Shown here piece by piece: positions 1-64,000 of a DNA stretch of 64,000 bases (the stretch's first letter is position 1; each line of letters begins with the position of its first letter). The stretch lies in the NCBI GenBank assembly GCA_048270185.1, contig JBLWTJ010000001.1:1664001-1728000 (forward strand), written 5' to 3'. The position numbers and the translations under genes are program-made. Below the pieces are notes generated by a model that had not been told where the DNA came from, made no database searches, and saw only the letters and a program-made list of their open reading frames with translations. This stretch comes from Bacteriovoracaceae bacterium. GTDB lineage: Bacteria; Bdellovibrionota; Bacteriovoracia; Bacteriovoracales; Bacteriovoracaceae.

Positions 1-664
1 CGAATGCAGGCTCACCAAGACCTACTGGACAATTTTCAATATTAACTGAAATGCGACCACCAACTGAATCTCCCTTGGCCTTCAAATCAATCAGATATTT
101 TTCAATCTCTTGATCTCTACTTGGATTTCCAAAATTATACGTACCAAGATCTTGTGGAAAACTCTTTATTATATTTTCACATTCAAACGGCCCAAGCTTA
201 GAAATAAAAGTATTAACTTTCACTTTAGGTAGAACCAAACTAGCAAAGTAGCCAGCGACAACACGGGCCACTGTTTCACGTCCACTACTTCTACCTCCTC
301 CGCGGTGATCTCGGAGTCCATATTTTAATTCATACGTCTTATCAGCGTGACCTGGACGATAATTATCTTTTAATTTGTCATAGTCCTTACTTCGTTGGTT
401 CGTGTTACGAATGATAACAGCAATTGGTGTCCCAAGAGTTTTACCCTCAAAAATTCCTGATAGAACTTCAGCTTGATCGGCTTCTTTTCTGGCCGTCACA
501 CCTTTTGATCTTCCGGGTGCTCTCTTATCGAGCATGGCCTGTAAATCATCGTGATTGAAATCTAGTCCGCTAGGGACTCCATCAAGAACCACTCCTAGGG
601 CCACACCATGTGATTCCCCAAAAGTTGTCATTGAAAACATTTTTCCAAATATACTTCCGCGCAT
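1..664 (-). CDS. aroC: Chorismate synthase (3' part runs off the window)
   Basis: Manual translation from ATG 664: MRGSIFGKMFSMTTFGESHG...RPGHADKTY...RDHRGGGRSSGRET; AGGAG RBS upstream. Confidence 0.97.
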   Translation of the reverse strand, partial: MRGSIFGKMFSMTTFGESHGVALGVVLDGVPSGLDFNHDDLQAMLDKRAPGRSKGVTARKEADQAEVLSGIFEGKTLGTPIAVIIRNTNQRSKDYDKLKDNYRPGHADKTYELKYGLRDHRGGGRSSGRETVARVVAGYFASLVLPKVKVNTFISKLGPFECENIIKSFPQDLGTYNFGNPSRDQEIEKYLIDLKAKGDSVGGRISVNIENCPVGLGEPAF

Positions 665-747
665 TAAAACTCCTATCTACCTATTATCACCTTAAAAACT
701 CAAATATTCCAATCGCGACAGCTAGGTAAATATGTTATTTATAACAG

Positions 748-1461
748 ATGGAAAACTTAAAATACCTAAAAGATGTCATGGGGCTTGAAAAAGTAATCGA
801 GGGCCTTAATAGCGCTACAAATGAAGAGCTTAAGCGGATTGATTTTTTAATTAAGCAAAAATCAAATAAAGATGAGCTTATTAACCTAGCACAAGACTCC
901 ATTACTGCCCTTAAGCACAGTAATTCTAGTCTTGAAAAAGAGCTCTTTGATAAAGAAAAGAAGCTTGAAAATGCAAAAGCACAGCTTTCAACCGTGACAA
1001 CATCTCAACAGGAAGAGTCAGTTTCTAAAGCTATTGCAACTCTTGAGTCAGAATGTGAAAAACTCCAGGATCAGGTACTTGAAAATCTTGAAACGATTGA
1101 AGTAAAAGAAAGTGAAGTTAGTGAAGCCCAAGAGTTTATTTTAGGTGTGACACAAACAATTTCTGAGATCGAAGCAGAAGTTAAGGCCCTCCAGAAAGCC
1201 AATGATGAAAAGATCTTTCAATTAGAAGCTCAGATTATTGGCCTGATCAATGAAATCCCTACTAACGTTGCAAATTTATATAAAAAGGCAAAAGAAAAGC
1301 ATCAATACGATGCTGCAACTTTTATTATCGGCAATAGCTGTGGGCGCTGTAAATTTACATACGCTCCAGCTGAGTGTGCTCAATTTAACAATGGATTGGA
1401 TTTAATACTATGTAAGGGGTGTGGCAGACTACTCTTACCAAGTAGCCTACGTAATCTATAA
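748..1461 (+). CDS. Coiled-coil protein with C-terminal C4 zinc ribbon (DUF164/CT398-like)
   Basis: Long coiled coil followed by CGRC...CKGCGRLL. Confidence 0.75.
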   Translation: MENLKYLKDVMGLEKVIEGLNSATNEELKRIDFLIKQKSNKDELINLAQDSITALKHSNSSLEKELFDKEKKLENAKAQLSTVTTSQQEESVSKAIATLESECEKLQDQVLENLETIEVKESEVSEAQEFILGVTQTISEIEAEVKALQKANDEKIFQLEAQIIGLINEIPTNVANLYKKAKEKHQYDAATFIIGNSCGRCKFTYAPAECAQFNNGLDLILCKGCGRLLLPSSLRNL

Positions 1462-2850
1462 TTATTTGAAGTAATTCTCTAATTTTCCGTAGATATCAAG
1501 AAGACTAAAATATAGCTTCTGACGTCGACTGACATATTCAACATACTTATTCTCTGTACTAATAAGTCTTTCCTCGGCTGAAATAACATTATCAAAATCG
1601 GCACGGCCACGTGAGTAAAGTTTATTATATTCTTTAACAGATAGTGTCGCTAATTTATGACGATCAAGAACAAGATCAATTGTTTGATCGATAAGTCTAA
1701 TTGTATTTTTAAGTGCGTCTAATTGATTCTTCGTGCGAATTCTTGCTAATCGATATTGGTATTCAGTATTTAGTCGATTTACCCTTGCCTGCTTAAGAGA
1801 GTTTTCTTCTGTACCAAAACCAAGAGGAATAACGACAGTAAGCCCTATTTCAGTGGCATCATTATCTGAGCCAAAAGTCCCATTGCTAACAACATTGCCA
1901 GAAGAAGCTGTCGTATAGGCATTTGTTTTGTACGCACCTTTTAATTCTATTGTTGGAAAAACAGAATCATCGAATTTTTCGACAGTCTTATCAAGGGCCT
2001 CAAGTTTCTTATTAAGAGCTTGGATTGTTAGGTTTGAATCAACTTCTCCCGAGATTAACTTCTCAAGTTTCACTTTCTTAATTTCATAACGACTGATATC
2101 AGAAAATGAATGTGACTTCTCTAATTTACTCTCAAGAGTTTTCTTATATGATTCAAGTTGTGATTCAAGTTCAGCATATTCTTCACTAACAGAATTAACT
2201 GAAGACTGAGCAGTGAAAAGGTCGACTCTTTCTTTTAGGCCATCGCGAACTTGTTTTTCTACGAACTTAAGCCTTTTTAAGGCCCTCTTCTTGGCTTCAT
2301 TCTTAAGCTCTAGAAGTGTTTTTACTTTTTTATAATCATAGTATATCTCAATTAATGAGAGAACATTCTCCGAGACTTCAGCATCAAATTGAAACTTTGA
2401 AGAAGTTACATTCTTAGCAGCAATCTCTTCATCCGCTCTGTCATTTTGTCCTAAGAAATTCTTTCCAAAGCTTTGAGTATAGCTCATCTCTTGGTTATAG
2501 CCTTCGTACTGAGTACTTCCATCAAAATCGATATAAGAGCCTGTAAGAGAGAACTTTCCACCCCATTGGTTTTCTTTTGCAATTTCGGCGGCTGACGTGA
2601 ATGTTTCATAAGTATTAACAAGGTTTGGATTATTTGGATTTGAAATAAGTCCTACGTCATCAACTTGATTTAAAAAGCTTAAAGTCCAAGGTCTCTTGTC
2701 ACCTGTTTCAAGTTCAAGACTAAGTTTTGCTAACTCAAAATTATAACTTGCTACTTTTATTTCAGTTGAATTATTTAGGTATTCACGTACGTAACTCTTA
2801 AGATTTGCACTTGCAGATAATGACACAAGAGCCAATAAAATATATTTCAT
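1462..2850 (-). CDS. TolC-family outer membrane efflux protein
   Basis: Signal peptide, 462 aa, two helical repeats (VRDGLKERVDL; YSRGRADFDNVISAE). Confidence 0.8.
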   Translation of the reverse strand: MKYILLALVSLSASANLKSYVREYLNNSTEIKVASYNFELAKLSLELETGDKRPWTLSFLNQVDDVGLISNPNNPNLVNTYETFTSAAEIAKENQWGGKFSLTGSYIDFDGSTQYEGYNQEMSYTQSFGKNFLGQNDRADEEIAAKNVTSSKFQFDAEVSENVLSLIEIYYDYKKVKTLLELKNEAKKRALKRLKFVEKQVRDGLKERVDLFTAQSSVNSVSEEYAELESQLESYKKTLESKLEKSHSFSDISRYEIKKVKLEKLISGEVDSNLTIQALNKKLEALDKTVEKFDDSVFPTIELKGAYKTNAYTTASSGNVVSNGTFGSDNDATEIGLTVVIPLGFGTEENSLKQARVNRLNTEYQYRLARIRTKNQLDALKNTIRLIDQTIDLVLDRHKLATLSVKEYNKLYSRGRADFDNVISAEERLISTENKYVEYVSRRQKLYFSLLDIYGKLENYFK

Positions 2851-2944
2851 TAAATCTCCAAAAAATGACTCAACTCTTATACGATTAAGGTTAAGAAAAG
2901 TTTTACCACGGTGATAATACCCTGACTAGCTGGCCAACAACACT

Positions 2945-2974
2945 TTGACAATCAACGTGACATAGGGCATAAAT
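2945..2974 (+). promoter_or_regulatory. Sigma-70-type promoter of rnpB
   Basis: Perfect TTGACA at 2945 with a weaker CATAAAT -10 just before the RNA 5' end. Confidence 0.55.
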
Positions 2975-2979
2975 CCATC

Positions 2980-3339
2980 AGAGTTAAGGAGACTATCGCT
3001 GGTTTATTCTACTTCGGTATAATAGACGGGAGGAAAGTCCGGGCACCATATGGCAGCTTAGCGGGTAACGCCCGTCGGTCGTGAGACTAGGACAAGTGCA
3101 ACAGAAAGGAAGTACAGGGGTTTGAACTCGATTGGGGTAGCTTTTGCCGGCCAATCAGTGACGAGATTTATCTCACCTGCTGTAGTGAAAACAGGTAAAC
3201 TCTAGGCGGTGCAAGCTTGAATAGGTCGACTTATGGGGTAGCCAGCCCTTGTTGACGGGTTAAGCGCTCGAGCCAGTGGGTAACTACTGGCCTAGACGAA
3301 TGATAGTCCAATACAGGACCCGGCTTATACCTTAACTCT
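2980..3339 (+). ncRNA. rnpB: RNase P RNA (bacterial type A)
   Basis: GAGGAAAGTCCGGGC, AGTGCAACAGAAAG, GGTAAACTC and ACAGGACCCGGCTTAT motifs; P1 closure AGAGTTAAGG/CCTTAACTCT. Confidence 0.97.
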
Positions 3340-3390
3340 ACTTTTAAATTTGTGCCGCTTTTGCGGCACATTTCATTTACAGGGGGAATA

Positions 3391-5409
3391 ATGGAATATC
3401 CTAAACCTAAGAAAGTCTCGAAGGAGACAAAAATCCACAATCAAGTTTTAACAGATGATTATCACTGGATGCGCAATCGAGAAGATGACAGTGATGTTAT
3501 GAAGTATCTCAACGACGAGAACGCTCTCTTTAAAACTTATCTTTCAGATAAGAAAGAGTTAAAGAATACAATCTATGAAGAATTAAAGTCTCGTGAGCTA
3601 CAGACCTATGATACTTGCCCGTACCCACATGATGAGTATGAGTACTACGAAAGATATGAGGCCGGAAAAGATTATCCTATTCATCTTCGACGTAAACTTA
3701 ACTCAAAAGAAGAGCTCGTTTGTCTTGATGAAAATGAACTGGCAGAGGGACAAGATTTCTTAAGTGTTGGTGCTTTTGATGTATCTCCTTGTCACCGTTA
3801 TCTTATCTATACAGTTGATTACTCTGGTGATGAACTTTACGACTTATATATTAAAGACTTATCAACAGGAAAAGTAGTTTTAGAAGGGCCGAAGAAAGTT
3901 AATGCTGGAACTTGTTGGTTTAACGATTCAAAACACTTTGCCTATATTGAAATGGATGACAATCTTCGTCCATATAAAGTTCATGTAACAGATTTAGAAA
4001 ACTCTTTTGATAAAGTAGTCTACACAGAAGAGTCTGGTGAGTACTTTCTTTCTATTGAAGAAACAATGGATCATCAATATATCCTTATCAATGCGGGTGG
4101 TTCGGCCAATAACTCAATCTCATATATGAAAGCAGATGCGAGTAACCTCGAACCAATTGAAATCTTTGCCAAAGAAGACAAGATTGAATATAGCGTTGAA
4201 AGTGATGGCGATAATTTTATTGTACTAACAAATAAGTATCATGAAAATTTCTCATTAATTGAAACTCCAATTAATTCTCCATCATATGAAAACCCTAAAT
4301 TTATTATCGAAGGCTGTAGTGAACGCTATCTAATTAACTTCAATGTCTTTAAAGACTTTAAAGTTGTAAGCTTTAGAAGCAAGGGCCTTAACCAATTTAT
4401 GATTTTAAAAGATGGAAAAACTTTTGAAATCAATTTTCCAGAAGATGCTTATTATGCGGGTGGTGGTAATAATGCAAATTATGAAACATCTACATTTCGC
4501 TATAACTATAGTTCACTAACAACTCCATCAACTACTTATGACTTTGATATTGAGACTCAAGTTTCAACAAAGATTCACCAAGTTGAAGTGCCTGGATTTG
4601 ATCAAGGAAAGTATGAAGTTGAAAGACTATTCATTCCATCACATGATGGCGTTATGGTTCCAATGACAGTTATCAAGGCAAAGACGACAAAGATCGGTGA
4701 CCCGAATAAGTGTCTTCTTTACGGATACGGTTCATACTCGATTTCAATTCACCCATGGTTTAACCGCAATGTGATTTCACTTCTTGATCGTGGTTTTGTC
4801 TATGCGATTGGGCATATTAGAGGAAGCTCAACACTTGGGCGTCACTGGTATGAAAATGGTAAATTCCTTTATAAGAAAAATACTTTTGAAGACTTCTACG
4901 CTTGTGCCAAGTACTTGGTTGAGAATAATTACACGGCCAAAGGTAAGATTGGGATCATGGGCGGAAGTGCAGGTGGAATGCTTGTGGGGGCCACAAGTAA
5001 CTTAGACACTGATGGAATTATTGGTGCAGTCGTTGCTGACGTACCATTTGTTGATGTTCTCAACACAATGCTTGATAGCAGTCTACCTTTAACAGAACTT
5101 GAGTATGAAGAGTGGGGAAATCCAAATGACCTCGAATACTTCGAGTATATTAAGTCATACTGTCCTTATACAAATATTCAAAAGCGAGACTATCCTGCCG
5201 TACTAGCAATTGCAGGATTAAATGATCCACGTGTAACTTATTGGGAGCCAATGAAGTGGACATACAAACTACGTGATCTTTCAACAGACTCGAGAGTAAA
5301 ACTTCTTTGGACAAATATGGAAGCAGGACATGCCGGAGCTTCTGGACGCTTTGAAGCGTTTAAAGAAGTTGCCGACATCTACACTTTTTTAATTAATGAA
5401 TTAGAATAA
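3391..5409 (+). CDS. ptrB: Oligopeptidase B (S9A)
   Basis: DDYHWMR, YGYGSY, GGSAGG nucleophile, DPRV, AGHAG; start moved to ATG 3391 behind a GGGGA RBS. Confidence 0.93.
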   Translation: MEYPKPKKVSKETKIHNQVLTDDYHWMRNREDDSDVMKYLNDENALFKTYLSDKKELKNTIYEELKSRELQTYDTCPYPHDEYEYYERYEAGKDYPIHLRRKLNSKEELVCLDENELAEGQDFLSVGAFDVSPCHRYLIYTVDYSGDELYDLYIKDLSTGKVVLEGPKKVNAGTCWFNDSKHFAYIEMDDNLRPYKVHVTDLENSFDKVVYTEESGEYFLSIEETMDHQYILINAGGSANNSISYMKADASNLEPIEIFAKEDKIEYSVESDGDNFIVLTNKYHENFSLIETPINSPSYENPKFIIEGCSERYLINFNVFKDFKVVSFRSKGLNQFMILKDGKTFEINFPEDAYYAGGGNNANYETSTFRYNYSSLTTPSTTYDFDIETQVSTKIHQVEVPGFDQGKYEVERLFIPSHDGVMVPMTVIKAKTTKIGDPNKCLLYGYGSYSISIHPWFNRNVISLLDRGFVYAIGHIRGSSTLGRHWYENGKFLYKKNTFEDFYACAKYLVENNYTAKGKIGIMGGSAGGMLVGATSNLDTDGIIGAVVADVPFVDVLNTMLDSSLPLTELEYEEWGNPNDLEYFEYIKSYCPYTNIQKRDYPAVLAIAGLNDPRVTYWEPMKWTYKLRDLSTDSRVKLLWTNMEAGHAGASGRFEAFKEVADIYTFLINELE

Positions 5410-5862
5410 TTTTTTTAGGTCCTGGTGAGAGATCGCTAGGACCTTTGTAAACTTTGTTTTCTTATGTTCACTTGACCAAATAAACCCAGTCATCTCATCA
5501 TCTTTTAAAATAATTTTTAAATCACCTTCACCAAGTCCAGGCCTCACACCCTCATCATTATCATGGGGAAGACTTGAACAATCATAAACTCTGACAACAC
5601 CATCACCTAAGATGTCAACGACAACAGCAAGGTGCCCAGTATCGCCCTTTTGTGGAATAACTGTTTTTCGCCAACAGATAATATCACCCACTTCAAGTTC
5701 ACTATACTTAGTTTTCTTCTCTTTTGCTTCTTCAAGGAAATCAAAGAATTGATAGGCTTTTTTAAATGGAAGTTGAATTTCGTCACGTGAAGCTAAAAAT
5801 TTGATTGCCGTGTAGCAATTAAAATTATGATCTTCTCTAATAATACTTCTGTTTTCTAACAT
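5401..5862 (-). CDS. Hypothetical protein, possible CHAP/NlpC-P60-like amidase
   Basis: N-terminal Cys (FNCY) and GDIICW...TGHLAVV His motif. Confidence 0.5.
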   Translation of the reverse strand: MLENRSIIREDHNFNCYTAIKFLASRDEIQLPFKKAYQFFDFLEEAKEKKTKYSELEVGDIICWRKTVIPQKGDTGHLAVVVDILGDGVVRVYDCSSLPHDNDEGVRPGLGEGDLKIILKDDEMTGFIWSSEHKKTKFTKVLAISHQDLKKLF

Positions 5863-6896
5863 ATCTTCTCTAATGCCTTACTTGTGGCCGTTGAAATATT
5901 AAGCCTAGGACCAAGTTCATAAGCTTCAAAACTCTTATCCTTGGCATGCTTTGCATATGCTTTAAACTGAGTCTTATTTAACTCTAAGATATAATTTGTA
6001 ATCTTATACTTAGTGATCGTCGTCTTATACGATACTAATTCATCTAAGGCGACACTATTCTTTAAGTAAGGATATTGTTTTAGATCATTATCTTCACTTT
6101 CAATAATAAAAGTTGGACATTCAACCTGACCACTTAACCATTCAGTATCTTCTTTCATATACCCGAGAATACTATTCTTATTCTTAACAATGACTCGAAG
6201 TAGAGAGAGATCATACGACTTTTTAACCTTTTTAACCGGAATCTCAGGGTACTCAAGAGGCGCCCCACTCTTAGCAGCTACACATTTCTTCTTCATTGGA
6301 CAAGTAAGACAATTTGCAGCGCGGGCCTGGCAGTAGATACGGCCGAGATCCATTAAGGCTTCATTTATAGCACGAGGAGAATGATTATAGATTTCTTTAA
6401 AATCACCTTCTACAAATTTATTCTTAATAAGCTTTTGAAGCTTAGCTCCTTTTGCATGTTGAATACCGTAGAGACGAGAGATGACTCTTTCAATATTGGC
6501 ATCGATTGATAGAGCTTGTTGGTCTTGTCCAATACTTAAAATAGCATTGGCCGTGTATTCACCGATTCCAGAGATTGTCACAAGCTCTTCATAGCGACGT
6601 GGTATCTTTCCATTGAAGTTTTCAACGATATCGATAGCTGCCTTTCTTAAATTTCTTGCACGCCGGTAGTAACCAAGACCTTTCCATGCCACACAAATCT
6701 CATCTTCAGTTGAATTAGCAAGGGCCTTAATATTAGGATAAATTTTCAAGAAACGATCAAAATGATTTTGAACTGTTCCAACAGTTGTTTGTTGCAACAT
6801 TATTTCAGACACAAGTGTCTTATAAACAGTACGATTTTTTCGCCATGGAAGATTATTGTGGGTCTCTTTTGACCACTTCAGTAAATTGGAATACAT
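5856..6896 (-). CDS. mutY: A/G-specific adenine glycosylase
   Basis: LPWR, VSEIMLQQT, WKGLGYYRRARNL, GIGEYTA, C-x6-C-x2-C-x5-C Fe-S motif. Confidence 0.95.
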   Translation of the reverse strand: MYSNLLKWSKETHNNLPWRKNRTVYKTLVSEIMLQQTTVGTVQNHFDRFLKIYPNIKALANSTEDEICVAWKGLGYYRRARNLRKAAIDIVENFNGKIPRRYEELVTISGIGEYTANAILSIGQDQQALSIDANIERVISRLYGIQHAKGAKLQKLIKNKFVEGDFKEIYNHSPRAINEALMDLGRIYCQARAANCLTCPMKKKCVAAKSGAPLEYPEIPVKKVKKSYDLSLLRVIVKNKNSILGYMKEDTEWLSGQVECPTFIIESEDNDLKQYPYLKNSVALDELVSYKTTITKYKITNYILELNKTQFKAYAKHAKDKSFEAYELGPRLNISTATSKALEKIC

Positions 6897-6921
6897 GAGA
6901 TATTTTTATCTTTTTTGGTAA

Positions 6922-7689
6922 TTATTTGCAAGATGCTTTTAGCGTATCTGCTAGTTTTAATAGGTCATCAGGATAGAATGGCTTTGTTCCAACGCCATGA
7001 ATCTTCGCCTTGATATTACTTAGAAAATCCATGAGTTCCCCCTTGGCTTCATCAATATCAGTAAGAACAAAGAGATGTTTTGTATCAGAGTTCTTAACCC
7101 AGCGGATGATTTTTTGAGTATTATTTCCGCCTTTTGTTTGGCACAAATAATTATCATTTTTAATTTCTCTAATTGAAGAATCAAAAGACTTAATTGTAAT
7201 AGGGCATCCATAGCTGAGTCTTGTGACGAAACTTTTACGATAGCAAGTATCTCCAGTTTTTGACCAATCAGAATTTCTTAGTGAAGCTGAAGTATCAACC
7301 CAAACTTCATACTTTGTCGTCTTTTTCTTTTTAACTTTTTTTGCCTTTCCACAAAAGATATCAAAGTAGGCACCAGTACAACGAATCATATCTGAATCAA
7401 TTGTATTTTCAACTTTAGGCTTACCTGAAGGTACACCATATTCTTGCTCAATATAGTCTTTCCCAGACTTGCCTTCCACATAACCGGTTTGTGGATCGAA
7501 GCAGCCATCGCCCATTGGAATACAGTCATCATTTTCAGCGACTGCTTGAAATGTTTTTGTCTTAAAGTTCAGAAGATCTATTAGAGCAGATTTCTTCGCA
7601 GGAGAGATAAAGATAAACTCCACCGTATCCGGTAAAGCATATACCGACGTGGAAATAATTATGAATGCTAAAATCATTCTTTTAAGCAA
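6922..7689 (-). CDS. Exported Cys-containing hypothetical protein (possible degenerate vWA-like domain)
   Basis: Signal peptide; VWVDTSASL and LFVLTD resemble MIDAS segments. Confidence 0.5.
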   Translation of the reverse strand: MLKRMILAFIIISTSVYALPDTVEFIFISPAKKSALIDLLNFKTKTFQAVAENDDCIPMGDGCFDPQTGYVEGKSGKDYIEQEYGVPSGKPKVENTIDSDMIRCTGAYFDIFCGKAKKVKKKKTTKYEVWVDTSASLRNSDWSKTGDTCYRKSFVTRLSYGCPITIKSFDSSIREIKNDNYLCQTKGGNNTQKIIRWVKNSDTKHLFVLTDIDEAKGELMDFLSNIKAKIHGVGTKPFYPDDLLKLADTLKASCK

Positions 7690-8326
7690 TCATTCCTCTT
7701 TGTCTAAAGTACCTAAACAAATCATTGCCTAGATCTACAATTAAATCTCTCGCATCAATGTCGAGACTAAGAAAGTCTGCAACATAAGCTTTTTGTCTTG
7801 GAGTAAGTTGCGCCATTCGCTCTTTAAGTTGTTCCTCATTACTAGTATCAACCATAAAAGGCATCGTGCGTGTTTTACCACCTACTTTAATTGTTGGGTT
7901 TGCATTAATTTGTGCATTCCCTGTAGTGCCTGTTTTAATCGTGTCAACAAGAGCATCTTCAAATGTACTTGTCGATGTCGTTTCAGCTACAGGCTTTTGT
8001 TCAGGTGCAGGTTGCTGTTGTGGTGCTGCTGCATCTTTCTTTTCATCAGCTTTATAGAATTTAACAAGTCTTATAAAGTGATCAGTAAAGTGCTCTTCGA
8101 CAAAATCAATCATTTCATGAAGCGGAATCTCTAAATGAGCAGTTATTTTGGCAACTACTTGAGGGTTTATCTCAGTTGTCTTCATTGAAAGAAAGCGTGA
8201 TACCGTGGAAACACCAAGCCCAGTCGCTTCCGCAAGATCTTTTTGTGTCATTGGTCCACGAACCTGCATGTATTTCCTAATAATCCCTAGGTAATCATCC
8301 AATTTGTCTTTGTTAAATTCGGCCAT
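7682..8326 (-). CDS. XRE-family HTH transcriptional regulator
   Basis: MTQKDLAEATGLGVSTVSRFL; start chosen by AGGAG spacing. Confidence 0.85.
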   Translation of the reverse strand: MAEFNKDKLDDYLGIIRKYMQVRGPMTQKDLAEATGLGVSTVSRFLSMKTTEINPQVVAKITAHLEIPLHEMIDFVEEHFTDHFIRLVKFYKADEKKDAAAPQQQPAPEQKPVAETTSTSTFEDALVDTIKTGTTGNAQINANPTIKVGGKTRTMPFMVDTSNEEQLKERMAQLTPRQKAYVADFLSLDIDARDLIVDLGNDLFRYFRQRGMIA

Positions 8327-8547
8327 CGCCATCTCCTTGCATGTTGAAATACCTGCAACTGCCTGATATCTTGTCTAACTAAATTGCAGCCTGAAAAAAA
8401 ATGGCTCCAAAAGTCCCTAATATCATTATCGGATTTAATTTTTATTTCTTTATGCAATTTTATTGCTTGACGCAATAGGTCAAGAATGGTTATTATTGCA
8501 GTGTGGATGAACGAATCCACAAATTAAGCAAGGCTTGGGGGGATCAC

Positions 8548-9075
8548 ATGGCCACTTTAACAAACTTCATTATGCCAGAGACTTTTAACGATTTTCAGAA
8601 TGGACAATTTGAAGTCATTGAAAAAGAGACGGTGAAATCAAGTGATTTAAGTAACTTAACCATATCTGGTTCTCTCTTCTCTCAAACTACTTTTATCGCT
8701 GTTCACTTCAAGTCTTGTACTTTTTTTGGATCGAAGATGAGAGAATGTGAATTTATCAATTGTACGTTTGAAAATTGCAACTTCGAATTTTCACATATTG
8801 AAGATTGCAATTTTGAAGGATGCAAGCTCATTGGGAATACATGGAAGTATTCCACTTTAAAACACTCAATTATTGAAGAGTGTGAATTCGACCTTGCTGC
8901 ATATCGAATTATTAAAGAAGGGGTTAAAAATGAATTTGATCTCTTTGAAGAAACGCAAGACTTAGAGGAAATCAAAGAAGAAGTTGAAGAGGTGATGAAT
9001 TTTCAAGAAGCACTTCTATCATCTCCCAGGCAATGGAGTAATACTTTGATCAACTTTATTAAGCAAGCGGCCTAA
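8548..9075 (+). CDS. Pentapeptide-repeat protein
   Basis: Repeated CTFFG/CEFIN/CTFEN/CNFEF/CNFEG pentamers; GGGGGA RBS. Confidence 0.85.
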   Translation: MATLTNFIMPETFNDFQNGQFEVIEKETVKSSDLSNLTISGSLFSQTTFIAVHFKSCTFFGSKMRECEFINCTFENCNFEFSHIEDCNFEGCKLIGNTWKYSTLKHSIIEECEFDLAAYRIIKEGVKNEFDLFEETQDLEEIKEEVEEVMNFQEALLSSPRQWSNTLINFIKQAA

Positions 9076-9235
9076 ACAAGAAAGAAAATTTACCTGACAA
9101 TGGTGTTTATATCGAAAAAGTCTCAGGGAAAATACGGTCAGGCACAAATCAGAATTTGAGACAAAATATCATAACCTAGTTTTGCTAACAACGGATGTTA
9201 ACAAGCAGGAAATCTCGCAACTCATACTTGCTCTC

Positions 9236-9265
9236 GGCCATCTCTCAAGGATGGCCTTCTTTTTT
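9236..9265 (+). terminator. Intrinsic terminator
   Basis: GGCCATC-loop-GATGGCC followed by TTCTTTTTT. Confidence 0.75.
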
Positions 9266-10832
9266 AAATCTTACGATAGAAGCAACCGATAGATTCGCGA
9301 TTACGCATTGAAGACTTAACTATTAATGAAGAAACTTCAATAGCATTTCTTAAACCAATAAGACTGTCATCTAACTTACAGCTACGATAGAAGCGTGAAA
9401 CCTCATCATTGATTTCATTAAACATTGCTTGTGCTCTCTTTAATCGATTTGTCGTACGAGAGAGACCAACGTAATTCCACATCGTAAGTTTTAGAGTCAT
9501 CCAATCTTGTTGAACAAGGGCCTTATCGATTGAAGCATACTCTTCCTGCCAATTCTTAATTTGTTCATGAGAGTAGAGATCTTCTTCCCCTACAGTTTCA
9601 GCAATATCCATCGCTGAAATATATCCCCATGTTAAACCTTCAAGAAGTGAAGTTGAGGCGAGGCGGTTTGCTCCATGAAGTCCTGTACAAGAGACTTCTC
9701 CAACAGCGTAGAGATTCTTAATTGAAGTTTGCCCTTTCATATCAACTTTCACTCCACCACAAGTATAGTGTGCAGCAGGAACAACAGGAATTGGCTCTTT
9801 TGTCATATCAACACCGTGATCGAGACAGTGCTTATAAATTGTAGGGAAACGCTCTTTAATCCACTCGCTATCTTTGTGAGAAATATCTAGATAGACACAT
9901 TCGTGTCTTGTCTCAATTGTCTCTTCCATAATTGATCGAGCAACAACATCACGAGGCGCAAGCTCCATCTCAGGATGATATTTCCCCATAAATCTTTCAC
10001 CATTTGAGTTAAGAAGAATACCTCCTTCTCCTCTTACAGCTTCTGAAACTAAGAATCGTCCATGTGAAGATGAATCATAGAATGTCGTTGGGTGGAATTG
10101 AATGAATTCCATATCAATAATATCAGCACCAGCTCTCTTGGCCATGGCGATTCCATCACCACGACTTGCTCCAGAGTTTGAGTGGTGAAGATAGAGTGCT
10201 CCAACACCACCAGTGGCCAAAACAGTTTTCTTGGCCATGGCCTTTACAACTGTTTCTTGATCTTGATTTAAAAGATAGGCTCCAAGAATTTTTCTTTCTT
10301 CATAACGTTGAGAAATTGTAATACCGTGGTGAGAAGCCGTTATCAAATCGATGGCCGTATGTCCTTCTAAGAAGTGAATCGTCGGAAAACGCTCTTTATC
10401 TTTTAAAAGATTTAATAAGCTTATTTGAATCTCTTTTCCCGTATAATCACCACGGTAGAGAATGCGCTCAATCGAATGAGCTGCTTCTTTTGTATATTTT
10501 AAAGTATTATTCTCATCTTTTTCAAAATTAGCACGGGCCATCTCTAGAAGAAGTTCATCAATGGCCTCCTTTCCGTATTTCTTTAAAGTCTCAATGGCCT
10601 TTGGATTTGACGTATTCGATGAAGCAACTTGAATATCGCCAGCTAAATGCTGATCTTCACTGTTAGGATAAATAATTCCACCTTGGGCCCAATACGTATT
10701 TGAGACAAGAGGATCTTTTGCTCGAGTAACAATTCCTACTTTTAGATTAGTTTCTGCAAGCTTTGCAGCTGTTGCAAGACCTGCGATCCCACAACCAAGA
10801 ACGAGAACATCAAAGTCGTACTTATTCAACAC
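9264..10832 (-). CDS. nadB: L-aspartate oxidase
   Basis: GCGIAG, WAQGGI, QFHPT, SEAVRGEG, ELAPRDVV, HYTCGG, GLHGANRLAS. Confidence 0.96.
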   Translation of the reverse strand: MLNKYDFDVLVLGCGIAGLATAAKLAETNLKVGIVTRAKDPLVSNTYWAQGGIIYPNSEDQHLAGDIQVASSNTSNPKAIETLKKYGKEAIDELLLEMARANFEKDENNTLKYTKEAAHSIERILYRGDYTGKEIQISLLNLLKDKERFPTIHFLEGHTAIDLITASHHGITISQRYEERKILGAYLLNQDQETVVKAMAKKTVLATGGVGALYLHHSNSGASRGDGIAMAKRAGADIIDMEFIQFHPTTFYDSSSHGRFLVSEAVRGEGGILLNSNGERFMGKYHPEMELAPRDVVARSIMEETIETRHECVYLDISHKDSEWIKERFPTIYKHCLDHGVDMTKEPIPVVPAAHYTCGGVKVDMKGQTSIKNLYAVGEVSCTGLHGANRLASTSLLEGLTWGYISAMDIAETVGEEDLYSHEQIKNWQEEYASIDKALVQQDWMTLKLTMWNYVGLSRTTNRLKRAQAMFNEINDEVSRFYRSCKLDDSLIGLRNAIEVSSLIVKSSMRNRESIGCFYRKI

Positions 10833-11682
10833 TACCTCTTGCGTACTTTAGAGATAGGTCAACTGCAGGGGCATTATAAGTGAGGGCACCAATGCTAATT
10901 GCATCAACTCCTTCAATTAAATAACTCTCAAGAGTATTTAGACGAACTCCACCAGAAACTTCAAAAGTAACACCTTCTGGTTTTTGTTTAACAGCTTCTT
11001 TAATTTCTTCAGGTGAGAAATTATCAAGCATAATATGACGAACACCCTCGTTTAGAGCAACTTGTAATTCATTAAGATCATGAATTTCAACTTCAATTGG
11101 AGTGTAGAATGAATTCTTTTCTTTAAAGAAATTGATGGCCTCTTTAACTCCACCAAAGAATGTCTTGTGGTTATCTTTAACCATCCACATATCACTTTGA
11201 CCAAAGCGGTGGTTATTCCCTCCCCCTTTGACAACAGCATACTTCTCAAGAGCACGGTAGCCAGGAAGCGTCTTTCTCGTATCAAGAATCTTAATACCTG
11301 AATCAAGTGCAAGAGAAGCATATTGATTTGTATATGTAGCAATTGAAGATGCCCTTTGAATTAGGTTAAGAGCAATACGCTCACCTGTAAGAGCAATTGA
11401 AAATGGTAGCTTAAAAGTAATTTCAGCATTCTCATCTTTTGAATATTTCTGACCTTCATATTTTTTGAAGTCTTCATAATTTAGATCAGCACCTAAGTAA
11501 TTAAATGCTTCAGTAAAATATGGAAGTCCGCAAAGGATCATATCGTCTTTAATTTTTAAGCGGCACTCAACCATGTCACTTGGAAGTGAAGTGATATAGT
11601 TTAAATTTCTACTTAAATCATCTTCTTTAAAATATTCAGCGATTGAATCTTGAATTGCTTTCTTTACTAATAAATTGGCCAT
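10822..11682 (-). CDS. nadC: Nicotinate-nucleotide pyrophosphorylase (carboxylating)
   Basis: DTRKTLPG, HRFG, KDNH, IMLDNF, EVSGG. Confidence 0.96.
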   Translation of the reverse strand: MANLLVKKAIQDSIAEYFKEDDLSRNLNYITSLPSDMVECRLKIKDDMILCGLPYFTEAFNYLGADLNYEDFKKYEGQKYSKDENAEITFKLPFSIALTGERIALNLIQRASSIATYTNQYASLALDSGIKILDTRKTLPGYRALEKYAVVKGGGNNHRFGQSDMWMVKDNHKTFFGGVKEAINFFKEKNSFYTPIEVEIHDLNELQVALNEGVRHIMLDNFSPEEIKEAVKQKPEGVTFEVSGGVRLNTLESYLIEGVDAISIGALTYNAPAVDLSLKYARGSVE

Positions 11683-11788
11683 TTATAACTCCATGTATCT
11701 TTTTAATTACCATTTTCAAATTAGAAAAAAAACACTCAAAAGGGTCAAAAATAGGCTATTTCCATGATTTTTACCCTATATAGACACA

Positions 11789-12748
11789 ATGCGTTTCAAT
11801 ATTATCTTTCTATTCGCTTTTCTACTGATTTCTCCCCTTAGCAACAACTATGACTACAGGCAGCACAAGCCTTCCCCCAAATTCAAATTACCAAGGGGGA
11901 CAAAAGAAAGTTTTCAAAAGAAAGACAACTTCTACTTCTATCGCTCTGTCATCACAGGACAAAAATGGGGACTCAATAAGGAGCTTAAAAAGAAGCTAGG
12001 TCACCTCAATCTAGTGCACCTCATGACACCATCAGGGCTTCATCTAAGCTCTCTCTTGCTTCTATTCTTCTTATTTAGACGAAAGCATCCCATAAGTTCA
12101 AACTATCTGGAACTCATTCTTTGTCTTGGATTATATTTCTTCTTACCTGGCTATTATTCTTTTCGAAGAGTTGCGCTCATTAGAAGCTTCTTCATTCTTA
12201 ATAAAACTTGTGCAACTAATTATTCAAAACAACAAATCTTCCTCTTCTTTATTATGACCGACTTCTGTTTTGGAACTTATCGCTACAGTCCATTATCTTT
12301 CTACTTAAGTGGACTATTCTTGGCCCTCATCTTTTCCATCAAAGAATTTCGCATCTACAAGATGTACTTGCTCTTCTTTGTTGCCCAGCTCTTTATCGCC
12401 CATAAATTTAGTGGTGTGATCTATCCTTCAACAATCCTTATCTCGCCTCTACTAACAAGTCTCTTTACGTTGATTTATCCACTTCTCTTTCTAAACCTCT
12501 TCTTTATCAAGTACTTCAATTTTGCTGAGTGGATAATTGAAGCTTTCACAATGCTTGTCCACACAAGTTTTGAAATAGCTCACACAACAGGCTTCATCCA
12601 TGTAAATTTCTTAATTTTAATTGGAGTTATTATCTACCGCAGACAAACCAAGAAGCATGCCCTGGCCCTAATTACAGTTGGATTAGTTAGTAATTTCCCA
12701 CGAGACAGTCTGGTGATTCTTTTGAGCGAGGTAGGTATTCACTTGTGA
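11789..12748 (+). CDS. ComEC/Rec2-like membrane (Competence) domain protein, short form
   Basis: HLMTPSGLHL motif, multiple TM helices, SFYLS motif. Confidence 0.65.
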   Translation: MRFNIIFLFAFLLISPLSNNYDYRQHKPSPKFKLPRGTKESFQKKDNFYFYRSVITGQKWGLNKELKKKLGHLNLVHLMTPSGLHLSSLLLLFFLFRRKHPISSNYLELILCLGLYFFLPGYYSFRRVALIRSFFILNKTCATNYSKQQIFLFFIMTDFCFGTYRYSPLSFYLSGLFLALIFSIKEFRIYKMYLLFFVAQLFIAHKFSGVIYPSTILISPLLTSLFTLIYPLLFLNLFFIKYFNFAEWIIEAFTMLVHTSFEIAHTTGFIHVNFLILIGVIIYRRQTKKHALALITVGLVSNFPRDSLVILLSEVGIHL

Positions 12749-13354
12749 AAAAGGTTTTGAACCAAAGAAGCCACGATAACTTGATAGAGGTGAAGGATGA
12801 ACAGACTTAATGACTAAGTGCTTTGACTCATCAATATTCTTTCCTTTCTTTTGAGCAGGAGAGCCCCAAAGAATAAAGACGACATTTTCACAATGCTCAT
12901 TAATGGTATCAATAACCTTGGCCGTGAATTTCTCCCAGCCCTTCTTTTGATGAGAGCCGGCTTGCCCCTTACGAACACTTAGACAATTATTTAAAAGAAG
13001 AACTCCTTCTTTTGCCCATTCTTCTAAGAATCCATGATCAGGAATTTTAACTCCTAGATCTTCATTTAATTCTTTATAGATATTCTTAAGTGAAGGTGGA
13101 ATTTTTACTCCCTTTTTCACAGAGAAGCTAAGGCCATGGGCCTGACCTTCACCATGGTAAGGGTCTTGTCCAAGAATAACAACTTTCACCTTATCAAGTG
13201 GAGTAAGGTTTAGGGCCGCAAAGAATTCATTACGACTAGGATAAACATCACCCTCTTCTGAATCTAAGAATTCAGAAAGTTGAATCATGTAATCTTTTTG
13301 GAATTCGTCTTTAAGGAAATTAAGCCAGCTCTTATCATTTAAGAATTCAATCAT
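12683..13354 (-). CDS. ung: Uracil-DNA glycosylase
   Basis: GQDPYH, GVLLLN, HPSPLS. Confidence 0.98.
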   Translation of the reverse strand: MIEFLNDKSWLNFLKDEFQKDYMIQLSEFLDSEEGDVYPSRNEFFAALNLTPLDKVKVVILGQDPYHGEGQAHGLSFSVKKGVKIPPSLKNIYKELNEDLGVKIPDHGFLEEWAKEGVLLLNNCLSVRKGQAGSHQKKGWEKFTAKVIDTINEHCENVVFILWGSPAQKKGKNIDESKHLVIKSVHPSPLSSYRGFFGSKPFSQVNTYLAQKNHQTVSWEITN

Positions 13355-13370
13355 AAGAGCTGGCCTTGTA

Positions 13371-15551
13371 TTAGTAACTTATTAGTTTATTAAGTTGTTC
13401 GTACACATCGGCAACTTGTGGAAGAATGAAATCTTCTGAAGTTGGGCAATAGGCGACGTGTGAGTCTTTTGCAGCAACACGAAGAATTGGAGCATCCAGT
13501 GCTTCAAAGCACTCTTCGTTAACACATGCAGCGATCTCACCAGCAAAACCAGAAGTCTTAGTTTCTTCGTGACAAATAAGAAGACGATTTGTCTTTTCAA
13601 TCGATTTCTTAATTGAATCCATATCAAATGGAGCTAACGTTCGAAGATCGATTACTTCAATTGTCTTTCCAGTTTCAGCCTCAATTTTCTTAGCAGCATC
13701 AATTGATTTTTGAACAAGAGCTCCCCAAGCAACAACAGTTGCATCAGAGCCTTGTTTTGCAATACGAGCTTTACCAAATGGAATCATATATTCTTCACCC
13801 GGATCAGCTGTACGGTTATAACCTTGGTAGTAAAGGTGCTTGTGCTCTAAGAACATAACTGGATCATCTGATCTAATGGCCGTTCTTAAAAGCCCAGCTG
13901 CGTCTGCCGCATTTGATGGGAAAACAACTCTAATACCAGGAATGTGAGTGAATAAAGACTCTCCACATTGTGAGTGATAAATTGATCCACCTCTTAGGTA
14001 TCCACCAATTGGAACACGCACAACCATTGGACACTTAAAGTCTCCACCTGAACGGTAGCGAGTCGTCGCCATCTCGTTCTTAAGTTGCATATAAGCAGTC
14101 CAAATATAATCAAAGAATTGAATTTCAACAACAGGCTTAAGCCCTCTCATTGCCATACCGATTGCACGACCTATGATATTTGCTTCAGCAAGTGGTGAGT
14201 TAAATACTTGTCCTTCAAGAGCTGCTCTTTGAACACCTGAAGAAACCTTAAATACACCACCCTTACCCTTTAGGTCAGGGTTGTTAAGTCTTTCAAGGTC
14301 AGAGAAGTCTGCAACGTCTTCACCAAACATTCTTAGCAGTGGATTCTTTGCGAACTCATTACGAAGAACAGCGTTGATTGCTGAAGCCATTGGCACATCG
14401 TCTTTTCCTTCAAAAGTACCTTGAGTTTCAAAGTCTGAAGAAGTTGGATCAATATCGTGAGAGTATAAATGATCAAGCGCAGTTTCTGGCGCTGGCCATT
14501 CAGTATCAACTGCTTCCTTCATGGCACGTCTTACTTCAATTGTAATTTCTTCAAGAAGATCGTTAACTTCTTTCTCAGTCATTACACCAAGTGCAACTAG
14601 TGTTTTTGGGTATGAATTAAAAACATCAATCTGTTTTTCTTCTGCAAGCTCATCTTTCGTACGATACATTGATTGATCATCTGAAAGAGAGTGCGAGTAT
14701 GGACGAGTAACGTGAGAGTGAAGAAGAACTGGTCCCTTACCTTCTCTAATGTGTTTCGCCGCTTTCTCAGCTGCTTTGTATGATTCAATTGGACAGTTAC
14801 CATCACACTCAATGATCTTTAATCCAGGGAATTCATCAAGAGCTTTTGAAATTGATCCACCAGGAGTTTGCATTGAAGTGATTGTTGAAATGGCATAACC
14901 GTTATCTTCAACGTGGAAAAGAACTGGAAGCTTATTTGCACATGCAGTTGTTAGACCTTCCCAGAACTCTCCTTGAGCGATTGTTCCATCTCCACATGAA
15001 GTGTAAACAACTTCAGCATCTTCAACTAGGAATTTTGAAGTATCGTAATTGTGTTTCTCTTTTAATTCTTTAAGAGCAAGTCCCGCTTCTGCAACACCAC
15101 ATGCTTGAAGAAACTGTGTTCCAGTACATGAAGACTTTTGAACGATATTAAGCTTTACGTTCCCCCAGTGCGCTGGCATCTGACGGCCGTGAGTTGCAGT
15201 ATCGCCAATATTTCCGTTTGCTTGGCAAAGCATTTCGTATGGAGTTACACCAAGACCTGTACATAGAGCTCTGTCACGGTAATATGGAATAAACCAATCG
15301 TGAGCTGGTTTTAAAACTTTTGCTAAAGCTGATAAAACACCCTCGTGTCCTGCACCAGAAATTTGGAAGAACGCTGTTGATTGCTTCTTCATTGTGATTT
15401 CTGCATCGTCTAACTTTCTTGAAACGAAAACGTTACGAAGCATCCATACTAGATCTTCTTTTGAAAGATTGTATTTCTTAATAATTTCTTTTTTCTTATC
15501 GAGTGATTTCTCAGAACCCACTGTTGATCCTTTTGCAGTTTTATCAAGCAT
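13371..15551 (-). CDS. 2-oxoacid (probably branched-chain) dehydrogenase E1, fused alpha/beta
   Basis: GDG...DNGYAIS TPP motif, HSLSDD, GEDVA, EIQFFDY, HSQ; leucine dehydrogenase nearby. Confidence 0.9.
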   Translation of the reverse strand: MLDKTAKGSTVGSEKSLDKKKEIIKKYNLSKEDLVWMLRNVFVSRKLDDAEITMKKQSTAFFQISGAGHEGVLSALAKVLKPAHDWFIPYYRDRALCTGLGVTPYEMLCQANGNIGDTATHGRQMPAHWGNVKLNIVQKSSCTGTQFLQACGVAEAGLALKELKEKHNYDTSKFLVEDAEVVYTSCGDGTIAQGEFWEGLTTACANKLPVLFHVEDNGYAISTITSMQTPGGSISKALDEFPGLKIIECDGNCPIESYKAAEKAAKHIREGKGPVLLHSHVTRPYSHSLSDDQSMYRTKDELAEEKQIDVFNSYPKTLVALGVMTEKEVNDLLEEITIEVRRAMKEAVDTEWPAPETALDHLYSHDIDPTSSDFETQGTFEGKDDVPMASAINAVLRNEFAKNPLLRMFGEDVADFSDLERLNNPDLKGKGGVFKVSSGVQRAALEGQVFNSPLAEANIIGRAIGMAMRGLKPVVEIQFFDYIWTAYMQLKNEMATTRYRSGGDFKCPMVVRVPIGGYLRGGSIYHSQCGESLFTHIPGIRVVFPSNAADAAGLLRTAIRSDDPVMFLEHKHLYYQGYNRTADPGEEYMIPFGKARIAKQGSDATVVAWGALVQKSIDAAKKIEAETGKTIEVIDLRTLAPFDMDSIKKSIEKTNRLLICHEETKTSGFAGEIAACVNEECFEALDAPILRVAAKDSHVAYCPTSEDFILPQVADVYEQLNKLISY

Positions 15552-15667
15552 TTAACGCCCCTTTTTAAGTGGAGCTAGCTTACCAATTTTAGTGCAAAAG
15601 GTGCACATGCTGTGCATTAATTTTGAGGATAATATTTGACGAATTTCAGCTATTTAGAAACTTAGGC

Positions 15668-16759
15668 CTAGAAACCGCTAGAAATTCCTAGCACGTAACG
15701 GCGATCCACTTCCCCACGAAAATCTGAATCGGTTGTATCAACAGCATATGTTGTTAGATCAAACTCCATCTTACGAGTGCGAATACCAATTCCACCAGAA
15801 CCAAAACCATCTCCGTAACCAAGTCTTAAGAAGAAGATGCGACGTAGATCAAATTCCATCCCAAGGCCAAGCTTTCTTTTGAAGTCCACTCCATCATACT
15901 CACCCAAGGCATCTTTGTAATTTAGTTCAAGGTGAACACGTACAGTGCGCCCAAGCTGTGGCGTAAGAGATAATCCTAAGTCGAATGTTTGCTTAATATC
16001 TGCAGGCGCTCCTGCCCCACCAGTACTAGTGAAGCTATCACCTGTTGAGTTGTGACTTGTAATAGCAAGTGTCGGAAGAAAAGTATAAGGCAGTGTAAAA
16101 CGAAAGCCAGAAGTTACAAGAAGCATCTTTCCCTGATTATACTGTGAATCAGGTAGATCTAATGGCAGATCAGGATCTGCTGTTCCTTGAACTTCATTTC
16201 TGAAAAGGTAAGCAACTGAAGCACCAAATTTAACAATTCCTCCAAAGAGAGAGAAGTTAAAAGCAGCGTACGGACCGTGGTCAGAACGTTGTGCATACTC
16301 AAATTGATCACCAGTCTGATCACCGATGAAAGTTCTTTGTTGAACTGAGTATAGGTAGCCAAGTGAAAAGTAGCGAGTTGAGAAATTTGGCATCATCTGA
16401 AAACGTGAATGTGCAATTGTTCCCTTATTTTGGACCAAGAGCTTTCTCGCGCCTTCAAGTGATAAAGCATCAAAGAGATCTGTCGCATTGCCGGTGACAT
16501 CTCCACCAAAGAGCGTCTCCATCCAACCTTTATTTGTTTCAAAGTGGAAATTTGATAAGTGAAAATGTGAGCCGCGATATGTCCCTAAACCAGCTGGGTT
16601 ATAGAAAGCAGCAGAGGCATCATCAACTTTTGCAATAAATGCGTTTCCCATCGCAAGAGCACGTGAAGAGGTAATAACTTCAGGAAAAACTGCGTCTTCA
16701 AATCCAATGGCGAAAATACTGGAGTGAATAAATAGGGCAATAAGAATTAATTTTTTCAC
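15668..16759 (-). CDS. Outer-membrane beta-barrel protein (PorV/FadL/TraF-like N-terminus)
   Basis: Signal peptide, RALAMGNAFIAKVDDASAAFYNPAGL, terminal Phe. Confidence 0.75.
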   Translation of the reverse strand: MKKLILIALFIHSSIFAIGFEDAVFPEVITSSRALAMGNAFIAKVDDASAAFYNPAGLGTYRGSHFHLSNFHFETNKGWMETLFGGDVTGNATDLFDALSLEGARKLLVQNKGTIAHSRFQMMPNFSTRYFSLGYLYSVQQRTFIGDQTGDQFEYAQRSDHGPYAAFNFSLFGGIVKFGASVAYLFRNEVQGTADPDLPLDLPDSQYNQGKMLLVTSGFRFTLPYTFLPTLAITSHNSTGDSFTSTGGAGAPADIKQTFDLGLSLTPQLGRTVRVHLELNYKDALGEYDGVDFKRKLGLGMEFDLRRIFFLRLGYGDGFGSGGIGIRTRKMEFDLTTYAVDTTDSDFRGEVDRRYVLGISSGF

Positions 16760-16822
16760 GTCCTGATTTTACCTTAATTAACTTGCAATATTAACTCATG
16801 GCACAATCTTCCATCCTCATCC

Positions 16823-17034
16823 GGTACACGGATACTTTTCGTGATTCAAGCTAGTTGTGTAATTTCATTTAACTAAAACGGCCTGAATCTAGCTAGATTT
16901 CTCGACAGTATTATAGTTGCTTATAAATGATGAAGCTTAAGTATGTATCTTGCTAATAGTCTCATGTAACGAGTGAGGATTTTTAGGGGAGATGTAGGTT
17001 AAGCGCCTTAAATCACGAAAAGTATCCGCGTACC
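16823..17034. repeat. 28-bp inverted repeat pair (2 mismatches) enclosing 156 bp
   Basis: 16823-16850 GGTACACGGATACTTTTCGTGATTCAAG vs 17007-17034 CTTAAATCACGAAAAGTATCCGCGTACC. Confidence 0.9.
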
Positions 17035-17046
17035 AAAACCCAAAAC

Positions 17047-17069
17047 AAAAAAGGCCCGTAAAACGGGCC
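17047..17069 (-). terminator. Intrinsic terminator of ldh
   Basis: GGCCCGT-TTT-ACGGGCC followed by a U-tract on the minus strand. Confidence 0.85.
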
Positions 17070-17094
17070 CTTATGGATATATTTTATTTAAAAT

Positions 17095-18201
17095 CTATCT
17101 TTTCTTACGTCCTGGAAATCTGTGTCCTACGTGACCTAGGAACTTCCCTTGGATATTCTTGATTGACTCAATTCTTGACTCAGCAAGGATATCTGTCGCT
17201 TGATAAACAGGGATATCTTGTTCTTCAGAGATTTGGAAAATCTTCATTGTAGTATCATAGATTGTATCAACCATTCTGATAGCTTTATCTTCTGACCAAC
17301 CTTCGAATTCAATCGATACGTTCATAAGACCACCAGCATTGATTAGGTAATCTGGAGCGTATAGGATTCCTTTTTCTTTAAGAATTTTCCCATGACGATT
17401 TTCTGCAAGTTGGTTATTAGCTGCACCAGCTACAATTTTACACTGTAGACGGTCAATTGTGTCGTCATTGATTGTTGCACCAAGTGCGCATGGAGCATAG
17501 ATATCCATTTTTACATCGTAGATCTCATCGATTCCAACTACTTTTGCATTTGGAACTTTCTCTTTGAAAAGTTCGATATTCTTTTCATTGATATCACAAA
17601 CGTAGATTTCTGCACCTTCGTTGTATAAGTACTCACCTAGATAGCGACCAACAGATCCTGCACCTTGAAGAGCAACAACTTTCCCCTTTGGAGAACGGTT
17701 TCCATAAACTTTCATACATGCTGCTTCGATACCTCTGAAAACACCACGAGCTGTCCATGGAGATGGGTTACCTGAACCACCGTGGATCTCAGCAACACCT
17801 GCTACGTTATTAGTTTCAGTAAATACGTGTTCAATATCATCAACACCAATATTTACATCTTCAGCTGTAATATAACGACCATTTAAAGACTCTAGGAAAC
17901 GTCCGTATGAACGAAATAGTGCTTCTGACTTATCTTTTTCAGGGTCTCCGATAATAACGGCTTTACCACCACCAAGATTAAGACCAGAGACAGCTGCTTT
18001 ATAAGTCATCCCTTTTGATAGTCTTAGAACATCATTGATAGCTTCATCTTCTGATTTATATGGCCACATTCTCGTCCCACCAAGTGCTGGTCCTAGAACT
18101 GTGTTGTGAATCGCAACGATTGCCTTTAGGTTACAACTTGGATCACTGAAAAAGATAACTTCTTCGTGTCCGTCTTTGTATAGTCTCTCAAAGCTAGGCA
18201 T
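17095..18201 (-). CDS. ldh: Leucine dehydrogenase (Glu/Leu/Phe/Val family)
   Basis: GPALGGTR, MTYK, GGGKAV, TAEDV, GAANNQL, PDYLINAGG. Confidence 0.92.
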   Translation of the reverse strand: MPSFERLYKDGHEEVIFFSDPSCNLKAIVAIHNTVLGPALGGTRMWPYKSEDEAINDVLRLSKGMTYKAAVSGLNLGGGKAVIIGDPEKDKSEALFRSYGRFLESLNGRYITAEDVNIGVDDIEHVFTETNNVAGVAEIHGGSGNPSPWTARGVFRGIEAACMKVYGNRSPKGKVVALQGAGSVGRYLGEYLYNEGAEIYVCDINEKNIELFKEKVPNAKVVGIDEIYDVKMDIYAPCALGATINDDTIDRLQCKIVAGAANNQLAENRHGKILKEKGILYAPDYLINAGGLMNVSIEFEGWSEDKAIRMVDTIYDTTMKIFQISEEQDIPVYQATDILAESRIESIKNIQGKFLGHVGHRFPGRKKR

Positions 18202-18304
18202 TCTTTATCTCCTTAAAAGTTTGCAATAATTACCTGAATTTACGCAGGGATTAATAGTGCTACAATAGTGAAAAGAACAATAAACTTTCAAGGGTGAAAA
18301 CTGT

Positions 18305-18613
18305 ATGCACAGAGTGTCATTAATTGATGAAAACGGACAAAGTACTGAATTTAATATTGAAGAAGGACAGACAATTTTTGATGCAGTACAAGATCAAGGG
18401 CATACTCTCCCACACGGTTGCCTAAGTGGCTCTTGCGGATCATGCCGAATTCAAATTATTGAAGGTGTGGAAAACCTCAAAAAGCCTGGAATCATCGAAG
18501 AGAACACTATAGAGGCCATTACAGACGAGCACCCAGAAGTAAGTGAGGGTGGAATTCGCCTCGCATGCCGTGCAAAAGTAACCGGTGACGTTAAAATTGC
18601 CCCTCTAAAATAA
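18305..18613 (+). CDS. 2Fe-2S ferredoxin
   Basis: CLSGSCGSC...RLAC. Confidence 0.93.
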   Translation: MHRVSLIDENGQSTEFNIEEGQTIFDAVQDQGHTLPHGCLSGSCGSCRIQIIEGVENLKKPGIIEENTIEAITDEHPEVSEGGIRLACRAKVTGDVKIAPLK

Positions 18614-19547
18614 GATGAATCAGCGCGCGAAAGTGCTTCTTGCGATCAAATCTCCAAGACTCATTCTCGTCTTTAATAAATTCAAGATTACCCTGATCTA
18701 AAACTGTCGCTAAATGATCGACATCATTGATAATAATGTGTCTATAATTTTCAAGTAGAGATGATTTTAGATCAACCATTCCATCATTTTTTCCTGCGCG
18801 ATCGAGAATAAAATTTCGACTAATTTCAAGTAGGGTTTCTCTCCCCTCAAGGTCATTGATATAGGTAATGAATTGCAGATAATTCAATTCTCCAAGAATT
18901 TTGTTAATTTTGGCGTGATTATCTTTCATGTACTTCACTCTCTCGTCAGTACCAACAGAAGAGAGACCAGATTGTTCTCCACCGAGAATTGAGAAAAGCC
19001 AGCCCATAACATTATTAGTAATTGTTCCTTCTAAGAAGTAATCTGCAAGAACAGATCCTCGATAAGGTGACTGCATCGAAACCCAACCAACAACTCGATT
19101 TGCCATTTCAGGATGATTCACAAGCACCTCAAGAAACTCGAGTCCTCCTTTGGAGTGGCTTATAACAAGAACCTTACCATCAATCTTATCGAGTTCTTTT
19201 TTGATATATATTGCATTCTTATCAACAGGGTTTTCTGATTCAACCACAATACGCTTATATGGAAGCTTTAGTTCATCAAGAGTATTCATATAATCATGAA
19301 AGTAATCTCCCATGAAATAGGAAAGATTTAGTAGCTGACCAGAATTGGCTATGGCCGACTGAGAGAGAATTCCAGGAAGAAAGACTATTGTTAAATCTTT
19401 AAGTTTCTTTAATTCTTCTTGTGAGAATTCTTTTTTGACTTGGTAGATACTCTTATATTGAGCAGTTTGGTTTCGTGCCCAAGCTGCCTTAAAATTAAAG
19501 ACAGCTAGAACACAAATAAGGATTAAGCTAGACCTAGTGAAGTTAAT
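18591..19547 (-). CDS. Secreted alpha/beta hydrolase (lipase-like); start uncertain (ATT 19547 or ATG 19313)
   Basis: SHSKGG nucleophile, NDGMV, DH; frame stays open upstream and encodes IVFLPGI plus a signal-like peptide. Confidence 0.75.
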   Translation of the reverse strand: MNFTRSSLILICVLAVFNFKAAWARNQTAQYKSIYQVKKEFSQEELKKLKDLTIVFLPGILSQSAIANSGQLLNLSYFMGDYFHDYMNTLDELKLPYKRIVVESENPVDKNAIYIKKELDKIDGKVLVISHSKGGLEFLEVLVNHPEMANRVVGWVSMQSPYRGSVLADYFLEGTITNNVMGWLFSILGGEQSGLSSVGTDERVKYMKDNHAKINKILGELNYLQFITYINDLEGRETLLEISRNFILDRAGKNDGMVDLKSSLLENYRHIIINDVDHLATVLDQGNLEFIKDENESWRFDRKKHFRALIHLILEGQF

Positions 19548-20533
19548 AGTGCGGCTCTCTTTTTACGGCGGATCTTAGCATTGATATCATCGAGAGAATC
19601 AACGGCCATATCCCAAGCCGTATAAATTTGTTTCTTACGATCAGCTCTTAGGTCACCGGCAACGTAGAAGTTTTCAACATTTGTCTCACCCTTCTCATTT
19701 CCAAGAACATATCCACGTCCATCAACCTCTGCACCTAGAGCTGTCGCTAACTCATTATAAACGATAGTTCCAAGCGAAACAAAAGAAAATGCTGACTCAA
19801 GTGTTCTTCCACTTGCAAATTTATAGCCTTCAACTTTTCCAGATTTCTTATCACCTAAGATCTCATGAATCTCTTCTGTGAAAACTTCAATCTTATAAGC
19901 TTTAATAAGCTTTTGAGTCTCCTCATCAAATTGTGGTGTCTCACCATTTGTGAGAATAGACATCGAAGGTGTGTTGTAGCGCTCTTTAAGCATTACTGCA
20001 ACCCAGGCAGCTCCTGATGTATGACCAATAATTGAAGTGTGCTTATCATAGACATGATGTCCATCACATCTCAAACAATAATCAACTGTCTGAGCGTTTG
20101 CAAATGGAAGAATTGGCTTAATGCTTCCCTTAAAGTGTGGCTGCACATCCATAATCCCCGTTGTTAAAACAACATACTGAGCTTGATACTTCTCTCCATC
20201 ACTATCAGTTAGATGAAAGATTCCTTCATCATCTTTTGTGATTTGCGTGATACCTTTTCCCTTAACGTAAGTTAGATTATCTTTAAATTCTTCTGATTCC
20301 TGAATCCACTCGAGTGTATCTTTATTAGGATCTTCGATCCCCTTGCGATACTTTTGATAACCAGGCATATTCTCAACTTTATAAACCCACTTATCACGTG
20401 AGCGCTTCTTATCACGAGGTGAACCAGGAAAGAGGATGACTTGGTCGTTATTTAAAACACCGCGAAGGGTTGCCATCATTCCTGCGGCCCCACTTCCTAC
20501 TACTGCGATTTGATATATATTTTGTGATGACAT
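19523..20533 (-). CDS. Thioredoxin-reductase-like FAD/NAD(P) oxidoreductase
   Basis: GSGAAG, CLRCDG, YVAGD. Confidence 0.88.
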   Translation of the reverse strand: MSSQNIYQIAVVGSGAAGMMATLRGVLNNDQVILFPGSPRDKKRSRDKWVYKVENMPGYQKYRKGIEDPNKDTLEWIQESEEFKDNLTYVKGKGITQITKDDEGIFHLTDSDGEKYQAQYVVLTTGIMDVQPHFKGSIKPILPFANAQTVDYCLRCDGHHVYDKHTSIIGHTSGAAWVAVMLKERYNTPSMSILTNGETPQFDEETQKLIKAYKIEVFTEEIHEILGDKKSGKVEGYKFASGRTLESAFSFVSLGTIVYNELATALGAEVDGRGYVLGNEKGETNVENFYVAGDLRADRKKQIYTAWDMAVDSLDDINAKIRRKKRAALLTSLGLA

Positions 20534-20573
20534 ATAGACTCCTATTACTAATTCTCATTTAGTATAGTCTATC

Positions 20574-20600
20574 AAAAAAAGGGAATCTAATAGATTCCCT
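20574..20600 (-). terminator. Intrinsic terminator downstream of the CNNM/CBS gene
   Basis: AGGGAATCTA/TAGATTCCCT stem with a 7-nt U-tract on the minus strand. Confidence 0.8.
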
Positions 20601-20635
20601 CTATGTAAAGATTTGTTATTTTTATGAAAAGAGGC

Positions 20636-21982
20636 TTACTTGACAGGAATATCGAGTAGGTCTTCAGTGCTCTCAACAGCTTCCTTGGCCTCTTTCTTTG
20701 AGAAGAAGTGCTTTTCACCATCGACATCTTTGATTTTAACTTGCTTAATTTCGTAATCAAAGACTTCAGTTAACTCAAAGCTATAGCCTTCCCAGATAAT
20801 AATCTGACCTGATTCAGGAAAGTTATTTCCAAGCATATCAAGAAGGAAGCCTGCAAGAGTTGAGTAATTATCATTTAATGGAATCTTAATATCATAATCA
20901 TGATCAAGATCACGAAGATTAGTCGCTCCATCAATATCAACACCTTCAATAAGATCGCTCTCTTGGTACTCTTTTGTAATTTGATCGATATCATCATCGT
21001 GCTCATCTTGGATCTCTCCAAGAATTTCCTCAATAATGTCTTCAAGTGTAATGATCCCAACAATAAGCCCATTCTCATCTTTCACTAGGGCCATGTGAAC
21101 TTTCTTACGGTTCATATGATCAAAGACTGCTTGAATCTTCATATGCTCGTAAACGAAGAATGGCTCACGTAAGTGGTTGGCCAGTACAAAATTTTCACGT
21201 TGGGCTTTTCTAATAAAGGCAAGCTCCTTTACGTGAAGAAAACCTTCAATATTATCAATCTCACCATCACATACTGGATAGCGTGAGTGAATTGATTCTT
21301 CGATCTCATTTAGTACTTCGCTATAAGTACTATTGACTGGAATCGTTTTGATTTCACGACGTGGAATCATGATGTCCTTAACTTTGATCTTTGGAAATTC
21401 AAGAATTGAGTTAAAGAGATCAATTTGCTTGTGGTCAATCGTATTCTCATTCTCTGCTTTCTTAATCATAAACTCGAGGTCATCTTTTGTAACAATTCGA
21501 CCAGTTAACTGAGCATTCTCCCCGAGAACAGTGTGAATTAACCACACCATAACTTTAATCACAGGATAAAGTAGATAATAGAAAATTTGCAGAACGCGAA
21601 TAACAAATAGCGATAAACTCTCAGCGTGAGTTCTTGCAAAAGTTTTTGGAATAATTTCACCAAAGATTAGAATAATAAAAGTTGTTACCCCAACAGCGAT
21701 ACCAATTGCATCATCAGCAAACATTCGTGTTGCGAGAACTGTTGTTAAAGATGAGGCAAAGATATTAACGACGTTATTACCAACAAGGATTGTGGTTAGG
21801 ATTTCACTTGGGCGATCAATCATGAACGCAATCGCACGTCCTTTGGAATCACCTTCTTGAATAAGCTGGCTGGCACGATCATGTGGTATTGAAAGTAGGA
21901 CGGCCTCCGATCCAGAAAAGAATCCTGAGCCAATAAAGCAAACGATGAGCGAAATAATTTCAAGACTGCTTACATCGCCCAT
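20636..21982 (-). CDS. CNNM/CorB (DUF21)-CBS-CorC family Mg2+/Co2+ transport protein
   Basis: FFSGSE, GNNVVN, FGEIIPK, SRYPV, TLEDIIEEILGEIQDE. Confidence 0.92.
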   Translation of the reverse strand: MGDVSSLEIISLIVCFIGSGFFSGSEAVLLSIPHDRASQLIQEGDSKGRAIAFMIDRPSEILTTILVGNNVVNIFASSLTTVLATRMFADDAIGIAVGVTTFIILIFGEIIPKTFARTHAESLSLFVIRVLQIFYYLLYPVIKVMVWLIHTVLGENAQLTGRIVTKDDLEFMIKKAENENTIDHKQIDLFNSILEFPKIKVKDIMIPRREIKTIPVNSTYSEVLNEIEESIHSRYPVCDGEIDNIEGFLHVKELAFIRKAQRENFVLANHLREPFFVYEHMKIQAVFDHMNRKKVHMALVKDENGLIVGIITLEDIIEEILGEIQDEHDDDIDQITKEYQESDLIEGVDIDGATNLRDLDHDYDIKIPLNDNYSTLAGFLLDMLGNNFPESGQIIIWEGYSFELTEVFDYEIKQVKIKDVDGEKHFFSKKEAKEAVESTEDLLDIPVK

Positions 21983-22191
21983 TGGATGGCCTTTGTTATA
22001 TTGAATTTAGATGGAAGTTTATTAATTAAGAAACAACAACTCGGAGGTTCTATAAGGTTTATCCTTGTTATGGACGTTGCTCACTAATGAGTCGTCCCTC
22101 GTTTTGATATAAATATTTTATCAGTATTTCTGATATGATTCAATACATCACAAACCTTGGAATTACAAGTATATAGCCCTTCTTACACGGT

Positions 22192-22671
22192 TTAGTGGTG
22201 ATCGAGTTGTTCACCTTTGAAATCGTGATCAGAATAGACAATTCTATCGTTCATCTCGTGATTAAAATCATATATCTCATTGATATTACTCACTTTTCTA
22301 AATATCGTCAGACACTTGTAGCAAATAACAACAGGAGGTAATCTCTTGAATAATGCAAAATCAAAGACATAGAGAATAATAAATGGCGCTACTGAGTACG
22401 GCGCATATTGAGTTGTCGCCATATAAAGAGTCGCCAGAGCAGCAATCACAAAAAGTGCCACACCAATCTTGCGGTTAAAGTCCTTTTGCTTATAGAAGTC
22501 CTTTCTCTCACAACATGGACAGTCCTTAAGGATTCCCTTCTCGTGATCTTCATTCATTTTAACAGGAGCTTTCGTATGACAAATTTGGCACTCAACTTCT
22601 GTCACATCCTTATTCGGATGAAACGAAACAGCTGACCCACATTCTTTACACGTTAAAGTAATTTCCATCAT
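22192..22671 (-). CDS. Zinc-ribbon membrane protein, hypothetical
   Basis: CKEC, CQIC, CPCC, CYKC plus two TM helices; ATGA coupling with upstream gene fixes the start. Confidence 0.7.
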   Translation of the reverse strand: MMEITLTCKECGSAVSFHPNKDVTEVECQICHTKAPVKMNEDHEKGILKDCPCCERKDFYKQKDFNRKIGVALFVIAALATLYMATTQYAPYSVAPFIILYVFDFALFKRLPPVVICYKCLTIFRKVSNINEIYDFNHEMNDRIVYSDHDFKGEQLDHH

Positions 22672-23444
22672 AGTAGTAATCCATATGTATAAAATAAATA
22701 AATAGCAATAATTTCGCCGATGAAGATAAAGATCGTCATGGCATAGAATATTCCCGTTGCACTCTGTGTACTTCTCATACAAACAAGTTTCCAACCAAAA
22801 ACACTCATAGCAAATATAACAAGGTAACCCCAAATATCGCGCATGATAACCATCAGCCAATTAAAAGCGTAACCACCTCCAAGCTGCGTGCCTTCTGCTA
22901 GATAAGGCCCAAGCTTTGCATGCTCAAAAATTGTCCAAACTAGCTTGATTCCAATTAAGGACCACATTGCAAGAGTCGCTCTTTTAAGAGGAACTTCAGA
23001 TAGTTTTGGTGTAACAAGATACCAGTGACCAAGGATCATGGCATATGTAATAGCACCAAGGTAGTAAACCGAAGATGCAATATAGAGATAGTTAATAAGA
23101 TTCTTATCCTGGAATAAGTAGAGAACCCAAAAACCTAGTATTGCTGGAATCGCGTAAAGTACCCAAAGAGCAGAGTTTTTCTCATCGTAGTGGTTATGTA
23201 ATTGATGATGAAATAGTATTGAGATTGTACTGACGTAAATAAGAATTGCTTCTAAATCCGTTGCACTGTGACCTGTAATAATATGAGTAATGGCCGCTAG
23301 AAATAAACTCACTAAACAAGTTGTCGATAGTAGTTTTTGAAAACCGCCACCAGTCATCTTTGAATTGGCAACAGGAGCAAAAGTAAAAACACCAAAGCCT
23401 ACGGCCAGGAAGAAGTACTTTGCGATTTCAAATGTATTACTCAT
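22668..23444 (-). CDS. Polytopic membrane protein, hypothetical
   Basis: About 8 TM helices, MILGHWYL and STQSATGIFY segments. Confidence 0.7.
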   Translation of the reverse strand: MSNTFEIAKYFFLAVGFGVFTFAPVANSKMTGGGFQKLLSTTCLVSLFLAAITHIITGHSATDLEAILIYVSTISILFHHQLHNHYDEKNSALWVLYAIPAILGFWVLYLFQDKNLINYLYIASSVYYLGAITYAMILGHWYLVTPKLSEVPLKRATLAMWSLIGIKLVWTIFEHAKLGPYLAEGTQLGGGYAFNWLMVIMRDIWGYLVIFAMSVFGWKLVCMRSTQSATGIFYAMTIFIFIGEIIAIYLFYTYGLLL

Positions 23445-23850
23445 TAAAATTACTCTCTCGTAAATAATGCTCAATTAAGCGCATAATTATGATTTTATTT
23501 GCTGCTGGAATATTAAGCTCTTCTACCTTATTTTGAGCGTTTTCAAAAGGTATCTTTTGACTCTCTAAGCTCATTTCCTTTGTATAATCAGTAAGATAGA
23601 CAAAGAGAATGACACTTCGATCATCGTAATCATGTCGATATTGAGTGAAGAGTGTTATTTTATTGAGTTCGACTCCCACCTCTTCATAGAACTCTCGACG
23701 TGCTGCCTGTTCAGAATTCTCCCCTGCTTCAACTTTACCACCAGGGAACTCCATCATTCCATCAAGAGGGCCGTCTTCACGGCGAACTTGCGAGTAGAGA
23801 GTAAGGCCTGTAGCCGAGGCTTCATAGGGAATAACAATTGAAATATCCAT
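23437..23850 (-). CDS. mutT: MutT-like NUDIX hydrolase
   Basis: EFPGGKVEAGENSEQAARREFYEEVG Nudix box. Confidence 0.8.
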   Translation of the reverse strand: MDISIVIPYEASATGLTLYSQVRREDGPLDGMMEFPGGKVEAGENSEQAARREFYEEVGVELNKITLFTQYRHDYDDRSVILFVYLTDYTKEMSLESQKIPFENAQNKVEELNIPAANKIIIMRLIEHYLRESNFNE

Positions 23851-23932
23851 GGATATAGTTCTACCCTAAAAAAACTAAAATGTTAAAAGAAGGCCACTAG
23901 CTTTTTGTCCCAGCATTGTTTATAACCGCAGG

Positions 23933-24934
23933 GTGAGTACATTACCATTTAAGAAACATTCACTCCTCTTTGCTCCGATGGAAGGGGTTACTGACGGACC
24001 TTATCGCGAAGTCATTCAACGAGCTTTCGGGGACTGGGATTACTATGCCACTGACTTCTATCGAATTCCATCAGTTGGAAATATTGGAATGAAGGCGTTA
24101 GTAAAACACTTTGGTGAACAATACTTAAAGAAAGCATCTCACACGAATCAGACGGCCTATCAATTTCTAACTTCTGAAATTGCTCAAACCGATCAGGCCA
24201 TAGGCCTTATTAGTGAACTCGACTACCACCATATTGATCTCAACCTTGGATGTCCATCAAAGAAGGTCAATTCAAATAAGGGTGGAGCTTATCTTCTTTC
24301 AGACCTTAAGGCCCTTGAGAAAATCATCACACAAATAAGAAATGGGTTTAAGAATACTTTCACAGTAAAAATTCGCATTGGTTATCGAGATGATAGCCTC
24401 TTCTTTGATCTTCTTAGATTATTTGAAGACTGCGGAGTTGAAGGAATAACTATTCATGCCCGAACTAGAGATCAACTCTATAAAGGAGTTGCGGATTGGA
24501 ATTATATTGAAAAGGCCGTGAATTTCTCAAAGCTTCCAATTATTGCCAATGGTGATATTTGGACGACTGAAGATATTGAAAATATCTTTGATCGCTGCGA
24601 CCCATACGCTGTAATGTGTGGCCGAAGTGCATTAAAAACACCATGGCTTGCTTCAATATATAAACAGTATCAAGGTAATCTCGATTTCCTAAGTGATGAA
24701 TTTCTTTTAAAAGAGCGAGCAAAGAATCTCGATATCTACTTCTACGAACTAGAGAAGGAATATCGAAAGTTTGGTTTTATTGATAACACCATACTAAAGC
24801 GCTTTAAGGCCTTCTGCCGCTATCTCTTTGATGACTATGACAACTTTGAAGTTATTCGTGGTCGTTTTCTTCGTGCTCAGAGCATCCATGAATTTCGCAA
24901 TCATGTTCATGACTTTGTGGAGAATTATTCTTAA
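23933..24934 (+). CDS. tRNA-dihydrouridine synthase
   Basis: APMEG, DLNLGCP, VKIRIG, IHAR, ANGDI. Confidence 0.93.
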   Translation: MSTLPFKKHSLLFAPMEGVTDGPYREVIQRAFGDWDYYATDFYRIPSVGNIGMKALVKHFGEQYLKKASHTNQTAYQFLTSEIAQTDQAIGLISELDYHHIDLNLGCPSKKVNSNKGGAYLLSDLKALEKIITQIRNGFKNTFTVKIRIGYRDDSLFFDLLRLFEDCGVEGITIHARTRDQLYKGVADWNYIEKAVNFSKLPIIANGDIWTTEDIENIFDRCDPYAVMCGRSALKTPWLASIYKQYQGNLDFLSDEFLLKERAKNLDIYFYELEKEYRKFGFIDNTILKRFKAFCRYLFDDYDNFEVIRGRFLRAQSIHEFRNHVHDFVENYS

Positions 24935-25316
24935 CGAATAAGTAGAAAATTAATTCAAATGCTAAGACACCAAGTAAGTAAACAATACGAGCTTGTACCG
25001 ATGGCGACACTAGCATTACGAGAAAGAAGAAAATAAAACCTGGAGCGTGTCTTAAAACAATATTTCCCCAAGTATTATCAGGAAGCCAATCTTCAAATAA
25101 GTGAAAAACACCCATCACAAAATTAGCAAAATTAAATCGACTACGGCGCTCTTCAAAATACTCATCTCGATTCGGGTGACAATAGAGCCCAGCAAATGAA
25201 ATTGAAGTAAAGAAACAGATAAACTCTTCAATCGAAAACTTTAGAAGATAAGATGCGATAAAGAAAATGATCACTGCTGGTAAGAAATAAAGGTAATACT
25301 TAATTCCAATTTTCAT
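24852..25316 (-). CDS. Hypothetical membrane protein
   Basis: Four hydrophobic segments, GGAG RBS. Confidence 0.65.
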   Translation of the reverse strand: MKIGIKYYLYFLPAVIIFFIASYLLKFSIEEFICFFTSISFAGLYCHPNRDEYFEERRSRFNFANFVMGVFHLFEDWLPDNTWGNIVLRHAPGFIFFFLVMLVSPSVQARIVYLLGVLAFELIFYLFVKNNSPQSHEHDCEIHGCSEHEENDHE

Positions 25317-25325
25317 TGCGTCTCC

Positions 25326-25357
25326 AAAAAGAAAGGCACCCTACTAGGTGCCTTTCT
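25326..25357 (-). terminator. Intrinsic terminator after rny
   Basis: AGAAAGGCACC/GGTGCCTTTCT stem followed by a U-tract on the minus strand. Confidence 0.8.
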
Positions 25358-25379
25358 CATATTATAAATGGAAGTTATT

Positions 25380-26939
25380 TTACTTAGCAACTCCAACTGC
25401 TTTAGTCTCACGAACAACTGTAATTTTAATTGTTCCTGGATATGACATTTGCTCCTCGATTTGCTTAGCAATATTACGAGATAGCATAACAGTTTCTTCG
25501 TCAGTAACTTTATCGTTTTCAACAAAGACACGTACTTCACGTCCACCTGAGATTGCATATGACTTGCTAACACCTTCGAAAGAGTTAACAATTTCTTCAA
25601 TATCAGTAAGACGAGAAACATAAGACTCAGTAAGTGCCTTACGAGCACCTGGTCTTGCACCTGAGATCGCATCAGCTGCTGCAACAATGTGAGCAAGAAT
25701 TGATTCTGGTTTTTCATCATCGTGGTGAGCACGGATAGCGTGAACAACGTCAGCCGACTCTCCAAACTTACGAGCAAAGTCAGCACCGATAACCGCGTGA
25801 GAACCTTCAGCAGAAGCATCAAGAACTTTTCCGATATCGTGTAAAAGACCAGCACGACGAGCTTGTTTAATATTTAATCCCATTTCAGCTGCCATTGCTC
25901 CAGCAACAAATGCTGCTTCAATTGCGTGCTGATATTGGTTCTGAGTATATGAAGTTCTAAAGTTAAGAGCTCCAACAAGCTTCAGAATTTCTGGGTGAAT
26001 ACCGTGAACACCGATTTCCATCTGTGCTTTCTCACCAAGAGCTAGAAGTTTCTTTTCAAACTCGGCCTTAGATTTATCGTGGAATTCTTCAATCTTTGCA
26101 GGGTGGATACGACCGTCAGCAATTAGCTTTTCAATTGTATCTTTTGCGATCTCACGTCTTACAACGTTAAATGAAGAAATAACAACAATCTCTGGAGTAT
26201 CATCGATAATTAAGTCAACACCACAAATTTGCTCAAAGGCACGGATGTTACGACCTTCACGACCAATTAGACGTCCCTTTACATCATCAGAAGGTAGGTC
26301 AACAGTTGAGATCGTCTTTTCACCAACGTGCTCTCCTGCATATCTTTGAATCGCAATACCAACAATTCTTTTCGCACGGTTCTCAGCATCTTCTTTTGCC
26401 TCTTCTTCCATGCGTTTTATCATTTTAGAGAAATCTACTTGAGCTTCTTCCTTCATTGTATCAAGTAGCTCGTCTTTCGCTTGCTCCTTAGTCATTGCCG
26501 CAACTTCTGAAAGCTTATTAGCATACTCTTCAATACGAATAACGTACTTTTCTTTTTCTTTAAGAGCGTCGAGTTCTTTTTCTTTTACCTCTTCTTCTCT
26601 TTTTTCGATTTTCTTAAACTTATCATCAAGTTCATCCATTTTAGATTCAAGTTTTGCTTGTCTCTTATTTAGATCTTTTTCTTGATCATTTAATTCGCGT
26701 TTAATTTTTTCCGCGTACTTTTCAGCATCTTTCTTTTCTTCTTGTGCTGCTTCTTTTGCTTCTTTTCTTGCTTTATAGCTTATGTCTTTTGCTTGTGCCT
26801 TGGCCTTCTCGATGATTTCGTCACCCTTTTGTTCTCTTTCAGCAAGTTCTTTCTTTGCCTGAAGATTACGGATAACAAAACCAACAGCTAGTCCAATCAC
26901 AAGAAAAAGAAGTGAAGCTAAGATTAAATCCATACTCAT
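25380..26939 (-). CDS. rny: Ribonuclease Y
   Basis: N-terminal TM, coiled coil, KH (KGRLIGREGRNI), HD (LLHDIGK), SGARPGAR. Confidence 0.98.
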   Translation of the reverse strand: MSMDLILASLLFLVIGLAVGFVIRNLQAKKELAEREQKGDEIIEKAKAQAKDISYKARKEAKEAAQEEKKDAEKYAEKIKRELNDQEKDLNKRQAKLESKMDELDDKFKKIEKREEEVKEKELDALKEKEKYVIRIEEYANKLSEVAAMTKEQAKDELLDTMKEEAQVDFSKMIKRMEEEAKEDAENRAKRIVGIAIQRYAGEHVGEKTISTVDLPSDDVKGRLIGREGRNIRAFEQICGVDLIIDDTPEIVVISSFNVVRREIAKDTIEKLIADGRIHPAKIEEFHDKSKAEFEKKLLALGEKAQMEIGVHGIHPEILKLVGALNFRTSYTQNQYQHAIEAAFVAGAMAAEMGLNIKQARRAGLLHDIGKVLDASAEGSHAVIGADFARKFGESADVVHAIRAHHDDEKPESILAHIVAAADAISGARPGARKALTESYVSRLTDIEEIVNSFEGVSKSYAISGGREVRVFVENDKVTDEETVMLSRNIAKQIEEQMSYPGTIKITVVRETKAVGVAK

Positions 26940-26949
26940 CTCTTTCTCC

Positions 26950-27525
26950 CTATTGATTAACTTTAGTCATTCCCTCATCAGTTACGATAAAGTCCATCAC
27001 CTGATCATGATCCTCAAGCTTCACTAATTCAATTAACTGCTGACTAAAGCAAATTCCTATTTTTATAACTCTTCTTTTTAGCGTACTTTCAATTTTCTCA
27101 AGGTAGCGATCATAATAACCCTTACCTCGGCCCAAGCGCCCACCACTTTTATCAAATGCGACACCTGGAACTAAGATGATTTCTGGCCAAATAACTTTTC
27201 TATCATTGGCAGGAATTTTAAAACTCTTCCCAAAGGCTTTATCAATAACCAGTTCATCTACTTTAGACTCTTTAAAGACCATGTCATTCGAGTCTTCACT
27301 GAAGAATGGAAAGCAAAGCTTTACGTCTTCCTCAATGCTTAAACAATTTACTTCATCATCTAATGGATAATAGATCCCTAGATAATCTGGATTTAAATTT
27401 TCGGAATTAAAAAGAGATTTGAGATTTTGAACAACTTGACGTGAAAGATTTTGAATTTCTTCGCTATCTAATACTTCAAGCTTCTTTAATATTTCAAATC
27501 GAAGCTCTTGCTTGCCGAAGCTCAT
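26950..27525 (-). CDS. ygfA: 5-formyltetrahydrofolate cyclo-ligase
   Basis: VPGVAFD...RLGRGKGYYDRYL, HDQVMD. Confidence 0.93.
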   Translation of the reverse strand: MSFGKQELRFEILKKLEVLDSEEIQNLSRQVVQNLKSLFNSENLNPDYLGIYYPLDDEVNCLSIEEDVKLCFPFFSEDSNDMVFKESKVDELVIDKAFGKSFKIPANDRKVIWPEIILVPGVAFDKSGGRLGRGKGYYDRYLEKIESTLKRRVIKIGICFSQQLIELVKLEDHDQVMDFIVTDEGMTKVNQ

Positions 27526-27530
27526 CTTTT

Positions 27531-27836
27531 TTAATGAGTCTTTGGAAGCGCTTCTTCAATCAATTTTAAGGCGTTATCAGATAATGTCTTCATATCAGAG
27601 ATGTCATTTTTCATTTCTTTCTCTAATGTAAGCTTCTCTTTCGCTAGCTCAAGTGCAACCAATGCTGCTAATTGAGAACCAGAAATTGAGGGTGCCTTTT
27701 GGCGAATATTATCTGCGATAGCTTCAACGTAATCGACAATTTCTGTCGCTGAAACTACCTCATCTTCTTTAGACTCTTTGAGCCTAAAATTATGACCTAA
27801 TACTTGATATTCTTTAACTTCCGAACTTATATCCAT
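27531..27836 (-). CDS. zapA: Cell division protein ZapA
   Basis: Size, LAALVALELA helix plus coiled coil, canonical zapA-ygfA-rny synteny. Confidence 0.8.
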   Translation of the reverse strand: MDISSEVKEYQVLGHNFRLKESKEDEVVSATEIVDYVEAIADNIRQKAPSISGSQLAALVALELAKEKLTLEKEMKNDISDMKTLSDNALKLIEEALPKTH

Positions 27837-27878
27837 AGTAATTCAATTGTAGTCCTACAAAGGATTTCAGTCAATCAA

Positions 27879-29063
27879 TCAATTACCTACTAGTGCGTCA
27901 AGATATTCATCTAAATTGAACACACTCAGGTCTTCCACATTCTCTCCAACACCAATATAGGTAATTGGGATTTGAAGACTATCAACGATGGAAATTGCAC
28001 TTCCTGCCTTTGAAGATCCATCACATTTTGTGAAAATCAGCCCTGTTAGCTCTAAAGCTTTATTAAACTCTTCGGCTTGGCGAATTGCATTCTGTCCAGT
28101 GATGGCGTCAATCACTAAGAGAGTATGATGAGGTGCATCTTCCATTAGCTTCTTCAGAACATTCTTACTCTTTGTAAGCTCATCCATTAAGTTACCTGCT
28201 GTATGGAGTCTTCCGGCCGTATCAAGGATACAGTAATCTGCTTTCTCATTAATCGCTGTTTGCAGAGCATCATAACCAACACCACTTGGGTTAGCGCCTT
28301 CTTTTGCACGAATCATTGTTGCGCCAGAGCGATCGCACCAAACTTGAAGTTGATCAACGGCCGCTGCTCTAAAAGTATCACAAGCACCAACAACAACTTT
28401 CGCACCTTGACGCGTAAGCTTTGTCGCTAATTTTCCAATTGTTGTCGTCTTCCCTGCTCCGTTGACACCAACAACCATAATAACTTTTGGAAGTCCTGTC
28501 TCATTCGGAGTGAATTCAAAGAGATCACCAGGACTCTTTGACTGAACATCTGACATCTTACTTTTTAAGAAATCTTTTATATAACTTTTAAACTGTGCTT
28601 CATTAAAGTCAGCACTCTTGGCCTTTTCTTCTAAGTTCTCAATGAGTTCGCTTGTAGCCTTTGGCCCAAGGTCAGCTCCATAAAGAAGTTCTTCAATTTC
28701 TTCAAGAGCATCATCATCAAGTCCACCTCGGCCAAATATATTTCCAATTTTTCCCCAAACCCCTTCACGAGAGCTTGATAGTCCCTTTGTCAGCCTTTCT
28801 TTCCATGACTTTTCAACAATCTTCGGTTCTTCTACTACTTCTTCAATTGTTTCAGCGACCTCAGAAACAGAAGTCTCCTCTGTCTTAGTCTCTGGTAGTT
28901 TTGGTTGAGTTTTTGGTTTTGTAAGAAAAAAGATTCCAGTAAATCCAGACACACCAAGAACCGAACACAGAGCAATAAAAGCATAAGCATATTCAATCGT
29001 AACAACGATATTCAGTTGAGCTTGATCGGCCCAAGACTGTAGAAAGGCAACGAGTTGCAACAT
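27879..29063 (-). CDS. ftsY: SRP receptor FtsY
   Basis: GVNGAGKTTT, DTFRAAA, DTAGR, TKCD. Confidence 0.97.
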   Translation of the reverse strand: MLQLVAFLQSWADQAQLNIVVTIEYAYAFIALCSVLGVSGFTGIFFLTKPKTQPKLPETKTEETSVSEVAETIEEVVEEPKIVEKSWKERLTKGLSSSREGVWGKIGNIFGRGGLDDDALEEIEELLYGADLGPKATSELIENLEEKAKSADFNEAQFKSYIKDFLKSKMSDVQSKSPGDLFEFTPNETGLPKVIMVVGVNGAGKTTTIGKLATKLTRQGAKVVVGACDTFRAAAVDQLQVWCDRSGATMIRAKEGANPSGVGYDALQTAINEKADYCILDTAGRLHTAGNLMDELTKSKNVLKKLMEDAPHHTLLVIDAITGQNAIRQAEEFNKALELTGLIFTKCDGSSKAGSAISIVDSLQIPITYIGVGENVEDLSVFNLDEYLDALVGN

Positions 29064-29134
29064 AATATATTCTCCATTTTGTGTGTTTAAGAGATATGAT
29101 ATATAGGCATAAAAATCAATATTTAAGGCCTAAA

Positions 29135-30094
29135 ATGACGAATAAATTAGAACTTTTCCACCTGCAACAAGGGATTCGTAACTTTTTCAATAAAGAAGGT
29201 TTTCTCGACGTCTTAACGCCGCCTATTGTCGAAAATCCAGGAATGGAAGTTCACATTCATCCATTTGCTATACACTCAATTGTGAATAAGAAAACCCATG
29301 AGCTCTATCTTCATACTTCACCAGAGTTTCATATGAAGGAATTATTAAGCGAGGGCCTTGAAAAGATTTTCACCATGAGTTACTGCTTTCGTGATGAACC
29401 CGATAGTGAAACTCATCGAAAACAATTTATTATGCTCGAGTGGTATCGTGCAAATGAAAATTATCAGACAATCATGAATGACATGATTGAACTTTTTAAA
29501 AGTTGTCATACATACCTTGCCTCCAAGGAAGTTAATGTTATAGATATTGGTGATAGTTTTAGAAAGATGACAGTTGCAGAAATTTTTAAAGAAGTCCTCG
29601 CAATTGAAATCTTGAAACTTCTTGATAAGAGTGAGCTCTACCAAATCATTGATAAAAAATTTAAAAAGATTAATCTTTCTGGAAATGAAGATGACTACGC
29701 ATGGGATGATCTCTTCTTTCTTCTTATGTATAATTATATCGAACCAGAAATGAAGAAGTATCCTTTTCTTCTTCTCTATGAATTCCCTGCTCCATTAAGA
29801 GCACTTTCGACAATTAAAGAAAACGATCCAAGAGTTTGTGAACGCTTTGAAGTTTACTGTCATGGAATAGAAATTTGCAATTGCTTTAATGAACTAACAG
29901 ATAGTAACGAGCAAAGACTGCGTTTCGAAAAAGATGCCCAATTAAAGAAAGAACTCTACAAATATAGCCTAAAGTGGCCCAAACGTTTCATTACGACACT
30001 TGAAAGTGGCCTTCCAAAGTCAGCAGGAATTGCCCTGGGAGTTGAACGCCTTCTCATGGCCTTAACCAAGCGAGAAGACGTCTTCTACGATTAA
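29135..30094 (+). CDS. epmA: EF-P beta-lysine ligase (GenX/PoxA)
   Basis: LHTSPEFHMK, FRDE, LEWYR, ERFE, GIALGVERL; no anticodon-binding domain. Confidence 0.9.
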   Translation: MTNKLELFHLQQGIRNFFNKEGFLDVLTPPIVENPGMEVHIHPFAIHSIVNKKTHELYLHTSPEFHMKELLSEGLEKIFTMSYCFRDEPDSETHRKQFIMLEWYRANENYQTIMNDMIELFKSCHTYLASKEVNVIDIGDSFRKMTVAEIFKEVLAIEILKLLDKSELYQIIDKKFKKINLSGNEDDYAWDDLFFLLMYNYIEPEMKKYPFLLLYEFPAPLRALSTIKENDPRVCERFEVYCHGIEICNCFNELTDSNEQRLRFEKDAQLKKELYKYSLKWPKRFITTLESGLPKSAGIALGVERLLMALTKREDVFYD

Positions 30095-30097
30095 CTA

Positions 30098-30877
30098 TTA
30101 GTTTTGACGTTTTTGAATATAATTAAAGGCCGTATGAAGTTTGAGAATAAATTCTGACTTCACAATTTCAGGAGTCATCTTCATGGCCCAACGATAGTGA
30201 ACACCACTTTCCTTTGTCGAACGGAGTTTACTTTCAAAAATAGGAAAGTCTTTAGCAAGCTGAGCTGATAAGACTGCATACCACTTACCAAAGTCCTCGC
30301 GACTTTTTCCAAGTAGAACATCCATGACATCTAAAGCGTCTTCAACAGCTATGCGCTTAATTGTATAAATATTCAAGCCTTGTAACTTTTCTTGTGTCAG
30401 TTCTTTATTGAGATACTTATCGAAGAATTTGATTGTGAAATCAACTGCAGGTTTTGAAAGTGACTGATTGTAGTTTTCAAGTCTTTGGTAGTACGGAGAA
30501 AGAACAAGTGAGCGATATACCCCTTCTCTTGTTCCTCCTTGCTCAAGCGTTGAGTACCACTTTGTTAATTCATCACGATTAGCATCCAGCTCTCGTGTTG
30601 CTTTAATCAATTCATTTATAAAAGAAAGATTGTATTTAGACATCTGCTCTTTTGTAAAAGGCGACTTGTATTCTTTCTTATTGTAAACACTAAGATCTTT
30701 AGCATCTTTTTTTACAAGTGGTATTTCAGGTAATTCAACCTCATCTCTTTCACCCCAAATCTTATTGGCCAGTGAGACAGAAATATTCTTTTCAACAAAT
30801 GGTCTTAGATTTTGCAAAAGTGTGGTTTGTGCAAAAATTGAATTTGAAAGAAGTAAAACGATTAATATTTTCTTCAC
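30098..30877 (-). CDS. Exported hypothetical protein
   Basis: GTG start after GGAG gives a signal peptide. Confidence 0.65.
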   Translation of the reverse strand: MKKILIVLLLSNSIFAQTTLLQNLRPFVEKNISVSLANKIWGERDEVELPEIPLVKKDAKDLSVYNKKEYKSPFTKEQMSKYNLSFINELIKATRELDANRDELTKWYSTLEQGGTREGVYRSLVLSPYYQRLENYNQSLSKPAVDFTIKFFDKYLNKELTQEKLQGLNIYTIKRIAVEDALDVMDVLLGKSREDFGKWYAVLSAQLAKDFPIFESKLRSTKESGVHYRWAMKMTPEIVKSEFILKLHTAFNYIQKRQN

Positions 30878-31129
30878 TTTTAACTCCATAAAATATGCTG
30901 ATCTTGGCCACAATAAGAATCACTTAGCGGGCTAAAGATAACAGGTATTTAGCGTAATAAGTTTCATTATAAACCGGCAATGTATTTTTAGGAAGTTAGC
31001 AAAAATTAGCCAATAAAATAAGTCGGTTTTGTGTCCTAAAGATAGGCAACAACTACCTCTAAAGCACCGTTATTAGGAGCTTCTGTGAAAACTGTAAAGA
31101 TTGTTTAAGAATCATTCGATAATAATGAT

Positions 31130-34100
31130 ATGAAAACGTTAAAAGGCAAACCGACATTCCACATTTTATTAATCCTACTAGTCCTGGCCACTTCTTGTGT
31201 TCCTGATAGCTTAACAAAGTTTAAGGAAGATACGGCAGCAGGTGACACAGTTGAAACTGATGATGGAAGTTCAACAGATGATTCAACGGAAGATACAGGA
31301 ACAGGAGTCGTTGATGAATCTGGAAATGAAGTCGATCCAGCAACAATTGAATCACCAACAATCTTTCGCTATGACACAATTCAGCCATATGTTTTCGTTA
31401 CAGGCGATGCCGATCTAATTACAAAAGAAGATAGTGCAAATATTGTAGAACAAATTTTTATCGAAGGAATAATGGGAGACTATCTCATTAACCAACTTGT
31501 TGGTGCAGATGGGTCTACTGTTGAGGGAGCAGAGCTTTCATCTGCTTCACGTACAAACTTCCTTGATCCACTCGCCACTTCAGGTTTTAACTTTGGAACA
31601 GACTTAACAGTTACATATGCTTCGACCTTTGAGCTCGATAATGAAACTGGTACGATTGGAGTTCAAAGTTCAACTGTTGAACCACTTCGACCTTTTACAG
31701 TAGCACCATTTACATTTGACTTCTATAGTCCAGCTGATGATGCTAACGCTTCGATAAATGTGACTCTCACTCCAACAATTACTATCCAAGCTCCAATACC
31801 AGAAGAGCTTACAATGGAAACTGATACATCATTTAATTGTACCGGAGCTGATATTCCTACAACTGTTCCATCACCAGCTTCAATTGGTGATACTTACCGT
31901 ATTGCTACGACTTGTTTCTATAACTACGATGGAACGAATACAAATACCGTTGCTTACCCTTACTCTGGTTCAATTTATATTGGTTTCAAACTTGATACAA
32001 ATGCAGGATTCCTACTAAACTCAAGTACTGAATCATTCACAACAGACAGAGGGGCAACAGGTACAATTACGTATAAAGATAGTAATGGAAATATTTATGG
32101 TACATTAACTTCAGGTCGAGTATATCCAGGAGATGTAATTGATAATGCCTTTCCATTTTCAAATGCAGAAGCAACAATTACAAATCTAAAGTATTTCTTC
32201 CAACCAGATTCAAATATAAATCTGAAATTAGTTAATAACACTGCTGTTGCACCGGAGTCACATATTTCTTATGACAACAGCACAAAAATATCAATTACAC
32301 CAGATCTACCGTCTTCTCTAAGGCTAGTAAAAGATGTTGATAGTCCTCTTTTTGGATATATTATCGATATTTCAGGAGCCAGCGATCACACATATCAAGC
32401 GGCTAAAGAGTATACTGTTACCGTAGAAAATGATCTTACAGAGCGAACTTTTAAATTTGAACTTGGAATTGTAAACCCTCCAAGTAATCTCTCTTATTCT
32501 CAAATGGCCGCTTTTAGAGTGAAGAACCTTATTCAGGCAACATCAGACTTTGTTGTAGGACAAAAAGTCTCTTCAGCACCTCTACCTCCATTAAGCTCTG
32601 GAGCAACAGGTATCATTAAAAGAATTCTTGATATCGATGGAAATGAAAAGTATCTAATTGTCCAAGTTATCGATGGTGAATTCGTCAAAGATTCTTCACT
32701 TGATAATTATAAGTCTTTCATTGATGAGGAAGCAGTCATACTTGATGATCCGAAAAGTCTTACTCACGTTATGCAAATAAACTCGACAGCAGACTTTAAC
32801 CCTACTTATATCGCCGAAAGCCCATCTCTATGTATGAACTTTGGTGGTTCACCAACAGAATATGCAAGAGCAGTTGTTACGGCCAACCCAACAGAAAATT
32901 CTACTAATCCGGCAGACCTTGACGGAACATTAAGCAAGTACCTATTTCTAAATCAAATTAGAGATCTTAATGATCCAAATTCAATGCATAACTTCAGGTC
33001 AAATATTACAACAGTTGAAGATTGTGATACAGCGGCAACCTACACAATGGAAGAGCTCTGGGCGCCTGTTATGCAAGCGACATTTTCAAATACATCAAAT
33101 CTTGTAAGTGGAATGGATTTATTAACAAATTCAGATCGAGCTAACCTTGTTGTTTCTGAAATTACAGGTACCACAGCACAACTTCAAAGTACAGATGGTA
33201 AAAGAATTACACTTGCATCAGGTGAACAATTCTCATACGTAAGACCATATACTACAGCTGTAGGTAGTACTATCACTCGATTTGATACTCTTGTAACATT
33301 TGAACTACAAAGAGGTGTTGAATCAAGTATTATTCCGACTCTTCCAAGAGGTGAGAGTATTACATATACGGTTTCTCCAGATCTACCACCAGGACTAAGT
33401 CTTGATGAAAGTACTGGTTTCATTTCAGGTTCTCCTGAAGTAGCAGCCGCTTCAAAGGAATATATTGTAACTGCTACAAATATTCTAGGTACTGCTTCTA
33501 CTGCATTTAACTTAATTATTGAGGACTATTTTGAAGTTGAAATTGATATTGCAAGTACTCCTAAATTTTATAGTCACAAAGATGGTGAATCCAACTTCTT
33601 TAATAAGTGTCGAATTAAAAAGCGTGATATTGCAAGTAATCCAAAATCAACCACGGCTGAAGTTGAAGATGTTGTAGATATCGATTGTTTTGTCGATGTA
33701 GGAGAAAATGATCTATACGGAAGTGATATAAACTTTAACGTAAAAGCTGGTCCAGGTATCTGTCATTCGGTTGAATACAAGCCATACTCATTCTTCAAGA
33801 GAAGACCTAACAAAACAACTGGTTCAAACTCAGGGATTGATTATGATGCATCAGCTCGTTATATTGTTCAAGTTGTAACGGGAGCGTCATCAGATTGTGT
33901 AGCAGCAACTGATACATCAGGTATCACAGATGACCTTGGAAATGTGACAGGAGTTTTAGGTTATACAGGAGATGGTATGTACATCAATAGTACCCTATTT
34001 GAAGGTGGTCTAGATGATTTATGTACAGGGAAGTATAACGATATCAACTGTGACAATGGCTCATTCGCGTATGCAACGATTAGCTATGCATATACACCAG

Positions 34101-34990
34101 AAGAAGTTGATCCAGATACAGGAACTGTAACAACTCCATCAAGCTGTGAAACGTCAGTCGAAACATTTACTCATAATTGTGAAGGAGATCCAAGAGCTTG
34201 TCTTGACGGACCTCTTGTATCACAAGTTGGTAGAGCTGCCGTTGACGGAGGAATGGTTGGAGTTATAACAAACTCTTTTTCGGGACTTGATACGACATAT
34301 ACACCGGATCGACCAATTGATAAGAGTGGTGCTTCAAACGTTTTTATTGCAAACTATACAAATAGTATTTCATGTGAAGATCCTACAAGAGTTGACTATT
34401 ACTCGGATGGAGTTAAGGCCCATGCGGCAAGAGCAAATATGTTCTTCTCTCCACAGAATATTGTTGACCCGTTAATTGGAGCTAATCCATTCTATACATT
34501 CAACTGTCTAGATCAAGCAAATGACCTACAAGCGAGAATTAATATTCATGTTAGAGATTGGGATTCTAAATTTGATCTAGCTAATATTGACAAAACAAGC
34601 CAGGCAACAGATTGGGGAATGGATAATGATAGTCTTGATGTCTTTGGTGAGTCATTTAATAAGTATAGTGACTGGGATGACTTAAATGAAGGATCTCAGT
34701 ATAGTGCCTGTGGTCCATCGACGGCCCCTACAATGGCAAATACTTATACTGCATTCCCAATTACAGCATCAGGCGATGCTAATAGTCTCTCCGTCGATAT
34801 TGCAGGTGGTGCTCCTTATGACTATGTTTATCCAGGTATGGACATTCAAATCGCTGGTGTAAACTATCAAGTAAAGGATGTTGGTGTTGATCAAATCTCA
34901 CTAACACTACCTCTTGAAACGACTGTTTCAGGAGCCGCTATTCAAGGTATACAGAGAATTCGATTCCCGGCATACCTATACGACTACTAA
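31130..34990 (+). CDS. Large surface lipoprotein with putative Ig (He_PIG-like) domains
   Basis: Lipobox ATSC; PDLPPGLSLDESTGFISGSP; Thr/Ser/Asp-rich; Cys-rich C-terminus. Confidence 0.75.
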   Translation: MKTLKGKPTFHILLILLVLATSCVPDSLTKFKEDTAAGDTVETDDGSSTDDSTEDTGTGVVDESGNEVDPATIESPTIFRYDTIQPYVFVTGDADLITKEDSANIVEQIFIEGIMGDYLINQLVGADGSTVEGAELSSASRTNFLDPLATSGFNFGTDLTVTYASTFELDNETGTIGVQSSTVEPLRPFTVAPFTFDFYSPADDANASINVTLTPTITIQAPIPEELTMETDTSFNCTGADIPTTVPSPASIGDTYRIATTCFYNYDGTNTNTVAYPYSGSIYIGFKLDTNAGFLLNSSTESFTTDRGATGTITYKDSNGNIYGTLTSGRVYPGDVIDNAFPFSNAEATITNLKYFFQPDSNINLKLVNNTAVAPESHISYDNSTKISITPDLPSSLRLVKDVDSPLFGYIIDISGASDHTYQAAKEYTVTVENDLTERTFKFELGIVNPPSNLSYSQMAAFRVKNLIQATSDFVVGQKVSSAPLPPLSSGATGIIKRILDIDGNEKYLIVQVIDGEFVKDSSLDNYKSFIDEEAVILDDPKSLTHVMQINSTADFNPTYIAESPSLCMNFGGSPTEYARAVVTANPTENSTNPADLDGTLSKYLFLNQIRDLNDPNSMHNFRSNITTVEDCDTAATYTMEELWAPVMQATFSNTSNLVSGMDLLTNSDRANLVVSEITGTTAQLQSTDGKRITLASGEQFSYVRPYTTAVGSTITRFDTLVTFELQRGVESSIIPTLPRGESITYTVSPDLPPGLSLDESTGFISGSPEVAAASKEYIVTATNILGTASTAFNLIIEDYFEVEIDIASTPKFYSHKDGESNFFNKCRIKKRDIASNPKSTTAEVEDVVDIDCFVDVGENDLYGSDINFNVKAGPGICHSVEYKPYSFFKRRPNKTTGSNSGIDYDASARYIVQVVTGASSDCVAATDTSGITDDLGNVTGVLGYTGDGMYINSTLFEGGLDDLCTGKYNDINCDNGSFAYATISYAYTPEEVDPDTGTVTTPSSCETSVETFTHNCEGDPRACLDGPLVSQVGRAAVDGGMVGVITNSFSGLDTTYTPDRPIDKSGASNVFIANYTNSISCEDPTRVDYYSDGVKAHAARANMFFSPQNIVDPLIGANPFYTFNCLDQANDLQARINIHVRDWDSKFDLANIDKTSQATDWGMDNDSLDVFGESFNKYSDWDDLNEGSQYSACGPSTAPTMANTYTAFPITASGDANSLSVDIAGGAPYDYVYPGMDIQIAGVNYQVKDVGVDQISLTLPLETTVSGAAIQGIQRIRFPAYLYDY

Positions 34991-36372
34991 AGAACGCGAC
35001 CAACTAAATCAAAATCTAATACATCGGTGATCTCAACTTTAACGAGGTCACCGATTTCTAGCTCAGCCTCATTTAAGTCATTAATAATCACCTTTCCATC
35101 AATATCAGGAGCCTGACCAAAGTGGCGTCCAACAATTAATAGATCAGTATCTTCGTGAGTTCCTTCAACTAAGACTTCAACTGTCTTACCAAGAAAATCT
35201 TGATTAAGCTCACGAGCAATTTCTTTTTGGACTTCATAAAGGCGATCAAATCTTTCATCAATCACTTCTTGTGAGTTCTTATCTTTTAGGCGGTATGCTG
35301 GTGTCCCTTCCTCATCTGAATAGCGAAAGATACCAAGGTGATTAAAGCGTGCTTTCTGCACACCATCAAGAAGCTTTTGAAAATCTTCTTCTGACTCACC
35401 TGGAAAACCAACAATAATTGAAGTTCTAAGAACAATACCAGGGATTCTTTCACGGAGCTTTACAATTCTCTCCATGATCTTCTCACCCGTAATCTTACGA
35501 TTCATTCTCTTTAGAACGTAGTCTGAGAAATGTTGAACAGGCATATCAAGGTACTTACATACCTTTGAAGACGTTGCCATCTTCTCAATTACTTCATCAG
35601 TTAATTCATCAGGGTAAAAGTAGAATAATCGAACCCAATCAACCCCATCAACAGTCTCAAGACCAGATAGAAGTTCAAACAAATTATTTTCATCACTTAG
35701 ATCGACTCCATAATCAGATAGATCTTGTGAAATAAGATTTAATTCTCTAACACCTGATTCAGCTAATTGATTTGCTTCTTGAACAAGTGATTCAACTGTT
35801 CTTGATCTTAGGCGACCACGAAGAGTTGGAATAATACAAAATGTACAATTTCTATTACACCCTTCAGAGATTTTTAACCATGCCGTATAAAATGGTGAAG
35901 TGTTTAAACGTGGATCGAATTCAGTATGAATAAAGCGTGGAACTTCAACGAAAGACTTCTTCTCTAATTTATTATTTTCAAGGGCGGTTAAAAGTGGAAC
36001 GATTTTATTATACTCACCTGTTCCGATAAACATATCAACTTCAGGTAAACTCTTTTCTAACTCATCAGAGTATCTTTGGGCCATACAACCAGAAACAACA
36101 AGGGCCTTACACTTACCCATTTCTTCATTCTTATAATCTGCAAGATCAAGAATCATTTCAATAGACTCTTGTTTTGCAGCTTCAATAAAGGAGCAAGTAT
36201 TAACAACGATAACTTCACTTTTTTCTGGTTCAGTTTCGACTTTAAATCCATTCAGTCCCATATGCCCAAGCATAACCTGTGCATCAACTAAGTTCTTTGA
36301 GCAACCTAGTGAAGTAAAGTAAACCGTGCGGTCATTAAATTTTTGGTTAACTTGAGATGAAATCTCAGACAT
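34987..36372 (-). CDS. rimO: Ribosomal protein S12 methylthiotransferase
   Basis: SLGCSKNLVD, NTCSFI, CNRNCTFC, APDIDG TRAM segment. Confidence 0.96.
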   Translation of the reverse strand: MSEISSQVNQKFNDRTVYFTSLGCSKNLVDAQVMLGHMGLNGFKVETEPEKSEVIVVNTCSFIEAAKQESIEMILDLADYKNEEMGKCKALVVSGCMAQRYSDELEKSLPEVDMFIGTGEYNKIVPLLTALENNKLEKKSFVEVPRFIHTEFDPRLNTSPFYTAWLKISEGCNRNCTFCIIPTLRGRLRSRTVESLVQEANQLAESGVRELNLISQDLSDYGVDLSDENNLFELLSGLETVDGVDWVRLFYFYPDELTDEVIEKMATSSKVCKYLDMPVQHFSDYVLKRMNRKITGEKIMERIVKLRERIPGIVLRTSIIVGFPGESEEDFQKLLDGVQKARFNHLGIFRYSDEEGTPAYRLKDKNSQEVIDERFDRLYEVQKEIARELNQDFLGKTVEVLVEGTHEDTDLLIVGRHFGQAPDIDGKVIINDLNEAELEIGDLVKVEITDVLDFDLVGRVL

Positions 36373-36516
36373 ATAATTCTCCATTGAATAGATAAAGTAG
36401 GTACTTATAGTGGTGAAGCTACGTTTTTTCAAGCGGTTATGTAATTTTTTTAGGACGACTTCTGCCTATTTTCAGATACTTGAAGTAACTTCTAATAGGG
36501 CCTATGCTAGTAATTA

Positions 36517-38475
36517 ATGAAATTAATTAACTTAAGTATATTTATTTTGATATTGGCCTCTTGTACGAATTTATCAAGGCCTCCAAAGACTCGGGAAGAA
36601 TCTGGTGCGCTTACAAATTTACTCGTCAAGATAACAAAGAATAATCGTGTTTCATGTGAGGAATATAGTAAGCATATCTACACGCAATTTCCTCTTACTC
36701 CATGGCTAAAGGCAAATTATTATAAGAATTGCGCTTCTTCTTATGAGGAATTATCAACGCAGTATCTTGATACTAAGAGCTATCCTTTTTGGGCAAGAGA
36801 AGAACTAATCGATGCGATTATTGAAAGAAAGTCTTATGACGATACATATGTAAGTGCTGTTCTTAATAAAGTTGATTACTTAAACACAAGCGGTGAAATT
36901 GAAAGACTTCTAAAGGAAGCTCTAAGTAATTTTACAAAAGGTAGCCCGGGTTATGAAAAGATCTACAATAAGTTAATCGACCAATCTCCACGCTATATCG
37001 AAGTCCCAAAAAAAGAAGATTTCTATAATGTTGGTAAATCATTTGAGCGCGATCGCCAATTCGACAAGGCTCGTATCTTCTATCGTAAGATTATCAATGA
37101 TAAGGAAACGACCAAGGAAGATAAGGTTAAGGCCTGGTATCGACTTGCCTATGCATATAAGAGAGAACGCAAGGGTGATAGCTACCGCGATAATATTAGA
37201 GGTCTTGTCCTCTATCTACAAAAGAATCGTGATACACAGGAATTGAAAGAAGCTCATGCTGAACACACAATTACGCTTGCAAGAATCTACTGGACAGAAG
37301 ATAAGCTCCAAAGGGCAGTAAGAGTTCTTCGAAACTTACTACTGTATAAAGAAGTTCCAAATGAATTTATTGTCACTACATATTATACAATTGGTGGAAT
37401 CTTTGAAGACCTAAGAAAGTATGATCGCTCTATCAAGTTCTATAAGAAGGCCTTTGCTGCTATCGAAGGAGAGCATACACACCTAGAGAGTATCGTGTGG
37501 AATGTTGCTTGGACAAATTATAAAGCCGGCAATTACGAAGAGATGATTGATTGGTTTGATCGTTATCACACGCAAGCAAAAGAGACGAATTATCGTTTTC
37601 TTTATTGGAAATTTGTTGGCTTAAAAAAGCTTAACCGTTTTAATGATGCTCAGAAGCTACTTCTTAAAATACAAGAAGAAGATCAATTTGGTTACTACGG
37701 CCAGATTGCACACATGAATCACACCAAACTACAAAATATTGATTATCGAAAGCGTTATGATATCTCAATCGATGAACTTGCTTGGTCTGTCTATATTGGC
37801 AATACAGATCTTTCAAAGAAGATTATCGATAGTGAAGATAAAGTTGGATACAATGACCTCTATGCGGCCAAGTACTTCAATATTATGATTTTTAAATTCT
37901 TTAGAGAGAATGAGGAAAAGCAAAAAGAAATTCTGGCAAAGGACCCCCAGTTTGCATTCCCTCTAGCATTCAAGAATGAGTTTATTGAGAATAATCGTTC
38001 TAAAACTGTTACGACTCCACTGCTGATGAGTATTGCCAGACAAGAGTCTGCCTTTAATCAATATGCAAGATCTCCTGCTGATGCTTTTGGACTTCTACAG
38101 CTTATTCCAGAGCAAGGGAATAGATTATCAAAGAGATATAAGGTTCCCTTTGAAGGATACGAAGACCTTTATAATCCAAAGATTAATATTACTTTCTCAA
38201 GCCTACTTTTAAATGAGCTTATGATGAGAAGAAATAACAACTTCATCGATTTTGTTGCCAGTTACAATGCTGGAGGAACACCAGTAAAGAGATGGAGAAG
38301 TCGTATTAATCTTCCCGATCTTGAGTATATTGAAGAGATTCCATATAAGGAAACGAGAAAGTACGTAAAACTTGTCACAAGAAATTACCTAATTTACTCA
38401 AGACTTCTAAGTGATAAGCCACTTACACTAAAAGATAACTTTTTTAGAGGTGGATTTATTGATATGAAACATTAG
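36517..38475 (+). CDS. slt: Soluble lytic transglycosylase lipoprotein with TPR repeats
   Basis: Lipobox LASC; IARQES, GLLQL, ASYNAG, ETRKYV. Confidence 0.88.
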   Translation: MKLINLSIFILILASCTNLSRPPKTREESGALTNLLVKITKNNRVSCEEYSKHIYTQFPLTPWLKANYYKNCASSYEELSTQYLDTKSYPFWAREELIDAIIERKSYDDTYVSAVLNKVDYLNTSGEIERLLKEALSNFTKGSPGYEKIYNKLIDQSPRYIEVPKKEDFYNVGKSFERDRQFDKARIFYRKIINDKETTKEDKVKAWYRLAYAYKRERKGDSYRDNIRGLVLYLQKNRDTQELKEAHAEHTITLARIYWTEDKLQRAVRVLRNLLLYKEVPNEFIVTTYYTIGGIFEDLRKYDRSIKFYKKAFAAIEGEHTHLESIVWNVAWTNYKAGNYEEMIDWFDRYHTQAKETNYRFLYWKFVGLKKLNRFNDAQKLLLKIQEEDQFGYYGQIAHMNHTKLQNIDYRKRYDISIDELAWSVYIGNTDLSKKIIDSEDKVGYNDLYAAKYFNIMIFKFFRENEEKQKEILAKDPQFAFPLAFKNEFIENNRSKTVTTPLLMSIARQESAFNQYARSPADAFGLLQLIPEQGNRLSKRYKVPFEGYEDLYNPKINITFSSLLLNELMMRRNNNFIDFVASYNAGGTPVKRWRSRINLPDLEYIEEIPYKETRKYVKLVTRNYLIYSRLLSDKPLTLKDNFFRGGFIDMKH

Positions 38476-39052
38476 CACCTTTAGGCACTTCTAAGATGAA
38501 GTGCTTCTTAGGGAAGCTTTTTACCGACTTAATATCAGATAACTCCAGATTAACCACTTTACCATCGGCATAGTTAATTTGGATTTGTGTAATATTTGCG
38601 AATTCCTTAGTACCATTAAAACTTAATTTCGTTTCAATCACTCCAAGTTGTTTAATAGCATCTTCGCTATAGACAAGAACACTATATTCTTTAGAATCCT
38701 TAACTTTATAACTCTTATTTGTCTTAAGCCCATGCTTTAAAAGATCAAAGAAATTAGAGAGACCTTTATCACTCCCCTTGTGAATGATAATTTCGGCAGG
38801 GTCTTCAGGCATGAATCCATCCCTTTTAATCCATGTTGTCTTTTCATTTGTTACATAAACAAGAGCGTCTGATCCACCTTGTACAAGTCTAAGCTTACCA
38901 GGATACTCATAATCGAAAGTACCATTTGAAACCTTTGGCGTTCCTGTAAGCTGGTTCTTAACAACTTGCTTGTAATTTGTTGAAAAAGACCTTGGGATAA
39001 AACCCAAGGCCATATTTGAAATTAGAATTAAAAGAAGTGCTTTAGTTTTCAT
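38456..39052 (-). CDS. lolA: Outer-membrane lipoprotein carrier LolA-like protein
   Basis: Signal peptide, PGKLR motif, C-terminal F..PKGA. Confidence 0.75.
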   Translation of the reverse strand: MKTKALLLILISNMALGFIPRSFSTNYKQVVKNQLTGTPKVSNGTFDYEYPGKLRLVQGGSDALVYVTNEKTTWIKRDGFMPEDPAEIIIHKGSDKGLSNFFDLLKHGLKTNKSYKVKDSKEYSVLVYSEDAIKQLGVIETKLSFNGTKEFANITQIQINYADGKVVNLELSDIKSVKSFPKKHFILEVPKGANVSYQ

Positions 39053-42000
39053 TACTGTAATTGTACCGAAACTGCCTTTGAAACACCAGGCTCCTGCATT
39101 GTTACCCCATATAGTGTATCATTTAGCTCCATTGTTTTCTTATTGTGAGTAATAAGGATGAATTGTGATTCAGCACTCATTTCACGAAGAAGTTCATTAA
39201 AGCGACCTACGTTGGCATCATCAAGAGGGGCATCAACCTCATCCAGAAGACAGAATGGTGATGGCTTAACAAGGAAGATTGAGAAGATAAGAGAAACGGC
39301 CGTCATTGCCTTTTCACCACCTGACATTAGGTTAATATTCTGCATTTTCTTCCCTGGAGGTTTGGCAATAATATCAACACCACACTCTGGATCATCAATA
39401 TCACCAACGACTTCAAGACGAGCTTCTCCACCACCAAAGATGATTGGGAATACTTTTCTAAATCTTGTATCAACCTCTTCAAAAGCGACTTTAAATCTCT
39501 CACGAGATTTCTCATCAATATGCTCAATAGCGGCCTGTAGATCTTCAAGAGATTTACGTAACTCAACTTCTTGAACTTTTAGGAAGTCATAACGTAGCTT
39601 TTGTCTGTCATAATCTTCAATTGCTTGCCAGTTAATTTCACCAAGGCGACCAAATTCAGATTTATAATTTTTAAGACGATGCCCTTGATCCTTAAGGTCT
39701 TGTCCATACTTTCTAATAAATTCAAATGACTCTTTTTCAATCTCTTTAGGGCCATTTTCTGTTTCCATAAAGTACATTGTTGAGATGTCATTGAGTTTTT
39801 CAAAGTCATCTTGACCGTACTCAAGATAACGTCCAATAGACTCACGAAGATCAACACGATATTTTTCAAAAATATTACGAACGTTTTCTTCTTCTTCATT
39901 TAGACATCTTTCAAGACGTACTTCTTTTTCAGTGATTTCTTTATCTGTCTTATTGATATTCTTTGTAAGTTCCTTAACTTGATCTTCACGCTCTTGCATC
40001 GCAAGTAGAAGCTCAGAGAACTCATCTTTCATAAGACTTAAAACCTCATCCTTACTTGCAAGAATATCAGCTTTTTCATTATTGTCATTTTCTAGCGTTT
40101 CAATTTCAACCTGAACATTCTCTAGCTCTTCTTCAAGCTTTGTGATTAATTCAGTATTTGTTTCACGTCTAAGGTTTTGCTTCTCGATTTGCTTTTCGAT
40201 ATCTTCACTTTGTGAACGAAGAGAGTTTACACGTTGCTCGAAAGTCTTCGCTTCAACCTGCTTTGAAACATAAACTTCACGATCTGCTTCATAAACTTCA
40301 TTCATTTCATTATAGCTATCTTTAAAGTCTTGTACTCTTTCAGCAATCGTTGAGATCGCTTCCTCAACTTCTTGCTTATCCTTATTGAAAGACTCTTCCT
40401 TTTCAAGAATTGCAAGTCGAAGCTTTGATGTTTCATCTTTTCTATTTTTCAGAATATCAAGACGAGTATTTCCCGACTCCATTGAAGCTAACTTTGACTC
40501 AAGTGCAGAATTCTTAGCTGCGTAATCGGCACGAGATTCACTTAGATTTAGTCTTGCTTCTTCTAGCTCATTAATCTTTGCTCTGAGAAGTTCATTAGAA
40601 GCATTAACACTCTCCTCTAACTCAACTACTTTTTCATTAAGAGTTACGAGTTCAGTATCAAGTGATTCAATTGTATTATTTCTCTCAATTGCACTTTGAC
40701 CTTGCTCTTGACTACCCTTCACATGAAGAACAGTTGCATTTTGACGATTTCTAATTTGGATATTTCCACTTAGATCACAGATCCCACCAAATGAAATTGA
40801 ACTCTCAAGGCTTGTAACTTTATCAAGATCAATCTGATCAACGATAAATAGGCTTGATAGATATGGAGTTAATTTAGACTTATATTCTTCTGGAAGTTCG
40901 ATAATATCGCTAAGAGTTGTTAACTCACTACCAAGTTTAACCGATAATCTCTCGCGAGCTTCAGCTGAAATTACATCAGCAGTCTTATCTGCAAGAAGGA
41001 TCTCAAGTGCACTTTCATCATTTTCAGTTACCCAGTTTTTAAGAAGTGAAAGGTCACTTTCCGAAGTAACTAGAGACTCAAGGAACTCTCCCAATAGTGC
41101 TGTGACTGCATTAGTATATTTATCATCACATTTGATAATATTTCCAAGCACAGTGTACTTATCTGAGTCAACTTCACTTAGGAACTTAGAAACACCTTCT
41201 TTAGCTCCTTCAAGTGAAGCTTGAATTTCTTTTAGAGAAGCCAAGCGAGACTGTTTTGTGATTTGCTCTTTTGTAAGAGTTTTTAATTCACTTTCTAAAT
41301 CGCGATCTTTAATCGTCAATTCATTTACAGTCTCTTTTAGACTTACTTCTTTTTCAGTTAATTCATCCACTAAATTCTTAGCGGTCATAACTTCATCTCT
41401 TTCTTTTGCTAGCTCTGTTGAAACTCCTGAGTATTGTTTTTCAATAGCTTCAATTTCAGTAGCAAGATCTTGAAGAGTTGCAGCATATTCTTCAAGTTTA
41501 GAATTATTTTGGAAAGCTTGTTGTTCCATTTTAACAAGCTCTTCTTTCTTAATTGAGAACTCTTCTTCAAGCTCACTAATTTGTGATTGCTTGTCTTCAA
41601 GCTCAGTCTTCATTGATTCTAGTTTTTCACTAGCGGCCTCATAGTCGTAATCTTCTTTAGAAGAAGTGATTACGTCATTGATTTCAGTTTCGATTTCTTC
41701 TTTCTTAAGAAGTCTTTCTTCAATCTCTTGGGCAAGTTCTTCAATTTCTTTCTGTCTTTGTTCTAACTGCTCTTCTTTATCAGTTAGTGACTTACAAAGT
41801 GCATTCAGTCTTTCTTCTGCTGCTGCTAATTTATTAGAAACTTCATTTCTTTCTTTTTGTAGTTCATCGATACGAGCAGTCTTCTCTTCTCTTTCGAATC
41901 TTTCTTCTTCTAAAGAAATTTCAAGACTATCTTTTGTTGTACTCCACTGCTCTAGTTGCATCTTCTTTTCAGTAAGGTCAGAACCACCATCACGTAGCTC

Positions 42001-42735
42001 ACGTAGGTCTTCAAATACTTTATGAGCAACAACAGAGATTTCAGTACGTTTGATTTTATCTTTAAGCGTACGAGCTCTTTCTGCTTTCTCCGCTTGCTTT
42101 TGTAGAGACTTTAGATTTTTTTCAATTTCAATTGTAAGATCATTTAGACGGTTTAAGTTCTGCTCAGTGGCTTCGATTTTTCTCATCGACTCTTTTTTAC
42201 GAACTTTAAACTTTGTGATTCCTGCAACTTCTTCAATCATCGAGCGACGCTCAACAGGTTTAGCCTGAACAAGTCTGTTGATCTCACCTTGAGCAATGAT
42301 TGAATACGACTTTGCACCTGCACCAGTATCCATGAATACTTCTTGAATATCTTTTAGACGAGCTGGCTCACCATTAATACGATATTCAGTATCACCATTA
42401 CGATATAATTTTCTTGTGAGCTGAATCTCTGAAGGGTTTGCAACCTTTCCACCGATGTGAATATGCTTACCGTGAGTGTTTTCAAGAACGAGAGTCGCCT
42501 CGGCCCAAGCCGCTGGATTATATTTAGAAGAACCCGCAAAGATTAGATCCTTCATCGAGTTTCCTCTTAGGTGTTTTGCTGATTGCTCACCCATGATCCA
42601 AAATAAGGCATCTACGATATTAGATTTACCACAGCCGTTAGGCCCAACAATCCCAGTAATTCCGTCGTCAAAGTTAATAATGGTACGATCTTTAAAAGAT
42701 TTAAAGCCCTGGATAATTAGTCTTTTCAGTTGCAC
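39052..42735 (-). CDS. smc: Chromosome segregation protein SMC
   Basis: GPNGCGKSN, long coiled coils, MSGGEK, LLDEVDAPLD. Confidence 0.97.
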   Translation of the reverse strand: MQLKRLIIQGFKSFKDRTIINFDDGITGIVGPNGCGKSNIVDALFWIMGEQSAKHLRGNSMKDLIFAGSSKYNPAAWAEATLVLENTHGKHIHIGGKVANPSEIQLTRKLYRNGDTEYRINGEPARLKDIQEVFMDTGAGAKSYSIIAQGEINRLVQAKPVERRSMIEEVAGITKFKVRKKESMRKIEATEQNLNRLNDLTIEIEKNLKSLQKQAEKAERARTLKDKIKRTEISVVAHKVFEDLRELRDGGSDLTEKKMQLEQWSTTKDSLEISLEEERFEREEKTARIDELQKERNEVSNKLAAAEERLNALCKSLTDKEEQLEQRQKEIEELAQEIEERLLKKEEIETEINDVITSSKEDYDYEAASEKLESMKTELEDKQSQISELEEEFSIKKEELVKMEQQAFQNNSKLEEYAATLQDLATEIEAIEKQYSGVSTELAKERDEVMTAKNLVDELTEKEVSLKETVNELTIKDRDLESELKTLTKEQITKQSRLASLKEIQASLEGAKEGVSKFLSEVDSDKYTVLGNIIKCDDKYTNAVTALLGEFLESLVTSESDLSLLKNWVTENDESALEILLADKTADVISAEARERLSVKLGSELTTLSDIIELPEEYKSKLTPYLSSLFIVDQIDLDKVTSLESSISFGGICDLSGNIQIRNRQNATVLHVKGSQEQGQSAIERNNTIESLDTELVTLNEKVVELEESVNASNELLRAKINELEEARLNLSESRADYAAKNSALESKLASMESGNTRLDILKNRKDETSKLRLAILEKEESFNKDKQEVEEAISTIAERVQDFKDSYNEMNEVYEADREVYVSKQVEAKTFEQRVNSLRSQSEDIEKQIEKQNLRRETNTELITKLEEELENVQVEIETLENDNNEKADILASKDEVLSLMKDEFSELLLAMQEREDQVKELTKNINKTDKEITEKEVRLERCLNEEEENVRNIFEKYRVDLRESIGRYLEYGQDDFEKLNDISTMYFMETENGPKEIEKESFEFIRKYGQDLKDQGHRLKNYKSEFGRLGEINWQAIEDYDRQKLRYDFLKVQEVELRKSLEDLQAAIEHIDEKSRERFKVAFEEVDTRFRKVFPIIFGGGEARLEVVGDIDDPECGVDIIAKPPGKKMQNINLMSGGEKAMTAVSLIFSIFLVKPSPFCLLDEVDAPLDDANVGRFNELLREMSAESQFILITHNKKTMELNDTLYGVTMQEPGVSKAVSVQLQ

Positions 42736-42965
42736 TTTGATTCACTCCGTCAATTTATCTCTATAATGTGTGTTGTGTAGGCCTTTAATCTACCATTTTA
42801 AGCATCATATCGTACACTTTTAATATTTCAGTTGCGCTAAACTAAAAATGTAATATCAGTAACTTACAGACTCACAATCCTAACAAGAACTAACATACCA
42901 AATAACAAAGTATGTATTTCGTACTAAGACTTTATCATTCGATGAAATCTGCCGATAAGACAAAA

Positions 42966-44099
42966 ATGGATAACAATTCAAAGAGCGTCTACTTCACAAT
43001 TGATTTTCACCTAGTGGTGCGAAATAAAGCACTGCCTTATAATATCTATATCAACTCTTCGACCATTAAGGGAAAAGATCACTATGTGAAAATAGTGAGA
43101 CCAGGTGAAACCCTTGATGATGCAGCTGTTGAAGATTTTAAAAAGTATCAAAGAATTCATGTTCTTGAATCTGAGCGTGGTCTTTATCTTCAATCGCTAG
43201 CAGAAGATGAAAGCTTTGACTCTCTTGATAAAGTTACGGCCATTAAAGACTCGGCCGTTAAGCACCTTGATGATATTTTTAATCCTGGTAAAGAATTTAA
43301 TACTGAAATTCTTGGAGAGGCCCTTGATGGTTGTCACGATTCAATGAAAGCGATGGTTGGTGTTATCAAAGATTATGATATCAACAGTCTGAAGAAATTA
43401 ATCGGTGAACTTTCTTTTCATGATTTTTACACATACGACCACTCGATAAATGTAAGTATGTATAGTGTTTTAATTCTAAAACAATATCGTCCTAAAGCTT
43501 CTGAAGCTGATCTTGTTGCTATCGGTCTAGGTGGACTTCTCCATGACTTAGGAAAAACAAAAGTCTCAACTGAGATCTTAAATAAAACAGGAAATCTCTC
43601 TGATGAAGAATTTGCTGAAATTAAGAAGCATCCTGAGTATGGTGTTGAATTATTTCGCGAGGCCAATCCAGACTTTCCGGGTCTAAAGAAAGAGTCCATT
43701 GAAAAAGTAATTATTGAACACCATGAAAATGTTGATGGCTCAGGTTATCCAAACGGTTTAAAGGGAGCTGATCACCATATGTTTTCGAAGGTCGTCTCAG
43801 TTGCTGACTTCTTTGATGCAATCACGACAAAGCGTTCATACTCACAGGCACTGCCTATTGAGGATGCTTTAGAAATTATGAAGAAAACTGTTGGGAAAAA
43901 AATAGATGGTGAAATTTTTGATTTCTTTGTAAAGAAAGTTTCAAAAGTTATCCTAACAGGTAAGACAATGGTTACTCTGCCCGATGACTTCAATACTGAA
44001 ATCGCTCATGCAGAGCTCCCAATTCAAAAGGTTCAACCTAAGAAGCTTGGCGAGAACTTTACAAAGGCCGAAGAAAACCCAAATAAAATTACAAAGTAA
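42966..44099 (+). CDS. HD-GYP c-di-GMP phosphodiesterase (start 42966 or further upstream)
   Basis: YTYDHS, LLHDLGK, HHENVDGSGYP. Confidence 0.92.
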   Translation: MDNNSKSVYFTIDFHLVVRNKALPYNIYINSSTIKGKDHYVKIVRPGETLDDAAVEDFKKYQRIHVLESERGLYLQSLAEDESFDSLDKVTAIKDSAVKHLDDIFNPGKEFNTEILGEALDGCHDSMKAMVGVIKDYDINSLKKLIGELSFHDFYTYDHSINVSMYSVLILKQYRPKASEADLVAIGLGGLLHDLGKTKVSTEILNKTGNLSDEEFAEIKKHPEYGVELFREANPDFPGLKKESIEKVIIEHHENVDGSGYPNGLKGADHHMFSKVVSVADFFDAITTKRSYSQALPIEDALEIMKKTVGKKIDGEIFDFFVKKVSKVILTGKTMVTLPDDFNTEIAHAELPIQKVQPKKLGENFTKAEENPNKITK

Positions 44100-44690
44100 T
44101 CACACTAAGTAGATTGGGTATAGAGACGAAATTAAAAGTAGTGCCATGACGATATTAAAGATTCGTAGGCGTCTTTCATTTTCTAAAAATCCTTTAAGCT
44201 TAAGACCTGCAAAAACCCAAACAGTAATTGATGGCAAGTTCATTAAACTAAATGCCATAAGAATTGCAAGTAAGCTTAGAGTGTGTTCACCTGAATAAAT
44301 TGTTACTGCCGAAATGGCCATCGTCCAAGCTTTTGGATTTATCCACTGAAAAACAGCAGCTTCGACAAATGACATTGGCTTCTTGGCCTCTTGGTCTTGA
44401 GAATTAAATGTACTAAAGCCAATCTTAAAGGCAAGAACAAGAAGGTAACTTCCACACATCATCTGTAAAACTTTTTGAAGATTTGGATAGATCTTAAATA
44501 GGTCACTTGCTCCAAAACCAATAATGGCAACCATCAAGATAAAGCCAACATAAACCCCAAGCATATGAGGAATGGTTTTCTTAAATCCGTGGTTTGCTCC
44601 TGAGGTCATAAGAAGAATATTATTCGGACCAGGAGTGATTGATGAAACAAGGGCAAATGCGAATAGGGCGTATAGTGTTGTCGTGCTCAT
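44100..44690 (-). CDS. LysE-family amino acid exporter
   Basis: ITPGPNN, FQWINPKAW. Confidence 0.92.
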   Translation of the reverse strand: MSTTTLYALFAFALVSSITPGPNNILLMTSGANHGFKKTIPHMLGVYVGFILMVAIIGFGASDLFKIYPNLQKVLQMMCGSYLLVLAFKIGFSTFNSQDQEAKKPMSFVEAAVFQWINPKAWTMAISAVTIYSGEHTLSLLAILMAFSLMNLPSITVWVFAGLKLKGFLENERRLRIFNIVMALLLISSLYPIYLV

Positions 44691-44762
44691 AGGAGCAGTC
44701 TACATGATTTTGAAAATAGTTTATTGCAAAGAGTCGTTATCTGATGTTATATTTTGCAATAT

Positions 44763-45215
44763 ATGACGAAGATAGACTCAATTGACGAAAGAATATTGCA
44801 AGAATTGGAAAATAACGGAAGAATCAGTAATTCTGATTTAGCTGAGATTGTAGGACTTTCTCCTTCCGCATGCTTAAGGCGCGTGCAAGAACTTGAGAGG
44901 TCGAAGGTTATCACTGGCTACCGTGCAAGAATCAATCGTGCCAAACTAGGAACAACCTTTACTGCTTATATGACAGTTGGCCTTTCAAATCACACGAAGA
45001 AATCACAAAAAGATTTCGAAGCGGCCGTTGCGGATTCTCCAGAAGTTGTTGAATGTCACAACGTGACTGGTAGTTTTGAGTATATCCTGCGAATTGAGAC
45101 AACAGATCTAGCTTCGTATAAAATTTTTCACACAGAAGTTCTAGGTATTTTGCCACAAGTAAACTCCATCTCAACTTACGTTGTTATGGAATCTTCTAAA
45201 GACAAGCGTAAATAG
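44763..45215 (+). CDS. Lrp/AsnC-family regulator
   Basis: LAEIVGLSPSACLRRV, ECHNVTG; divergent from lysE. Confidence 0.94.
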   Translation: MTKIDSIDERILQELENNGRISNSDLAEIVGLSPSACLRRVQELERSKVITGYRARINRAKLGTTFTAYMTVGLSNHTKKSQKDFEAAVADSPEVVECHNVTGSFEYILRIETTDLASYKIFHTEVLGILPQVNSISTYVVMESSKDKRK

Positions 45216-45217
45216 GA

Positions 45218-45493
45218 TTACTTATAGAACTCAACGAAGAATTGAACCTCACCTAAAGGCTTTACGTGGTGTAAGACCTCTGGTTCAACAACACCGAATT
45301 TCTTCTCATTTAATTCAATCTCTTCTTGAACGCCCTCTTCAATTTTATAAAGGAGATTCCCCTTTATAATATTAATAAGCCCCCAACTTCCTTTCTTAGT
45401 TTTATGATTTTTAAGCAGGCCATTAGGAATAGTATCCTGATTGAAAATAGGTGTTTTCTTATATGCAGTAACATTGTCTGGTAGAACCTTCAT
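45218..45493 (-). CDS. DUF1971 (TehB N-terminal-like cupin) protein
   Basis: YKKTPIF...IP..LL..H.TK.G.WG, HHVKP, FFVEFY. Confidence 0.85.
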   Translation of the reverse strand: MKVLPDNVTAYKKTPIFNQDTIPNGLLKNHKTKKGSWGLINIIKGNLLYKIEEGVQEEIELNEKKFGVVEPEVLHHVKPLGEVQFFVEFYK

Positions 45494-45622
45494 ATATCCT
45501 CTTGATAAGAAATTAACGACTCTAACAACCTAATATTAGATTGTGATCTTATGATATCAAACAGAAATTTGAATTAGTAGTTAATTTGAGTATATGATCC
45601 TTAAACCTTTAGGGAGGCAAGT

Positions 45623-46471
45623 ATGAAGATTATCTTATTAGTGGTAGCACTTTTACCAATCTTAGCATTTTCAAAAACAACAAATCTTTCACAGAGCAAT
45701 CGACCGTCTCATTATTTCAAAAGAGAAAAAGCGATTTTAAATGTTGGCCTTGCCTACTACGGTGACTACTGGAAAGAGAATGATCTAAAACGAATCACTC
45801 CCATGTTAAAAGAAAGATTTGCCTTAGCAACTAATGAAGTACTTACTCTTAATATCGTTGCTATCGATGTCCTAAGCTATAAAACAAAATTTGACCCTGT
45901 CTTAATGAAGAAGACTTATCCACAAATTAAAGATGAAGCGCGACTGCAACGTGTTTACTACTATGAAACTTTAAAAGGAAATATTCTTTCTGAAGTTTAT
46001 GATGAATTTAAAAAAGCAAAACTTGGAAACTCTTATAAAAGTCTCGATGCACTTCTTGTTGTAACAGGTGCTCAATTTGATGGTCTAGGACTGGCCAACG
46101 GCCGTGTCGCTGTCACAGAGCAGCCACGAGAAATTGCTTGGGGACTACCTGACGGTGGTCGCACAGAAATCGTCAGTGATGAATCAATCGTCGATGAACT
46201 AATCCACGAACTTGGCCATATCATCTTCTTAGGTCACACTTCAACTCAATGTATGAAGCCAGACCTGACTCTTGAAGAGCGCAATCAATGTTGTGAAGCT
46301 TCCCCATCAAAGAACGATGTTATGAGCTATTGTCGCAATCGCAATGACGTCAATCACGGTGTCATCTTCGGTTTTGAATCATGTAATCGCGAAATGATCA
46401 ACGAACTCATCATTCCTGCCATGCTTAAAGGCAAGCGCTGGAACGTCAGCGGACGCCAAACCTGCAAGTAA
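45623..46471 (+). CDS. Secreted zinc metallopeptidase (metzincin-like)
   Basis: Signal peptide; HELGHIIFLGH and a downstream VMSY Met-turn. Confidence 0.7.
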   Translation: MKIILLVVALLPILAFSKTTNLSQSNRPSHYFKREKAILNVGLAYYGDYWKENDLKRITPMLKERFALATNEVLTLNIVAIDVLSYKTKFDPVLMKKTYPQIKDEARLQRVYYYETLKGNILSEVYDEFKKAKLGNSYKSLDALLVVTGAQFDGLGLANGRVAVTEQPREIAWGLPDGGRTEIVSDESIVDELIHELGHIIFLGHTSTQCMKPDLTLEERNQCCEASPSKNDVMSYCRNRNDVNHGVIFGFESCNREMINELIIPAMLKGKRWNVSGRQTCK

Positions 46472-46665
46472 GCAAATGAAGAGTTAGCGAAGCGATACTC
46501 TTCAGACAATCTTCGAATTGTGCACGATGGTCGCAGCCACATCCTGCGGCCAAAAAGCAACGCTTTTTGACGCTGAGATGCTTAATTCCAAGAAATAAAA
46601 AAATAAGCGTCAGCGCCATTTTTTTATGACAGTTTTTATACGTGAAGTAAATGTCAGCTTATTTT

Positions 46666-46689
46666 AAAAAGAATGGTCGGAGCGAGAGG
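46666..46689. repeat. att site, distal copy (duplicated tRNA-Pro 3' end)
   Basis: AAAAAGAATGGTCGGAGCGAGAGG identical to 55562-55585. Confidence 0.95.
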
Positions 46690-46828
46690 TTTCTACTACA
46701 AAAGTCGAAACTTACTATCCAACTGACTGAATTAACATTAATAACAAATAGTTATAAAGGTTTCCTAAGTTTTGGTATTTCACTTTTATTCATTTTATCT
46801 CACTACTTTTCACTGTATTGGCTGGGAT

Positions 46829-47827
46829 TTAGAACTCCCTAGCCCTTGCTTTTATAAGTGCAGGTGTAAAATCATGCTCATCAGTGTATGCCAAAAGTTT
46901 TTTCTTACCGTTCTTCTCACCAATTAATAATCTCTTAGTACCAGCAATACCTAAGCCAAGATTCTCACGAGGCAAGACATAGCCTCTATATATATTAACA
47001 CCATGAGCCTGACTTACAGAGGACTCCGAATGCCAATCAATTTTAAACTTTTTATCAGTAGCACCTCTTAAAGTAGGAAACGAGAGGGCTAAAAAACCAC
47101 AATAAGAGATTTGTTTCAAATCATCACAATTGCATTTCCTAATATCGCTTAAAAATTGTGGTATTACTTCGAAATTTGAAATTTTTGAAATATCTGATTC
47201 GTTCATTCCCTCAAAAAATGATTGTACAAAAGCAGAATATTTCAAACTTTCAAGACTACAATTTGAATAATTCTTTAGATAATCAAAAATTTCATCTTCA
47301 TTTTCCTTTAAAAACTTTTCAAGTACTTCTTGCTTTGGGCCAGAAGGAACAAAATTTAGAATATCAAGTTCTTTGCTACAATACAGCTTATCGTCCCCAC
47401 AAGTTGAACAATCATTTTTCAATAATCTTCGGTCTTCTATATCTACGACTATTGGAGACTTTCTAGTATAAAGTATATTTTGCAAAGCTAAGCTAACTGT
47501 AGTCAATCCAGCAGAAGTAGTGTGGCCATCAGGGAAACTGCTAAAATGTTTTTCAAGCTCTTCCTCGGGGCATAAGCTACTTTTTTTCATTGGCTTAAAA
47601 AGAATATTTGATCCCATTTTATTTACTGAGCTAACAAACACCTTGCCCTTTGCGTCACTTTGCAATATTGGATAAATTGAATACGGAACTAATATAATTA
47701 TAAAATGCTTCAGTTGAGTTGCAAGACTTTCTAGTTTGAATAAAAAATCCACGACATCACTAATATTAGTACGATATAGAACTAAATCTCTCTCAATGAA
47801 TGGGGAAATAAAGACTTCAAAACGCAC
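46829..47827 (-). CDS. Unknown protein, candidate effector of the upstream ATPase
   Basis: 7 nt downstream of the ATPase gene; CSTC motif; C-terminal R-L-L...YTDEH resembles RelE/BECR-type RNases (weak). Confidence 0.6.
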   Translation of the reverse strand: MRFEVFISPFIERDLVLYRTNISDVVDFLFKLESLATQLKHFIIILVPYSIYPILQSDAKGKVFVSSVNKMGSNILFKPMKKSSLCPEEELEKHFSSFPDGHTTSAGLTTVSLALQNILYTRKSPIVVDIEDRRLLKNDCSTCGDDKLYCSKELDILNFVPSGPKQEVLEKFLKENEDEIFDYLKNYSNCSLESLKYSAFVQSFFEGMNESDISKISNFEVIPQFLSDIRKCNCDDLKQISYCGFLALSFPTLRGATDKKFKIDWHSESSVSQAHGVNIYRGYVLPRENLGLGIAGTKRLLIGEKNGKKKLLAYTDEHDFTPALIKARAREF

Positions 47828-47834
47828 AACTAGA

Positions 47835-49325
47835 TTACACTTCTCCAGCTTCTATTTTTTCAAGTCGAAGCTTTGTTAGGTCATCTATTAGCTTATCTCT
47901 TTCATCCATAAAACCATCAGGAGGATTAATTATATATCCCATGTTGTCGTGTTCAATTTTTCGAGCAACAGCTTTTCCATCAATTCTCTCAACCCATAGC
48001 ATTTTTACTTCTTCAAATAGTTGAGGATATTTCACATTAAAATATACTAATTTACTCAATAAGCTTTCACTGTGAGTTTCGATTAGTACAACTTTTCCAA
48101 GTAAAGACATCTGCCCAAAAAAGTCAGCTAACTTAGACTGTGCACTTGGATGAAGGTGGATTTCAGGTTCATCAACAATACAAGTTTCAGACCTGTCAGA
48201 ACTAAGTACTCTGAAAATCACCGGTAAGATTTGACTTAAACCGTATCCCATATTGTTAATAGAAAGCTCTTTACCATCTAAAACTAATATAATTTCAGAA
48301 GTCAAACCTGATGCTATTGATCTGATATCAATCGTTTTTGCAATTTTAAAGAAGTTAACCCAATAATTTAAACTTTCCTCAAGTGTTTGCTGTACGATTT
48401 CATTTTTAGAAAAATCAAAATAACTATCTATTTTGTTATTTTTCTTCCTAATATAATCTTCTAGTGGATTATTAAATCCACCATCTGAATAGATACGATG
48501 AGGCTCGCCTCTAAATGGAGGAATGACAATGATTTTGTCTACTTCTATCTCAGGGATAAAATCAACATCAATACTATTATGAAGCTGAACATAGTCTCCA
48601 AATTTAGGCTCATTAATCTTTCTTAGATTATTAGCGACTACCCCTTTTTTAGTAAAAGCTTTTTTATATTCTTCACTTAAGCAGTCCTCAAGACTTTCTA
48701 TATTTAAATCAAAACTAAGAAGCATAAAATTTTTGAATTTTACATTTCTAACGTCCGAAAACTCAACAACACTACTGAATACACCGCTTGGCCTTACATT
48801 TTTTCCAGCTTTTGCTAATAAGTTAGTGATCATGTAATCAATAAACCTTCCCTCTGAGTAATCAGCAAAATGTACAAACTTTTCTGCTTTTATCTTCCAC
48901 TCACCTGTTGCAGTATTCATTTCTGCTTCAATTGAATGTTCTGGGCTTGCTCTATAAAACATCCTCTTCAGTAAAATATATTCAAAAGTATCTTTACCGT
49001 AATCTTCTCTATGTAGGAAAAATGTTAGCTCTGCATAACCTTGGTCAGATTCAAAAGATAAAAATACTTCCTCATCAGCTATATTGTTTAAAAGTTCCGA
49101 AGGCTTACCTATTTCTAAGTAAGGCCCATTCACTTTTAACATCGGGACTTCTGAGCCTAAATAGTTTTTAGTTTCATTATATGACTGAAGAATTATGAGT
49201 ATTGCTTGATATACAGAGCTCTTACCTGAACTGTTAACCCCTGACAGTAGAGTTAGCTTACTCAATTCTATATATTCAATATCTCCGAAAGACTTAAAGT
49301 TTTTTATTCCTATTTTTCTTAACAT
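47835..49325 (-). CDS. ABC-type AAA ATPase (AAA_15/AAA_21, DUF3696-like tail)
   Basis: IKNFKSF, GVNSSGKSS, MGYGLSQILP, IVDEPEIHLHPSAQ, IETHSE, terminal PPDGFMD. Confidence 0.9.
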   Translation of the reverse strand: MLRKIGIKNFKSFGDIEYIELSKLTLLSGVNSSGKSSVYQAILIILQSYNETKNYLGSEVPMLKVNGPYLEIGKPSELLNNIADEEVFLSFESDQGYAELTFFLHREDYGKDTFEYILLKRMFYRASPEHSIEAEMNTATGEWKIKAEKFVHFADYSEGRFIDYMITNLLAKAGKNVRPSGVFSSVVEFSDVRNVKFKNFMLLSFDLNIESLEDCLSEEYKKAFTKKGVVANNLRKINEPKFGDYVQLHNSIDVDFIPEIEVDKIIVIPPFRGEPHRIYSDGGFNNPLEDYIRKKNNKIDSYFDFSKNEIVQQTLEESLNYWVNFFKIAKTIDIRSIASGLTSEIILVLDGKELSINNMGYGLSQILPVIFRVLSSDRSETCIVDEPEIHLHPSAQSKLADFFGQMSLLGKVVLIETHSESLLSKLVYFNVKYPQLFEEVKMLWVERIDGKAVARKIEHDNMGYIINPPDGFMDERDKLIDDLTKLRLEKIEAGEV

Positions 49326-49340
49326 TACATGTAGCCCAAT

Positions 49341-49369
49341 AAAAAAAGCCCTTTATGATAAAGGGCTTT
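49341..49369 (-). terminator. Intrinsic terminator between the microprotein gene and the ATPase gene
   Basis: AAAGCCCTTTAT/ATAAAGGGCTTT inverted repeat with a 7-U tail on the minus strand. Confidence 0.85.
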
Positions 49370-49406
49370 ATATAATTCTTAATAATTTAGCTTAAATAGT
49401 TTATAG

Positions 49407-49523
49407 TTATTCGTCCACTTCGAGATCAGAAAATTCAGTTTCAGAGAATTCAAGATTTAGCTCACTTAAATCAAAATCAATCTCCATGATGTCAATTTGA
49501 TCGTAAATAGAGTTCACATTCAT
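49407..49523 (-). CDS. 38-aa highly acidic microprotein (not in ORF track)
   Basis: GGAGG RBS 5 nt before ATG; MNVNSIYDQIDIMEIDFDLSELNLEFSETEFSDLEVDE; own promoter and terminator. Confidence 0.75.
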   Translation of the reverse strand: MNVNSIYDQIDIMEIDFDLSELNLEFSETEFSDLEVDE

Positions 49524-49559
49524 ATATTCCTCCAAGAATTATTATATTAACCAATTATC

Positions 49560-49586
49560 TTATCGACATATTGGTAAAAACTTTTA
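49560..49586 (-). promoter_or_regulatory. Sigma-28 (FliA)-like promoter
   Basis: Minus strand TAAA-N15-GTCGATAA versus consensus TAAA-N15-GCCGATAA. Confidence 0.65.
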
Positions 49587-49747
49587 GCCATAAATATACA
49601 CTTTGTAAATATATCTACGCTATACTTATTATAAATTTTACACCATTATATTCGAATTTCGAAGAAAAACAACTTTGCCTAGAGAAATCTTTATTTAATA
49701 AAACTTAATCACTGTTTTAACTATAAGCATAAGTTATTGATATTTAA

Positions 49748-49975
49748 CTAATCTCGAGTAAATAAGTCAGTAACCTCTACATCAAAGGCTACTGCTAGCC
49801 TATAAACAGACGAGAGGGAAGGACTATGGCCACCACTCTCTATTTTCTGATAATGCCTATAATTAAAGCCATACTGCACCATGTCCTCTTGTGTAAGACC
49901 TCTCGCCCTTCTAAGTTTCTTAATCTTAGAAGCTAATTTATAGATAAATTCTTCATAATTCTCACATGATGCCAT
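49748..49975 (-). CDS. Small XRE-family HTH regulator (controller-protein-like)
   Basis: IKKLRRARGLTQEDM...YQKIESG.HSPSL. Confidence 0.9.
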   Translation of the reverse strand: MASCENYEEFIYKLASKIKKLRRARGLTQEDMVQYGFNYRHYQKIESGGHSPSLSSVYRLAVAFDVEVTDLFTRD

Positions 49976-50008
49976 TCAAATATTATTGAATTCACGTACA
50001 AATTACAC

Positions 50009-50042
50009 CACGTACTATATAGTTCGTGTTCAGTGTTATAAT
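50009..50042 (+). promoter_or_regulatory. Palindromic operator plus extended -10 promoter
   Basis: CACGTACTATATAGTTCGTG (near-perfect 20-bp palindrome) then TGTTATAAT. Confidence 0.6.
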
Positions 50043-50062
50043 CACCTTAAGAGGTGAAATTT

Positions 50063-51661
50063 ATGAAATTTAATAACTATCTTTGGGATTTATATAAAAG
50101 CAATTCAAAGTCACTCGAGAATGATAAAGAGCTGCTATTTTCAAATGCGAGCTTTGAAGATGCGAATATCTACTTTACTTGCTTTGAAGCCGACTCTAAC
50201 TATGAGCCATTAAGTAAACCAAAAGAAATTGAGTGCCTAGTAGATTTAGTTCGAGTTATCAAAGATTTTGCAAAAGACGAAGAAGCTACAAGCATAGACG
50301 AAGCTGAAGAAATCTTCCGAGTTATTGCAGATGACAGGATTGACCTCTATTCAGGAGATGACTTCTATCTTCCTGATGAAGATAAAGATAAAAAATATAT
50401 TAGCTATTTGGGCGGTGGAATCGAGCATGAAAGATTCTATCAAACAGACATAATTTCTAATATTGAACATATAACACTAGGGCTACATCAAGCTTATCCG
50501 CAGTTCTTTTTTCCATATCTTTTTGTAAGAGAATTCAATCGACTTAATGAACTGGCCAATTTTTTTGATATCAAACTTCCATCGCTTCCAAAAAAGAGAC
50601 ATAAAAGAGACAGGGCATTCTACTATCTTGAAGTTAATCGAATATTTCAAGATCTAAGGGCCAAGCTAAAATTATCACCTACGGAGTTTAATTTCTTTAT
50701 ATATGACTTTGGATTAAAAAACTTAGAATCACTTAACACACATAGTAAAACCAAAGAAAATTTACCGAATCCTTCTAGGGCATGGCTCATTATTGGATAT
50801 GGTACAGGTATAGATGCTGAATTTTTAAATAATCTAAATGAAGAAACTGTAACACAATGGCAAGGAAAGATAGAAATGCGTGTAGGTGATATTGTACTTA
50901 TGTACCAACGTAATCCAAAAAGTAGCCTCCACTCTATTTGGCGAGTTGTTGAATCTGGCTTTAATGATCCATACGCATTCCACTATGCTCAAACAAAGAT
51001 TGGGTATCCAATTGAAATACCAAAGATTACATTTAAAGAAATAAGAGAAAATGAAATACTAGGCTTAATGCCAATAGTTAAGGCCTCATTTCAGGGTGCG
51101 ACAGGATCAACATTTTCTCTTAGCGAGTATAATGAAGTATTGAAATTAATTAATTCAAAAAATCCAAATATTAGAAACCTACCTCACTTACCAATTGTTG
51201 AAGAACTTAAGAATATAGAGATTTCTAACGAGAGAGATGTAGAAATAAACTTACTTGAGCCACTTCTTGAAAAGCTTGGTTTCGCGAATAATGAATGGAT
51301 CAGGCAATTTCCAGTAAGAATGGGAAGAGGTCAAAGAAACTATCCTGACTACGTTTATGGCGGTGACCCTACTCATGGCGAAGAAACAGCAAAGGCCTTA
51401 ATTGAATGTAAATATCACATAGATAGAGATGCAACTCTTACAGATACTTTTAAGCAAGCAAAATCTTACGCTCTGAGACTTAGAGCAAAGCTTTTTGCAT
51501 TAGCAGACAAGCAAGGTATTTGGATATTCAGATATGTTAATGATGACTTTAATCGAGATGTATTTGAATATATGAGCTGGGTTGAACTTCTTCATCATGA
51601 AAAACTACATGAGTTATCCTTGTTTATCGGAAAAGAGTTTATTGAGGATCATTGTCCTTAG
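50063..51661 (+). CDS. Putative restriction endonuclease: EVE/PUA-like domain + HsdR_N-like PD-(D/E)xK domain
   Basis: QWQG...MRVGDIVLMY; ERDVE..LLEPLL, YPDY, IECK, QAKSYA. Confidence 0.75.
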   Translation: MKFNNYLWDLYKSNSKSLENDKELLFSNASFEDANIYFTCFEADSNYEPLSKPKEIECLVDLVRVIKDFAKDEEATSIDEAEEIFRVIADDRIDLYSGDDFYLPDEDKDKKYISYLGGGIEHERFYQTDIISNIEHITLGLHQAYPQFFFPYLFVREFNRLNELANFFDIKLPSLPKKRHKRDRAFYYLEVNRIFQDLRAKLKLSPTEFNFFIYDFGLKNLESLNTHSKTKENLPNPSRAWLIIGYGTGIDAEFLNNLNEETVTQWQGKIEMRVGDIVLMYQRNPKSSLHSIWRVVESGFNDPYAFHYAQTKIGYPIEIPKITFKEIRENEILGLMPIVKASFQGATGSTFSLSEYNEVLKLINSKNPNIRNLPHLPIVEELKNIEISNERDVEINLLEPLLEKLGFANNEWIRQFPVRMGRGQRNYPDYVYGGDPTHGEETAKALIECKYHIDRDATLTDTFKQAKSYALRLRAKLFALADKQGIWIFRYVNDDFNRDVFEYMSWVELLHHEKLHELSLFIGKEFIEDHCP

Positions 51662-52148
51662 TATCTACAAAATGAATGACAATTTCATCATTTTCCTCTT
51701 CTTCACTAATACTATCGAAAGATGAGCCATCACTCTTATCTCCCCATTTCTCAGGTGAGCGTCTACTTAATCGGTATGCTGATGCTTTCCAGTCAGGCTT
51801 CACAAGATATGAAGATACGACAGGATATCCCAACTCATCTAGTATTGGTTCGCCATTATCATCTAGCTTATACGACTTAGGTATTCCAAATGCCGCTTGG
51901 TTGATAACACCTAAGTGCCTTACTTCATCCTCTGCAATAGCAAGCCGTATCGCGTCCGATAATTTCACACATCTAGGGTTTGCATCTTCACTTTTAGCAT
52001 CTCTCAACCAACGATATAAAGTAGACTTACTAACTCCAACCAGTGCCGCGGCTGTTTCGATAAATGCTCCATGCTTTATTGCTGCATATATTTCAGAAAT
52101 CAGTTTATCTGTTAGTTTTGGTGATGAGTTCTTAGGGTATCTAGCCAT
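51639..52148 (-). CDS. Terminase-small-subunit-like HTH protein
   Basis: AAALVGVSKSTLYRW HTH, DWKASAYRLSRRSPEKWG, terminal IVIHFVD strand. Confidence 0.55.
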   Translation of the reverse strand: MARYPKNSSPKLTDKLISEIYAAIKHGAFIETAAALVGVSKSTLYRWLRDAKSEDANPRCVKLSDAIRLAIAEDEVRHLGVINQAAFGIPKSYKLDDNGEPILDELGYPVVSSYLVKPDWKASAYRLSRRSPEKWGDKSDGSSFDSISEEEENDEIVIHFVDTKDNDPQ

Positions 52149-52261
52149 TTATATTCTCCTATATAGAGATTCTAGCAATGAGCCTATTGCCTATAAATAC
52201 ACCATGTGTTTTAACTATTTACGAATATGTATAAGTATCTATAGAAATTGAGAATTAAATA

Positions 52262-52855
52262 ATGCAAGAAGAATCATCAATCGATCAAATACCTCGAAAA
52301 CTACATAAAGAACTCATGCGAGTACATAACACAGCTCTTCTTCTAAGATACGACAAAGAAATACTATACCTTGAGAATGAATTGGAAATATCAAACCAGC
52401 TTCTAAAGACAATAAATAAGTCTGTTGGTGAAAAGTCTAATGTAAACTTAGGTAAATCAATAGGAGATAGTCTAATTAGAGGGTCATACCTAAACACTAA
52501 CTTTAATAAAGTTCAAATTAAAAAGTCTATAGAACAGGATAAAAAAGAACTAAAATCTGGAATGAAGAACATAAAAGACTATATTGAAAAACTTCACACT
52601 GATAAAGAAGTTGGACTCTTTTATCAAGAAATTAAAAACTCTAAGACTAGTAAGCCAGTTGACTTACTCTGTACAAGAATTATATTCTTACTTTATCAAG
52701 AACTTAAAAGTGCAAACAAGGTCCATAGCTATCTTTTAAAACATACTGCTATACTTGAAGACTTATCCCCTATTCCTTCAATTAGATCCATTTCTAATCG
52801 AGTCAGAAACTATAAGAAAAAGTATCATACATATTTTGAATCAATACACGATTGA
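52262..52855 (+). CDS. Hypothetical protein
   Basis: 197-aa ORF upstream of the xis-rep-xis-int run. Confidence 0.6.
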   Translation: MQEESSIDQIPRKLHKELMRVHNTALLLRYDKEILYLENELEISNQLLKTINKSVGEKSNVNLGKSIGDSLIRGSYLNTNFNKVQIKKSIEQDKKELKSGMKNIKDYIEKLHTDKEVGLFYQEIKNSKTSKPVDLLCTRIIFLLYQELKSANKVHSYLLKHTAILEDLSPIPSIRSISNRVRNYKKKYHTYFESIHD

Positions 52856-52974
52856 CAATTTTTACACAAAATACTCATCAAACGTGAATATCCACTCTCC
52901 TTAATAAAAAGTTACTGTGAATACAGTTTTACATAATCGTAAACAGTAACAACTATAAACAGGGAGAATAATCA

Positions 52975-53151
52975 GTGAAATCAAATGACGACTATCTAAT
53001 GACCACCAAAGAGCTTGCCAAGAAGCTAAGCGTAAAGGTTTCCTATATTAGATATCTGAAGATGAATAATCGAATTCCTTATATCAAAATTGGTAAACTG
53101 ATACGTTACTCAAGCAAAGAAATAGCCGTATGGCTCAATAACCAAAACTAG
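52975..53151 (+). CDS. Excisionase/AlpA-like HTH protein (58 aa, not in ORF track)
   Basis: GGGAG RBS, GTG start; YLMTTKELAKKLSVKVSYIRYLKMNNRIPYIKIGKLIRYSSKEIAVWL. Confidence 0.85.
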   Translation: MKSNDDYLMTTKELAKKLSVKVSYIRYLKMNNRIPYIKIGKLIRYSSKEIAVWLNNQN

Positions 53152-53207
53152 AAACTAAACAACATGCAAAAAAGAACAATGCTCGAATTTCGAGTAAAGG
53201 AGTCACT

Positions 53208-54155
53208 ATGTCAATTTCTCTAAAAAATATAAGAGAAAACAAAAAACAATCTGAAGATACAGTACTTCCCTTATTAAGTGGGAAAGTAGAATCAATTTGT
53301 ATAAATCCAAGTGAAATTAATACAGGAATAGATAGAATAGAAGGAAACCTAACCCATCTCAGTATAGCCGACATTAGAAAGCTTAGAGAAGTAGACAAGT
53401 GCCCTGTAGAGAAGCATATCAAAGGCCTAGGCTACATACGTTCGTTTAAATTAAAGTTAATCACACTTAATCTCTGCTATATGAAACAGACACATATATT
53501 GCCATATAAGTTTTACTTTAATCTTAATCACTCAAATGACATAAATATACAGTTACAAGATTTAATCAACCACTTCAAAACAGCCCTAGATAAATCAAGA
53601 ATTGTTAGAGTCGACTTGAATGCTGACTTTAAGTCGTCAATTCAAAACATGTTAATTAACCTACAGGTGAAAAATAAACAGATGTCAAAAGAATATAGGT
53701 GCACGCATAACAATATTGAAGGTAAATCTTGGGGAAAAGATGATGAAATCATAAGAATATATACATATGAAAATAATGAAGATGAGCCTATTACTCGTCT
53801 TGAAGTTCAAATCAGGAATAAGAAGCTCCCAAGAGATAGAAGTTTTTCAAATATACTTAAGTGGTTAAAGACTAATACTTTCTTTGAATCCATACAATTT
53901 TGGAACATCAATGGAATCAACAGTACTCCATTTAAAAAAATTAAACAGCTTGATTTTTATAGGTACTACGTAAAGTTTTTTAATCTTATAAATCTACAAA
54001 CACTTGGTTTTACAGAAGCAAGAAGTAGGTCAAAAGAACCAAAGAACTTCATGAGGAGTCTTCGGAGACACTTAAAAATAGAAAAATCTGACATCTCATT
54101 AATGAAAATATTTCGCCATCAGGTGACAAGTCAGCTGGGATCAAAGTATGAATAA
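53208..54155 (+). CDS. Putative replication initiator, Rep_trans-like
   Basis: RVDLNAD, IRIY and RLEVQIR in Rep_trans order; AAGGAG RBS. Confidence 0.6.
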   Translation: MSISLKNIRENKKQSEDTVLPLLSGKVESICINPSEINTGIDRIEGNLTHLSIADIRKLREVDKCPVEKHIKGLGYIRSFKLKLITLNLCYMKQTHILPYKFYFNLNHSNDINIQLQDLINHFKTALDKSRIVRVDLNADFKSSIQNMLINLQVKNKQMSKEYRCTHNNIEGKSWGKDDEIIRIYTYENNEDEPITRLEVQIRNKKLPRDRSFSNILKWLKTNTFFESIQFWNINGINSTPFKKIKQLDFYRYYVKFFNLINLQTLGFTEARSRSKEPKNFMRSLRRHLKIEKSDISLMKIFRHQVTSQLGSKYE

Positions 54156-54336
54156 TCAGCTCTTTAACAAACGAATATGGAAAATAAAAGATGTAGCTGA
54201 GTATCTACAATGTTCAGTAGGAACTATCTACAACAAGACGAGTAAAGGTGAAATACCATTCTTTAAGAAAGGAAAATCTTTATACTTTTCCCCAGAAGAA
54301 ATTGAAAACTGGGTACAGGAGGGAAACCTTGAATAA
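54148..54336 (+). CDS. Excisionase-like HTH protein
   Basis: IKDVAEYLQCSVGTIY...GEIPFFKKGKSLYF..EEIENW; overlaps both rep and int. Confidence 0.88.
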   Translation: MNNQLFNKRIWKIKDVAEYLQCSVGTIYNKTSKGEIPFFKKGKSLYFSPEEIENWVQEGNLE

Positions 54337-55477
54337 GTATAAAAAACTCAAACATCATACTGGAATTAGAAAAGTATTATCTAGCGGTAACTATGAAGCT
54401 TCAAAAAAGATTAAAGGAAAGACTTACTCTCAAACCTTTAAGACTATAAGACAAGCTCAGCACTGGAGAAACACTTATAACCCTTTCTTAAGCTTTACAC
54501 CTGAGACTAACGGCATGAAGTTCAAGGAGCTATGGGAAAAATATGAGGAAGCCTACTTCCCAGAAATTGAAAAATCATCGCAAGGAATCAAGAAACAAAG
54601 GATTAAAGTTTTCAAACACCATTTAGATGATATCTCTGTATATGAAGTAACTCCTGAGTATATAGATCATATAGTTAAGCTAGAGAAAAAACTTGCTATC
54701 AGTAACCCAAATAGTAAAAGGTGTAACTTCAAAAGTAGTCTAGATGAAGTTAAGGCTGCATTTAACTGGTATCGTGAAAACTATGACTATCAATTCCATA
54801 GTCCAGTATTAAAAAGGCATTACACTATTGGAATTATCAGAAAAACTGAGAAAAGAGAGAGAATCTTAACTAAGGATCAAGTTGTTAGATTCTTTAAAGC
54901 GATAGACAATCCTTTATTTCAAGATTTTGCAATTATTCAATTCTTTTGTGCTTCGCGATTTGGAGAAGTAGCAGGAATACAAATAAAAAACATAGACTTT
55001 GAAACAGATTCTCTATTAATAAAGGAAGTTGTAGTTGAAGATCAAAGTAAAAAGTTTCTAGAACTAAAACCATACCCTAAAAATGGGCACGCTAGAGTTG
55101 TAGCAATTACTTCAGCTATTTTCAAAGCTGCTATTCAGAGAAGAATGGCTGATAGAGTAAAAGGATCAAACTACTTAATACATAGAAATGGCAATCCCAT
55201 GAGCTATCGTTCAGTTCAATTCCAATATAACAAAGCTTTAAAAAAGGCTGGATTACACCCAGAGTTTAGCTCTACACATATCTTAAGATATTCAATGGCT
55301 TCAGAGTCAAGACGTATAATGGGCTCTCTAGATGCTGCACAGGCTATTACTGGCCACAAGTCGATTAAGATGATTGAACACTATGCAAGAGTACCAACTA
55401 TGCTTCAAGGTGAGACTATTTCTAAAGTGAGTTTTGAAATTGAAAATACTTGGAAAAGCATACAAAAGCCTAATTAA
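54329..55477 (+). CDS. Tyrosine recombinase/integrase
   Basis: Catalytic R (SRFGE), HILR, GH, HY; TTG start after GGAGG. Confidence 0.95.
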   Translation: MNKYKKLKHHTGIRKVLSSGNYEASKKIKGKTYSQTFKTIRQAQHWRNTYNPFLSFTPETNGMKFKELWEKYEEAYFPEIEKSSQGIKKQRIKVFKHHLDDISVYEVTPEYIDHIVKLEKKLAISNPNSKRCNFKSSLDEVKAAFNWYRENYDYQFHSPVLKRHYTIGIIRKTEKRERILTKDQVVRFFKAIDNPLFQDFAIIQFFCASRFGEVAGIQIKNIDFETDSLLIKEVVVEDQSKKFLELKPYPKNGHARVVAITSAIFKAAIQRRMADRVKGSNYLIHRNGNPMSYRSVQFQYNKALKKAGLHPEFSSTHILRYSMASESRRIMGSLDAAQAITGHKSIKMIEHYARVPTMLQGETISKVSFEIENTWKSIQKPN

Positions 55478-55561
55478 GCTGGGAAAGGCTGGGATTATAA
55501 AATAAATATCAAAGGAGAATTTAGTAAACTATTAAAAACACTGAAGAAATTAAAGTTTATA

Positions 55562-55585
55562 AAAAAGAATGGTCGGAGCGAGAGG
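55562..55585. repeat. att site overlapping the tRNA-Pro 3' end
   Basis: Identical to 46666-46689. Confidence 0.95.
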
Positions 55586-55646
55586 ATTTGAACCTCCGAC
55601 CCCTTGCTCCCAAAGCAAGTGCGCTACCAAACTGCGCTACGCTCCG
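55570..55646 (-). tRNA. tRNA-Pro (TGG)
   Basis: CGGAGCGTAGCGCAGTTTGGTAGCGCACTTGCTTTGGGAGCAAGGGGTCGGAGGTTCAAATCCTCTCGCTCCGACCA, 77 nt with encoded CCA. Confidence 0.97.
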
Positions 55647-55719
55647 ATTCAGATTTTGGTAGGGTATTTATAAGTGATCTAAAGCTTTTTGGCAACCTAG
55701 AATTTCAAAGATATGAAAC

Positions 55720-56301
55720 TTATTTAAGCTCACTAAAAAACTTGATGGCACTGGCCACGGCCTTAGCACGGTGTGAATTCTCATTTTTCCACTCTTCCAG
55801 CTGCGCTACAGTGGTATCAGCAAAGGCTTTCGGGCAAAACACAGGGTCATATCCAAAGCCACCATCACCTTCATAACTATCTGAAATCTCACCTTCCATA
55901 CGTCCCTCAAAAAAATATATTTCCTCAGGACTTAAGTAGAAACAAAGGACACAAGTAAAATAAGCGTCGCGATTATTCTCTCCTTCAAGCTTTTTTAGAA
56001 GAAGTTCAGCGCGCTGACGATCAGTTAGGTTCTCGCCACCAAAGCGGGCCGAGTAAATACCTAACTCATCAGGAAGAACCTCAACATTTAAGCCAGAGTC
56101 GTCGGCAACAACCGGAGTTTTAAACTCTTCATAATAGGCTTGTGCTTTTTTTAGAGCGTTTTCTTGGTAGGTATTCCCATCTTCAACGACTTCAAGTTTC
56201 TTGGATGCGGCCTTGATTGTAATATTCGTATCCTTAAAAAGAATTGCGAACTCTTCGGCCTTGTGAGCATTTCCAGTTGCTAGAATAAAGTCGTGTTTCA
56301 T
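55720..56301 (-). CDS. rdgB: Non-canonical purine NTP pyrophosphatase
   Basis: ATGNAHK, ADDSGL, GFGYDP, SHR. Confidence 0.96.
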   Translation of the reverse strand: MKHDFILATGNAHKAEEFAILFKDTNITIKAASKKLEVVEDGNTYQENALKKAQAYYEEFKTPVVADDSGLNVEVLPDELGIYSARFGGENLTDRQRAELLLKKLEGENNRDAYFTCVLCFYLSPEEIYFFEGRMEGEISDSYEGDGGFGYDPVFCPKAFADTTVAQLEEWKNENSHRAKAVASAIKFFSELK

Positions 56302-56307
56302 TATAAC

Positions 56308-57015
56308 CTACTTACCGAGAGCTTCTTTTTGTTTTGTGAATACAACTTTCAGTGACTCAGCAGCACAATCTAATAAAGCATCCATTTGCTCACGAGAAAA
56401 GGCCATTCCTTCCGCTGTTCCTTGAACTTCGATGAATTTTCCAGACTCAGTCATGACAATATTCATATCAGTTTCACAACTTGAATCTTCTTCATAATTA
56501 AGGTCAGCAATAATCTTACCTTCTTTATTAATTCCACAGCTAATTGCTGCAAGAGGCTCAATAAGAGGGCTTTCAGAAAGGTCACCACTAACAATTAGAC
56601 TTTGAATTGCAAGTTCAAGGGCAACGAATGCTCCAGAGATTGAAGTTGTACGAGTCCCACCATCTGCAACCATAACGTCACAATCAAGGGTAATCATTCT
56701 CTCACCTAGTTTTTCCATATCGACAACAGCTCTTAGGCTTCGTCCAATAAGTCTTTGAATCTCTTGGGTTCTTCCACCAACTTTTGAACGCTCTCTTCGA
56801 GAACGAGTATGAGTTGAACTTGGAAGCATTGAATATTCAGCAGTCACCCACCCCTTACCTGTTCCTCTCATCCAAGGTGGAACACCATCTTCAATAGATG
56901 CCGTGATATGAACTTTTGTATTACCAAATTCGGCAAGAACACTTCCCGCTGCATATGGGTTAATATTAATTGAAAATTTTACTTCTCTTGGAGTCGAGCG
57001 CTCGATTAATGACAT
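56308..57015 (-). CDS. rph: Ribonuclease PH
   Basis: GWVTAEYSMLP, GRTQEIQRLIGRSLR, ADGGTRT. Confidence 0.98.
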   Translation of the reverse strand: MSLIERSTPREVKFSININPYAAGSVLAEFGNTKVHITASIEDGVPPWMRGTGKGWVTAEYSMLPSSTHTRSRRERSKVGGRTQEIQRLIGRSLRAVVDMEKLGERMITLDCDVMVADGGTRTTSISGAFVALELAIQSLIVSGDLSESPLIEPLAAISCGINKEGKIIADLNYEEDSSCETDMNIVMTESGKFIEVQGTAEGMAFSREQMDALLDCAAESLKVVFTKQKEALGK

Positions 57016-57059
57016 ATTGAATACCTCTGAATTTATTAGTATTCTTCGATAATAACATA

Positions 57060-57737
57060 ATGAGAAAATCTATGAAACATATTCATTTTAAGGAAATTGA
57101 TTCAACGCAAACGAAAGCTACTGAGCTGGCCAAAGAAAACAATGAAGTTTTAGTAACTGCGCAGAAACAGATTAAAGGTCGAGGCCGCCGCGATAATCAG
57201 TGGCTTGATCTCGACAATAGTCTCGCCATGTCCATGAAACTCGTACCAGGTGATAAACCAACACTCCTTGCACTCGAAGTGGCCGTTCTCTTAGCTGAAT
57301 ATTTTCACAAAGATGATCTAGTTCTAAAATGGCCAAATGATATTTACAACCGACAAGGTCAAAAAGTGGCAGGTATCCTTGTAACTAAAAATGATGAAAA
57401 CTATATTGTTGGAATCGGCATCAACTTTGGCCCGGACGATAATATTAAAGACAAGAAATTTGGCCAACTAGAATCAGGCTATGCTCTTTCTCCAAAGGAG
57501 TATGAAAGTATTCCTAAAGATATTTATCAGTATATTAAATCTCGTCGTTTGAATGATTCACAAATAATCACCAAGTGGAATGATCGATGCTTTCATCTTA
57601 ATCAAAATTGTAAAATTATTGATGATAACGAGATTCTCGAAGGTCTATTTAAAGGGATTGGACAATTTGGAGAAGCTTTAATTGAGATGGAAGGAAAAGT
57701 TGAGAAAGCCTATACAGGCTCTCTCCTATTTGAATAA
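57060..57737 (+). CDS. birA: Biotin-protein ligase (no HTH domain)
   Basis: DSTQ, GRGRR..W, KWPND, KVAGIL. Confidence 0.92.
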   Translation: MRKSMKHIHFKEIDSTQTKATELAKENNEVLVTAQKQIKGRGRRDNQWLDLDNSLAMSMKLVPGDKPTLLALEVAVLLAEYFHKDDLVLKWPNDIYNRQGQKVAGILVTKNDENYIVGIGINFGPDDNIKDKKFGQLESGYALSPKEYESIPKDIYQYIKSRRLNDSQIITKWNDRCFHLNQNCKIIDDNEILEGLFKGIGQFGEALIEMEGKVEKAYTGSLLFE

Positions 57738-57738
57738 T

Positions 57739-58971
57739 TTATTCTGAAATTGAAGTTAGAACTTGTTTACTGATATTCTTTAATTCTTTTTTAATTAAAT
57801 TTTCAGCTAGATCTGGAACAATTTCCCAAATGATTTTCTCAATATTTTGCTCACAGTATTCACGTGCATACTTTTCAATAACTGGACCAATTTCACTTCT
57901 TAAATCATTCTTCAAAGCTTCCATGTCAAGTGCTGGAGCTTTAACTGCTGATTTAATATGAGCAGTTGTCTTTGTACTTCCAAATGAAAAATCATCATTC
58001 ATACTTTGATTATTTGAAATATCAATTTCGTGCTCATCTTCTGTTTCAGAAGAAAAAGTTTGTGACATATCTTCATCTACATCCCAAAGATTATCATCAG
58101 AAATCTCTTCAAAGTCGTCTGAATCATCTTCAAAAGTACTTAGAGCTTCCATCGGTACTTCTTCCATTTCATCTAATTCATCGATATTAGACTGGGCCGG
58201 TATTTCAAAATCTTCATCTAGTTCATCGTCAAGATTACCGACAAAACTGCTAACATCTAAAACAGAAGTTGGAGATTCTGGACCTTCTTCAAATTCGTCT
58301 TGAGTATCAATCTCTTCGCTAGCTTCAATAACAGGTGGTAGCGTATCGAAATTCCCCGTGACGTCACTTCCCTTAAGGTTCGTTGGATCAAATCCCCAAC
58401 CATCAAGCTCTGACTCAAGATTATTATCTTCATCTTTAAGTGGTGCATGATCACTTAAATCAAATTCAACTGTTTTATCGTCTTCATGATCATGATCTTC
58501 TTCAGAAGGAGCTTCTGCTTGAACCAAAGAACTATCAACATCCCAACCAGAGAAATTATCATCTTCAGCTTCATTGGAATCTTCGTTTGGATAATCTTCT
58601 TGAGAAATTGATTGAACTTCACTTCCGATCATATCATTGCAAAGTGAAATGAATTTTTCTGTTTCAAAAGGCTTTACAACTTTGTCAGAAAAGCCACTAT
58701 TACGAAGCTTCGTTTCATCAACGATATCGAATGTACCGAGTAAAGCCAAGATAGGAGTATTTGGAAACTTTTCTCTCGTTCTTTGCCCAAGAGCATAACC
58801 ATCATCAGATAGGCCAAAATCAAGAAGAATCAAATCAAAGCTATCTTCAGCATTGAATAACTCTGATTCATCCAATACTGGAGTGATATCAAAATCTTGA
58901 TTTGCGAATGTAATTTTTATTACTTTTTGAATTGTCTGACTATCGTCAGCAACTAATACCTTTCTACTCAT
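57739..58971 (-). CDS. romR: RomR-like response regulator
   Basis: N-terminal REC domain, long acidic linker, C-terminal EKIIWEIVPDLAENLIKKEL. Confidence 0.75.
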   Translation of the reverse strand: MSRKVLVADDSQTIQKVIKITFANQDFDITPVLDESELFNAEDSFDLILLDFGLSDDGYALGQRTREKFPNTPILALLGTFDIVDETKLRNSGFSDKVVKPFETEKFISLCNDMIGSEVQSISQEDYPNEDSNEAEDDNFSGWDVDSSLVQAEAPSEEDHDHEDDKTVEFDLSDHAPLKDEDNNLESELDGWGFDPTNLKGSDVTGNFDTLPPVIEASEEIDTQDEFEEGPESPTSVLDVSSFVGNLDDELDEDFEIPAQSNIDELDEMEEVPMEALSTFEDDSDDFEEISDDNLWDVDEDMSQTFSSETEDEHEIDISNNQSMNDDFSFGSTKTTAHIKSAVKAPALDMEALKNDLRSEIGPVIEKYAREYCEQNIEKIIWEIVPDLAENLIKKELKNISKQVLTSISE

Positions 58972-59048
58972 ATAAAACCTCAATATATTGTTACGCAAAA
59001 AATCCAGCTAAGCAAGCATGAGTTTGCGATTGAGAGGTCCTAATTACT

Positions 59049-59792
59049 TTAAATTATAGAATAAATAATAGCCGACTGATTATCTAGATTACCTCTTCGA
59101 TTGGCGATACTAAATAAATTATCAATTTGTGAAACTTCATCACTACCAGACTCTTGAATGATTCTTTTGATATCATGAAGACTTAATGAACCATAGACAC
59201 CATCACTTAAAATGATGACTTTATCACCAGGTTCAACATTGAGTTCCCAGATTTTAGGAGAGATTTCATTATAAAGCCCAAGGGCGACAAGTGGAAAAGT
59301 GCTTTTATGATGTGAATTATCTGATATTGAAATTTGAGATACACAGTCGGGCGTACTTACTTGTGACAGATCTCCATCACGATAAATGAAGCTAACACAA
59401 TTACCACAACTAACAACAGACAGTATATTCTCAGAAAGCATGGTTAGAGCAATCGAAACTCCGCCTTTATCTTTCATTTCTTTTTTCTTATTAATATTAA
59501 GAAGATTCTTGTGAGCGATAAATAATGCATTTACCAGTGCATTTGTTTCGAGAATATATTGTGGTGAATAGAAATATGGCATCGTCGCATTTGGGTCACC
59601 AGAAAGTTTAGTGAAGTACAAATCGATTGATTTTTGAGCTGATTCCAAATTCGTTTCGGAAATCCCTGTTCCACCAAAACCATCTAGTACACCGAAGATT
59701 CTTTGTTTGATATTAATAAACGTCGTATCTTCATTAAGATTTAAGTATGGACCCTGATGAGTTCTTGCAAAGAAACTTTTGATTTCTCTCAT
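59049..59792 (-). CDS. PP2C-family Ser/Thr phosphatase-like protein
   Basis: NED, DGFGG, LSDGV, DN.S motifs. Confidence 0.82.
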   Translation of the reverse strand: MREIKSFFARTHQGPYLNLNEDTTFINIKQRIFGVLDGFGGTGISETNLESAQKSIDLYFTKLSGDPNATMPYFYSPQYILETNALVNALFIAHKNLLNINKKKEMKDKGGVSIALTMLSENILSVVSCGNCVSFIYRDGDLSQVSTPDCVSQISISDNSHHKSTFPLVALGLYNEISPKIWELNVEPGDKVIILSDGVYGSLSLHDIKRIIQESGSDEVSQIDNLFSIANRRGNLDNQSAIIYSII

Positions 59793-62008
59793 AGATTCTT
59801 TAACCTTTCTTTTGCTTTACGGTAGTACTCATTATCAACAGGCGAGATCTGTTGAACTTCTTGAAACTTCTCTCTTGCATCTTCAAAAGATCCTAATGAT
59901 TCTGAGATCAGTCCCTGGCGATAAACTTTACGTGCACGTCCAGTTAATGTTTCATTTATTTCATCTAATTCATTTTGAGCTTCGATTTCATTAGGATTAT
60001 AGCGAAGTACATCTTTGAAAACTTCGTAAGCGGCCTTTAAATCCTCTGCTTCTTTGAGAGATCGAGCTTTCCCCATTAAAGGTCCTGTAATATTTTTAAG
60101 GTTCTGACGTGACTCTTTAAGCATCTTAACGGCCTTGGCCATTAGATCCTCATCCATTGATTTCTCAGAAATAAAAACTTCTAAAGCACCAATTGCCTTA
60201 AACCACTCTTCTTGAAGATATAATTTTTCACCCGGCTTTAACGCATCAACCATTCTTTGACGCTCGGCTTTTTTCTGAGCTTCTTCTAGCTCTTTACGAT
60301 TCTTTTCTTTGATATAGGCATTGAGCTCTAATTCAAGATTTGCTACATCATAATTATCAGGATCTAATTCTTTGACTTGTTGAAATAATCCACGTGCCAA
60401 GGTTACATTTCTCTCTTTTACAGCAGCTTCAGCTTTTTCTAAAAGCTTCTGAACTTTTGCTTGAATTAACTTTCTCTTTTCCTCAGCTCTTCTTTCAAGC
60501 TCAGCTTTTTCTAGCTCAGCATACTTATCTTTGGCCAATTGATAGAAAGTCTGTGCCTGTTTGTAATCTTTTGTGATTAAGAATAGACGTTCAAATTCAG
60601 TAATCGCTTCTGCAACATTACCTTCATTTGCATAACGAGTTGCTAGTTGATAAAGAGCTTCGGCCCTCTCTTCCTGTTCTTTTGTTAACTTAACATCAGT
60701 CGAAGTAACAACTTTTTTCTTCTTCGGTTGTTGTTTGGCTTGCTGATCTTTTTTTGTCTTATCGGTATCTGCTCCCTCGTCACCGAGTAGAACCCATGCC
60801 ATCACTATCGCAACAAGTGGATAGAGTATAAATTTCTTTCTCTTTTCTGGATCTTTTAAGATTGATTTTAAATCATTTTTTGAAGATGCAGACGCAGGAG
60901 CATCAGAGAGTTCAAGATCATCAAAGTCATCCATATCATCAGAAACCTCGACAATCTCTTCAATTTCAATCTCTTGATCTTCTTCAACAGGCATTAGCAT
61001 ATCTTGCTGACTCTTGATGAAGTCACTAGCAATTTTTACTGTAAACGTTGTTGATCCGATGATGAACTCATCACCATTTGTAATCTCTTTTTGATTGATT
61101 CTCTTTCCGTTAAGAATCGTACCATTTGCAGACTGAAGATCTTCTAAGACACAAGTGATCTTATTCTTTCTAATAACTGCATGGACAGAAGATACTTCTG
61201 GATCGTTTAAGACAATCTGACATTTCGCAGGATCACGTCCAATAAAGACTTCTGGTTGATCAAGATTAAAGTGATCATAAGGAATATCTTCACCAAATAA
61301 TTCAAGAATAAAATTCGCAAAGCCACTAAAAACTTGAGTACTATCTCCAGCGTCATCGTCTAGAGTATCGACGTCATATCCACCTTCGCCGTATTCATCA
61401 CCATATTCGTCACTGTAGCCATCTTCTTGGAATTCATCACCATACTCTTCGCTTTGAAAACCATCTTCTTGATTCCCACCATCATCAAAACCTGCATTAT
61501 CAAAATCACTTTGAGCAAAGTCATCTGCTGCAATTTCTTCAGGTGCTTCCTCCGTTGCTTCAATAATGGCGGTCTCTTCTTCCTCTTCAACAGGAATATC
61601 CGCACTCTCTTCTTCTAACTCGGGTAGCTCAGGTTCAACATATTCATCTTCATATGTTTCTTCTGGATCTAAAGTGACTTCTTCAGCTTGTTTAACTTCA
61701 AGTTCTTCAAATATAATTTTAAAATCATTACAATTTAAAAAGTGACCTGTTGCAACTTGAACTTCATCGAGCATCATAGGTGCATTATTTACAAGTACAG
61801 TATCGTAATCAGAAAGTTTAACAAGTTTCCAATTTGTCCCATCAAAATTGAGACTTGCTAACTGACGAGAGATTTGAGGATCATCCAGATGAATTGCCGC
61901 ATCTTGAGCTCGGCCAATAAGAAAGGTACAACTCTGCCCTACAACTACTTGGTCGCTAAAATCTAAACGATTAATAATCGTACCATGTCTAGAAACAGTA
62001 ATTATCAC
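59789..62008 (-). CDS. Double-FHA, acidic-linker, TM, TPR protein
   Basis: IGR...ISR and IGR...VSSVH...SANGT FHA motifs; TM helix; TPR-like C-terminus. Confidence 0.85.
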   Translation of the reverse strand: MIITVSRHGTIINRLDFSDQVVVGQSCTFLIGRAQDAAIHLDDPQISRQLASLNFDGTNWKLVKLSDYDTVLVNNAPMMLDEVQVATGHFLNCNDFKIIFEELEVKQAEEVTLDPEETYEDEYVEPELPELEEESADIPVEEEEETAIIEATEEAPEEIAADDFAQSDFDNAGFDDGGNQEDGFQSEEYGDEFQEDGYSDEYGDEYGEGGYDVDTLDDDAGDSTQVFSGFANFILELFGEDIPYDHFNLDQPEVFIGRDPAKCQIVLNDPEVSSVHAVIRKNKITCVLEDLQSANGTILNGKRINQKEITNGDEFIIGSTTFTVKIASDFIKSQQDMLMPVEEDQEIEIEEIVEVSDDMDDFDDLELSDAPASASSKNDLKSILKDPEKRKKFILYPLVAIVMAWVLLGDEGADTDKTKKDQQAKQQPKKKKVVTSTDVKLTKEQEERAEALYQLATRYANEGNVAEAITEFERLFLITKDYKQAQTFYQLAKDKYAELEKAELERRAEEKRKLIQAKVQKLLEKAEAAVKERNVTLARGLFQQVKELDPDNYDVANLELELNAYIKEKNRKELEEAQKKAERQRMVDALKPGEKLYLQEEWFKAIGALEVFISEKSMDEDLMAKAVKMLKESRQNLKNITGPLMGKARSLKEAEDLKAAYEVFKDVLRYNPNEIEAQNELDEINETLTGRARKVYRQGLISESLGSFEDAREKFQEVQQISPVDNEYYRKAKERLKNL

Positions 62009-62975
62009 TTTTCTTCATCCCTAATTTTTCGGCCATATCATCAACATTCTTCTTTGCTTCAATATAGCGTTCATCAGTCTTATAATCTGATAATAATTTA
62101 TAAATGGCACAATATGTACCAAGGGCCCTCTGATATTTAAGAGAATCTTTATTCTTAGTTGCTTGCTCAAACATATCCTTAACTTTTTCATCAAGGCGCT
62201 GTTTAGCAATATTTAAATGATAGGCTGCTTCCCCATCATTAGGGTCAAGAGTAAGGGCCAGATTAAATTCCTGCATTGCCCTAAAATAATGCCCTTCGCG
62301 TGCTTCTCGTCGACCACGGTGAACATAGGCCTCAACTTTTTCTTTCACCTCTTGATCTTCTTTATATTGAACTCCAGTATTTCGACTTGAGTTTTCAATC
62401 ACATTACTTGTTGTTTTCTTCGGTGCTTTCTTTGTTGGTGTCTCAGAATCACCATCCATTAGAAAGAAAACGAGCATAATACCGACAAGCCCATAGATAA
62501 GTTTCTTTCGCTTAGCTTCTTTCGAATCAACTGGTTTCTTCTTCTTAGGCTTTGGCTTTTTTACCTCTTCTTCTTCCTCGTCATCCTCGTCCTCGTCCTC
62601 ATATTCGACTAGGGCAACTTCTTCTTTGATATGAATAAAAGAGTACTTAAAAACTGTTGAACCAATAATGATTTTATCACCGTTCTTGAGTTTATGCTGA
62701 GTCACCTTAAGATCGTTAACCATAACACCATTTTGTGACTTGAGATCTGTTAATGTATATTCACTGCCAACTCGACTAAGTTCAATATGTTCACGAGAAG
62801 CTTGTGTATCGAGAATCTGGATATCATTAGAGGCCAAGCGACCTAAAACAATACGATTGCCATTCATATAATAACAAACACCTTTATTCTTACCTGTCAT
62901 ACAGATCAAGCGATGGTAATTACCAGCGCTCTCAGGTGAAGATAAGTTTTTTGTCATTCTGACTGCAGCAACCAT
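61989..62975 (-). CDS. FHA-TM-TPR protein
   Basis: LGR...ASREH...SQNG; TM helix; TPR-like ALTLDP. Confidence 0.85.
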   Translation of the reverse strand: MVAAVRMTKNLSSPESAGNYHRLICMTGKNKGVCYYMNGNRIVLGRLASNDIQILDTQASREHIELSRVGSEYTLTDLKSQNGVMVNDLKVTQHKLKNGDKIIIGSTVFKYSFIHIKEEVALVEYEDEDEDDEEEEEVKKPKPKKKKPVDSKEAKRKKLIYGLVGIMLVFFLMDGDSETPTKKAPKKTTSNVIENSSRNTGVQYKEDQEVKEKVEAYVHRGRREAREGHYFRAMQEFNLALTLDPNDGEAAYHLNIAKQRLDEKVKDMFEQATKNKDSLKYQRALGTYCAIYKLLSDYKTDERYIEAKKNVDDMAEKLGMKKSDNYCF

Positions 62976-62981
62976 TAATTA

Positions 62982-64000
62982 TTAATCCTCTTTAATCAAC
63001 GTAATATAGAATGCCTTGGCAAAGTTATCTTTACCGATAAGGCTAGTAACAAATATATTATAAAAGTGTCCTGAGATTTCGTATTCACCTTTCTGAGATG
63101 TTCCACCGTTATCAGCAGATGCATCACAAAGTTCAATAATCGTTGCCGCAAAACCTTTTTCTCTTGCTACATCTAATAGACTCATCCCTTCAGATGAACT
63201 ACCACGAATGGCAGTAATATCTTCAGCAAGAGTATTTATATGAGCTAAATTCTTTTCTGAGTTCAGAACAAGAACAGCACCTTGTGCTCCTTGCATGAAT
63301 TCATAAAGACTTGCAACATAGTTCTCATCACTTTCCATCTCATCAAAACTCATATCATCATCAGTTTTTTGTAGCTCTCGAATCCTTTGGATCATGGAAT
63401 TTATAGAAGATCTTAGAGGATCGATTTCTGACCATAAGTACTCACTATCGATATTCTTACGATTTCCACGAAGGGCCTCTTCGATTTGAAACTTCATTTC
63501 GTCGAGGTGGCGAATGGTCATATAGTAAACAATTGCAAAGAAGATGATCGAAGCGATAAATGATGTAATGAGTGCTTCTAAATAGGCAATCCTACTTTTT
63601 GAAGCTTCATCTGTAATTGAAGATGGCTTAAAGCGAATAGCAATAACCCCTACAACATCAAGTGCACCAGTTTTTACATTTGTAGCCTTAATTTTCTGTC
63701 CAATTCCAATCTCACCATCAGCAAGACGTCTTACAATAGGTAGATCACCAGAGTTATTCATTGTTTTTTCGGCCCACTCACGAACTTGAACAGAAAAAGG
63801 GTCATCGATATACATATTAAGTTTTGTCAGTGGTCTAACAATACGTCCATCAATATCAAAAAGGTCATACGAGACGACACCGTTATTTCCCTGTTCAATA
63901 AACTTCGTATCGACTCGATCTAAGTCTTTACGAGCAAGTGCACCTCTATTTTGACGTTTAATCTCATCGGCATAGTGAGCACCACGTTTTGCAACCTCCA
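62982..64000 (-). CDS. Membrane protein with HAMP/PAS-like C-terminus, 5' end outside the window
   Basis: Frame is open from the window edge; TM helix followed by HAMP-like and PAS-like segments. Confidence 0.65.
   Translation of the reverse strand, partial: EVAKRGAHYADEIKRQNRGALARKDLDRVDTKFIEQGNNGVVSYDLFDIDGRIVRPLTKLNMYIDDPFSVQVREWAEKTMNNSGDLPIVRRLADGEIGIGQKIKATNVKTGALDVVGVIAIRFKPSSITDEASKSRIAYLEALITSFIASIIFFAIVYYMTIRHLDEMKFQIEEALRGNRKNIDSEYLWSEIDPLRSSINSMIQRIRELQKTDDDMSFDEMESDENYVASLYEFMQGAQGAVLVLNSEKNLAHINTLAEDITAIRGSSSEGMSLLDVAREKGFAATIIELCDASADNGGTSQKGEYEISGHFYNIFVTSLIGKDNFAKAFYITLIKED

Follow-up and report, generated by a model that had tools for sequence, protein, structure and literature searches.

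An 8,920-bp island in the 3.35-Mb genome studied here is a discrete and recently mobile element, inserted precisely into the 3′ end of a tRNA-Pro(TGG) gene, a site at which its relatives lack it. Judged by its genes, it is probably a small capsid-less phage satellite akin to PICIs, VEIMEs and PICMIs, with an unusual replicase. Phage hijacking appears to be its likeliest means of spread because it combines its own integrase, a rolling-circle initiator, a lone small terminase subunit (TerS) and putative anti-phage genes. An earlier note on this DNA had described exact 24-bp direct repeats at tRNA-Pro, a tyrosine integrase with full catalytic residues, two Xis/AlpA-like genes, an unusual Rep-like gene and a TerS-like gene, together with an absence of capsid, tail and conjugation genes, and all of these observations were borne out. 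Coordinates refer to the window, that is, the whole 64,000-nt stretch of DNA that was analysed.

Insertion at tRNA-Pro(TGG) and empty sites in relatives

The target gene, tRNA-Pro(TGG), lies on the minus strand at 55570..55646 (ARAGORN; Rfam RF00005, 68.2 bits), and the 24-bp core takes in the final 16 nt of this gene and the next 8 nt downstream. The attR copy of the core (55562..55585) supplies the functional tRNA gene with its 3′ end and the attL copy (46666..46689) is an exact distal repeat corresponding to the displaced 3′ end; the island is the span bounded by these two copies. Positions 46666-46692 and 55562-55588 are identical at 26 of 27 positions, the first 24 bp being exact. An 18-nt piece of the core matches twice in the window, a result obtained in none of 100 shuffles, and the 24-mer occurs exactly twice in the whole genome with up to two mismatches allowed.

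The comparison with relatives that the earlier note had proposed, in search of an empty attB, showed the tRNA-Pro site to be empty in seven congeneric genomes. In five congeners (G008, G011, G004, G009 and G002) the matches to the left and right flanks abut within 11–27 bp, and in G005 and G006 the flank left of attL (46596-46665) aligns directly downstream of an intact tRNA-Pro. The interior of the island was found in none of 30 other genomes searched, where the longest matches were at most 77 nt. A single metagenome contig of 91 nt joins position 46664 to 55560, a weak hint since its shorter side measures 24 nt, and metagenome contigs holding the island flanks came only from seawater and plastic-surface samples.

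Mobility genes, replication initiator and small terminase

All ten open reading frames of the island are intact, and none matches a capsid, tail, TerL, portal or conjugation family in Pfam, PHROGs, PADLOC or NCBIfam. The tyrosine integrase (54248..55477, plus strand) matches PF00589 (8.5e-17) and phrog_1 (1.2e-39); its longest reading frame opens with GTG at 54248 and its likelier start is a TTG at 54329, 6 nt after AGGAGG. When it is aligned with nine island integrases, R237, K278, R347 and Y379 are invariant in conserved catalytic columns and H344 is nearly so, and H370 directly follows the invariant G369 in the sequence. Two further plus-strand genes encode HTH_17/excisionase-family proteins, namely the 58-aa DNA-binding protein p58 (52975..53151; PF12728 6.3e-9, TIGR01764 6.4e-8, phrog_66 1.9e-6) and the 62-aa p62 (54148..54336; PF12728 9.4e-14, TIGR01764 8e-9), which also resembles the MAD1-like model NF047737 below its cut-off (1.4e-13). 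The stop of the p62 gene overlaps the likely integrase start, and a p62 paralogue (58% identical) adjoins a second integrase on contig 2. The first gene of this plus-strand operon, divergent from terS, encodes a 197-aa orphan (p197, 52262..52855) without a family match in Pfam, PHROGs, PADLOC or NCBIfam and without detectable similarity to its positional counterparts in loci L044 and L058.

The putative replication initiator, p315 (315 aa; 53208..54155, plus strand), has on its own no direct match in Pfam, PHROGs, PADLOC or NCBIfam, the Pfam Rep_trans model PF02486 included, and its nature emerged from its relatives. An exhaustive HMMER search returned 36 of them, across which D136, D140, K157, G176, Y185, R197 and E199 are invariant. 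A profile of this family matches the RepDE/RepDN chains 4cwe/4cwc (1.9e-4) over a stretch spanning the acidic RlDl..Df motif, the tyrosine motif iRiYnK (iRiY(n/d)K) and the R-x-E strand RvEi, all shared with known Rep_trans initiators. An AF2 model built from the alignment of relatives (pLDDT 85.4) has as its six best Foldseek matches the Rep_trans initiators 4cwc, 4cwe and 4cij, with E values of 7e-8 to 2e-6 and TM scores of only 0.27-0.45, and the ESM Atlas likewise points to Rep_trans clusters. Profile, predicted fold and conserved residues confirm p315 as Rep_trans-like, and it would be a divergent rolling-circle initiator. It differs from the known initiators in that it is too divergent to match PF02486 and is encoded in the chromosome with an integrase, not on a plasmid. 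The suggestion that such a replicase is unusual for a satellite is supported, since it is Rep_trans-like and not a primase-helicase.

The 169-aa protein p169 (51639..52148, minus strand) matches phrog_4102 'terminase small subunit' (5.7e-19) and occurs without a TerL partner. It aligns over its full length, with one 30-aa insertion, with a 154-aa protein of viral contig L060 (31% identity, E 9e-23) that is encoded directly upstream of TerL and portal. Relatives of p169 stand directly upstream of TerL in all five viral contigs examined (11 were found), followed by portal in four, and the TerS of Halorubrum tailed virus 28 is 32.5% identical over residues 7-86. These sequence relationships confirm p169 as a true TerS homologue. 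Among 237 other genomes of the order, a clear p169-type TerS was found in three (G050, G247 and G236). Two of these genes belong to islands, the third is on a short contig, and TerL was seen beside none of them; three further matches are weak and cover only about 25 HTH residues.

Candidate defence cargo

Cargo occupies 4,833 of the 8,920 bp (about 54%), close to the half that had been estimated. Its best-defined product is p496 (496 aa; 47835..49325, minus strand), an ABC-type ATPase with AAA_15/AAA_21 domains and a C-terminal DUF3696 (PF13175 5.7e-28, PF13304 5.5e-20, PF12476 2.5e-5), whose PADLOC matches are NsnB (7e-56), HEC-03B (2e-32) and AriA (1.4e-27). The translation contains a Walker A motif GVNSSGKS and a Walker B motif IVDEPE. 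Immediately downstream, after an 8-bp gap, lies the gene of a 332-aa orphan (p332, 46829..47827, minus strand), which had no match in Pfam, PHROGs, PADLOC or NCBIfam and retrieved only itself in a word-based search of 5.8 billion proteins. The ESM Atlas offers a lead to clusters whose proteins measure about 290 aa and include YoeB_toxin in 15-60% of cases (score 0.92, with recognition below the usual mark).

This arrangement recalls Menshen, a defence system comprising NsnA together with NsnB and NsnC, where NsnB is directly followed by the polymorphic effector NsnC (PMC12065111, as far as the available text describes it). The AAA_15 ABC-ATPase with C-terminal DUF3696 is the architecture of NsnB, the gene order is likewise p496 followed by a protein of no recognised family, and the YoeB-type RNase lead for p332 would fit the BECR-type C-terminus reported for NsnC (PMC12065111). 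On the other hand, no DUF262/ParB NsnA was found among the island reading frames with Pfam, PHROGs, PADLOC or NCBIfam, no family could be detected for p332, and p496 keeps the canonical 'DE' of Walker B where NsnB of S. silvestris has 'EN' (PMC12065111). The orphan p332 is possibly an NsnC-like effector partner, and p496 with its DUF3696 tail may control it.

The second cargo unit is headed by p535 (535 aa; 50054..51661, plus strand, likely start ATG 50063), which matches phrog_37753, a family of no assigned function, over its full length (3.7e-88). Its central part is weakly EVE-like when residues 250-400 are searched by themselves (4.5e-4; 20.7 bits for a cut-off of 23) and its C-terminus is weakly HSDR_N/PD-(D/E)XK-like (HSDR_N_2, 0.012, sub-threshold); no match was found in PADLOC, among PDB sequences or, at 1e-5, among GenBank phages. 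These similarities make p535 a candidate modified-DNA-sensing nuclease. Divergent from it runs the gene of a 75-aa XRE/C-protein-like HTH regulator (49748..49975, minus strand; PF01381 6.1e-9, PADLOC Control_protein 5e-7 and HTH_VI 3.1e-7, phrog_3 repressor 1.1e-11). The 78-bp region between the two genes holds operator-like repeats (49994..50028) made up of two CACGTAC boxes and an inverted GTTCGTG, including a palindrome at 50009-50028 that is 92% complementary, and the regulator may govern p535 from there. A terminator-like hairpin of 11 pairs with a T run (49345..49369, minus strand), a consensus match only, lies between the HTH and ATPase genes. Of the several defence-like modules that had been proposed, p496 stands on its strong NsnB match, whereas p535 shows only sub-threshold EVE and HSDR_N similarity; a defence role of p332 and p535 is a weak lead.

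Related islands, known satellites and competing readings

Within the order, 18 of 237 other genomes encode relatives of p315, although none of 12 congeners does, and a sample of 400 genomes from the phylum yielded 25 with such relatives; they were not found in IMG/VR viral contigs. A tRNA gene is present in 15 of the 16 contexts fetched, and in 10 of these 15 tRNA-end direct repeats bound 4.3-9.9 kb. All ten of these islands have an integrase and eight have HTH_17 by Pfam, the remaining two having a p62/p58-like reading frame that overlaps or adjoins the integrase gene (BLASTP); four of the ten Rep proteins match PF02486 only below its cut-off. The variable cargo that the earlier note had suggested looking for was found, and includes Avs2 (E = 0), HEC-09 (1.9e-48) and CapP/CapH-like proteins. 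A TerS could be recognised in two of the ten, from two families (phrog_4102 and Terminase_2/phrog_51), and in the other eight none was recognisable, so that TerS does not belong to the core of the Rep family. Additionally, a sister island, L058, has a TerS 45% identical to p169 in the same position and orientation, Hachiman HamA/HamB as cargo, and a DnaG-Toprim-AAA_25 primase-helicase in the Rep position, which argues that this position is a replication slot.

PICIs carry an integrase, an alpA/xis-type regulator, their own replication initiator, site-specific att sites, defence cargo and, in some lineages, terS, without structural genes, and are usually larger than 8.9 kb. The present island shares all of these components and, as in PICIs, its mobility operon is transcribed divergently from the neighbouring gene. 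It differs in having a Rep_trans rolling-circle initiator in place of the primase-helicase (Pri-Rep), and neither a master repressor of Stl type nor genes for capsid-size redirection could be recognised in it. VEIMEs (virion-encapsidated integrative mobile elements), as described in the available text of PMC9618062, are marine phage satellites, a setting that the seawater and plastic-surface origin of the flank contigs resembles. They too are integrative elements of small size that encode a tyrosine integrase, regulators of the AlpA/excisionase type, TerS homologues and restriction- or abortive-infection-like cargo, and lack a major capsid gene. Some VEIMEs carry plasmid-type replication initiation genes, and their concatemers, consistent with rolling-circle replication, fill capsids of normal size (PMC9618062); the term Rep_trans does not occur in that paper's available text. 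VEIMEs are defined by concatemers inside virus particles (PMC9618062), and no sequence link to them emerged for the island, the IMG/VR contigs having yielded no relative of p315. PICMIs are minimalist marine satellites without capsid-remodelling genes, a trait shared by the island. Their defence genes, which lie between replicase and att end, include PARIS, a pairing of an ABC-ATPase with an effector, a further likeness (PMC10803314, available text). Experiments on PICMI115 showed rolling-circle replication, packaging in concatemeric form and help from a virulent phage (PMC10803314). Unlike the island, with its Rep_trans-like protein and tRNA-Pro site, PICMIs have a core of int, alpA and primase and integrate next to fis, and 'small terminase' is absent from the PICMI text available, whereas the island has a TerS (PMC10803314).

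In the satellite reading, the integrase and one or both HTH_17 proteins would excise the island as a circle, p315 would nick the island origin through Tyr185 and start rolling-circle replication yielding concatemers, and p169 would bind an island pac site and recruit the TerL that a helper phage brings in on infection. The concatemers would then be packaged into helper capsids and transduced, while the cargo would protect the host, and hence the island, from phages. The earlier proposal of an undescribed satellite family is plausible, but VEIMEs and PICMIs already represent the broader type in the literature, namely marine satellites of small size that lack a capsid and combine int, alpA and a replicase, in some cases also terS, with defence cargo (PMC9618062, PMC10803314).

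Searches of the whole genome (95.9% complete) for seven marker families gave no matches; no Terminase_1, Terminase_6N, Terminase_3 or HK97 capsid was found, and neither a helper phage nor a prophage was detected. This result, the scarcity of TerS among related islands and the richness in defence-like cargo would all suit an integrated rolling-circle plasmid-like element or plain defence island with no dedicated helper. Such an island would be excised and integrated by Int, perhaps replicate briefly as a circle, and spread by generalized transduction, vesicles or transformation; its terS would be a leftover or a packaging decoy serving defence and not transfer, as an unpartnered TerS might plausibly disturb DNA packaging by an incoming phage. 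We consider this unlikely, since two islands with other replicases and cargo retain the same TerS (45-48% identity) with position and orientation unchanged, as would be expected of a module on which the element's own life cycle depends, and since int, alpA, replicase and terS without structural genes is a combination reported for known satellites (PMC9618062).

An integrative mobilizable element (IME) is quite improbable. In that case p315 would be a MOBT-type relaxase acting at an oriT, transfer would use the mating pore that an incoming conjugative element provides, and the TerS-like protein would be a DNA-binding accessory or regulator. Rep_trans-related proteins do serve as MOBT relaxases of many ICEs and IMEs (PMC11389934, PMC6499999, PMC5357655, PMC7563843, in their accessible parts), an integrase, a xis, a Rep_trans protein and cargo within 4-10 kb fit the layout of an IME, and no TerS is recognisable in those eight related islands. 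However, MOBT proteins join Rep_trans to an HTH (PMC11389934), whereas p315 has no HTH match in Pfam, no detected N-terminal HTH, and mostly strands at residues 37-104 of its AF2 model. Neither VirB4 nor a VirD4-type coupling protein was found in the genome or the island, p169 shares homology along its entire length with a phage TerS encoded beside TerL, the Rep slot of L058 holds a primase-helicase and not a relaxase, and the MOBT elements named in the accessible parts of PMC11389934, PMC6499999 and PMC7563843 come from Firmicutes. Finally, a decayed prophage, stripped of structural genes but still in possession of int, xis and terS, would explain the tRNA site and these three gene types, but is very improbable given att cores identical at 24 of 24 positions, intact reading frames, no TerL, portal, capsid or tail fragments matched in any library, an initiator of the island's own, and ten relatives, each at a different tRNA gene and alike in small size and layout, which point to a stable design and not to random decay.

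Insertion at tRNA-Pro and the empty site in relatives

The only tRNA gene of the window, tRNA-Pro(TGG) (55570-55646, minus strand by ARAGORN; 68.2 bits in Rfam), lies at one end of a repeat-bounded segment of 8,920 bp (46666-55585). The repeat finder returned the pair 46666-46692 and 55562-55588, identical at 26 of 27 positions and without mismatch over the first 24 bp; this 24-bp core comprises the last 16 nt of tRNA-Pro plus 8 nt downstream, and the tRNA is intact at one end. An 18-nt part of the core has two copies in the window (two matches were obtained in 0 of 100 shuffles), and with up to two mismatches the 24-mer has exactly two copies in the whole 3.35-Mb assembly. The exact 24-bp direct repeats at tRNA-Pro reported in the earlier note are thus confirmed by the repeat finder, ARAGORN, Rfam and the whole-assembly count. 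Additionally, the G+C content is lower in the island interior (0.31-0.34) than in the flanks (about 0.38-0.41).

None of 30 related genomes searched with a 16.5-kb query (43000-59500 of the window) holds the island interior; the interior matches were at most 77 nt long, the longest lying within the gene of a 62-aa HTH protein. In five congeners (G008, G011, G004, G009 and G002) the left and right flank matches lie 11-27 bp apart on a single contig, the right one beginning at the tRNA. The stretch absent from these five is larger than the island (about 45216-55567), which means that the variable region extends 1.45 kb beyond attL on the left. In G005 and G006 an intact tRNA-Pro directly adjoins the sequence that borders attL on its left (46596-46665), forming a contiguous attB; compared with these two genomes, the segment between the repeats is cleanly inserted. 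The empty site that the earlier note proposed to look for in relatives therefore exists. The segment has all the features of a tRNA-integrating tyrosine-recombinase island: tRNA-end repeats, an adjoining integrase gene (its end lies 92 bp from the tRNA) and an empty site in relatives. It is inserted site-specifically at tRNA-Pro with a regenerated tRNA end, carries intact recombination genes and is absent from relatives, and we are nearly certain that it is a recently mobile integrative island.

Three metagenomes contain small shares (0.05-0.06) of the window, which correspond to flanks and are all present as contigs. In one of them (X3) a 91-nt contig joins 46664 to 55560 and skips 8,895 bp; this junction is a weak hint, since its shorter side is only 24 nt. 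In the other two (X1 and X2) the flanks are found at about 99-100% identity, most interior bins are uncovered and no contig runs across, and the interior absence was not counted.

Two proteins are encoded in the variable 1.45 kb left of attL (45216-46665). One, of 91 aa, matches DUF1971 (3.2e-23) and has a paralogue on contig 2 at 62% identity; the other, of 282 aa, weakly matches M12 metallopeptidases (3.6e-4). An older insertion at this tRNA may have left the stretch behind as a scar, or it may be a second variable segment. A stretch of about 160 bp at the left boundary (46527-46692) recurs elsewhere: in G006 it is found twice in tandem beside tRNA-Pro (locus L012, 2770-3060), the outer copy with a partial att core (AAGAATGGTCGGAGC), and contig 1 of the genome that carries the island has another copy, 73% similar, at a different place (G000:C1:1481201-1481318). 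Its recurrence suggests either a footprint left by previous integrations or a small repeated element.

Recombination, replication and packaging genes

The island has an operon heading toward the tRNA, with five genes on the plus strand: an orphan of 197 aa (p197, 52262-52855), p58 (52975-53151), p315 (53208-54155), p62 (54148-54336) and the integrase (longest ORF 54248-55477). The integrase matches PF00589 (8.5e-17) and phrog_1 (1.2e-39), and its likelier start is the TTG at 54329, 6 nt past AGGAGG and overlapping the p62 stop. When the protein is aligned with nine island integrases, R237, K278, R347 and Y379 do not vary and H344 hardly does, in agreement with the earlier claim of a tyrosine integrase with recognizable catalytic residues. 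The two Xis/AlpA-like genes claimed alongside it are borne out by p58 (HTH_17 6.3e-9; TIGR01764 excisionase 6.4e-8) and p62 (HTH_17 9.4e-14), both of which match HTH_17/TIGR01764; neither reaches the Pfam AlpA model PF05930. The stated absence of capsid, tail and conjugation genes also holds: among the island ORFs there was no match to capsid, tail, portal, TerL or conjugation families. No similarity was found between p197 and the proteins at the same position in two related islands (L044 and L058). Promoter-like sites showed no excess (40 compared to 37.8 in shuffles), and an Rfam scan of 44000-57000 returned the tRNA and a sub-threshold HTH-XRE RNA match and nothing else. The latter (RF02923, 54183-54261, inside the p62 coding sequence) scores 30.5 bits, short of the gathering threshold of 49.8 (E 0.011), and is probably due to chance.

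A second integrase, 35-39% identical, is encoded elsewhere in the same genome (locus L059, G000:C2:443000-462900; 10099-11433 of the locus, minus strand), about 3.7 kb from tRNA-Lys/tRNA-Glu. It has a 58% identical HTH_17 partner, and its neighbours are orphans, a Fic-domain protein and a phrog_14259 protein; relatives of Rep and TerS are absent from that locus.

Direct searches with p315 in Pfam (E <= 0.1), PHROGs, PADLOC and NCBIfam gave no match, phmmer found none in the PDB, and a word-based protein search returned the protein itself only; with the single protein or a three-row alignment no relatives were obtained in genome, viral (IMG/VR) or metagenome contigs. An exhaustive HMMER search yielded 36 relatives at E <= 1e-3, the closest being 43% (P0002), 39% (P0003) and 31% identical. 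In their alignment D136, D140, K157, G176, Y185, R197 and E199 are invariant, and the family profile matches the staphylococcal rolling-circle initiators 4cwe (1.9e-4) and 4cwc (3.6e-4), the alignment to 4cwe spanning the motifs 'tRlDl..Df', 'iRiYnK' and 'RvEi'. We take the tyrosine of the RIY motif (Y185) to be the nucleophile, by the work on RepC and RepD. The single-sequence AF2 model was unusable (pLDDT 35.8), whereas the model built with the family alignment reached pLDDT 85.4 and pTM 0.83. Its six best Foldseek matches in the PDB are Rep_trans initiators (4cwc, 4cwe and 4cij; E 7e-8 to 2e-6), with a probability of 1.00 but a TM of only 0.27-0.45, and TATA-box-binding proteins rank next. 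An ESM Atlas lead also points toward Rep_trans clusters. Among family models, PF02486 (Rep_trans) is not reached by p315 at E <= 0.1 and is matched by four of ten island relatives at 2e-5 to 9.5e-4, below the 29.6-bit cut-off; Phage_CRI is weakly matched by 2 of the 36. The protein nevertheless shows the Rep_trans fold (Foldseek 7e-8, with a TM of only 0.39-0.45) and catalytic motifs, that is, the acidic metal-binding pair and the tyrosine. On the basis of the profile match, the fold match and the invariant motif residues, we conclude that p315 is a very divergent predicted nicking initiator of the Rep_trans fold. The Rep-like gene of the earlier note thus gains a family, and the replicase is indeed unusual, as it is Rep_trans-like and no primase or helicase family was matched by any island ORF. 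Iterons or a convincing origin hairpin were not found near the rep gene.

The TerS-like gene, p169 (51639-52148, minus strand), is oriented divergently to p197. Residues 11-86 match phrog_4102 'terminase small subunit' (5.7e-19); among GenBank phages p169 matches only the annotated TerS of Halorubrum tailed virus 28 (32.5%, 5e-4), and its profile finds in the PDB only a 22-residue HTH match, to TetR regulators. A four-row alignment of p169 found 11 loci in IMG/VR, of which five were examined. In all five viral contigs the gene immediately after the relative encodes a large terminase (Terminase_6N/6C in four, and in L069 a Terminase_3 match below cut-off, 21.4 compared to 23.2 bits), with the portal gene next after TerL in four. 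The TerS of one of these contigs (L060, 154 aa, 9986-10450) aligns with p169 from the first residue at 31% identity (E 9e-23); both share the stretch W-x-A-x-A-[WY]-R-L-x-R-[KR]-x-P-[DE]-[KR]-W-G after the HTH, and p169 has a 30-aa insertion relative to it. The TerL-adjoining relatives and the L060 alignment indicate that p169 is a real TerS homologue standing alone, so that the earlier assignment is upheld. Clear relatives were found in only 3 of the 237 other genomes of the order (G050, G247 and G236), three more matches being weak and limited to about 25 HTH residues. An ORF of 191 aa (51676-52251, plus strand), rich in serine, runs antisense across the entire terS gene and is most likely a shadow ORF and not a gene.

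Cargo genes

Cargo (p535, p75, p496 and p332) makes up the other 4,833 bp, or 54% of the island, which agrees with the earlier estimate of roughly half. The first cargo pair consists of p496 (47835-49325) and p332 (46829-47827), both on the minus strand. p496 has AAA_15 (5.7e-28), AAA_21 and a C-terminal DUF3696 (2.5e-5), and its best PADLOC match is NsnB (7e-56). According to the accessible part of PMC12065111, Menshen comprises NsnA (ParB-DUF262), NsnB (AAA_15 and DUF3696) and NsnC, an inactive PIN with a nuclease that is BECR/YafQ-like in the type system; docking of NsnC on the DUF3696 tails was predicted. The NsnB architecture, an AAA_15 ABC-ATPase with DUF3696, is present in p496, whereas no DUF262 protein was found among the island ORFs. 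p332 has no family: Pfam was empty on both of its halves, the word search returned itself only, and the sole lead is an ESM Atlas link to clusters with YoeB-type RNase domains. Since DUF262 is lacking, p496 retains a canonical Walker B 'DE' and p332 is an orphan, the pair is read from its sequence as an NsnB-like ATPase with a candidate effector of no known family and not as a Menshen system.

The second cargo pair is p535 (50054-51661, plus strand) and the divergent p75 (49748-49975, minus strand), an XRE HTH protein similar to C proteins (PADLOC Control_protein 5e-7), with CACGTAC repeats between the two genes. Over its full length p535 matches phrog_37753 (3.7e-88), whose function is given as unknown; the EVE (4.5e-4) and HSDR_N_2 (0.012) matches are both sub-threshold, and no sequence match was obtained in the PDB, nor in GenBank phages at 1e-5. 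The pair tentatively resembles a controlled restriction-type nuclease. Of the several defence-like modules announced previously, the NsnB-like ATPase has a strong match in the defence library, whereas the domain matches of p535 are sub-threshold. Both the NsnB-like ATPase, which has an orphan partner but lacks NsnA, and the EVE-like nuclease candidate with its C-protein-like regulator, are unexplored cargo. In the metagenomes X1 and X2 two short low-depth contigs match 50051-50198 and 50606-50751, within the p535 gene only, with 12-13 differences per about 150 nt; a roughly 92% similar p535 gene thus circulates in another context or strain.

Related islands and the satellite reading

With the Rep profile, relatives were found in 18 of the order's 237 other genomes and in 25 of 400 genomes sampled from the phylum; the 12 congeners had none. 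The 16 contexts fetched (P0002 and P0003 left out) include 15 with a tRNA gene, of nine different kinds, and in 10 of these 15 an exact 16-47-nt repeat of the tRNA 3' end bounds 4,253-9,865 bp. All ten bounded islands have a tyrosine integrase; HTH_17 is matched by Pfam in eight, and the other two have a p62/p58-like ORF overlapping or adjoining the integrase gene (BLASTP). Their cargo varies, as the earlier note expected for relatives, and includes a full-length Avs2 (E = 0, 1,539 bits), HEC-09/NYN (1.9e-48), CapP/CapH-like M78+HTH proteins, an SDH-type protease, DUF4325 and an MqsA-like protein. A recognizable TerS is present in two of the ten: in L044 a p169 homologue (48% identical; phrog_4102 4.9e-25), and in L045 a TerS of a different family (Terminase_2 34.4 bits, above cut-off; phrog_51 2.5e-9). 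The sister island L058 in G247 is a different island that holds a p169 relative and no Rep. It is ordered as int, HTH_17, a 655-aa primase-helicase (DnaG zinc ribbon, DUF7146, Toprim_3 and AAA_25), AlpA, an orphan, TerS on the opposite strand, and then Hachiman HamA/HamB, which is the module order of the tRNA-Pro island with the replicase exchanged. These islands constitute a natural experiment in module swapping, with one TerS accompanying two unrelated replicases and one Rep accompanying two TerS families.

We consider, with moderate confidence, that the tRNA-Pro island is a capsid-less phage satellite. Int and the HTH_17 proteins would excise it, p315 would start rolling-circle replication, the island TerS would recognize island DNA for a helper TerL to package into helper capsids, and the cargo would protect the host. 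Rolling-circle concatemers are the packaged form in two kinds of small marine satellites, as described in the accessible parts of PMC9618062 and PMC10803314. Four island copies would add up to about 35.7 kb, near the 36.4 kb of the possibly incomplete contig that contains L060. Searches of the 95.9%-complete genome with TerL families PF03354, PF03237 and PF04466 and with the capsid family PF05065 gave no match, and in the order's 237 other genomes a p169-type TerS was never seen next to a TerL; the simplest guess is thus a virulent helper. That a TerS stands alone in a genome without prophage packaging genes suggests that the host lineage has a helper phage yet to be discovered.

The island may instead be a helper-less defence island or an integrated rolling-circle plasmid, a reading that draws on the eight of ten relatives without a recognizable TerS. 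It is also possible that it is an IME with p315 as its MOBT relaxase, since Rep_trans proteins do this job in Firmicutes elements; the accessible part of the review PMC11389934 ties Rep_trans to MOBT relaxases only, with no satellite replicase, and the other literature found on Rep_trans and phage satellites deals with plasmid fusion and deletion in Staphylococcus aureus. However, MOBT proteins carry an HTH fused to Rep_trans, whereas p315 has no HTH family match and residues 37-104 of its model are mostly strands. VirB4 (PF03135) and the coupling protein (PF02534) are unmatched in the same 95.9%-complete genome, an incoming element being possible, and the TerS is genuine. The primase-helicase that takes the same slot in L058 argues that the Rep slot serves replication and not conjugative nicking. 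A decayed prophage is unlikely given the identical att cores, the intact genes and the repeated small design.

As a satellite, the island would belong to a kind that is already known: small capsid-less elements with int, alpA, a replicase, sometimes terS, and defence cargo. The int and alpA/xis-type regulator of PICIs have counterparts in Int and the two HTH_17/TIGR01764 proteins, and their packaging hijack gene has one in p169, whereas the primase-helicase (Pri-Rep) module is replaced by the Rep_trans-like p315; no counterpart of the Stl master repressor was assigned, p75 (XRE) lying in the cargo half and p197 being an orphan. PICMIs have a core of int, alpA and primase beside fis, whereas the island has no primase and targets tRNA-Pro. 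VEIMEs are likewise small integrase-bearing elements without major capsid genes; they are defined by concatemers inside virus particles, and the metagenome material examined for the island consisted of assembled contigs. What is new is a Rep_trans replicase too divergent for Pfam (the VEIME supplements, with gene families per module, might contain such proteins) and a family of tRNA islands built on it, sparse across the phylum. PICI, PICMI and P4-like satellites are recognized by a primase-helicase replicase, and detection tools rely on such markers; searches of this type would probably miss the Rep_trans islands, whose proteins could serve as markers to find more.

Taken together, and put forward only tentatively, the island may be the first recognized member of an undescribed satellite family, sparse in the phylum (25 of 400 genomes), with a core of int, HTH_17 and a divergent Rep_trans initiator, interchangeable TerS (two families seen) fitting different, probably virulent helpers, and a cargo bay that shuttles Avs2, HEC-09 and a two-gene NsnB-effector pair without NsnA. 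Much of the anti-phage immunity of bacteria is now believed to move on small helper-dependent islands. If this reading is true and the host is predatory, it would be the first phage satellite of such bacteria and indirect evidence for unknown phages infecting them.

Two further observations concern related islands. Beside the TerS of L058 (G247:C24) a 71-aa ORF (9407-9622) is 44% identical to p169 residues 96-166 and looks like a partial terS duplication. In an 8.5-kb Rep island inserted in tRNA-Met (L048, G105:C38) a full-length Avs2 (6839-11401; 1,520 aa, PADLOC E = 0) lies just downstream of rep and of a 120-aa HTH protein faintly similar to p169.

Follow-up and report, generated by a model that had tools for sequence, protein, structure and literature searches.

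What is a 38-codon open reading frame, equipped with a ribosome-binding site and a terminator of its own, doing directly in front of a defence-type ATPase operon, and is it the encoded peptide or the arrangement around it that matters? We examined this question in a 64,000-nucleotide stretch of DNA, which is called the window throughout. An earlier note on this DNA had described a unit made of a promoter-like site, a strong Shine-Dalgarno sequence, a short acidic ORF and a terminator. All of the elements named beforehand were found within the 64-kb window, every one of them on the minus strand, and the unit is compact. The elements and the two genes that follow them are:

49645 to 49672, minus strand: sigma-70-like alternative promoter TTGTTT-N16-TATAAT, with a −35 element matching at 3 of 6 positions
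49560 to 49586, minus strand: sigma-28-like motif TAAA-N15-GTCGATAA, its −10 element ending 36 nt ahead of the ATG of the small ORF
49529 to 49533, minus strand: Shine-Dalgarno sequence GGAGG, 5 nt ahead of the ATG at 49523
49407 to 49523, minus strand: 38-codon ORF with its TAA stop, encoding an acidic peptide of net charge −13
49341 to 49369, minus strand: intrinsic terminator with an 11-bp stem, a 3-nt loop and U7; with the whole leader folded, the stem pairs at probability 1.0
47835 to 49325, minus strand: 496-aa ABC-type ATPase (AAA_15/AAA_21 and DUF3696), NsnB-like by Pfam and PADLOC
46829 to 47827, minus strand: 332-aa partner protein of no known family, candidate effector, beginning 7 nt past the ATPase stop

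The coding part of the small ORF runs from 49523 to 49410 on the minus strand and is followed by the stop codon at 49409-49407. Translation gives the peptide MNVNSIYDQIDIMEIDFDLSELNLEFSETEFSDLEVDE, which contains six aspartates and seven glutamates, no lysine, arginine or histidine, and an EFSETEFSDLE repeat. Its acidic composition had thus been described correctly.

The terminator begins 37 nt past the stop codon of the small ORF, after an AT-rich spacer. Its stem spans 49369-49345, and the run of seven T ends at 49341, which leaves 15 nt to the ATG of the ATPase at 49325. The hairpin energy is −13.2 kcal/mol (z = −3.2), and none of 200 shuffled sequences folds equally well, so that the claim of a strong terminator 15 nt ahead of the ATPase start holds. 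Two other terminators in the window precede the next gene on the same strand, by 16 and 45 nt. By itself, then, close spacing between terminator and gene does not set this site apart in the genome. The 15 nt behind the terminator are too short for a promoter, and the operon must consequently be expressed by read-through or from a start inside the hairpin. A sigma-70-like pair, TTAAGA-16-TATCAT, is found at 49382-49355 on the minus strand, with its −10 element within the hairpin loop. Judged by its sequence, this pair could be the ATPase's own start site. Read-through, which the earlier note had suggested for the ATPase, is the simplest route, there being no room for a promoter behind the terminator. 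A minimal start-stop ORF (ATG TAA) at 49325-49330 on the minus strand overlaps the ATPase start codon (ATGTAATG).

In its domains the ATPase is built like NsnB: an ABC-type ATPase part of the AAA_15 family is followed at the C-terminus by DUF3696. Pfam matched AAA_15 at 5.7e-28, AAA_21 at 5.5e-20 and DUF3696 at 2.5e-5 (24.9 bits, cut-off 22). The best PADLOC model was NsnB (7e-56), followed by HEC-03B, PDC-M55A and AriA (1.4e-27). A search at E up to 1e-20 gave 741 relatives, of which the nearest is 40% identical, and about 55 relatives align over their full length at 29-40% identity. These are mostly metagenomic, and the named ones come from one Bdellovibrio and one Oligoflexales genome. Plasmid and phage collections hold only distant relatives, which are at most 34% identical over part of the protein. 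The motif DEPEIHLH (window residues 385-392, including the Walker B DE) is invariant in all 52 sequences of our ATPase alignment (A1). NsnB of S. silvestris, by contrast, is reported to have EN at the Walker B position (PMC12065111). The subfamily found here may be catalytically unlike canonical NsnB, to judge from this residue pair.

In the same source, the canonical Menshen system is NsnA-NsnB-NsnC with nsnA upstream of nsnB; NsnA is a ParB-DUF262 protein, and BECR-type RNase domains are described for NsnC (PMC12065111). For membership of Menshen we looked for an NsnA with ParB-DUF262 and ParBDB and for an NsnC with an inactive PIN-like N-terminus and a nuclease or BECR-type effector. The present locus is like Menshen in its NsnB architecture and in the second gene directly after the ATPase, which is in the position of NsnC. 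It differs in that the 38-codon ORF and the terminator fill the slot upstream of the ATPase, where NsnA stands in Menshen, and in that the 332-aa partner matches no NsnC model. No match to NsnA or DUF262 was found in the neighbouring proteins (16 searched by Pfam, 14 by PADLOC).

The partner protein has no match in Pfam, PADLOC, PHROGs or NCBIfam. A PDB profile search gave nothing at E up to 1, and a word-index search returned the protein itself alone. Its AF2 model, built on a two-sequence alignment, has a pLDDT of 45.8 and is unusable. The Atlas look-alikes of the partner are clusters of ~290-aa proteins (scores 0.92 and 0.91), in which 15% and 60% of the members, respectively, carry a YoeB toxin domain. 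A Pfam search of the partner itself gave no match to a toxin domain, even at E up to 10. As a lead only, the YoeB look-alikes would fit the BECR-type RNase domains that NsnC is reported to have (PMC12065111). We regard the ATPase and its partner as a candidate anti-phage module.

We then compared the layout with that of related loci. A scan of one genome per species with the 52-sequence ATPase alignment gave at least 79 loci. Among the matches listed there is one close relative of the ATPase, 37% identical, in B. bacteriovorus strain kdesi (locus L001). Its features are:

6855 to 6926, strand not given: small ORF of 23 codons, ATG at 6855, stop at 6924-6926, with the Shine-Dalgarno region AAGGAGGT
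6961 to 6979, strand not given: hairpin of −13.4 kcal/mol with U9
7001 to 8482, strand not given: ATPase with a GTG start at 7001, 13 nt past the U-tract

Directly after this ATPase comes a gene for a 341-aa protein that is homologous to the partner (28% identity, E 2e-30). It is the single relative that phmmer found with the partner over all ORFs of the 79 loci. Residues common to the two proteins cluster C-terminally (IDWH-ES, KR-L-G and LAY---HDF).

The spacing within the two cassettes is close throughout. The gap between GGAGG and ATG is 5 nt in the window and 4 nt in L001, the distance from stop codon to hairpin is 37 vs 34 nt, the hairpins have −13.2 kcal/mol with U7 vs −13.4 kcal/mol with U9, and the U-tract lies 15 vs 13 nt ahead of the ATPase start. 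The ORFs themselves differ in length, with 38 codons in the window and 23 in L001. The L001 peptide, MNNKAKNTNDENTTQPLDSAEKK, has a net charge of 0 and no similarity to the 38-aa peptide. Neither the TTAAGA-16-TATCAT pair nor the minimal start-stop ORF has a counterpart in L001.

Among the 64 listed DUF3696 loci that include the N-terminus of the ATPase, L001 alone has a short ORF led by a Shine-Dalgarno sequence and followed by a terminator at the ATPase start. The cassette therefore goes with this ATPase subfamily. One further locus (L010) was considered and rejected, the terminator there belonging to an upstream aceE-like gene. That the small ORF belongs with the ATPase module, as had been proposed, is borne out by the recurrence of the layout before the ATPase-partner operon of L001. 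The prediction that the unit would be conserved upstream of homologous ATPases stood for the layout, in L001 as the only close relative listed, and failed for the peptide, for which there was no similarity. On this comparison of two loci, it looks like the layout, and not the acidic peptide, is the conserved part, and selection would be keeping the layout rather than the peptide sequence.

Is the small ORF translated? GGAGG occurs 30 times in the window, counting the two strands. Three of these 30 lie 4-10 nt ahead of an ATG-led ORF of at least 30 aa (both strands, 128 kb); the small ORF is among the three, and so is a genuine gene of 282 aa. We also calculated a codon log-likelihood score, built on 29 long ORFs of the window, which largely mirrors amino-acid composition. 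The small ORF has a score of 0.233 per codon, compared with 0.221 ± 0.157 in stretches of equal length from real genes. Stop-free stretches in wrong frames have −0.288 ± 0.191, and none of 311 attains the score of the small ORF; these controls are alternative frames of genes, not intergenic DNA. The ORF of L001 has a score of 0.304 vs 0.124 ± 0.109 in the real genes of its locus, with a table made from six ORFs, and none of 129 wrong-frame stretches there attains it. A predicted-protein collection contains an identical 38-aa protein (P0002), and the small ORF, unannotated according to the earlier note, has thus been picked by at least one gene caller.

These observations bear on the alternative that the ORF is untranslated, or that its translation is irrelevant, the segment being a 5' untranslated leader or a non-coding RNA in which the frame and the Shine-Dalgarno sequence occur by chance. 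For such a leader speak the lack of a peptide homologue in any collection searched (see below) and the roughly 5% chance of a 38-codon open frame in AT-rich DNA, which is a rough estimate from base composition; the comparison also covers two loci. Against it, both loci have a perfect Shine-Dalgarno sequence and ATG at the correct spacing, the combination of GGAGG, ATG and ORF is found only three times in 128 kb, and the codon scores match those of real genes in the window and in L001. A structured RNA does not emerge either, as tandem repeats are absent (Tandem Repeats Finder, 49300-49760, minimum score 30: 0 arrays) and all Rfam families stay below their gathering scores. We consider an untranslated leader decidedly unlikely, and the small ORF is probably translated.

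If it is translated, the peptide could itself be the functional product. We searched for its relatives extensively. A word-index search of 5.8 billion clusters, with the 42-aa TTG-start form of the frame as the query, returned the peptide itself alone. An exhaustive HMMER search (phmmer) of 1.84 billion representatives returned the peptide itself and one repeat protein of 1460 aa (P0124, E 2.3e-5), which aligns through many repeats at a weak 26-32% identity each; we judged this match to be compositional and rejected it as a relative. The best tblastn match of the peptide in the 79 fetched loci has an E of 0.65, and none is near an ATPase. No match was found in phage and plasmid collections (low-complexity filter on), the Atlas search gave no usable match, and Pfam, PHROGs, NCBIfam and PADLOC assign the peptide to no family. 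The 38-aa peptide is an orphan, with relatives in none of the collections searched. Its single-sequence model has a pLDDT of 65 and no secondary structure. Complex predictions that paired the peptide with ATPase and partner gave a score of 0.00 in two runs made without controls, and carry no weight for or against an interaction.

The peptide might nevertheless act in trans and modulate the ATPase-partner pair or restrain it in the manner of an antitoxin, with the terminator ensuring that it is in excess. The locus would then mirror, with a protein in the upstream place, the promoter-antitoxin-terminator-toxin order of type III toxin-antitoxin systems. This corresponds to the proposal of the earlier note, minus DNA mimicry. 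The strong Shine-Dalgarno sequence, the ATG and the real-gene codon usage fit this explanation, and coding-like codon usage suits a functional peptide just as well as a translated leader. By layout the upstream product exceeds the downstream ones, an inhibitor produced in excess is possible, and the layout recurs in L001. The flanking proteins are 28-37% identical between the two loci, so a partner of 23-38 aa could have diverged beyond recognition. The YoeB domain in 15-60% of the members of the partner's Atlas look-alikes, a lead only, would agree with a toxin to be restrained. Against a trans-acting peptide stand the change in length from 38 to 23 aa and in charge from −13 to 0 between the window and L001, the lack of relatives among both the 1.84 billion representatives and the 5.8 billion clusters, the model without secondary structure, and the toxin domain that Pfam does not confirm in the partner at E up to 10. 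That length and charge are both entirely different in the two loci speaks against any biochemical role being conserved, DNA mimicry especially. We regard a trans-acting peptide as possible and, on balance, doubtful.

The module is carried by an island of 8.9 kb (46666-55588), which is integrated at a tRNA-Pro gene and bordered by a 27-nt direct repeat whose copies are identical at 26 of 27 positions. The features of the island outside the cassette are:

46666 to 46692, no strand: left copy of the 27-nt direct repeat; the right copy, 55562-55588, overlaps the 3' end of tRNA-Pro
49748 to 49975, minus strand: 75-aa XRE-type HTH protein, a likely regulator, upstream of the small ORF on the same strand
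51639 to 52148, minus strand: 169-aa small-terminase-like ORF (phrog_4102, 5.7e-19)
52975 to 53151, strand not given: AlpA-like HTH_17 gene (Pfam)
54248 to 55477, strand not given: integrase
55570 to 55646, minus strand: tRNA-Pro, its 3' end overlapped by the right repeat copy

A 191-aa ORF on the plus strand (51676-52251) overlaps the 169-aa ORF and matches nothing. Since the minus-strand ORF matches a PHROG, it is probably the real gene. A 535-aa protein of the island matches phrog_37753 and has no match in the phage collection. The GC content is 31% at 48-50 kb and at 52-54 kb vs about 37% elsewhere. An island with bounding repeats, an integrase, phage-type genes and low GC makes the module the cargo of a satellite-like mobile element, and in appearance the island is a phage satellite or else an integrative element of small size. 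In L001 (5453-6491 region), the module adjoins tRNA-Gln and a truncated, frame-broken integrase; this is a decayed island in which short ORF, terminator, ATPase and partner are all retained. Both modules are thus in tRNA-linked islands near integrase genes.

In such a setting, the small ORF could simply mark a separate small gene or small RNA of the island whose function has nothing to do with the ATPase. It might belong to the element's accessory genes, or encode an acidic anti-restriction or anti-repressor peptide that serves the element. Phage-satellite-type elements carry many orphan small genes, and this island is satellite-like in its integrase, AlpA-like HTH, small-terminase-like ORF and XRE repressor. 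Promoter-like sites and a terminator come with the ORF itself, and the order of terminator and then gene is also found elsewhere in the window. An independent gene does not account for the same arrangement and spacing before the operon of L001, in another island and at another tRNA, where the integrase has decayed; this persistence indicates that cassette and operon have been kept as a unit. Nor does it provide the ATPase with a promoter, for which there is no space behind the terminator. We consider it unlikely that the small ORF is unrelated to the operon.

From which site would the cassette be transcribed? The full sigma-28-like motif at 49586-49560 on the minus strand is TAAAAGTTTTTACCAATATGTCGATAA, and TAAA-N15-GTCGATAA is present there as the earlier note had reported. 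The pattern TAAA-N15-GYCGATAA has this one exact match in the 64 kb on both strands, with 0.02 expected and matches in 2 of 100 shuffles. With one mismatch allowed, there are four matches in the window vs 0.9 expected. Two further one-mismatch matches of the sigma-28 type are at 8426-8452 (minus strand) and 23304-23330 (plus strand); the former is intergenic, and an HTH_26/HTH_3 gene (8332-7682) follows about 95 nt downstream. The site at 49586-49560 fits the classic sigma-28 consensus with one mismatch. A Pfam scan of 54 window ORFs revealed neither fliA nor any flagellar gene.

The attack-phase consensus of B. bacteriovorus is TTAAG-N16-CCGATA, found in 92 of 140 attack-phase promoters (PMC3627812). 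The window site is three mismatches away from this consensus. The consensus has 27 matches in the window at up to two mismatches, and the 49586-49560 site is not included. In L001, TTCAG-N15-CCGATC is found 26 nt ahead of the ORF. It is one of four matches with N15 and up to two mismatches, where 3.5 are expected, which is the chance level; no match was found there with N16 spacing. A pattern picked after sight of the site made it seem rarer, and that test is biased. A sigma-28 reading of the window site is plausible from its sequence, with a counterpart in L001 at chance level.

The sigma-70-like alternative contains the palindrome TTCGAAATTCGAA (49651-49663) inside its spacer. A near-copy of this palindrome is found at 53182-53194, just upstream of a 315-aa gene. 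Searched as an operator, the palindrome TTCGAAATTCGA has 12 matches at up to two mismatches vs 12.2 expected in shuffles, which is no enrichment. By its position, TTCGAAATTCGAA may be the operator of the neighbouring XRE-type HTH protein of the island.

The sigma-28-like site gives rise to a bolder explanation. A predator could have taken a Menshen-like pair and swapped the DNA-sensing NsnA subunit for a tiny, fast-evolving peptide brake made in excess. A FliA-type promoter and a leaky terminator would then arm the defence only in free-swimming cells, the free-swimming stage being, in this explanation, the only one in which phages can reach the cell. We consider this combination improbable. 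If it were true, the locus would unite three parts under a life-stage switch and would parallel type III toxin-antitoxin loci in layout, with a protein in the upstream place. Should the sigma-28 reading hold, it would be a first hint of predatory bacteria tying phage defence to the attack phase. A full-text literature search for defence systems in Bdellovibrio gave none on topic by title or abstract among the matches listed.

The leader RNA was examined for signs that termination is regulated. The terminator has a pair probability of 1.0 in both full leaders, of the window and of L001. No antiterminator or alternative structure appeared in the MFE, centroid and partial-transcript folds of the two leaders, and in partial transcripts the 5' arm of the hairpin pairs only weakly. 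The whole-leader folds are no stabler than shuffles (z = −0.28 and −1.22 for the two leaders). No regulatory codon runs were found in the leader. Rfam gave 18 matches to the leader at E up to 10, each under its gathering score, and 11 of these sub-threshold matches cover the hairpin, which probably accounts for them. With no antiterminator, codon runs or Rfam leader, there is no sign of regulated rather than fixed termination.

We prefer to read the unit as a leader cassette that is translated, with a terminator restricting how much transcription passes on into a potentially toxic operon. We put this reading at a probability of about 0.4, on a comparison of two loci. Transcription would start 30-115 nt upstream of the ORF, from the sigma-28-like or the sigma-70-like site. 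The latter carries the palindrome, and control by the neighbouring HTH protein would be possible there. The small ORF would be translated efficiently, and the majority of transcripts would stop at the terminator 37 nt past its stop codon. The terminator would be leaky; a minority of transcripts would read through into the ATPase, 15 nt past the U-tract, and read-through would be the route by which the operon is expressed. The short transcript and the peptide would be produced in excess. In this way, the cassette would hold the potentially toxic ATPase-effector pair low and tie it to the condition to which the promoter responds.

If the cassette gates the operon in this manner, a toxic defence module would be kept silent by means that standard annotation misses, as the short ORF and the terminator are both invisible to protein-family searches. 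The module would then be a two-gene offshoot of Menshen without the NsnA sensor, which raises the question of what senses infection. A full-text literature search for leader peptides and terminators in defence operons gave none on topic by title. The conservation of the layout is the new point, and what stands so far is a small orphan ORF supported by a single comparison.

How does the cassette compare with known systems? The earlier note had proposed a DNA mimic and had drawn an analogy to PARIS, in which ATPase-based defence responds to such mimics. The peptide is like Ocr and ArdA in being very acidic, 13 of its 38 residues being aspartate or glutamate, and the ATPase is like PARIS in also matching AriA models at 1.4e-27. 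Known DNA mimics are far larger than 38 aa, and they differ from this peptide, which has no predicted fold. The mimic in PARIS comes from the phage and acts as the trigger; the defence locus does not encode it. The comparison speaks against the DNA-mimic proposal, as the model lacks secondary structure and the acidity is absent in the L001 counterpart (net charge 0); a conserved DNA-mimic role is not supported. The PARIS analogy reduces to a shared ATPase superfamily, with NsnB at 7e-56 vs AriA at 1.4e-27 in PADLOC.

The attenuators of the trp, phe and his operons have a short translated ORF and then a terminator before the first structural gene, and the sequence of their peptides is unconserved. 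The cassette is similar in that an ORF led by a Shine-Dalgarno sequence is located 30-40 nt upstream of a terminator that directly precedes a structural gene, in the window and in L001. It differs from the attenuators in having no competing antiterminator helix, no regulatory codon run and no Rfam leader above its gathering score.

Type III toxin-antitoxin systems such as ToxIN consist of a promoter, an upstream element, an intrinsic terminator and a toxic gene, and the upstream product is made in excess. The cassette has the same order of elements, with the upstream product favoured. Its upstream element is an ORF led by a Shine-Dalgarno sequence in place of tandem RNA repeats, and downstream of it are an ABC-type ATPase and its partner, not a ToxN-type RNase. 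By analogy, the cassette would act like a leader/terminator unit that dispenses with the antiterminator of an attenuator. In layout it is similar to type III toxin-antitoxin loci, with a short ORF where the repeats would be.
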